Of a stretch of 26,008 nucleotides of DNA, positions 1-26,008 are shown piece by piece (positions within the stretch are counted from its first letter, which is position 1; every line of letters starts with the position of its first letter). The DNA comes from a virus. Lineage: Duplodnaviria; Heunggongvirae; Uroviricota; Caudoviricetes. A program made the position numbers and the translations under genes. Where the stretch lies: positions 64,001 to 90,008 of the IMG/VR virus record IMGVR_UViG_3300022660_000063. The stretch is one strand, 5' to 3'. Under the pieces are notes generated by a model that was not told where the DNA came from, searched no databases, and was given only the letters and a program-made list of their open reading frames with translations.

Positions 1-2
1 GA

Positions 3-242
3 AGTAATGTTTTAGTAACTACTTATGGACAATTAATAAATATGATAACAGGGGCAGTTGATTACCCATTGAGTGGTTATGTATATAGTGAAAATAGTAC
101 ATTCTTAGGCACTATATTATATTTTGATTATAATATGGGAAATTATTTTGAATTTACAGTAGCAACATCAACTGGAATTGAAATAATACAATTGACAACA
201 GCACAAGCAACGATAAGTGATACAGTTGCAGTAGTAGAATAA
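3..242 (+). CDS. Hypothetical protein, 5'-truncated by the window edge
   Basis: The frame of track ORF 42..242 is open back to position 3 and ends in TAA. The ATG at 42 has no clear SD, so the true start is probably upstream of the window. Confidence 0.6.
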   Translation, partial: SNVLVTTYGQLINMITGAVDYPLSGYVYSENSTFLGTILYFDYNMGNYFEFTVATSTGIEIIQLTTAQATISDTVAVVE

Positions 243-262
243 TTTAAAAGGACAATTTTAAG

Positions 263-427
263 ATGACTAAATTAAAACACAAAATATTCAGAATTTTATT
301 TTTAATAGCAATGACAGCAATTGCATTTACAATGACTACACCATTAAATTTTTGGTTAGTATATGCACCTAGCTTAGTAATATATGAAACATGGGTATTA
401 TTATGTTTAAAAAAATATGGGGCATAA
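263..427 (+). CDS. Small 54-aa membrane protein with two predicted TM segments (not in ORF track)
   Basis: ATG 263 has AAAGGA upstream. Translation is MTKLKHKIFRILFLIAMTAIAFTMTTPLNFWLVYAPSLVIYETWVLLCLKKYGA, ending TAA 425-427. It fills the gap between neighbouring genes and has basic ends flanking hydrophobic stretches. Confidence 0.7.
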   Translation: MTKLKHKIFRILFLIAMTAIAFTMTTPLNFWLVYAPSLVIYETWVLLCLKKYGA

Positions 428-924
428 TAGATTCATTAGCAATTGCTTTATTGATATTCGCATCTTGTTTTATTGTAAGAATAAAATTTATACATATGTT
501 GCCTTATAAGGATTATACTTGGGCAAAATTAGATTATAATATAATAAGACCACTTAACTGGAATGAAGAAATAATTAAAGAAGAAATAGATAAATTAACA
601 AATGTAAATTATTCTTTATCAAAAAAAGATTTACCAGGAAATGTTTTAGGTAAAGCAAATTTAATTACTTTCCATATAGATATAGAATTTGGTTTAAGTT
701 TAGAAATGTATACTTTCACTTTAACCCATGAGATAACTCATCTAAAATATTATACAGTTGATGAAAGGTTTACTAACTATTATGCTTGGTTAATTTTATA
801 TGAAAGTGGTATAGATTATTTTAAACAAGTAGCATTAGCAATAGCAGACCAAGATTTTAGAGGTCTAACTTATTATGAATATTCATGTGCAGGGTATATA
901 GAAGAATATTTAAGAGGTAAATAA
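391..924 (+). CDS. Membrane-anchored zincin-like (HExxH) metallopeptidase; alternative start ATG 403
   Basis: N-terminal hydrophobic segment (SLAIALLIFASCFIV). The motif FTLTHEITHLKY (HExxH at 727-741) is followed by DERFTN, giving a candidate third Glu ligand. Confidence 0.65.
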   Translation: MGIIMFKKIWGIIDSLAIALLIFASCFIVRIKFIHMLPYKDYTWAKLDYNIIRPLNWNEEIIKEEIDKLTNVNYSLSKKDLPGNVLGKANLITFHIDIEFGLSLEMYTFTLTHEITHLKYYTVDERFTNYYAWLILYESGIDYFKQVALAIADQDFRGLTYYEYSCAGYIEEYLRGK

Positions 925-925
925 A

Positions 926-1516
926 ATGATAGCAGCTATATCAACAATATTATTAGTTATATTATTTTTTACCTTTGGACATATTACGCAAGCAATAAAA
1001 AAGTTACTAGGTTTAGTAACTAAATGGTTTTTAAAATTCTTATCATTCTTTGGTGTAAAAATACATAACAAAGAAAAATCAGTAGAAGTATCAGAAGAGT
1101 TTAAAAAAGTTTATAAGGATATTAAAATAGTGAAATTATCTAAAAAGAATATAAAACAACAATCATCAATTGATTGGGTATATTTTTCAGTATTCATAAT
1201 AACTGGTTTATTAGTTATATTTAATTTAGATTCAGTTACTGGAAATGCAATATCTAATTGGTTATTTAATTTAATAAGTCCATTAGGTTTTATAAAATCA
1301 GCAACTGATATGAATACATTTTATACAGCAACTCTATTTTCTGTTTTATCTTTCTCTGCTACAAAAGTTTTACAAAGATGGAAAGAAACTAAACAGCAAA
1401 GAATTGAGAATAAACAAGCATTATTAAAATTAAGAGCAACAAAACTTATGAGCTCAAAAGAATTATTAGATAATGCAAGAGAAAAAGATTTAGAAAATTA
1501 TAGGAGATTAAAGTAA
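926..1516 (+). CDS. Hypothetical membrane protein (about 3 TM segments)
   Basis: Hydrophobic segments at the N-terminus, at WVYFSVFIITGLLVIF and at FYTATLFSVLSFSA, with a charged helical C-terminus. Its stop overlaps the next start (TAATG). Confidence 0.7.
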   Translation: MIAAISTILLVILFFTFGHITQAIKKLLGLVTKWFLKFLSFFGVKIHNKEKSVEVSEEFKKVYKDIKIVKLSKKNIKQQSSIDWVYFSVFIITGLLVIFNLDSVTGNAISNWLFNLISPLGFIKSATDMNTFYTATLFSVLSFSATKVLQRWKETKQQRIENKQALLKLRATKLMSSKELLDNAREKDLENYRRLK

Positions 1517-1887
1517 TGTCAACTAATGTTTCAAATAATATGATTGAATTAACTAGAGGTGATAGTGCTAAATATCCTTTATTTATAAATGAGGGGAGTG
1601 ATTTATGCCCTACTAGATATGATATAGATGAAAAAGATGAATTATATTTAGGTATAATGGAACCAAATCAACCATTCGAGTGTGCGTTAGTTAAGAAGAA
1701 GTATAATAAAAATACCTTAAAATATGATGATTGTGGAAATATTTTGATAAAAATAGAACCTGAAGATACAGTTGCTTTAATTCCTGGTAAATATTATTAC
1801 CAAATAAAATTGAGAAAATATGTAGCAGAAAATGACTATGACGTTATTACAATAATTGATAAAACAGAATTTTGGATGCAGGAGTAA
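1516..1887 (+). CDS. BppU-N-like (baseplate upper / Ig-like) tail-associated protein
   Basis: The pattern IELTRGDS...ILIKIEPEDTVALIPGKYYYQIKL resembles the BppU N-terminal domain of Bacillota phages. Confidence 0.6.
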   Translation: MSTNVSNNMIELTRGDSAKYPLFINEGSDLCPTRYDIDEKDELYLGIMEPNQPFECALVKKKYNKNTLKYDDCGNILIKIEPEDTVALIPGKYYYQIKLRKYVAENDYDVITIIDKTEFWMQE

Positions 1888-1897
1888 TTTTTATTCC

Positions 1898-1911
1898 TGC
1901 TAAATTTATTA
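1898..1911 (+). promoter_or_regulatory. Putative phage promoter motif TGCTAAATTTATTA
   Basis: Intergenic, 17 nt before ATG 1929 and upstream of SD GAGG. Identical 13-14-mers occur at 12304 and 21824. Confidence 0.55.
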
Positions 1912-1928
1912 TATAATGAGGTATATTA

Positions 1929-2387
1929 ATGAGTAATTGCTTATATGGAAAATTAAATTCTGAAACTATAATTAAAAAGTATTCATATAAAAATACAGAT
2001 GGTACTTTAAAATTAAATATAGATAATAAAAATAATGAAATAAGTGGTCAAGTATTAAAGACACCAGGTAATTTAACTATTGTAAAAAATAGTTCAACAG
2101 GAGACAAAGAAGAATTTGTTTTTGATGGCCAGACAGATGTAAAAATAGAGCTTTCTGAAGTAGATGCTTACACAGGAAAATCTTCAAATAACACAGCTTC
2201 TGTTATCGTAGATAATGAAAATAATACTATAGATGTTTCAGTAAATATCGACAATAATACTATAACTAAAAATCTAGAAGATGATTTACAAGCAATAGGG
2301 GTTATCTATAATGGGACAGATAGTATAAAAGGTAATACTATTCATGCTGGGTTAACAATAACTAGATATAATGAGCAAGGAGAATAA
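1929..2387 (+). CDS. Tail-fibre-associated protein
   Basis: Contains LKTPGNLTI...FVFDGQTDVKI, a motif common in tail fibres. Its C-terminus (DNNTITKNLEDDLQAIG...LTITR) is paralogous to that of 5628..6275. Confidence 0.55.
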   Translation: MSNCLYGKLNSETIIKKYSYKNTDGTLKLNIDNKNNEISGQVLKTPGNLTIVKNSSTGDKEEFVFDGQTDVKIELSEVDAYTGKSSNNTASVIVDNENNTIDVSVNIDNNTITKNLEDDLQAIGVIYNGTDSIKGNTIHAGLTITRYNEQGE

Positions 2388-2389
2388 TA

Positions 2390-5269
2390 ATGGCATTTAT
2401 AATAGGTGATAAAGTAGTATCTAATTTAAAAGGTAATTTAAATGAGCAAGCATTAAATGCCATTATAGAATTAATAGATTCAAATGGCAATATAATTACT
2501 CCTGGAAATAATAAGTTGATTTATAATGAGAGTTATACTATAAATGCTATTCCTAATACTGATTTTAAAATTAGAACTATATTTATAAATAATATACCAT
2601 ATAATAATGGTGAAAAATTTCTATATAAACCCGGCACTTTTCCTGAAAATGATTTAAATATAAACATAATATGCGAAGCAGTAGAAGCGGTTGGCCTAAA
2701 TATAAGTATTATTCCTATATCTAATACTACTTTTAAATGGTCTATTTTTGATGAAAGTCCAATCATTGGGTATAATATAACTAGAGATGCTGAGGTACCT
2801 GATTACTGGCTTGAAACACAATTAGAAGGAGAGTATGAAGTTGATTCTTTAGGTACTTATTATGTTTGGGCAAAAGATAATTTAGGTAATACAAATAAAG
2901 CATCTATAACCGCTTATTCAATAGAAGCTATATTAACTGATTGTGAACTAGAAGAAAACCCAGCTTTAAGTATTAAAAATGAATACTCGAGTGAATTAAT
3001 TGCTCCTGAAGGTTATTATTTTGATAATATAAAAGTATTAAAAAATGGTGTTGATATAAGTGAAATATCAGTATTTTTTGACCCAGAAGCTACAGACCCT
3101 GCATTGTTTGAATTTGATGGGAATACTTTAACAAAATATGTAGGCTCTTCAGAAAATATAGTTATACCAAGATCTTATTCTATCGTTGATCAAATATCAG
3201 TGAGTACTTGTAAATTTGATTATTCTCAAATTTATTCCTTTAGAAATTATACAAATAATATAACTGTAAAAAATTCAACTAAAGAAATTACTTACACCAC
3301 TGGAGTGGATTTTTATGATAGTATAAATATTGATTTTCCAGATCAGGATGCTGAATTAATTTCATTCGATGTAACTAATAATAATGCTTATTATTCTATA
3401 GCTAACGCTTTAATATACCCTGTTTACTATAATGATGTGAGATATGATACTTATTCTAATTTATATATAGAGTGGCGTAACACATCTCCTACTGCTATAA
3501 ATTTTGAAGGGGTTATTGATTCCTATGGCAAAGGATCTGAATTTAAAGTAAAAGCAATTAGAGCAAATGCTTTTTCTAATAATGTAAAAAATTTAACCAT
3601 ATTAAGTAACATAGAAGAAATACCTGAGAGAATTTTTAGTGATACATCTAGTTTAGAAACTATAGAAGTATTACATAATAAAAATTTTGTGTCAGTTAAT
3701 AATTGTCTTATAGATACTACAAATAATATTTTATTATTAGGCACAAAAAATAGTATCATACCTTTAGATATGGGTATAAAAAAGATTGGAAGCTCTGCTT
3801 TTTATTTATCTAAGATAAGTTCTATCAATATACCTAATACTGTTGAGTCATTAGGGTCTGCAGCGTTCAGGGAATCAAATATAGTTACTTGCACATTCGA
3901 AATAAATTCTTCTTGTAAAACTATAGGCACTTCATGTTTTAGCAACTGTCCAAATTTGAGTTCAATAATTATACCAAAGAGTGTTGAAACCATAGAACAA
4001 CATGCATTTGTAAGTTGCATAAATTTATCTTCATTTGTTTTTGAAGCAGATTCTAATATAAATAAGATTGATAGCTATGCTTTAGCATATCAGAATAAAT
4101 TAACAACAATAACCTTTCCTAAATCTTTAAAATATTTAGGAGACTATGTTATGGGAAAAGGTACTAGTTCTTATACCCCAACCTTAATTTCTTGTACTTT
4201 TGAAGATGGATGTAACCCTGATTATCACTATGGAAGAACTTTTGAGGGCCAAACATCTTTAAGAAGTGCAACCTTGCCAGATAGTATGACATCTATTCCA
4301 TATGACATGTTTTACAACTGCTCATCATTATCTAATATAAGAATCCCAGATACTATAACTTATATAGGGAATTATGCATTTAGAGGATGTACAAGTTTAC
4401 CTTATACAACATATTCATATGGTAAGTATTTAAGAAGTGTTTCAAACGCTTACTTTATAATGATAGGAAGAACAAGTACTCCTTCTTCGATGACCGTTCA
4501 TTCTTCTTGTAAATTTATTCATGAAGGATTTCATGATGCAACCGCTTTGAGAACTGTTTCTTTACCTAATGGTCTCTTAGGTATAACTGGATTATCATTC
4601 ATGGATGCAGGAATAACTTCTTTGGCTATACCATCAAGTTTAAGATATATAGGAGAAAGAGCTACAGATTATATAACTTATATAACATCTTTAAATATAC
4701 CATCTAATAACCAATTAGAATTTTTAGATAATTCATGTTTTTCAGGTGTTAGTTCAACTTTAAATAAAGTAGCTACTTTCCCAAATTTAATCACTGCTGG
4801 TAACTATGTGTTTAGTAGTAATAAATTCAGTAGTGTTACAGCCCCTAAATTGAAAGTAGCAAAAGATTATTGTTTTCAATCATCTGGTATTAAACCAGAT
4901 GGATTTGAATCTTTAGAAGAGATCGGTTATCAAACTTTTAGTTATTGTACTTTTACATCTGCAAATTTACCTTTATCTGTAAAAATTATAAAAGGAAGTG
5001 CATTTAGTAACTGTGCAAATTTAACACAAATTACTATTAATGAGAATGTTGAAAAAATAGGAAATAATTGCTTTAATAATTGTCCTAATCTTACAACATT
5101 AAATATATTAGGAGAAGGTAGATGGTACAGGACTACTAATGTAAATTACACTGGTGGGGAAGAAGTGGATTTAACTGATGCAAGTTTAAATGCTCAATAT
5201 TTTAAAAGTGACTATGTCACTTCTTATTGGTATAGAGTAAAAGAAGAGGTAGGAAATGAAGAGAATTAA
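2390..5269 (+). CDS. BspA/TpLRR (LRR_5) repeat protein, putative receptor-binding/tail fibre protein 1
   Basis: 959 aa with many IPxxVxxIxxxAFxxCxxL-type repeats from about 3555 to 5120, and N-terminal beta-rich/InlB-B-repeat-like segments. Lies in a tail-gene context. Confidence 0.8.
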   Translation: MAFIIGDKVVSNLKGNLNEQALNAIIELIDSNGNIITPGNNKLIYNESYTINAIPNTDFKIRTIFINNIPYNNGEKFLYKPGTFPENDLNINIICEAVEAVGLNISIIPISNTTFKWSIFDESPIIGYNITRDAEVPDYWLETQLEGEYEVDSLGTYYVWAKDNLGNTNKASITAYSIEAILTDCELEENPALSIKNEYSSELIAPEGYYFDNIKVLKNGVDISEISVFFDPEATDPALFEFDGNTLTKYVGSSENIVIPRSYSIVDQISVSTCKFDYSQIYSFRNYTNNITVKNSTKEITYTTGVDFYDSINIDFPDQDAELISFDVTNNNAYYSIANALIYPVYYNDVRYDTYSNLYIEWRNTSPTAINFEGVIDSYGKGSEFKVKAIRANAFSNNVKNLTILSNIEEIPERIFSDTSSLETIEVLHNKNFVSVNNCLIDTTNNILLLGTKNSIIPLDMGIKKIGSSAFYLSKISSINIPNTVESLGSAAFRESNIVTCTFEINSSCKTIGTSCFSNCPNLSSIIIPKSVETIEQHAFVSCINLSSFVFEADSNINKIDSYALAYQNKLTTITFPKSLKYLGDYVMGKGTSSYTPTLISCTFEDGCNPDYHYGRTFEGQTSLRSATLPDSMTSIPYDMFYNCSSLSNIRIPDTITYIGNYAFRGCTSLPYTTYSYGKYLRSVSNAYFIMIGRTSTPSSMTVHSSCKFIHEGFHDATALRTVSLPNGLLGITGLSFMDAGITSLAIPSSLRYIGERATDYITYITSLNIPSNNQLEFLDNSCFSGVSSTLNKVATFPNLITAGNYVFSSNKFSSVTAPKLKVAKDYCFQSSGIKPDGFESLEEIGYQTFSYCTFTSANLPLSVKIIKGSAFSNCANLTQITINENVEKIGNNCFNNCPNLTTLNILGEGRWYRTTNVNYTGGEEVDLTDASLNAQYFKSDYVTSYWYRVKEEVGNEEN

Positions 5270-5615
5270 TATTCAACTATTTGCTGAAAATAAGTTAATA
5301 ATACCAGAAGAATGTGAAGCTGCATCTATTTTAGTCAGCCCATTAGATGGTAATATAACTATTATTGCAGAAGCTAGAAAAGTATTTAAAGTTGATTATA
5401 ATTTAACTAATTGTTTTAGTTCTACATTAGTTAATTATATCTTAGATAGAAAATCTTTTTCTGCTACTATAACTGCATTTGAGGGCTATGATATTAGTAA
5501 TGCTGTAGTTGAGATACTTATGGGTAACTTAAATATTACACCTATAGTGTACTCTAATGGAAACATTTTTATAGAAAGCGTAACAGATAATTTAACAATC
5601 AATATAAAATTATAA
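5256..5615 (+). CDS. Small tail-associated protein with a Prp-type N-terminal motif and an InlB-B-repeat-like domain
   Basis: SD GAGGTAGGA precedes ATG. N-terminus is MKRINIQLFAE. The C-terminal half (VDYNLTNC...ATITAFEGYDI...VTDNLTINI) resembles divergent InlB B-repeats. Confidence 0.6.
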   Translation: MKRINIQLFAENKLIIPEECEAASILVSPLDGNITIIAEARKVFKVDYNLTNCFSSTLVNYILDRKSFSATITAFEGYDISNAVVEILMGNLNITPIVYSNGNIFIESVTDNLTINIKL

Positions 5616-5627
5616 AGGAATTCATAA

Positions 5628-6275
5628 ATGACTATTACAGAGCAATATTTAAAAGGTATATCTGACGGTGATATAAATCAAATAATTGAAAATGAAACTC
5701 TAGATAAAGACAAACTTTATATAGTTAAAGATTTTCCATCTAATAGTGGTATAACAAATGATCAAATGCAAGAGATTTTAAATAATGTTCTCATAAGAGC
5801 TTTTGTGAATAAAAATGAAGTCTTTGTGTGTGCTGATGATGGAACGTATATAAAAGGAAATTTATATAAATTTACTGGGGATTCTTGGGAAGACATAACA
5901 AAAACATCAGCAGAAACCGACAGCACTGGGACAAATATAGCACAAAAATTTAGTCAGATAGATAGCTCATTAGATGATTTGATTAATGGTCTAAATACTG
6001 TGCAATCAGATATAGTTGAAGCAGAAAGAGATATATCTAACATAGAACAAGACATCTCTATATTAGAAACTACTACATCCGTTTTAATTAATAATGGAGA
6101 TGGAACTAAATATCTTTCTGATGATGGTACATATAAAGAAATTAAAGCAGAAGTTGATAATGTAACTATAACAAGAAATGATTCAGAGCAGTTACAAGCA
6201 GTTGGGTTAACTACTACTGAAAATAATATAACAGCATTAGAAGTATTAAATGCATTAACAATAACAAGAATATAA
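5628..6275 (+). CDS. Tail-associated protein with a coiled-coil segment; paralogue of 8407..8694
   Basis: Shares YLKGI...DKLYIVKD...CADDGTYIKG..Y...GDSWEDIT with 8407..8694. Has a heptad-like central segment and an NGDGTKYLSDDGTYKEI motif. Confidence 0.65.
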   Translation: MTITEQYLKGISDGDINQIIENETLDKDKLYIVKDFPSNSGITNDQMQEILNNVLIRAFVNKNEVFVCADDGTYIKGNLYKFTGDSWEDITKTSAETDSTGTNIAQKFSQIDSSLDDLINGLNTVQSDIVEAERDISNIEQDISILETTTSVLINNGDGTKYLSDDGTYKEIKAEVDNVTITRNDSEQLQAVGLTTTENNITALEVLNALTITRI

Positions 6276-6325
6276 TTAAAATAGTTTTATAGAAATACTT
6301 AACTTATGTTATAAGAGGATAATAG

Positions 6326-6460
6326 ATGAATATTAAATTAGGCAGTCAAATAACAGATAATTATAGAGGTGATTTAATAATCAATTCTGAGTACACATCT
6401 GTTGTAGTTAAAGACAGAACGGACATGAAATATCTCAGGGTAAAAAAGTGTTATCTCTAG
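6326..6460 (+). other. Out-of-frame N-terminal exon-like piece of LRR protein 2 (44-aa ORF; one-base frameshift near 6416-6419)
   Basis: Strong SD AAGAGGA precedes ATG 6326. MNIKLGSQITDNYRGDL aligns with the N-terminus of 2390..5269 (MAFIIGDKVVSNLKGNL). Similarity continues in the -1 frame from 6418 (NGHEISQGKKVL vs NGNIITPGNNKL). Confidence 0.7.
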
Positions 6461-8397
6461 GAAACTACACTATAGAAATTACACCTGATGATGGTTACTT
6501 TTTATCAAAAGCTAAATTAAATAATAAATCAATAAAAATAAATTCTTCTTTTGTAGTTAATTTTGGAAACAATATATCAATAGATGCTATAAGTGATGAT
6601 GCTTACACAACAGACGCAAGTTTATTTATGTTTAATGATGCAGGGTTGATAACTGATTATATAGGAGAAGATGAAAATATTGTAATCCCTAGAACATATA
6701 GTATTGGTTCAGTTGAGACAATTATAGGTGCTGATTTAAATTATAGCTATAACTGGATATGGTCTAATATAATAAGTAACGGTGAAGATGCAATCTATGA
6801 CATAACTTTAAGTAATTCTACCAATTCAAAAACATACGCTACGGCAAGTGAATTATATAATAATTTAACTACTGATTTTCCAACTGACGCAAAATTAATA
6901 TCTTTTAAAGCTAAAGAAGGTTCAACAGGTGCTCTTTGGAATATACCAAGATTACTATCTTATCCTGTGTATTTTGGTGAACAGCAATTTAATAATTACT
7001 CAGAGTTACAATCCAAAATGATGTCACAGCCAGTAGATACATTAATAGAAATGATAGGGTATAGAAGTACTTTCGAATCTGGTGCTGATTATATAGTTAC
7101 TGGTATAGCAGATAAAGCTTTTCAAAATTGTACTATATTAAAAAATATAGATTTAAGTGTATGTGAAACATTGAGCACAATAGGAAATTTTGCTTTTTCA
7201 GGTTGCTCAAATATATCTTCTATAACAATTCCAAATAATATAACTAATATAAGTAATTATGCTTTTCAAAATTGTACTAATCTAACTAATGTAAATATGC
7301 ATGATAATTTAATAAGTATCGGTGATTATGCATTTAGTGGTTGTACATCTTTAACAGAGTTAAATCTACCAAGTTCTGTTACATCTATTGGAAGTTATGC
7401 TTTTAATAATTGTACAGGATTTAAAAATATAACTATACCAGATACAATTACATCTTTGGGCAATTATGTATTCTCTGGTTGCAGTGGCTTGACAGATTTA
7501 TATATACCTACATCTATTATTAGTTTAACAGCGGGTCTTTTAAAAAATTGTACATCTTTGACTAACTTAACTATACCATTTGTTGGGACAACTGGAACTG
7601 CTACAACCTATTCTACAGATACAGCATTTGCTATTTTATTCAGCGGGACTGCATCAAGTGATTTAACTTATGATGCTCGTAACTACAATAACTACTCTAC
7701 AACTTATTATTTACCTAACTCTTTAACAAATTTAGTTGTTTTAGGTGGAAATATAAACCAAGGAGCGTTTTATTATTGCGAATCATTGAAATCAGTAGAC
7801 ATATCTGCTTGTCATGTAAATAGTTCCAATTATTTATTTGATTCTTGTTTTGATTTAGAAAATGTTTTACTTCCAGATTCTATGCTGAGTCTTGGTGAAA
7901 GGTGTTTTACAAGCACAAATCTAACATCTCTTCAATTACCAAGTAACTTAAAAACAATAGGAAAGCATGCAATCTACTGTGACCATACTATACAAAGAAT
8001 AATTATACCAGATGGAGTTACATCTATTGCAGTGGATGCTTTTGGACCTTGTGCTAAGTTAGATTTAATTATCGTTCCTGCAACTGTTAAATCTATCGGT
8101 GCTAACTGCTTTTATAGATCAGCTTATGAACCTGAAAAACCATTAAATATTTATTTTTATGATTTAGCTAATATAACAACATTTAATCCTCAAACAAACC
8201 AATATGCAGACCAAAGATTTTTAAATAGCTTTTTTGGTATACATGAAGACAATGCAGTTATATACACAGCTTCTTCAAGTAAATCATCTGTATTGCCAAC
8301 TGAATTTAATAAACTAGGAAATGGCTCATACGCACCAATTAGATATAATTATACTTATGAAGAGTTTATAGAAGCCGCAGGCATTGAAAATTTATAG
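6448..8397 (+). CDS. BspA/TpLRR (LRR_5) repeat protein, putative receptor-binding/tail fibre protein 2 (true start probably 6326 via frameshift)
   Basis: LRR_5 repeats run from about 7090 to 8110. Paralogous to 2390..5269 (TDASLFMF...YIGEDENIVIPRTYS vs TDPALFEF...YVGSSENIVIPRSYS). Ends in TAG. Confidence 0.8.
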   Translation: MLSLGNYTIEITPDDGYFLSKAKLNNKSIKINSSFVVNFGNNISIDAISDDAYTTDASLFMFNDAGLITDYIGEDENIVIPRTYSIGSVETIIGADLNYSYNWIWSNIISNGEDAIYDITLSNSTNSKTYATASELYNNLTTDFPTDAKLISFKAKEGSTGALWNIPRLLSYPVYFGEQQFNNYSELQSKMMSQPVDTLIEMIGYRSTFESGADYIVTGIADKAFQNCTILKNIDLSVCETLSTIGNFAFSGCSNISSITIPNNITNISNYAFQNCTNLTNVNMHDNLISIGDYAFSGCTSLTELNLPSSVTSIGSYAFNNCTGFKNITIPDTITSLGNYVFSGCSGLTDLYIPTSIISLTAGLLKNCTSLTNLTIPFVGTTGTATTYSTDTAFAILFSGTASSDLTYDARNYNNYSTTYYLPNSLTNLVVLGGNINQGAFYYCESLKSVDISACHVNSSNYLFDSCFDLENVLLPDSMLSLGERCFTSTNLTSLQLPSNLKTIGKHAIYCDHTIQRIIIPDGVTSIAVDAFGPCAKLDLIIVPATVKSIGANCFYRSAYEPEKPLNIYFYDLANITTFNPQTNQYADQRFLNSFFGIHEDNAVIYTASSSKSSVLPTEFNKLGNGSYAPIRYNYTYEEFIEAAGIENL

Positions 8398-8406
8398 GAG
8401 AAATAA

Positions 8407-8694
8407 ATGACATTTTTAAAAGGAATAGTGGAAGGTAATCTTGAACAAGTAAAACAGCAATTAATAGACCCAGATAAAATTTATATAATAAAAGATTTAC
8501 CTGAAAATAGTATATCTAATAGTATAATGAATGAAGCTTTGTTAGATAATTCTTTATCTGCTTTTTTAAGAGCAAATAATACATATGTATGTATTGATGA
8601 TGGAACTTATATAAAAGGTCATACATATGTTTGGTTAGGTGATTCTTGGCAAGATATTACCATAGAACAACCAACAGTAGAGAGGTTAATATAA
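8407..8694 (+). CDS. Small tail-associated protein; paralogue of the N-terminal half of 5628..6275
   Basis: SD AGGAG. Alignment to 5628..6275 is visible over about 90 aa. Confidence 0.65.
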   Translation: MTFLKGIVEGNLEQVKQQLIDPDKIYIIKDLPENSISNSIMNEALLDNSLSAFLRANNTYVCIDDGTYIKGHTYVWLGDSWQDITIEQPTVERLI

Positions 8695-8695
8695 G

Positions 8696-9565
8696 ATGAA
8701 AGATATAATAATTAATGGTAAAATTTATAATAATATATCTAAATTAAATTTTAAAAATGATTTAGGTGAAACTGTTACTTTTATTGAAGAGAGTGATATA
8801 CCACCTTATATTGATCCTATTTTATCAAATAATAGCCCTAAAGTTATCAAATTTGCTTTTGATCATGATATGGTGCCTGATACTTGGTCTTCAGTAGATG
8901 GCGATATTATAAATATTAATTGCACTGATGGTAAAATTAGGCAATTAAAACTAGTTGATAAACAAAGAGCAAGATACGAAAAAGTCAATGGTGGGACATC
9001 TAACGGTGTATTTATGCTTTGTGAAGTAACTGAAATTAATGGTGTAAATTATGATGTTCCTGCTATCACAGGTAAACATTCTGATTTATCTTCTGGAAAC
9101 ACAGGAGGTTGGGCAACCTCATTAGCAAATACTGTTTCAATGCCAGAAGCATTTAATTTATTACCAGCTGAATGGCAAGAAATTGTAAGTGAGGTAAAAA
9201 TAGCATCTACTATAGGAGATGGCTCAACTGAAATCAGTTATAGTAATAATAAGATGTTCTGTGCAGCAGCATCTGAAATATCAATTGATGTTACCAATGC
9301 TTATTATGCACAAGAAGGGCATTTATTTGACTATTATTATAATGGTAGAACTTTAACTTCTGTGCCTGTTACGGACCCAGGTAGAATTAAAAATATGTTA
9401 GGACCTACATCATCTGATTCAATAGCAATAATTCAACTATTGAGAACACCTTATCTAAATCCAGTAAGTGAAGTATATTATTTTATGAATTTACAATGGT
9501 CTGCTAGATTGATTTGGTTATCAACTAATACAATTGCAGGTGTAAAAACCTATTTTGCAATTTAA
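8696..9565 (+). CDS. DUF6273-like (C-type-lectin-fold) tail-associated protein
   Basis: GGWATS...LPAEWQEIVSEVKI...NKMFCAAASEI...LLRTP pattern, with a short aromatic C-terminus (KTYFAI). Paralogous to 9581..10480. Confidence 0.6.
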   Translation: MKDIIINGKIYNNISKLNFKNDLGETVTFIEESDIPPYIDPILSNNSPKVIKFAFDHDMVPDTWSSVDGDIININCTDGKIRQLKLVDKQRARYEKVNGGTSNGVFMLCEVTEINGVNYDVPAITGKHSDLSSGNTGGWATSLANTVSMPEAFNLLPAEWQEIVSEVKIASTIGDGSTEISYSNNKMFCAAASEISIDVTNAYYAQEGHLFDYYYNGRTLTSVPVTDPGRIKNMLGPTSSDSIAIIQLLRTPYLNPVSEVYYFMNLQWSARLIWLSTNTIAGVKTYFAI

Positions 9566-9580
9566 TTAAAGGAGAATAAG

Positions 9581-10480
9581 ATGTCAAATATAATAATAGC
9601 AGGGAATAAATTTGAAAATGTGAATAAAGTAACTTTTAACACTCCAGATGGTTCTCTTGCAACATTTTGGTTAGAAGGATTATCTCCTCAACCACCTACA
9701 CCTGAATTTGACCCAATATTTGCAAATAACACCCCAGAGCAAATAAGTGCGGTTAGTGCTTATATATCAGAAAATAACTATAATTCAACTCAAGTTAAAC
9801 AGACATTTGGTTGGGACTTGCAAACTGATACAAAGCCTATAACTTTAACAAATGGTGAAGTGATAGAGGTTGGGTTCTTAGGTTTTAATCATGATGATAA
9901 AAGTGATGGTACAGGTAAAGCTGGTATAACTTTAGGTATGAAAAATTGTTTAAATACTGATTATGGTATGAGTGTAGGTGGGCATACAAATGCGGGTGGC
10001 TATTTTAACAGTAATTTTGCTACACAAGATTTACCAACGATTTATAACTTATTACCAGACGAATGGAAATCAATTATTAAGCCCGTTTATAAAAAAGCAG
10101 CAAATGGTGGTGGTGCAAATTATAGTGCAGTAATAACCCAAAGTTGTAATATATTCTTATTAAGTGCAATTGAGTTATATGGAGAAAATGCTAATATAGG
10201 CAATAATCTTACTGTTAGTGAAGGTGTTGAAGGTGGTATTAATGAGGGCCATATTTATGAATATTGGGTGGATAAAATTAATTCAGATAGAGTAAAAACA
10301 CATGTTAATGGAACAACATTAACCAGAGGCTGGTGGCTACGTTCGATACCTAGTATAGCTTTTCTTACACCATCAGGTAGTGAAGGTGGTGCAACTATGT
10401 ATTTCTTCAGATGTTCAGGAGCTCCACAAATGTTGGGTGCTAGAAATGCAGCAGGTATCTCATTTGCTTTCTGTGTTTAA
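9581..10480 (+). CDS. DUF6273-like (C-type-lectin-fold) tail-associated protein
   Basis: GFNHDDKSDG...ITLGMKNCL...GGYFNS...LPDEWKSIIKPVYK...IFLLSAIELYG...YEYW...WWLRS...GISFAFCV matches the typical DUF6273 pattern. Confidence 0.7.
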   Translation: MSNIIIAGNKFENVNKVTFNTPDGSLATFWLEGLSPQPPTPEFDPIFANNTPEQISAVSAYISENNYNSTQVKQTFGWDLQTDTKPITLTNGEVIEVGFLGFNHDDKSDGTGKAGITLGMKNCLNTDYGMSVGGHTNAGGYFNSNFATQDLPTIYNLLPDEWKSIIKPVYKKAANGGGANYSAVITQSCNIFLLSAIELYGENANIGNNLTVSEGVEGGINEGHIYEYWVDKINSDRVKTHVNGTTLTRGWWLRSIPSIAFLTPSGSEGGATMYFFRCSGAPQMLGARNAAGISFAFCV

Positions 10481-10492
10481 AAGGAGAATTAG

Positions 10493-10978
10493 ATGGCAGT
10501 ATATTTAGGAAAAGATAAAATAGCAGGGATAAGTACATCTAAAGATGTTGAAGGAAGTAATATATATGTTCACTATTTGGATTTAAATTTAGAGACAGAA
10601 GAACCAGGTGAATATTCCAGCCACCAAAGATGCTCTGCTATAATAGTAAATAGATCAGAACAGCCTTTTACTAATACTTTATTTAAAGAATATTGTTTAC
10701 AAAATGATATATCATCAATGACAAAAGGTATAACTTTAATTGGAAAAAGAATAATAACAGATGTAAATGATTCTTTTTTTCAAGAAGAAAATTATAATAG
10801 AGTTTGGTATAATCAAGATGATGATAAAATATATGCATTAGTTAGTATGGGTATTTTTTCTGATACTTCTTTCAATGGGGATAAAACCAATTGGTATGTA
10901 AGATACGATGGATATGGGGGTATGCGAGAAGTGCCTATAACTTTTAACATAGATTTTGATACTATAATAAAAATATAG
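10493..10978 (+). CDS. Hypothetical tail-associated protein
   Basis: SD AAGGAG. The N-terminus MAVYLGKDKIAG resembles starts of tail accessory proteins in Bacillota phages. Confidence 0.55.
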   Translation: MAVYLGKDKIAGISTSKDVEGSNIYVHYLDLNLETEEPGEYSSHQRCSAIIVNRSEQPFTNTLFKEYCLQNDISSMTKGITLIGKRIITDVNDSFFQEENYNRVWYNQDDDKIYALVSMGIFSDTSFNGDKTNWYVRYDGYGGMREVPITFNIDFDTIIKI

Positions 10979-10987
10979 GGGTAATAA

Positions 10988-11590
10988 ATGGCAGAAAATT
11001 TTAAAGGGATAGTTTACTTATCAGAAGAATTATATAATCAAAAGAAATTAAATAATGAATTAGATGATAATACTTTATATGGTACTCCAGATGAAGATCA
11101 ATCTATAGATAAAAGCATTGGCATAGGTGTTACTCATTATGATAAAGATACTTTAAACGAATATCTGGAAGAAATCTTAAGTTATACAAATCCATCAAAC
11201 GGTGGAACTTTACTATTTATTGGATTTAAATTAACTAATGATATCAGCGGTAATAGGTTTAAATTAACAAATTCTTTATCAGGAAGTTTATCAGCATCAC
11301 AAGAAAATGTTACTTTGTTATCAAATGAAACTTTTATTACCTTTAGACCAACAGCTGTTGAGCCAGATAATGGAACTACAAAATCAGTTAAATTTATCTC
11401 TTCTGATACAGGTAATACAGGAGTTATGAATTTAGTGCTAGATAAAACAGGTGGAGTGTTTAAAGCTATCCTGTCGGGTTCAAGTTCAACAGCGTCTGGG
11501 GATACGATAACTCAATATTTCTTTGATAGTATAGATATAATAAATGAACCTATAACACATTTAGTTATAGAGTATCAAGAATCAAATTAG
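10988..11590 (+). CDS. Hypothetical tail-associated protein
   Basis: The N-terminal FKGIVYLSEELY...ELDDNTLYGTPD resembles the LKGI...LDKDKLYIVKD starts of 5628 and 8407. Confidence 0.55.
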   Translation: MAENFKGIVYLSEELYNQKKLNNELDDNTLYGTPDEDQSIDKSIGIGVTHYDKDTLNEYLEEILSYTNPSNGGTLLFIGFKLTNDISGNRFKLTNSLSGSLSASQENVTLLSNETFITFRPTAVEPDNGTTKSVKFISSDTGNTGVMNLVLDKTGGVFKAILSGSSSTASGDTITQYFFDSIDIINEPITHLVIEYQESN

Positions 11591-11599
11591 GAGATTAAG

Positions 11600-12352
11600 A
11601 TGAAAATATTTAAAGGATTTTTATTTATATTTATAAATATTTTAAATATTATATTAGGATTAGCAACTACAGTAGGTACTTGTTGGTTTGCTTTACCTAC
11701 ATTAAGAATAACAGAAATTGGTACCAAAATAACTTCTGCAATACCAAATAATGTTATATTTTGGATAACAATAGCTGCAGCAAGTTTATTATTGATATTT
11801 TATTTGATAAAGAAATTTTGTTTTAAAAGATACTCTGCAAAAGTTAAAAATTTCTTTACTCATTTAAACACCTGGTTGATGGCAATCATAGCTGTAATAT
11901 TTTCAATAGTAGCATTTATTTATAGTGATATTGAAATACAGAATTTTGATTTAACAAAACTTAGAAAAAGTGGTATCGTAGTTTGCTTTGGTTTATTATT
12001 CTTATCTCATTTAGTTGCAGGCAAAATAGCCAAGGTAATAAATAGAAAAATTCAATCTTATGAAAATGCAAAAGAAATGAATGTAGTAGGAAGAAGTTCA
12101 ATAGTTTTTACTAATATGTTAAAGTTAGTTGAAATATTATTCCCTGAAGTTATTGTTCTTTCTTTGATTTGCTTCTGTGTATCTTGGAATGTAGCGGCTT
12201 ATTTCTTAATTATATTAGTAGCAAGTTTATTACCAATGTTGGGAAATATAGAATGTGATTTCACTACTAGAAGAGAAATAATTAGAAAGAAAGAATTAGA
12301 AGATGCTAAATTTATTGAAAATGTAGCAAATAAAATTAAGGGAGATAGATAA
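11600..12352 (+). CDS. Multi-pass membrane protein (about 5-6 TM segments), next to the holin
   Basis: Repeated 18-22 aa hydrophobic segments and a charged C-terminal tail. SD AGGAG; its stop overlaps the holin start. Confidence 0.7.
   Translation: MKIFKGFLFIFINILNIILGLATTVGTCWFALPTLRITEIGTKITSAIPNNVIFWITIAAASLLLIFYLIKKFCFKRYSAKVKNFFTHLNTWLMAIIAVIFSIVAFIYSDIEIQNFDLTKLRKSGIVVCFGLLFLSHLVAGKIAKVINRKIQSYENAKEMNVVGRSSIVFTNMLKLVEILFPEVIVLSLICFCVSWNVAAYFLIILVASLLPMLGNIECDFTTRREIIRKKELEDAKFIENVANKIKGDR
12304..12317 (+). promoter_or_regulatory. Putative internal promoter motif TGCTAAATTTATTG upstream of the holin
   Basis: 13-nt identity to the intergenic motifs at 1898 and 21824. Lies 35 nt before the holin ATG. 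Confidence 0.4.
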
Positions 12353-12735
12353 TGGATTGGTCAATAATTTTAGATTATGGAGTTAAAATAGCAGGCGTTG
12401 TTATTGCTACTTTAATTACAACTTTTGGTTCTATTTTATTTGCAAAATTAAAAGCAAAGATTCAAGATAAACGAGTAGATAATTTCATAACAAATGCAGT
12501 AAAAGCAGCAGAACAACTTTACCCAAATTTAGGAAAGAAAACTGGTAAAGAAAAATATGAATATGTTTTAAATGAAGTATTAGCTAAATTCCCTAATATG
12601 ACTAATAACCCACATTTAAAAACATTGATAGAAGCAGCAGTTTATGGAGTATCTGAACAAGTTAAACAAATAGCAAAAGAACAAGGTATTGAAGTTGAGG
12701 TTAAATCATCTAAACAAACTTTATCTAGTTTTTAA
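12352..12735 (+). CDS. Holin, LL-H-like family
   Basis: A single N-terminal TM segment followed by AVKAAEQL...GKEKYEYV...LIEAAV, the characteristic LL-H holin pattern. Confidence 0.75.
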   Translation: MDWSIILDYGVKIAGVVIATLITTFGSILFAKLKAKIQDKRVDNFITNAVKAAEQLYPNLGKKTGKEKYEYVLNEVLAKFPNMTNNPHLKTLIEAAVYGVSEQVKQIAKEQGIEVEVKSSKQTLSSF

Positions 12736-12741
12736 TTAAAG

Positions 12742-12792
12742 AAGTCTTTAGAACTTGTTTTTAAGTAATTCTAAAGACTTTTTATTATTTTT
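12742..12792 (+). terminator. Intrinsic terminator after the holin
   Basis: AAGTCTTTAGAA (12742-12753) is the exact reverse complement of TTCTAAAGACTT (12769-12780). It is followed by TTTATTATTTTT. Confidence 0.8.
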
Positions 12793-12834
12793 AATATAAA
12801 TTATAAGCAAGTATAGTTTCATTAAATCTAGATA

Positions 12835-12844
12835 TGTTAAATTA
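12835..12844 (+). promoter_or_regulatory. Variant motif TGTTAAATTA before the DedA-like gene
   Basis: Intergenic, downstream of the terminator and 12 nt before ATG 12857. It is a degenerate match to the TGCTAAATT motif. Confidence 0.3.
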
Positions 12845-12856
12845 AGTGAGAATAAT

Positions 12857-13933
12857 ATGAAAAGAGAAGATAATATAATAAAAAAATTATTAAACAAAGT
12901 AACTATAGAGCAGTGGCAGAAAGCTTTAAGAGTTATTATAATATGCATGGCATTTATGGCTATATCAGAAGGTATATTTGAGATACCTGCAATAGAAGAA
13001 TTTTTTGGTTCTGGTCTTATAGAAGGTAAGTCTGGTTGGTTGGTGTATGCAATAATCTGAGTGATTATGTTTGCTCAAGTAGCTATAATTCCAATTCCAG
13101 CATTACCTATTTTGGTAGCTTGTAATCAAATACCTAATTTAGTTGCTAATGGAAATGAGATAGCAAATTTATTTAGTCTAACTACTTTATTTTTTGTTGT
13201 ATTTGTATGCTCTGCCACTATAACAGGTGCTATAGCATCATACTGGATAGGAAGAACATTCGGTAAACCAGCTATAAAATGGGTAGCAGGTTCTAATGAA
13301 GATTATGAATTATGGAGTAAAAAATTAAATAGTAAGACAGGTAAATGGATATATGGTGCTACTGTTTTATTTCCTATATTCCCAGATGATTTAATATCAT
13401 TAGTAGTAGGTTCAATTAAAATGAATTTTTCATTTTATGTTATAGTAAATGCAATATGTAAATTCATAGGTTTATATTGCATGTTATTATTTATGAGAAT
13501 ACCTGGGTTAGACATATTCTTTGGTAAAGAGGGAAATGGTCCTCCAATTGCACTAATAGTTTATATTTTAATTTTAATAGTAGCAATTATATTAAAAAAG
13601 ATATTAACAAAGATATCAGATAGAAAGCAACCTAAAGAAGTAAAGTTAGAAGAAATTAAAGAAAAAATACTGTATATATTAAATAAAAAGAAATCTGCTT
13701 ATAAAGATTTAATTATTGATTATAATTTAGATATTAAAACTAGAACATATTTAGGAAGTAGAATTATTATTCATAAATATTATATAGTTAATAAAAATAA
13801 TAAGAAACAAAAAGTTAGAATTTTAATTGATTGTAAAGCAAATAATTATAAACAAATTATATTTGATAAAAGTTATAAATTAACTGAGGTGTATGATACT
13901 TTTGTAGAGGATTTTAAACAATGCGATTTTTAA
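12857..13933 (+). CDS. DedA/VTT (TVP38/TMEM64-like) membrane protein with a C-terminal soluble extension; TGA 13058-13060 read as Trp
   Basis: Track ORFs 12857..13060 and 13061..13933 are in the same frame, separated only by TGA inside a TM helix (LVYAII-W-VIMFAQVAIIPIP). Motifs QVAIIPIP, GAIASYWIGRTFG and LFPIFPDDLISLVVG are typical of VTT/DedA. Confidence 0.8.
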
Positions 13934-15225
13934 GAGAAGAATTATTATTGGAAGATATATGAGATTTAAAAAAATATTTTCCAAAAATTGATGATAAAAA
14001 ATATTTAGCATTAATTCAACTAGATCCTACATATAAAGGTGGTGATATTGCAGGAACTTATGCTAAATGGATTTTAAGTCTTGCTAATAAAAACAAACTA
14101 GATAATATTGGGCATGTTACCGATATATTAAAAAGATTTGAAGAGAATAAGAAAAATCTTAAAAATAAAGATATAATGACTTTTAAATCTCTTGAAGATT
14201 TAGATAACTATCTAAATGATAAAAATTCATATAAAGAACTATCTCAAAGACAAGAATTAAGACAGACTCAAAAAGCTGTAAGAGCTTCTGATATTGAAAA
14301 AGACGCTGAATTAGTTTATGAAGACTCTAATTGAAAAGTATATATTCCTAAAACTTATGAAGCTAGTTGTAAGTTAGGTAGAGATACAAGTTGGTGTACT
14401 GCATCAACTTCAAGTGACTATTATTATGATATGTATACTGATCAAGGACCTTTGTATATAAACATAAATAAAAGAACTAATGATAAATATCAATTTCATT
14501 TTGAGTCAGGTTCTTTTATGGATATGGATGATGATCCTATCGATGTAAAATCTTTCTTTGTAACTTCAGGTAATGAAAATTTATATAATTTTTATAAACC
14601 TTTAATCAGAGAGAAATTAGAAGGGTTGAAACCTTTCGATGATAATTATTCTATTTTAGATGTTAGAATGAGTAAATTAGCTGAAGGGCTTTCTAACAGA
14701 ACTTGGTCAGAAGATTTTTTACTTTCTTGTATGACCGGTGATATTTATGAACAATGAGATTGAACACCTTATTGATATTCAGCGGAAGAATTAGATTTTA
14801 TCACCACTTACTTAAATGACACAAATAAAGAAATACTAAAAGATCATAATATTTCTTTAGATAATTTAATTAATGAATTAAATGAAAATGATGCTTTACA
14901 TGATGCTATCAATATGGCTGTAAATGATGCATATAATGTAGGTAGTCAAGAAGCATGTGTTAAGGATTTTAATAAAGCTTTAGATAAGGCTATACCTTTT
15001 AAGTATAAAGCAAATCAAGAAACTCAACATTATGAAATCTATTTAACAGACAAAGATATTTTAGATCTATATGATTATATAAAAGGTTGTTCAACAGAAG
15101 AAGCTTTTGTTAATTATACAGCAGAAGATTTCTATTTTAGAGAACCTCAATACAGTTGAATGGAATTTGACGAAAGCATTTTTAATGATAGATTAAACGA
15201 TGCTCTTATTACAGAGGTATTTTAA
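13921..15225 (+). CDS. 434-aa uncharacterised phage protein with a W-C-T-A motif domain; six TGA read as Trp; possible head-packaged protein
   Basis: One continuous frame from ATG 13921 (SD GAGG) to TAA 15223-15225, interrupted only by TGA at 13960, 14332, 14755, 14761, 14773 and 15157. Contains W(TGA)KVYIPKTYEASCKLGRDTSWCTAS...GPLYI...KYQFHFES..FMD. Both ends overlap neighbouring genes. Confidence 0.8.
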
Positions 15226-16004
15226 TGAAATTTTTAAAAGAAAATAGAATTTACTTAAATGATTATGGAACTGGTAACATAGAAAATAATCAATATTTTG
15301 ATGTAACAAAAAGTGAAATGTCAAAGTATACAGATTATTTACGAGATCCAGAAAATACAAATAAATATTTTAAAACAACTTCTTCTATTGAAATGCTTAG
15401 CCCTAGAGAATATTTTGAAGCATGTGCAGAAATATTCGATAGCACTTTTGAAAAGCAATATAAACAAATTCAACGTGAATCAGAAGATCTTGAACATTTA
15501 AAAAATGTTATCTTAAAACAAAAGAAAAAATTTCCTATAACAGTTTTAAATTATGCTGAAAATATGCAAGAAGGTAGACATAGAATGTTTACTCTTGGAG
15601 AATTATTTGGTTGGGATAAGAAATATCCAGTGCTAGTTGTAAGAGAAACTCTTGAAGGTAAGGAATATAAAAAACAACAAGCTATATTCAGAGGTTTGAA
15701 TAGATTAACTAATAGAGCATTGGAATTTACTTTTGACAGTTATGAAGATGCTATCGAAGAAATAAGATACCATTTAGACAGAGAATTAAAAGATTACTAT
15801 GATTATGAAGATTTGGATATTATATTAACTAAGAAACCTTCTATAATAATTCAAGTAGATAATGTAAGTTATGAAATAGAAGATGACCTAATAAATATAG
15901 ATCCAGATAGAGAAAAAGATGACTTAGAAGATTTATTAGATATTGAAGATTTAATGTCTGAATTATCTCCTAGAGAACGTGAAATGTTTAAATTTGATAA
16001 CTAA
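15225..16004 (+). CDS. ParB/Srx-like domain protein
   Basis: FPITVL...QEGRHRM (15567-15584) resembles the ParB N-terminal/sulfiredoxin (D/E)GxHR motif. Acidic C-terminus. Confidence 0.55.
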   Translation: MKFLKENRIYLNDYGTGNIENNQYFDVTKSEMSKYTDYLRDPENTNKYFKTTSSIEMLSPREYFEACAEIFDSTFEKQYKQIQRESEDLEHLKNVILKQKKKFPITVLNYAENMQEGRHRMFTLGELFGWDKKYPVLVVRETLEGKEYKKQQAIFRGLNRLTNRALEFTFDSYEDAIEEIRYHLDRELKDYYDYEDLDIILTKKPSIIIQVDNVSYEIEDDLINIDPDREKDDLEDLLDIEDLMSELSPREREMFKFDN

Positions 16005-16029
16005 ATAAGATAAGGAGATTATGTAGCCA

Positions 16030-19000
16030 ATGACTTATAATTTCGATGAATTAAATAATCTTTCAGAAGAAGAGAAAAAATTAGCTTTAAGTATTTTAGA
16101 AGAATTTTCAAAAGAAGGTACCTCTAAAGTATTTGAAGATTTAAAATACGCAGATTATAACGAGATACCCGTAGACATAGAAACATTCTTAGATGACAAT
16201 AATTATTTAGGACATGCTTGACATGATGCTGAAGGTAAATCTAAATTATATCCTTTTTGAAGAGAAAAATTAAAAAAATTATTTCCGGATAATATTTCAA
16301 CTAGTGTAAATACATTTATTGAATCAGGAGCAAGAGGTTTAGGTAAAGCACAACCATTAGATAGTAAAGTTATGACATCTGATGGGTTTATTCCTATGGG
16401 ATCAATTAAACCTGGTATGAATGTAATTGGAGCGGATGGTAAGCCACATATCGTCACTCATATTTTTCCGCAAGGTGTTAAAGATGTTTATAAAATAACT
16501 TTTACAGATAAAACAACTACTGAATGTTGTAAAGAACATCTTTGGACAATTTTGCCAAAAAATAATTATAAGTATAAGAAAACTATTCATTTGCAAGAGT
16601 TATTCGACAAACCATTAATTAAGGTAAAACAAGGTAAATATAAAGAACATCTTTATTATATACCTGTAACTAAGCCAATTGAGTTTGAGAAAAAAGAACT
16701 ACTAATTGATCCATATATATTAGGGGTAATTTTAGGCGATGGCTGTATCCGAAGAAACTCATGTTCATTAACAAGTGCAGATAAAGAATTAATCGATTAT
16801 ATATCAAATAAATTAGATAAAACATTTGATAACATAAAAATAAGCCCATTACCATCATGTAAGTATGGATATATATTTTCTCAAAAAGTAAAAAAATTTA
16901 CTGTTGGTCCTAAAGGTAATCCTGTCGCCGAACCAAATCCTTTTGTTGAAGCATTACATGATTTAAATCTGATAAAATCTTCAGCTGATAAATTTATACC
17001 AAATATTTATTTACATAGCTCAGTCGAAGATAGAATTGAATTATTACAAGGATTAATGGATACTGATGGTACAATAACAAAAAATGGATCAACAATCCAA
17101 TTTAATACAATCAGTTCACAACTTTGTGACAATTTTATTTATCTAGTACAATCATTAGGTGGTGTAGCTCAATACAAAGAAGTTACAGGTAAATATAAAA
17201 AAGATGGGAAAGTTATAGAATGTAATACAAGCTATACTATCTCTATAAAATTACCTAAAGAAATAAAACCATTTAAATTATCACGAAAACTATCTAGAAT
17301 TAATCCTAATTCTTTAAATCCTAGTAGAGCTATAGAATCAATTGAATTGTCTAGAAAAGTTGAATGTCAATGCATAATGATTAATAGTGATGATCATTTG
17401 TATTTAACTGATAATTGTATAGTTACACATAATTCCGAAATCGCTGTTGCTGTTGCTTGTTATCTAATGTACAGGATAATGTGCTTGAAAAACCCAATTG
17501 AATTTTTTCACTTAAAACCAACTGAAAAAATATGTTTTGCTTTTATGAATATTAAATTAGCTTTAGCAGAAGAAATTGGTATTAGTAAATTTCAAAACAC
17601 AGTAAAACTTTCACCATGGTTTATGGCAAGAGGAACTATGGAAGGTAGGACTAATTTAAAATGGGTTCCACCTGATTATATCAATATAATAATTGGTTCC
17701 CAAGCAGATGACTTGATTGGTTTGCCTATTTTCTTTGCTTTCTTTGATGAAATTTCATTTATGAGAAATCAAGATATAGATAAACAAAAAGAAAAAGCAA
17801 TTAATATGATTGATACCGCTATTGGGGGTATGAAAACAAGGTTTATTTATAAAGGTATAAATCCTACTTTACTTGCTTTAGCATCTTCGAAACGAAGTGA
17901 AAAATCATTCCTTGAAGAGCATATTAAAAAGAAATTAAAATCTGAGAAAGAAAATGTTTTAATTGTTGATGAACCTGTTTGGAAAGTTAAGCCAAAAGGT
18001 ACTTATAAAGAAGAAACATTTAATGTAGCTTTAGGAAATAAGTTCTTGATGTCTCAAGTTATACCTACTAATGATGATGTAGATATATGGAGAGATAAAG
18101 GCTATAAAATAATTGAAGTTCCTATAGATTTTAAATCAAACTTTTTAGATGATATTGAAAGAGCATTATGTGACTTTGCTGGTATATCATCAAGTGAAAT
18201 TAGTAAATATATTTCTGGTGTTGCAGTACAAGAAATTAAAAATCTTGAATTACAAAATCCATTTATTAAAGATATATTAGAAATAGGAAATAGTCAAGAA
18301 GATAAGATACAATACTATGATTTATTTGATTTAAGTAAAGTAAATAAAAGATTAAAGAGTAGACCTTTGTTTATTCATCTAGATATGTCAGTAAGCGGAG
18401 ATATGACTGGTATTGCAGGTGTTTGGATTAAAGGTAAAAAACTAAGTACAACTGAAAATCAATCAAATGATTTATTTTATACTCTTGCTTTTTCAGTTTC
18501 GATTAAAGCACCAAAAGGATATCAAATATCTTTTGAAAAGAATAGAAATTTTATTTATTGGTTAAAAGAACAAGGATTTAATATTCAAGGTATCACGACA
18601 GATACTTTCCAAAGTTATGATACAGGTCAAGCATTACTTGCTAAAGGATATAAGTATAGTGTTTTATCTGTTGATAGAGTAGATTCAGATCATATATGTA
18701 AACCTTATCAAAATTTTAAATCTACAATTTATGAGAAAAGACTAGAAATATATGATTCTAAAACTTTAATTGATGAAATTATAGATCTAGAAAGAAATAT
18801 AAATACTGGAAAAGTAGATCACCCTGATGGTGGACGAAAAGACGTGTGCGATGCTGTATGTGGAGCATTATTTAATGCATCTAAAAATGCAGAACAATTT
18901 GCTTTTGATTTCGGAGAAAGTTTAGATACAACATTACAAGTAAGTAATGCTACAGCAAATGATAGTTATACTAAAAAACAAATAAATATAGAATTTGAAG

Positions 19001-19215
19001 AAGAGATAAAAAATTTACTAGATCCTCTATCAAAACAAAAGCAAAAAATATTAGATAAAAGCAGTTCTATTGAAAATAAACAAGAAAATAATGCTAAATT
19101 TAAAGAAAATAACCAATCTAATTCTAATGCGTTTAAACCAATAGATTTTGGATTTGGTTCAGCTACACCTTATAAGCCATCTGCATTAAGAGATGGGATT
19201 ATATTCTGAGGTTAA
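16030..19215 (+). CDS. terL: Terminase large subunit with an intein; TGA at 16219, 16258 and 19207 read as Trp
   Basis: SD AAGGAG precedes ATG 16030, and the frame is continuous with track ORF 16372..19209. Walker A GARGLGK/S is split by the intein; Walker B FAFFDEI; nuclease motifs IHLDMS, ITTDTFQS and KVDHP..GRKDVCDAVCG are present. Walker A lies upstream of the track's start, so readthrough is required. Ends TGA-GGT-TAA. Confidence 0.92.
16348..17433 (+). mobile_element. Class 3 intein (362 aa) with a LAGLIDADG homing endonuclease, inserted in the TerL Walker A motif
   Basis: Begins AQPLDSKV (Ala1) after GK and ends IVTHN before Ser+1. Block B is ECCKEHLW and block F is VECQCI. LAGLIDADG motifs are PYILGVILGDG and ELLQGLMDTDG. 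Confidence 0.92.
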
Positions 19216-19233
19216 AAGGAGATTTATAGATAG

Positions 19234-21108
19234 ATGCCTAATGAAATAGATTCAGCTGTAATAGATGATGAAGTTAATTATAATAAAAAGATAAGACCTA
19301 TTCCTAAACCTCAACAAAGTGATACTGATCTAGCAGAGCGAGGTATTGCTTCGGTAATAGCAGAGATAGGTGATAGTAGCAAAATAGATATATCTGCAAT
19401 CAATTCATTTGACCAAGCAAGTCAGACACGAGATCAGCTATACCAATTATTAGATACGATGGGTGATGATCCAACAGTTGCTGCTGTATTAGAAACATAT
19501 GCAGAAGATGCTACTGAATATAATGAAAATGGAGAAATTGTTTGGTCAGAATCTGATGATGCAAATGTAAATAAATATATTACTTATCTATTAAAAAGTT
19601 TAAAGGTAGATAAAAATATTTATAAATGGGTTTACTCATTGATTAAATATGGTGATATTTATTGGGAATTATTTAAAGAATCTGAATATAATAATGACGA
19701 GTTCTTCAATACAAATGCAAATAAAGAAACTGATGAAGATATTCAAAAGAGAAAATCTCTTAAAGAAGCTATAGATATAAATCTTTATAAAACAACTGAT
19801 CATTATGTACATTATATAGAAGCAGTTCCAAATCCCGCTACAACTTTTGAATTAACTAGATTTGGCAAAACAGCTGGCTTTATACAAACAGATATCGGAA
19901 CAATAGCAAAGAATAAAAATAATTTAATAACAACTTCTTATAGTTATAGATTCCAAAAAGATGATATAAATATTTATAATGGAGATAAATTTGTTCATGC
20001 CGCTCTCGAAGACAACACATCAAGAATACCTGAAAAAGTAAAATTATTTAGAGATGACAATGCTTTACAGAAAGATAATGGTACAGAGTACACCGTCAAA
20101 CGTGGTCAGTCCCTTTTATACAACGTATTTAAAATATGGCGTGAATTATCTTTATTAGAAAACTCAATGCTATTAAACAGAATAACTAAATCATCTATTA
20201 CAAGAGTGATCAATGTTGAAATTGGTGATATGCCAAAAGAAGATGTCAGAGGTTATTTAGCAGGTATAAAACAATTAATAGAACAAAAATCAGCAATTGA
20301 TGCTGGTAATTCAATGTCTGATTACACTAACCCAGGACCTATTGAAAATAATATTTATGTACCAACTCATAATGGCCAGGGTTCAATTACAGCAAACCAA
20401 ATAGGTGGAGATGTAAATGTAGGTCAATTACCTGATGTTGATTATTTTACTAATAAATATTATGGTGCATTAAGGGTACCTAAACAATATTTTGGGTTTA
20501 CTGATGATGGTGCAGGATTTAGTGGTGGTCAATCTTTAGCAATTATATCTTCAAGATATGCTAAAGCAATAAAGAGAATCCAAAACACTGTTATTCAAGG
20601 CATAACTGATGTTATTAATTTAATGTTAATAGATAAAGGCTTACAATCTTACTTAGGTAAGTTTACTATTAAAATGCAACCACCAACAACTCAAGAAGAA
20701 ATTGATAGAAGAGAAAATACTGTTGGAAGAATTGGTATCGTAAGAGATGTCATGGATCTTTTAACTGATGTAGATAATCCAGCAACAAAACTTAAAATAT
20801 TAAAAATACTTTTATCTAATGTTATATCAGATTCAGATATAACAAGCTTATTAGAAGAACAGATAGATGAATTAGAGCAACCAGGATTAAGTGAAACTTC
20901 TCAAGAGGAAGAAGATTTAGGATTAGGTAGTTCTAGTAACATAGGCAGTGATATTGGACTTGGAGAAAATGAACCATTAGACTTAGACACTGAATTAGGA
21001 TTAGAGACTGAAACTGAAATTTCTCCAGAAGAGGAAGAAGATATTTTACCAACACCTGAAGAAGCGGGTGAAGGCGAAGATTTTACAGATAATAATTTAG
21101 AATTTTAA
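19234..21108 (+). CDS. Portal protein (T4 gp20-like)
   Basis: RVINVEIGDMPKEDVRGYL and DVDYFTNKYYGALRVPKQYF match gp20-family motifs. Acidic C-terminal tail; lies directly after terL. Confidence 0.88.
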   Translation: MPNEIDSAVIDDEVNYNKKIRPIPKPQQSDTDLAERGIASVIAEIGDSSKIDISAINSFDQASQTRDQLYQLLDTMGDDPTVAAVLETYAEDATEYNENGEIVWSESDDANVNKYITYLLKSLKVDKNIYKWVYSLIKYGDIYWELFKESEYNNDEFFNTNANKETDEDIQKRKSLKEAIDINLYKTTDHYVHYIEAVPNPATTFELTRFGKTAGFIQTDIGTIAKNKNNLITTSYSYRFQKDDINIYNGDKFVHAALEDNTSRIPEKVKLFRDDNALQKDNGTEYTVKRGQSLLYNVFKIWRELSLLENSMLLNRITKSSITRVINVEIGDMPKEDVRGYLAGIKQLIEQKSAIDAGNSMSDYTNPGPIENNIYVPTHNGQGSITANQIGGDVNVGQLPDVDYFTNKYYGALRVPKQYFGFTDDGAGFSGGQSLAIISSRYAKAIKRIQNTVIQGITDVINLMLIDKGLQSYLGKFTIKMQPPTTQEEIDRRENTVGRIGIVRDVMDLLTDVDNPATKLKILKILLSNVISDSDITSLLEEQIDELEQPGLSETSQEEEDLGLGSSSNIGSDIGLGENEPLDLDTELGLETETEISPEEEEDILPTPEEAGEGEDFTDNNLEF

Positions 21109-21143
21109 TAAACTAGCCAATTATATTGGAAGGAGATAATACA

Positions 21144-21596
21144 ATGATAACTAAAAATGATTGTTTAATTTTATTAGCAGATATTGAAGAAAAAGGAATA
21201 GATACTACTGAAGCAACTAAAGAACTAATTTCATCTCTTAATTTACCTTTATCTGTTATTAAATTTATAAATGATAATAGGCAATTAGATGTTGCTGCAT
21301 TTTATGAAAGACTAAGAAAAAATTACAATAATAAAAAATCTAATCTTTATAAAAATATAGTTAAAGAAATAGAGGATACAAATGAAGTTTTAACTACTCT
21401 TTCATCAATGTTAACTCAAATATTATTATACGCAAGACAAGTTGAAGATAAACAAATGTTTTTAAAACATGCTAGAAGTTCTGAAATAACAGCTGTGTTA
21501 AATAATTATTTCAAAACTTATGATTTAACCAATTGTTTACGACTATTAAGAATTATAAAAGTAGATTTAAAAGCATTAGAAAGTATAAAGGAATAG
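21144..21596 (+). CDS. Hypothetical helical protein in the head module
   Basis: SD GGAAGGAG precedes ATG 21144 (MITKNDCLILL), which is preferred over the track's TTG 21126. Ends in TAG. Confidence 0.7.
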   Translation: MITKNDCLILLADIEEKGIDTTEATKELISSLNLPLSVIKFINDNRQLDVAAFYERLRKNYNNKKSNLYKNIVKEIEDTNEVLTTLSSMLTQILLYARQVEDKQMFLKHARSSEITAVLNNYFKTYDLTNCLRLLRIIKVDLKALESIKE

Positions 21597-21607
21597 GAGA
21601 GAGAAAA

Positions 21608-21775
21608 ATGAATACAGAAATGAAAATTGCAAAAAAATTAGAGAAGAAATTAGCTAAACAAGCAAAAAAAGAAGAAAAGAAAATTAAAAGAGCTAAAGTA
21701 GAAGTTACTGAAATTAAAGAAGAAACAGCTAAAGAAATAAAAGTAAATATTAATAATAAATTATCAAGTTTTTAA
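21608..21775 (+). CDS. Small Lys/Glu-rich 55-aa protein
   Basis: SD TAGGAG precedes ATG 21608 (MNTEMKIAKKLEKKL...), in frame with track ORF 21533..21775. Confidence 0.55.
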   Translation: MNTEMKIAKKLEKKLAKQAKKEEKKIKRAKVEVTEIKEETAKEIKVNINNKLSSF

Positions 21776-21784
21776 TTATAATAC

Positions 21785-21837
21785 TGTTAAATTTATTATT
21801 TAAAATAAAATACAATTATTTTATGCTAAATTTATTA
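21785..21837 (+). promoter_or_regulatory. Tandem putative promoter motifs upstream of the protease-capsid operon
   Basis: TGTTAAATTTATTA (21785-21798) and TGCTAAATTTATTA (21824-21837) lie in a 95-nt intergenic gap. Confidence 0.6.
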
Positions 21838-21870
21838 GAAAACTAAAATAATTACAGGAAATTTATCAGA

Positions 21871-23358
21871 ATGGTTAAGAAAGAAGAATTAAAGTTAGAC
21901 GATAGTGTAAAACAAAATTCAAAAGGTGAAGCTATCCTAGGAAGATTATATGGCACTGTTGCTGATGTTGTTAATCCAACTCGTAATGGTAGAAAATATG
22001 ATGATGCTCTTTGGGAAAAAGTTTTCAATGATCCAATAGTTAATGAATATTTTGAATGCGGTGGGTTGCTTGGCGAATTAAATCACCCTTCTGATAGAGA
22101 AGAAACAGATCTATCGCAAGTTGCAGTTTGTATGCCTGAAAAACCAAAAAAGAATAAAGATGGTCAATTGGAAGCTTATTTAGATATTCTTGATACACCT
22201 AATGGAAGAATAGTTGCTACATTAGCAAAATATGGATATAAATTAGGTATTAGTTCTAGAGGCTCTGGCGAAACTTATGAAGCAATGGATGGTGAACATG
22301 TCGATGAAGATACTTATAAATTAGAGGCATGGGATATTGTTTTATTACCTGCAGTTAAATCAGCAAGACTTAAAATGGTTGAATCAGTACAAAATGGTAA
22401 ATCATTAAAACAAGCTTTATGTGAACAATTAGATAGAGCAACAGAAGATGAAAGAGTTGTAATGAAAGAAACTCTCGATAAATTAAATATTGAATATACA
22501 CCTGAAAAGGTTATAGATAAATCAGAATTAGCAGCCAAAGATACTGGAGCTAGTATGGTTAAAGACTTGCAAGAGTCTCTTCTTGCACAAAGAAAACTTG
22601 AAGCTCACATGACTGGACTCCAAGAAAAGCTATCAGTTTGCTATGCGAAAGAAGCCAAGTATGAAGAGGAAATAGTAAAACTTAAAAATGCTGTCAGAAA
22701 TTTGAGTGAAAGTGTGACTAATGCGAAAGCATTACAAGGGAAAGTTGAGAAACTTACCGAAGAATTAAATCAAAAAGATTTAATAATTAAACAAGAACAA
22801 GATAAATATCAAAAACTTGTTGAAAAACGTAGAATTGATATAAATCGACAATCTAGTTTAAATGAATCAATTTCATCTCAAGCAAATAAATTAAAAGAAA
22901 AAGAAACTATGATAAGAGACTTGAATGAAGAATTTAAATCCTTTAAACAAGAATCAATAGAAAGAGAAAATTCTTTAAATGAAAGCTTAGAAGAAGTTAA
23001 GAAAAATCTTACTATTAAAACAAATGAATATAATTCAAAATTAGCTAATGCCAATAAATTAGTTGAGCAATATAGAAAAACTGCTAAAACTGCAGTGAAT
23101 AAATATATTGAATCTCAAGCTTTAAGATTAGGTATAAATGCTAATGAAATTAAAAACAAACTTTCAGAAAATTATTCGTTTAGTGATATAGATGAAATAT
23201 GTGAAAGTTTAAGTAATTTTAATTTAACAGTAAGTAGTTTACCTTTAGACTTACAAAAAGGAAGAATAAAAATACAAGAAAGTAAAGAGCCTTTATTAAA
23301 AACTAATCCAAACGATATAGTAGATGATAGTTTATTAAGACTCGCAAATTTAAAATAA
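21871..23358 (+). CDS. Prohead core protease (T4 gp21-like) fused to a coiled-coil scaffold region
   Basis: NPTRNGRKYD, LLGELNHP, LGISSRGSG and WDIVLLPA are gp21-type motifs. About 300 aa of heptad-rich sequence follows. Confidence 0.88.
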   Translation: MVKKEELKLDDSVKQNSKGEAILGRLYGTVADVVNPTRNGRKYDDALWEKVFNDPIVNEYFECGGLLGELNHPSDREETDLSQVAVCMPEKPKKNKDGQLEAYLDILDTPNGRIVATLAKYGYKLGISSRGSGETYEAMDGEHVDEDTYKLEAWDIVLLPAVKSARLKMVESVQNGKSLKQALCEQLDRATEDERVVMKETLDKLNIEYTPEKVIDKSELAAKDTGASMVKDLQESLLAQRKLEAHMTGLQEKLSVCYAKEAKYEEEIVKLKNAVRNLSESVTNAKALQGKVEKLTEELNQKDLIIKQEQDKYQKLVEKRRIDINRQSSLNESISSQANKLKEKETMIRDLNEEFKSFKQESIERENSLNESLEEVKKNLTIKTNEYNSKLANANKLVEQYRKTAKTAVNKYIESQALRLGINANEIKNKLSENYSFSDIDEICESLSNFNLTVSSLPLDLQKGRIKIQESKEPLLKTNPNDIVDDSLLRLANLK

Positions 23359-23377
23359 TAAATAGGAGAAAATTAAA

Positions 23378-24685
23378 ATGGCAACATTATTAGAAGCTTA
23401 TTCTAAAAGACTTGCAATTTCAGAAAGTGTTTATAGCAAATCACACAGTGAAGCTATGCCTCAACATAAAAAATTAGTTATTGCAAAATGTTTAGAAAAC
23501 ACATCAAAATTCATGAACGAAGCTTTTGAAAACTCAGTAGGTACTCAAAGAGCTAACTTAGGAGATTTCAAGAAATTTACATTAAACTTAGTTACAGTAG
23601 CATTACCAGATTTAATCGCATTTGATTTAGTTATGGTACAACCAATGTCAAGTATGACTGGATATATCACTTATGTTCAATACACAGCTGGTTCAAATAA
23701 AGGTGAAACAACTCAAGGTGAAGTATTCAACGATCCATTCAGACTTGGTAAAGTAGATGTTAATTATACATCAGAAAGAGTAGTTGAAACAGTTAAAGTA
23801 GATGCACAAGGAAAAGCAACATTAGCTTGGTTCCCAGTTGTTAATACAGAAACAGTTAAACCAGAAGTAGTTGGTGCAGCAGGTGTTACAATCACAGTTG
23901 ACGATGCTAAAACAGGTGCTGTTACATTAGCAGGTGATGGAGTTCAACAAGATGCAGAATTCAAAGTTAGATATGTTTATGATAACGTTGTAATCCCACA
24001 AAACGATTTACCAATTTTAAATGCTAGAATGGAAAGCATCGCTTTAGCAGCTAAAGCAAGAAGAATTGCTATTTACTACTCACAAATCGCTAACTACCAA
24101 GCAAAACAAGATTATGGTTTCGATCTTGGTGATCAATTAGCTCAAAAAGCTGTTGGACAATTAAATTATGAAATCGATACAGAAGTTACAGACTTATTAA
24201 TCAACAATGCAGATGCAGATGGTGATTTAGTATGGTCTAAAACATTACCAATTGGCGTAAGCAAAATGGAACACTATGAAGGATTTACTGAAATAGTTGC
24301 AATTGCTAAACAAAAAATCTATGATAGAACAAAAAGATTTGCACCTAACTATATGTTAGTAGCTTCAAACATCTTACCTATCTTATCTATGGTTAAAGCA
24401 TTCTCAGCAGCACCAGCATCAACAGTTAATGGTCCTTACTTTGCTGGTACATTAGATGGATTAAAAGTATATGTTACTCCAAACATCGAACCAGGTAAAT
24501 TTGTTCTTGGTGTTAATGGTTCAGATTTAGAAACATCAGCAGCAGTTTATGCTCCATATATGCCAGTTATCCCAACTCAATTATTAGGATATGCTGATGG
24601 TGGTATGAGCCAAGGCTTCTCTACAATGTATGACTTAAGACTTCTTAACAAAGATCTATTAGTTTCAGGTAGAGTTACTGCCTAA
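23378..24685 (+). CDS. Major capsid protein (T4 gp23-like)
   Basis: VQPMSSMTGYITY, IALAAKARRIAIYYS...LNYEIDTEV and YAPYMP motifs. Strong codon bias (TTC, AAC, GCA) consistent with high expression. Confidence 0.92.
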   Translation: MATLLEAYSKRLAISESVYSKSHSEAMPQHKKLVIAKCLENTSKFMNEAFENSVGTQRANLGDFKKFTLNLVTVALPDLIAFDLVMVQPMSSMTGYITYVQYTAGSNKGETTQGEVFNDPFRLGKVDVNYTSERVVETVKVDAQGKATLAWFPVVNTETVKPEVVGAAGVTITVDDAKTGAVTLAGDGVQQDAEFKVRYVYDNVVIPQNDLPILNARMESIALAAKARRIAIYYSQIANYQAKQDYGFDLGDQLAQKAVGQLNYEIDTEVTDLLINNADADGDLVWSKTLPIGVSKMEHYEGFTEIVAIAKQKIYDRTKRFAPNYMLVASNILPILSMVKAFSAAPASTVNGPYFAGTLDGLKVYVTPNIEPGKFVLGVNGSDLETSAAVYAPYMPVIPTQLLGYADGGMSQGFSTMYDLRLLNKDLLVSGRVTA

Positions 24686-24709
24686 TTACTGTATATAAAT
24701 ATAAGATAA

Positions 24710-24737
24710 GATTAGCTAGTTTAAAAACTAGCTAATC
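24710..24737 (+). repeat. Perfect 13-bp inverted repeat after the capsid gene
   Basis: GATTAGCTAGTTT-AA-AAACTAGCTAATC. It is followed by A residues rather than a U tract. Confidence 0.8.
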
Positions 24738-24772
24738 AAAAACTTATATAAAATTAAGGAGAGAAAGAGAGA

Positions 24773-25210
24773 ATGGAAATGATAGTTACAGCTCCAGCAA
24801 TTATAAGAATTGCTAACACTTCAGAATTTGCTAAAACATTTCAAGCTTATAAAGAAAACTTTACAACTAAATTAGCAGCTGGTCAAGCATTAGAATTTGA
24901 AGTTAAAACATCAGGTCAAGTATTATATTATTTAAATCAAGCTACAACAGGCTTAGAAGTTACAGTAGTAGAAACTTACACAGAAGATGATACAACTATT
25001 AAATTAAATACTCCAGCATTAATTACATTAAATAACACTTCAGCAAAAATAATTGGATTTATTCCTTATAGAGAAAATTTCCAATATGATATAGCAGCTG
25101 GGGATGAAGTTCAATTAACAGCTACAAATGTTGGTCAAGTATTATATTACTTAGCACAAGCAACTGAAGGTTTAGAAGTTACTCAAGAAGAAATAGTAGT
25201 AACTCCATAA
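24773..25210 (+). CDS. Putative head decoration protein built from two tandem ~65-aa domains
   Basis: Internal repeat (APAIIRIANTS...YKENF...AAG...GQVLYYLNQATTGLEVT vs TPALITLNNTS...YRENF...AAG...GQVLYYLAQATEGLEVT). Lies directly after the MCP and has MCP-like codon bias. Confidence 0.55.
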   Translation: MEMIVTAPAIIRIANTSEFAKTFQAYKENFTTKLAAGQALEFEVKTSGQVLYYLNQATTGLEVTVVETYTEDDTTIKLNTPALITLNNTSAKIIGFIPYRENFQYDIAAGDEVQLTATNVGQVLYYLAQATEGLEVTQEEIVVTP

Positions 25211-25235
25211 ATTTTAAAAAATAAAAAATAAAGTG

Positions 25236-25277
25236 AGGCTGGTTGATTTACCTCCAATCAGCCAGTCTTATCTTTTT
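25236..25277 (+). terminator. Intrinsic terminator of the capsid operon
   Basis: 13-bp stem 25236-25248/25256-25268 (two G-U pairs), loop TACCTCC, then TATCTTTTT. Confidence 0.75.
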
Positions 25278-25339
25278 GAAGATATAGTTTAAGGTAAAAC
25301 ACAATGATTGAGATATTGGTTCAAATCCAATTATCTTGA
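25278..25339 (+). ncRNA. tRNA-like element lacking the anticodon loop (62 nt)
   Basis: Acceptor GAAGATA/TATCTTG (6 bp plus a G:G mismatch at 1:72), T8A9, D-arm GTTT-AAGGTA-AAAC, a 9-nt stub CAATGATTG, variable region AGAT, T-arm ATTGG-TTCAAAT-CCAAT, discriminator A. No encoded CCA. Confidence 0.7.
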
Positions 25340-25367
25340 AATAATATAAGGAGGTTTTAATCATTTA

Positions 25368-26008
25368 ATGGATATGCAAGGTTATGTAGATAACTTAAAA
25401 TTTCAATTATCTGGTGGACTTTTAGATTTAGAATTAGATGATGAAGCCTTAAAACAATTAATAAATATTTCTTTAAGAGAAATTCAAAGATATATAAATA
25501 CCACTAAATTAGCAACTATCCCTTATCATAGATGTATTGATTTATCTGACCAGAAGGTAAGTTCAGTCTATAGAGTATATAGGACTAAAGGATATGGTAG
25601 TGCTGCACAAACATCTGGCGGTCAAGACCCAATGTACATGGCTCAATGGCAGATGTTAAGTGGAGCAGGAAATGGGTATTATAGTCCAGATTTTGCTTAT
25701 AATTTTGCAGCTTGGAATACAGCAATGCAAATTAGAAATACAATCTCAACTGATTTAGATTTTCATTATGATAAATCAAAAAACTTTTTATATATCAACT
25801 GTGCTTTTGATAATCCAGAGCAAATAACAATAGAATATGTACCTAGATATGATGATGTAAATGAAATTGTATCTGATTATTGGATTGATAAATTATGTAG
25901 ACTATCAGTTGCTCAAGGAAAGATTGCATTAGGTAGAATTAGAACAAGATATACTCAATCAAATGCATTATGGACTATGGATGGTGAGCAGATGTTAGAA
26001 GAAGGTAA
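25368..26008 (+). CDS. Neck/head-tail adaptor protein (T4 gp13-like), 3'-truncated (not in ORF track)
   Basis: SD AAGGAGG precedes ATG 25368 and the frame is open to the window end. MDMQGYVDNLKFQLSGGLLDLELDD...KIALGRIRTRY...LWTMDGEQMLEEG resembles gp13-type neck proteins; position after the head genes fits. Confidence 0.7.
   Translation, partial: MDMQGYVDNLKFQLSGGLLDLELDDEALKQLINISLREIQRYINTTKLATIPYHRCIDLSDQKVSSVYRVYRTKGYGSAAQTSGGQDPMYMAQWQMLSGAGNGYYSPDFAYNFAAWNTAMQIRNTISTDLDFHYDKSKNFLYINCAFDNPEQITIEYVPRYDDVNEIVSDYWIDKLCRLSVAQGKIALGRIRTRYTQSNALWTMDGEQMLEEG

Follow-up and report, generated by a model that had tools for sequence, protein, structure and literature searches.

TGA is very probably read as tryptophan by the phage from which this DNA comes, a grading based on sequence comparison that covers the best explanation as a whole. 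The window analysed here, a stretch of 26,008 nucleotides, is part of a T4-like phage genome of about 154.4 kb with 28% GC, which has been assembled at that length in at least four samples; the phage probably infects anaerobic bacteria, likely of the gut or the rumen. Code changes of this kind have been described in phages before, and the genome joins the TGA-recoded phages of Borges et al. (bioRxiv 10.1101/2021.08.26.457843; later Nat Microbiol 2022), i.e., gut and rumen phages with TGA reassigned to Trp that belong to the Agate, Jade and other clades. In terms of material, the same phage is represented by the 90-kb record that holds the window and, for its remaining part, by the 58-kb IMG/VR record G001; contig L014 (154,272 bp) is 99.99% identical to the window's record over 13.8 kb. 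The gene census of the genome comprises 175 genes, and the search for release factors and a tryptophanyl-tRNA synthetase (TrpRS) covered 148 kb.

Gene structure downstream of the holin

The TGA-bearing block begins directly 3' of the holin gene (12352..12735, plus strand, 127 aa; Pfam Phage_holin_6_1, PHROG holin), which contains no TGA. From there on, the following genes can be differentiated, all on the plus strand: (i) a gene for a VTT/DedA-family membrane protein of 358 aa (12857..13933; Pfam VTT_dom, 1.4e-11), which adjoins the holin on its downstream side and has a single TGA at 13058-13060, corresponding to W68; (ii) P0002, a gene of unknown function and 434 aa (13921..15225), with six in-frame TGAs at 13960, 14332, 14755, 14761, 14773 and 15157; (iii) an unknown gene of 259 aa (15225..16004), located between P0002 and TerL, which has no TGA in this phage and one or two TGAs in its counterparts in the relatives L001 and L002; and (iv) the gene for the large terminase TerL, of 1061 aa (16030..19215; PHROG terminase families, Pfam LAGLIDADG), with TGAs at 16219 (W64), 16258 (W77) and 19207 (W1060, the penultimate residue).

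The ten in-frame TGAs (one in the VTT/DedA gene, six in P0002 and three in TerL) lie at the positions given by the first-pass annotation. When TGA is read as sense, three unbroken open reading frames of 358, 434 and 1061 aa are obtained, and the coding density of positions 12857-19215 increases from 0.859 to 0.996. The overlapping gene junctions that had been claimed were likewise recovered: a 13-nt overlap at 13921/13933 between the VTT/DedA gene and P0002, also present in the relative L002, and a TAATG at 15225.

Regarding TerL, it had been proposed that read-through restores both the Walker A motif and the N-terminus of an intein. Indeed, residues 100-106 (GARGLGK, the Walker A motif) and residue 107, at which the intein starts, are recovered only by reading through W64 and W77; the first ATG of TerL under translation table 11 is found at 16372, downstream of both. 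This LAGLIDADG intein (16348..17433, plus strand; residues 107-468, 362 aa; Pfam LAGLIDADG_3, Hom_end), whose boundaries were set by alignment with the intein-free L002 orthologue, interrupts the Walker A motif after GLGK; its first residue is Ala and its last two are HN, with Ser at the +1 position.

Of the 25 complete genes of the window, 21 have a TAA stop and 4 a TAG stop, and none ends in TGA, as initially noticed. By themselves, these endings are weak evidence for recoding, because TGA stops are also rare in AT-rich standard-code relatives; in one AT-rich standard-code example, they represent 2.7% of the stops (Borges et al., bioRxiv 10.1101/2021.08.26.457843). At the genome level, all 175 genes reach a TAA or TAG, and TGA is never the sole terminator. 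In-frame TGA is strongly depleted in comparison with the off-frames (in TerL, 3 in frame versus 59 in frame +2).

It could be argued that these TGAs are real stops, and that the genes are broken, contain assembly errors, or undergo low-level programmed read-through with no reassignment. Public gene callers using table 11 do split them, and five TGAs of the genome are unusually near gene ends, at six codons or fewer before a TAA or TAG, versus 0.74 expected (P = 0.001). But with real stops the essential TerL would lose its Walker A region; TGA is the sole interrupter of the three frames, never TAA or TAG; and a dedicated tRNA(UCA) is present. Furthermore, all ten TGAs recur in L057, L058 and L059, three assemblies from samples other than that of the window, so that sequence error is ruled out by four concordant assemblies in total, and the sites are shared or swapped in diverged relatives. 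Real stops are, in consequence of these observations, a very improbable explanation, and reassignment is preferred. In any case, because five TGAs crowd gene ends, termination at UGA may persist in some genes, the following TAA or TAG serving as a back-up.

The TGA at the end of TerL is an exception in this respect, as it aligns with the conserved terminal Trp of the family (with endings such as DGIIIW, DGIIVW and ..YWG). Its origin as an ancestral stop was considered, given a distant homologue with "...GIII" followed by TGA, and was discarded when 150 representatives showed the conserved terminal Trp. A tblastn search of the TerL tail against phages gave no match.

Homologous positions and the tRNA(UCA)

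Homologue columns and tRNA features indicate that the amino acid inserted at TGA would be Trp. The first-pass annotation had singled out the homologous columns as the place to look, and it is Trp, not Gly, that they contain at conserved TGA sites: TerL W77 is invariant (9/9 terminases), and of 120 homologues of P0002, 107 have W at column 138 and 98 at column 413. Column 279 of P0002 is aromatic (F 66, W 23, Y 11); columns 281 and 285 are unconserved.

P0002 is the most recoded gene, with TGA at six of its nine Trp codons (enrichment, binomial P = 7e-6). It has 322 homologues, and its N-terminal ~250 aa recur as an N-terminal module in BspA-LRR proteins; P0002 also partially matches a Pseudomonas phage PA5oct protein with the annotation "structural protein". 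Judging from these similarities, P0002 is probably a virion or fibre-associated protein.

In related contigs, TGA and TGG are swapped at homologous sites of the VTT/DedA gene, P0002 and TerL. Thus, VTT W68 is TGG in L001 and L002, where W61 is TGA (TGG in the window); in P0002, the two codons interchange at 138, 279 and 413, and the TGA at W14 is common to the relatives; in TerL, they interchange at 64 (TGG in L002) and 545, and relatives also carry TGA at W77 and W1060. At conserved sites, TGA alternates with TGG and never with GGN or TGY. A TGA suspected to be a stop between two genes of L001 turned out to lie within one continuous gene. In the distant relatives L007, L008 and L060, TGA is a stop; an IMG/VR search with the portal protein retrieved distant relatives only (53% GC, standard code), and one with an early gene gave no match.

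The decoding tRNA is absent from the window and from the 90-kb record (ARAGORN with standard, intron and relaxed settings; Rfam). This record yielded only an anticodon-less tRNA-like element and one sub-threshold hit within a coding region, which was rejected; no tRNA was found in the loci of a relative either (L001 and L009-L012, ~50 kb in all). A tRNA(UCA) with Trp-type features, whose existence the first-pass annotation had suggested checking, was found outside the window in the same phage: it spans 97 nt at positions 3305-3401 of L014 and lies some 4 kb upstream of the 90-kb record that holds the window; the same tRNA is found on the G001 side, at positions 484-577 of that record. It sits 3.3 kb downstream of a 16-tRNA array, and the phage also encodes a tRNA-Trp(CCA). 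As for the other genes expected of a code change, neither an RF-1 domain nor a TrpRS was found in 148 kb.

The tRNA(UCA) scores 38 bits against the Rfam tRNA model, and at minimum free energy it folds into a cloverleaf with one additional hairpin; in the alignment it has the 7-bp acceptor and 5-bp T stem of normal tRNAs. The acceptor has an A1-U72 pair and a G73 discriminator, which are acceptor identity elements of bacterial tRNA-Trp. Its anticodon loop is CUUCAAA; a long extra arm is also present, and its loop (CUCCAAA) is a copy of the normal tRNA-Trp anticodon loop. In an IMG/VR pattern search, 18 of 25 hits were tRNAs of the same design, with covarying acceptor, T and extra-arm stems; the invariance of the loops in this set is partly built in, as it follows from the search pattern. 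The tRNA of this phage is the most divergent of 13 aligned and differs in the D-arm and extra-arm stems. No published description of this two-armed design was found in the literature searched.

Glycine (code 25, used by Absconditabacteria/Gracilibacteria and their phages) or selenocysteine might be encoded by TGA instead. Table 25 opens the same frames as table 4, and P0002 column 281 has a GGT (Gly) codon in the two closest relatives, L001 and L002, Gly being also the commonest residue there among homologues; for its part, ARAGORN labels the tRNA(UCA) as "SeC", owing to the long extra arm. Nevertheless, the conserved columns are Trp, aromatic or hydrophobic, with no Gly among the residues listed, the alternation with TGG described above argues against both amino acids, and at most 12% of the genes have TGA, whereas most genes would be expected to be recoded in code 25. 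In the case of selenocysteine, the 32 scattered sites show no alternation with Cys, and the tRNA aligns as a 7/5 cloverleaf with A1-U72 and G73, not as an 8/5 one, its extra arm displaying a Trp loop. Both amino acids are extremely improbable, and Trp is the preferred assignment.

Extent of the recoding and probable host

Trp codons are, genome-wide, 32 TGA versus 434 TGG (6.9% TGA), while A-ending codons make up 77-89% in the remaining A/G pairs. TGA occurs in no more than 21 of the 175 genes (≤12%). No TGA is found in the genes for the capsid protein, portal, protease, fibres and holin; elsewhere in the genome, it is present in those for SSB, a formate channel, a DGR reverse transcriptase and a homing endonuclease. 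Since TGA makes up such a low share of Trp codons in comparison with the A-ending pairs, and is present in so few genes, the host probably uses the standard code, and the recoding is probably at an early stage and not Mycoplasma-like. The host probably belongs to the Clostridia. Relatives of the capsid protein were found in Clostridiales and Lachnospiraceae MAGs, and the phage has a Holin_LLH holin and BspA-type LRR proteins; the bin into which a lytic phage falls is, however, a weak indication of its host. The use of TGA as a stop in the distant relatives (L007, L008 and L060) also favours a standard-code host and an early stage.

Mycoplasma and Spiroplasma have lost RF2 and encode Trp mainly by TGA. 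Their code 4 and the system described here are alike in that UGA would be read as Trp via a tRNA-Trp(UCA) that coexists with a tRNA-Trp(CCA). They differ in the share of TGA among Trp codons, 6.9% here, and in the decoder, which in this case is a tRNA encoded by the phage and bearing an additional anticodon-like arm. Of the two code-4 precedents initially put forward, that of gut phages on standard-code hosts fits these data and that of mycoplasmas does not.

The phage might, however, simply follow the code of a host that natively uses code 4 (Mycoplasma/Spiroplasma-like or another UGA=Trp bacterium). In agreement with this, TGA is never the sole terminator in 175 genes, the genome has 28% GC, and the phage encodes both tRNAs carried by native code-4 organisms. 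But a long-standing code-4 genome under AT pressure uses mostly TGA, the phage brings its own specialised suppressor tRNA, and its relatives and gene content indicate Clostridia. Besides, in phages that match a recoded host, about 90% of the genes are recoded (Borges et al., bioRxiv 10.1101/2021.08.26.457843), versus only 12% of genes with TGA here. A native code-4 host is therefore improbable, and a phage-driven reassignment in a standard-code host is the reading followed below.

Possible mechanism and related code changes

According to the proposed mechanism, the host TrpRS would charge the phage tRNA(UCA) with Trp; the charged tRNA would then compete with the host RF2 at UGA and, as an outcome, the ten TGAs in the VTT/DedA, P0002 and TerL genes would be read through as Trp. 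TGA would be tolerated or selected chiefly in a small number of genes close to the holin and the packaging module, and UGA may delay or limit the translation of those genes until the suppressor tRNA accumulates. Tentatively, this may represent an early code change in which the TerL, P0002 and DedA-like genes are UGA-gated and a tRNA of a design undescribed in the literature searched, by means of a decoy Trp anticodon hairpin, keeps its recognition by the host TrpRS; we regard this more specific version as possible but doubtful. A late-gene gate is weakly supported, as the main structural genes and the holin gene are TGA-free and some early-type genes carry TGA.

The practical consequence for annotation is that table-11 calls shatter the TerL, P0002 and VTT genes of an abundant phage, as seen in its public annotation, and table 4 is needed. 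With 7% TGA, one suppressor tRNA and no release factor or synthetase found in the 148 kb searched, this is a clean case of low-density recoding and, as such, of value for understanding the onset of a code change. It also offers a simple system for the study of (i) UGA gating of packaging and lysis-proximal genes; and (ii) the acceptance by TrpRS of a tRNA with a UCA anticodon.

Phages of the crAss-like and Lak groups in which TAG is reassigned to Gln (Peters et al., 2022, PMC9523058; Borges et al.) are alike in their phage-driven reassignment, their suppressor tRNA and a standard-code host, which is probable in the present case. They are unlike in codon, amino acid, host phylum and their denser recoding, and their reassignment has been validated by metaproteomics.

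The phages of Borges et al. differ from this one in that their clade means range from 26 to 71% of recoded genes, versus ≤12% here, where the main structural genes and the holin have no TGA. Two Jade phages carry an RF1 or TrpRS module, unlike this phage (148 kb searched); with the Agate clade, the likeness is in genome size and lifestyle only. The features shared with the phages of Borges et al. are, in turn, the following: (i) a large low-GC genome, with in-frame TGA at Trp sites and TGA nearly lost as terminator; (ii) a phage-encoded tRNA(UCA) and a probable Firmicutes host, which here would use the standard code; (iii) recoded genes, including that of a transmembrane protein, clustered by the lysis cassette; and (iv) recoding of a homing endonuclease gene located in another part of the genome.

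Tryptophan at the in-frame TGA codons

As the first-pass annotation had observed, ten in-frame TGA codons lie within 12857-19215 of the window: translation table 11 yields fragments there, while table 4 yields three long open reading frames and one TGA-free gene, and counting TGA as sense raises coding density from 0.859 to 0.996. The genes affected, all on the + strand, are: (i) VTT/DedA, a membrane protein gene (12857-13933; one TGA, W68); (ii) the gene for P0002, a 434-aa protein (13921-15225; six TGAs: W14, W138, W279, W281, W285 and W413); and (iii) TerL, the large terminase gene (16030-19215; three TGAs: W64, W77 and W1060). Every other window gene is free of in-frame TGA, the Trp codons of the window amount to 68 TGG and 10 TGA, and none of the 25 complete genes uses a stop other than TAA or TAG, which had also been noted from the sequence.

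The proposal that these codons encode Trp is supported by homologue alignment, with Trp at the conserved TGA columns. For P0002 (322 homologues, 120 of them aligned for column counts), Trp dominates at columns 138 (W 107, F 11, Y 2) and 413 (W in 98 of 120), and column 279 is aromatic (F 66, W 23, Y 11); only the closest relatives have Trp at column 14, and a variable segment takes in columns 281 and 285. TerL W77 shows no variation in nine of nine terminases (Streptococcus, Bacillus, Listeria, Vibrio and Yersinia phages, plus two metagenomic relatives). No conserved column lists Gly among its residues, and readings of TGA as Gly (code 25) or Sec were therefore rejected. The possibility that the last TerL TGA (W1060) is an ancestral stop was dropped as well: the tail of 150 representative terminases follows the pattern [D/G]-hydrophobic x3-[W/L/I/F], frequently ending in W or WG, and the closest representatives end in DGIIIW, DGIIVW and QGIVIW, so this TGA stands at a Trp position.

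In-frame TGAs are also present in these genes on related contigs from other samples (L001, L002 and L003; 60-84% protein identity), with TGA and TGG trading places at matching columns (VTT 61 and 68; P0002 138, 279 and 413; TerL 64 and 545); P0002 W14, TerL W77 and TerL W1060 are TGA in the contigs as well. At least 23 contigs encode an identical portal protein; many of these measure about 154.3-154.4 kb and derive from different samples. Three of these contigs (L057, L058 and L059) match the window at 99.98-100% identity and contain all ten TGAs, which argues against sequencing errors. At window position 17950 (L058 8717), the JGI 3300018494 assembly has a G>T change creating an in-frame TAA within the terminase, which points to a defective variant or else to an error in the assembly; its three differences are all changes to T.

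TerL also carries a 362-aa LAGLIDADG intein (16348-17433, + strand) that interrupts the Walker A motif after GLGK; its first residue is Ala instead of Cys/Ser, it ends in HN, and the +1 residue is Ser.

The phage genome and its tRNA(UCA)

The window is the final 26 kb of a 90,008-bp IMG/VR virus record (GC 27.9%; CheckV completeness 58%), and its + strand carries all real genes. Pfam and PHROG identify a T4-type portal, a prohead protease (S77), a Gp23-type major capsid protein, the intein-bearing large terminase, a Holin_LLH holin and two large BspA-type LRR proteins (2390-5269 and 6448-8397, + strand), the latter probably fibres. The first ~250 aa of P0002 match a module that BspA-type LRR proteins of other phages carry at their N-terminus, which suggests that P0002 is a fibre-related virion protein. 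Among cultured phages, myoviruses of Bacillus, Listeria and Streptococcus come closest, at a capsid-protein identity of just 26-33%.

Assemblies of this phage from at least four samples (L014, L057-L059 and G001 considered) measure 154,272-154,409 bp and begin at different places, suggesting a complete genome that is circularly permuted or terminally redundant. IMG/VR splits it into a 90-kb and a 58-kb fragment, the second (G001) being the remainder of the phage and contributing 16 ordinary tRNAs.

The first-pass annotation had named a tRNA-Trp(UCA), a release factor and a TrpRS as genes to look for; a tRNA(UCA) was found in the phage, and in 148 kb of its genome the other two were not. Neither the window nor its 90-kb record yielded a decoding tRNA. 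A 154,272-bp JGI contig, reached through an early gene of the record, belongs to the same phage (99.99% identity over 13.8 kb); it carries a 97-nt tRNA with anticodon UCA 4.0 kb upstream of the point where the record begins (ARAGORN 'SeC'; Rfam tRNA, 38 bits). Over those 13.8 kb the contig and the record differ only by a substitution of TCA (Ser) to in-frame TGA, 7 codons from the end of a 415-aa gene (G000 3802, L014 11226), and by a 1-nt indel at the record's very start.

This tRNA has A1-U72, G73, the anticodon loop CUUCAAA and an extra arm of 6 bp; the loop of that arm, CUCCAAA, is identical to the anticodon loop of the phage's tRNA-Trp(CCA). A pattern scan matched the two-armed design in 18 other IMG/VR contigs, and an alignment of 13 sequences shows covariation in the acceptor, T and extra-arm stems; the loops were set by the search pattern, and their invariance is not independent evidence. 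The literature searched gave no published description of this design, and the tRNA is located outside the window. Neither an RF-1 domain nor a TrpRS gene was found in 148 kb of the genome, and both are also absent from the JGI Pfam annotations covering the gaps in that sequence. The host TrpRS would presumably charge tRNA(UCA), which could then compete with RF2. Recoding of TGA to Trp in phages and its general mechanism are already published, and hence this phage is a further member of the known TGA-recoded phages.

A 62-nt tRNA-like element (25278-25339, + strand; Rfam tRNA, 48.4 bits) sits downstream of the capsid gene, in the interval separating the following gene from a gp13-like neck gene. 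Its acceptor, D and T arms are intact, and its anticodon arm is shrunk to a CAA-UGA-UUG mini-hairpin. The element cannot decode.

Distribution of TGA and stage of recoding

Across 175 genes there are 32 TGA against 434 TGG codons, a TGA share of 6.9%, compared with A-ending shares of 77-89% for Lys, Glu, Gln, Leu(TTR), Arg(AGR) and Gly(GGR). At most 21 of the genes carry TGA, and P0002 is a clear outlier (six of nine Trp codons; P = 7e-6). TGA serves as a stop in distant relatives, and capsid-protein relatives are binned in Clostridiales and Lachnospiraceae MAGs. On these grounds the phage agrees with the route proposed by Borges et al. (bioRxiv 10.1101/2021.08.26.457843), in which low GC is followed by loss of TGA stops, a suppressor tRNA is gained and TGA then accumulates, and a standard-code Firmicute fits as host; a host with long-standing code 4 does not.

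The idea of TGA as a 'late-gene gate' is only partly supported. The TGA block starts directly after the holin and takes in TerL, but the major structural genes and the holin are TGA-free, and TGA occurs elsewhere in the genome (SSB, formate channel, DGR reverse transcriptase and homing endonuclease). Tolerance of TGA just in genes needing little protein would explain the pattern equally well.

Five TGAs stand no more than 6 codons from the final TAA or TAG, where 0.74 would be expected (P = 0.001; P = 0.002 in a Fisher test against TGG). They lie 1-5 codons before it, at G000 (the 90-kb record) 689, 11672 and 34906, at window 19207, and in the last codon of 18862-19866 on the reverse strand of G001. 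The conserved Trp accounts for the TerL case (window 19207). The remaining four may once have served as stops, with back-up stops now following them.

Follow-up and report, generated by a model that had tools for sequence, protein, structure and literature searches.

Clustering of in-frame TGA codons in three neighbouring genes of a tailed phage, and their apparent loss elsewhere

Gene content of the window

The window analysed here comprises 26,008 nucleotides of a tailed phage (Caudoviricetes; positions 64,001 to 90,008 of the IMG/VR record IMGVR_UViG_3300022660_000063). A per-gene count reveals exactly 10 in-frame TGA codons, all located within three genes of the block 12857-19215. The remaining plus-strand genes of the window possess none, and the gene ends are TAA or TAG in every case.

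Upstream of the block, the tail-fibre region (391-11590) is strongly divergent or without homologue in related phages. The holin gene (12352-12735, plus strand; phrog_6918, E=4e-10) possesses a single Trp codon, which is TGG both in this phage and in 7/7 relatives. A terminator-like hairpin with a subsequent T run is found at 12739-12783 (plus strand, -18 kcal/mol, z=-5.06 upon folding), in agreement with a preliminary description of this DNA in which the block starts right after a terminator. The hairpin was not picked up by a consensus terminator scan because its stem is AT-rich. The T4 late-promoter motif TATAAATA occurs without enrichment (17 observed vs. 12.9 expected).

The first gene of the block encodes a DedA-like membrane protein with VTT domain and adjoins the holin gene (12857-13933, plus strand; PF09335, 45.4 bits at a cut-off of 33.9). 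Its only sense TGA (13058, codon 68) is likewise TGA in the relatives L085, L093 and L089, but TGG in L083, L003, L091 and L094.

An accessory gene of 434 aa follows (13921-15225, plus strand), with 86 full-length homologues and six sense TGAs (13960, 14332, 14755, 14761, 14773 and 15157). Its product has no match in Pfam or PHROG; the AF2 model (pLDDT 86.6) matches no fold in the PDB at E<=0.001, and the neighbours of the model in the AlphaFold DB appear to be uncharacterised or weakly PcfJ-like folds, so that nothing in these comparisons speaks for the "packaged" protein proposed earlier. An IMG/VR query with the protein yielded no close relative, and its profile matched only distant homologues of the N-terminal domain. 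The gene is missing from the four nearest relatives (L085, L093, L083 and L095) and from L094. According to the identity profile against its nearest relative, L089, it contains a divergent C-terminal cassette (14342-15087, plus strand) with three of the six TGAs and 55-68% nucleotide identity, compared to 85-95% in the flanks; a fourth TGA (15157) is located in a shoulder of 74% identity (15088-15237). The closest orthologue is equally rich in TGA (5/7), and both divergent alleles possess TGA at the same four columns.

The subsequent gene of 259 aa (15225-16004, plus strand), to which no function is assigned, has no TGA and one TGG; its Trp is encoded by TGA in L090. The gene of the terminase large subunit (16030-19215, plus strand; phrog_36964, E=2e-41; phrog_19299, E=6e-37) contains three sense TGAs at 16219 (codon 64), 16258 (codon 77) and 19207 (codon 1060, the third from last). 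Most members of the clade have TGA at codons 77 and 1060; TGG is found at codon 64 in L090, L091 and L003, at codon 77 in L093 and L003, and at codon 1060 in L083 and L095. A phmmer comparison of the terminase with solved structures returned no match. An intein of 362 aa with LAGLIDADG domain (16348-17433, plus strand; PF14528, 38.7 bits; PF05204, 28.1 bits) is inserted into the Walker A motif (GK|S) and corresponds to an exact gap against the intein-less terminase of L085. Its first residue is Ala, it ends with HN, and it possesses one TGG and no TGA.

Between terminase and portal lies a gap of 18 nt containing a ribosome-binding site, and no terminator was found there; judged from this arrangement, both genes therefore probably belong to a single transcription unit. 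The portal gene (T4 gp20 type, 19234-21108, plus strand; PF07230, E=2e-47) has four TGG and no TGA, while TGA occupies three of these four columns in L085 and all four in L094. No TGA is present in the genes of the prohead protease (21871-23358, plus strand; PF03420, phrog_207), where codon 48 is TGG but TGA in 6/6 relatives, and of the major capsid protein (MCP, gp23 type, 23378-24685, plus strand; PF07068, E=6e-33).

Number and distribution of TGA codons

The recount confirms 10 TGA and 17 TGG for the block 12857-19215 and 12 TGG without TGA for 19234-26008. Upstream, the absence of TGA holds, but the earlier tally of about 41 TGG is corrected to 39 (genes 391-12735). The per-gene tally proposed with the preliminary description indicates significant clustering within the window (block vs. 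rest, TGA/TGG; Fisher p=6.7e-6).

In total, 104-115 of the 154 kb of the phage and about 20 kb per relative were covered. Across 104 kb of the phage (28% GC), TGA constitutes about 6% and TGG 94% of the Trp codons, and about 10% of the genes carry TGA. Ten of the 21 TGAs fall in the block, which has only 27 of the 331 Trp codons (hypergeometric p=4.5e-7). The 434-aa gene supplies most of this signal, with TGA at 6 of its 9 Trp codons (p=2e-6); without it, the block retains 4/18 vs. 11/304 elsewhere (p=0.006).

The other 11 TGAs are located upstream of the window in ORFs of at least 100 aa, some of them within the segments that match Pfam or PHROG in SSB, in an FNT (formate) channel and in the reverse transcriptase (RT) of a DGR. 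Confinement to one block, as described earlier, is consequently valid for the window and the following 15 kb of structural genes, but not genome-wide. The reported absence of TGA from structural genes and holin extends over about 47 kb, which include those head, neck and tail genes that were identified, together with unannotated genes of the tail-fibre region, and lack any real TGA; about 90 Trp codons of the structural-region genes and the holin comprise none. Past the window, structural genes likewise have 0 real TGA vs. 13 and 27 TGG, and the even use of TGA in such genes that would have contradicted the description is not seen in these 15 kb.

Decoding of TGA

Judging from the alignments, TGA is decoded as Trp in this phage. 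Among the 86 full-length homologues of the 434-aa protein, W is conserved at column 138 (73/86) and column 413 (75/86), and column 279 is aromatic. Terminase codons 64 and 77 correspond to W in distant homologues, and TGA and TGG replace each other reciprocally at homologous Trp sites in comparison with L003 and with eight relatives. Code 25, in which TGA encodes Gly, was rejected: TGA aligns with Trp or aromatic residues, and G is found only at the variable column 281 (21/86). Three TGAs precede TAA or TAG by 2-4 codons; as the near-terminal TGA of the terminase is TGG in L083 and L095, TGA could serve as the end of 2 of 138 ORFs at most, those with near-terminal TGAs at positions 689 and 11672 of G000.

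A phage suppressor, as proposed earlier, is indeed encoded: a 97 nt tRNA with anticodon UCA is located on the 154-kb parent contig (L088:5206-5302), 4 kb upstream of the IMG/VR record, with which L088 shares 99.98% identity over 11.2 kb. The contig also carries a cluster of 12 tRNAs, and tRNA-Trp(CCA) is encoded by the phage besides tRNA(UCA). In the 90 kb of the IMG/VR record ARAGORN detected no tRNA, with relaxed settings giving noise only; RF-1 and TrpRS domains were not found in these 90 kb either, an incomplete record from which their absence from the phage does not follow. Sense TGAs are followed by T in 15% of cases, compared to 24% for TGG (p=0.013) and 46% for true stop codons; this avoidance is compatible with a release factor competing for these codons. 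Based on their MCPs, which share only 26-33% identity, the closest cultured phages have standard-code Bacillota as hosts.

TGA and TGG in related phages

In the homologous region, TGA accounts for 21-69% of the Trp codons in eight relatives vs. 12% in this phage, the highest share being that of L094 (69%). Genes of the portal, the prohead protease, the neck and the tail region are among those with TGA in the relatives. By family, TGA/Trp is 12/14 in w926, 6/11 in the protease, 8/16 in the gp13-like family, 9/29 in the portal, 24/51 in the terminase, 25/58 in DedA, 0/10 in the MCP and 0/7 in the holin; TGA is present in the DedA and terminase families of all relatives. For each of the TGA columns of the block, at least one relative has TGG or a residue other than Trp. 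A portal protein query of IMG/VR retrieved two loci only, at 43% identity.

In the portal tree the phage is placed inside a clade with 99/100 support, with L003/L091 and L094 outside. At eight or more columns TGG is found in this phage where both sister subclades possess TGA, which the outgroups share in seven cases: columns 34, 112 and 152 of w926, column 55 of w11600, 61 of DedA, 545 of the terminase, 48 of the protease and 116 of gp13, with column 34 of w926 being the one without TGA support from the outgroups. The distribution therefore points to reversion from TGA to TGG on the phage's own branch. Ancestral TGA was lost in 6/6 cases outside the block vs. 2/8 inside it (DedA column 61 and terminase column 545; our own Fisher calculation, ~0.01), counts that are small and derive from relatives not independent of one another. 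Parallel gains of TGA at the same columns of the relatives could mimic such reversions. An early stage of recoding, one of the alternatives offered earlier, is contrary to this polarity, the changes being losses and not gains.

Interpretation and alternative explanations

The window may be regarded as the late region of a phage of about 154 kb from animal faeces, with a head module of T4 type. Its clade decodes UGA as tryptophan by means of the phage-encoded tRNA(UCA), and within this clade the present phage has the lowest share of TGA. No fewer than eight ancestral TGAs would have returned to TGG on the branch of this phage, in opposition to a mutation bias towards AT; the ancestral TGAs of head, neck and tail-region genes would all have been lost, and two within the block as well. 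What remains in the block would be leftovers: three old TGAs of the terminase, one of DedA and six of an accessory gene with a patchy distribution. Lineage-wide loss of TGA, combined with this fast-changing accessory gene, is in our opinion the probable explanation of the clustering, held with moderate confidence, and it works without a dedicated gate.

Suppressor decoding of UGA is presumed to compete with the release factor of the host, and TGA would therefore be a mildly costly codon, cleared first where protein demand is high, whereas catalytic, membrane and accessory genes would tolerate it. Selection against TGA linked to expression is weakly supported; neither the protease nor the neck proteins are high-copy, and expression level separates purged from retained genes imperfectly. 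We only tentatively suggest the stronger version, an un-recoding lineage in which selection turns TGA back to TGG, first in head, neck and tail-region genes. If true, it would constitute a directional retreat from stop-codon reassignment in a phage and provide a gene-by-gene measure of the cost of UGA suppression.

A recombinational mosaic, in which a relative rich in TGA donated the block, or at least the 434-aa gene, or in which the flanks stem from a relative poor in TGA or with the standard code, would attribute the pattern to ancestry instead of selection, and is rather doubtful. Support comes from the 434-aa gene, absent from the four nearest relatives and L094 and with 750 C-terminal nucleotides of 55-68% identity to L089 between flanks of 85-95%; from the divergence or missing homology of region 391-11590; and from standard-code and TGA-recoded Agate genomes that share more than 90% ANI (Borges et al., bioRxiv 10.1101/2021.08.26.457843). 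However, the distances to L085 and L083, amino-acid as well as synonymous, are comparable on both sides of the terminase/portal boundary and remain unchanged from the terminase to the head genes. Furthermore, TGG and TGA are interleaved inside single genes (positions 61 vs. 68 of DedA; 77, 545 and 1060 of the terminase), and the four TGA columns common to both divergent alleles of the 434-aa gene are at odds with an exchange as their source. The mosaic proposed earlier is compatible with the C-terminal part of the 434-aa gene.

An even less probable explanation is a translational gate: the genes of DedA, the 434-aa protein and the terminase would retain TGA to delay synthesis of these proteins until the suppressor tRNA has accumulated, and packaging or lysis would thereby be timed. 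Such a gate would agree with the terminator preceding the block, with the presence of TGA in the DedA and terminase families of all relatives, with its predominance across the clade at codons 77 and 1060 of the terminase, and with the preferential recoding of the transmembrane protein of the Agate lysis cassette, for which timing control has been proposed (Borges et al., bioRxiv 10.1101/2021.08.26.457843). The TGA columns of the block, however, are not kept across the relatives, contrary to what a positionally conserved regulatory stop would require: terminase codons 64, 77 and 1060 are TGG in some of them, and ancestral TGAs were lost from the same genes (DedA column 61, terminase column 545). 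The TGA-free portal starts 18 nt past the terminase with no terminator found in between, TGA also occurs in SSB, FNT and RT genes unrelated to packaging, and other families of the relatives are equally or more TGA-rich (w926 12/14, protease 6/11). The earlier notion of a gate on a unit of DedA, packaged protein and terminase is not upheld by these findings.

A host with code 4, in which TGA is an ordinary synonymous Trp codon and clustering results from drift after recent entry into such a host, would suit the low number of ORFs that could end at TGA (at most 2 of 138) and the 69% TGA of L094, but is highly improbable given the phage's own tRNA(UCA) plus tRNA-Trp(CCA), a TGA share of only about 6% at 28% GC, changes towards TGG on its branch, the avoidance of T after TGA, the nearest cultured phages by MCP (only 26-33% identity) in standard-code Bacillota, and the standard-code hosts predicted for such clades (Borges et al., bioRxiv 10.1101/2021.08.26.457843).

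Comparison with other recoded phages

The phage is of a kind already known, i.e. a TGA-to-Trp recoded gut phage with suppressor tRNA (Borges et al.). TGA-recoded clades of gut phages with phage-encoded suppressor tRNA have been named Agate, Jade and Sapphire, and in their published pattern structural and lysis genes are recoded and replication genes are not (bioRxiv 10.1101/2021.08.26.457843). Shared features are the AT-richness, a length above 100 kb, the animal gut as source, TGA at Trp positions and hardly or never as stop, tRNA(UCA), and TGA in only some genes, with few TGA-rich families. Length, source and code are compatible with Agate. The relatives resemble Agate in the strong recoding of a transmembrane protein adjoining the holin and of a gene upstream of the lysis cassette. 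Unlike these phages, the present one carries TGA in SSB, FNT channel, RT, terminase, DedA and the accessory gene, and none in the holin gene or in the head, neck and tail genes identified, a reversal of the published concentration in structural and lysis genes, which its relatives do show. The inferred direction on its branch, TGA loss, differs as well.

The case bears on the proposal in the literature that recoded stops serve phages to time their late and lysis genes. TGA turnover in the clade appears rapid: one member would have removed TGA from head, neck and tail-region genes, but retained it in replication, membrane and packaging-enzyme genes. The distribution of recoded codons can therefore be shaped by cost and history no less than by regulation, and a clade spanning 12% to 69% TGA provides good material to measure the cost of recoding.

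In phages of Mycoplasma and Spiroplasma (code 4) TGA also encodes Trp, and the host code makes it the usual Trp codon; the phage described here differs in its 94% TGG and its own tRNA(UCA). Code 25 phages of Absconditabacteria and Gracilibacteria are alike in AT-richness and in-frame TGA, which there encodes Gly; about 90% of their genes carry TGA (Borges et al., bioRxiv 10.1101/2021.08.26.457843), compared to about 10% in this phage.

Tryptophan codons of the window

With TGA read as sense, the window is tiled by 26 ORFs, all on the + strand and all ending in TAA or TAG. A per-gene count gives exactly 10 in-frame TGA codons in three genes: the gene of a DedA-like membrane protein (12857-13933, +; PF09335, 45.4 bits) at 13058, a 434-aa gene (13921-15225, +) at 13960, 14332, 14755, 14761, 14773 and 15157, and the large terminase gene (16030-19215, +) at 16219, 16258 and 19207. 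The counts of the preliminary description are essentially right, with 39, 17 and 12 TGG before, within and after the block 12857-19215 and all 10 TGA inside it (block vs. rest of the window, Fisher p=6.7e-6). Its placement of the block right after a terminator is borne out by a hairpin with T run at 12739-12783, directly before the block, a convincing terminator.

Among ORFs of >=100 aa in 104.4 kb of this phage, 21 TGA compare with about 310 TGG. Eleven TGA lie outside the block: one within an SSB domain, one or two within an FNT formate-channel domain, one within the reverse transcriptase of the DGR, two in a 163-aa ORF (5095-5586 of the phage's record, upstream of the window), one each in three ORFs at 42-46 kb of the record, and two four codons before TAG or TAA, maybe former stops. 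The structural genes of the next 15 kb past the window (neck, gp19-like tube, baseplate and others) contain no TGA. Even use of TGA in structural genes outside the window is thus not seen, and the proposed confinement to one block holds for the window and these genes, but not genome-wide. Over the 104.4 kb the block remains enriched (p=4.5e-7); most of this stems from the 434-aa gene alone, with TGA in 6/9 Trp codons (p=2e-6), and the block without it yields p=0.006.

Decoding of TGA

An alignment of the 434-aa protein with 86 full-length homologues has W opposite TGA codons 138 and 413 in 73/86 and 75/86 sequences, and an aromatic residue in column 279. Where Trp positions correspond, the syntenic relative L003 has TGA for TGG at some and TGG for TGA at others, as do seven further relatives, and more remote terminase homologues have W at codons 64 and 77. 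The third-last terminase codon (19207) is TGG in the relatives L083 and L095 and therefore a sense codon, too. Judged by these alignments, TGA is a tryptophan codon in this phage; code 25 (TGA = Gly) is excluded, as the TGA columns align with Trp. Three TGAs are located 2-4 codons 5' of an in-frame TAA or TAG (record positions 689 and 11672, window 19207), vs. ~0.4 expected for 21 TGAs by our own estimate, and resemble old TGA stop codons that are now translated, with termination at the backup stop close behind.

The 90 kb IMG/VR record (58% complete according to CheckV) belongs to a 154,272-bp metagenome contig, the loci of which (L082, L088) match at >=99.98%. A 97-nt tRNA with anticodon UCA is located at L088:5206-5302, 4 kb upstream of the record; it has an extra hairpin at the variable-arm position, the loop of which, CUCCAAA, copies the tRNA-Trp anticodon loop. 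Nearby, 12 tRNAs form a cluster to which tRNA-Trp(CCA) belongs. The phage derives from animal faeces metagenomes and has head genes of the T4 gp20/gp21/gp23 type; its nearest cultured phages by major capsid protein (MCP) infect Bacillota, with only 26-33% identity.

TGA in related phages

Over the homologous ~20 kb, TGA makes up 12% of Trp codons in this phage and, in eight related loci, 21% (L003), 27% (L091), 28% (L083), 33% (L093), 40% (L089), 41% (L085), 48% (L095) and 69% (L094). Summed over relatives, TGA occupies 25/58 Trp codons in DedA, 8/19 in the 434-aa gene, 24/51 in the terminase, 9/29 in the portal, 6/11 in the prohead protease, 8/16 in the gp13-like neck protein, 12/14 in homologues of w926 (a window gene named by position, as is w11600) and 13/31 in w11600, upstream of the holin, but 0/10 in the MCP and 0/7 in the holin. 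Since relatives also carry TGA in portal, protease, neck and w926, the block families are not special in the clade; on codon counts, the peculiarity of this phage is its lack of TGA in the homologous region outside these families.

In the portal tree the phage falls inside a clade (support 99/100) with (L085, L093) and (L083, L095); L003/L091 and L094 fall outside. Eight Trp columns have TGA in both subclades and TGG in this phage: w926 c34, c112 and c152, w11600 c55, protease c48, gp13 c116 and, inside the block, DedA c61 and terminase c545. The outgroups also have TGA at 7/8, w926 c34 being Leu in L003 and a gap in L094. The simplest reading would be that TGA reverted to TGG eight times on this branch, contrary to the AT bias at 28% GC, two of these changes falling inside the block. 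Ancestral TGAs are kept at terminase c64, c77 and c1060, DedA c68 and at least two positions of the 434-aa gene. A heavier loss outside the block (6/6) than inside (2/8) is suggestive, the hand-calculated Fisher value of ~0.01 resting on small, non-independent numbers. Distances to L085 and L083, both amino-acid and synonymous, show no shift between terminase and head genes and thus give no indication that the right flank was replaced in one recombination event.

The 434-aa gene is missing in the four nearest relatives and L094, and is found at the corresponding site in L003, L091 and L089/L090. Against L089, flanking genes have 85-95% nucleotide identity and 14342-15087 only 55-68%, recovered by 15238. 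This divergent cassette holds 3/6 TGAs, and a fourth (15157) lies in a 74% shoulder just after it. The L089 allele is equally TGA-rich (5/7), with four TGA columns in common. At codons 281 and 285 other alleles have Gly/Phe and Ser, so Trp there arose directly as TGA. The designation 'packaged protein' is unsupported: the gene has no family match, and its confident AF2 model (pLDDT 86.6) found no solved or named relative in a structure search. Many homologues of its N-terminal domain are fused to leucine-rich repeats of the type found in two large BspA-type proteins (PF13306) of the tail-fibre region (2390-5269 and 6448-8397), just downstream of the DGR.

Proposed cost of TGA

T follows 15% of sense TGAs vs. 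24% of TGGs (p=0.013, sites non-independent) and 46% of true stops. Such avoidance would fit competition between suppressor tRNA and release factor, hence a host with RF2. Our inference is that encoding Trp by TGA carries a mild cost: TGA would never be tolerated in the MCP, the most abundant protein, would have been cleared in this lineage from other head, neck and tail-region genes, and would persist in low-demand genes and one fast-changing or exchanged accessory gene. The previous proposal has partial support as far as limiting or conditional UGA decoding is concerned; its second part, a translational gate on a DedA / packaged-protein / terminase unit, is not supported. A dedicated gate is unlikely because no block TGA position is fixed across relatives, TGA also occurs in genes with no connection to packaging or lysis, two TGAs were lost within the block's own genes, and the TGA-free portal gene begins 18 nt after the terminase gene with no terminator found between them.

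The TGA-recoded Agate, Jade and Sapphire phages (127-200 kb, animal guts) possess suppressor tRNAs and are partially recoded, mainly in structural and lysis genes; few families are preferentially recoded, including a lysis-cassette transmembrane protein and a tail gene upstream of the lysis cassette (Borges et al., bioRxiv 10.1101/2021.08.26.457843). The relatives match this pattern, whereas the TGA distribution of the present genome is reversed; the words 'revert' and 'reversion' are absent from that preprint. The TGA clustering is real, and the phage belongs to a known type, its apparent reversal being of modest interest.

Further features

The terminase gene contains a 362-aa LAGLIDADG intein (16348-17433) exactly within the Walker A motif, between GK and S, with Ala in place of Cys or Ser as N-terminal residue. 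It is missing in all relatives examined, whose terminases have ~700 aa. In L003 (11705-13824) the reading frame differs between the N-terminal segment, Walker A included, and the remainder of the terminase; a frameshift, a misassembly or a scar at the intein site of this phage may account for this. Different membrane proteins seem to occupy the position after the holin: in L095 (2318-4924) a P-type ATPase of 868 aa is encoded there in place of the DedA-like protein. A 14-nt motif, TGCTAAATTTATTA, occurs in 6 copies in 90 kb (window 1900, 21787 and 21826; record 2541, 44769 and 58525), one of them with TGTT, mostly 20-40 nt 5' of gene starts; two copies precede the prohead protease gene, and the motif may be a phage promoter. 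A tRNA-like element (25278-25339, +; Rfam tRNA, 48 bits) has full acceptor, D and T arms and an anticodon arm reduced to a 3-bp stem and a 3-nt loop (UGA). The same truncated form is present in four relatives (L085:15485-15546, L093:15481-15542, L083:18977-19038 and L003:20499-20558) at the same intergenic site 5' of the gp13-like neck gene; it is therefore no recent wreck and may be an RNA-processing signal.
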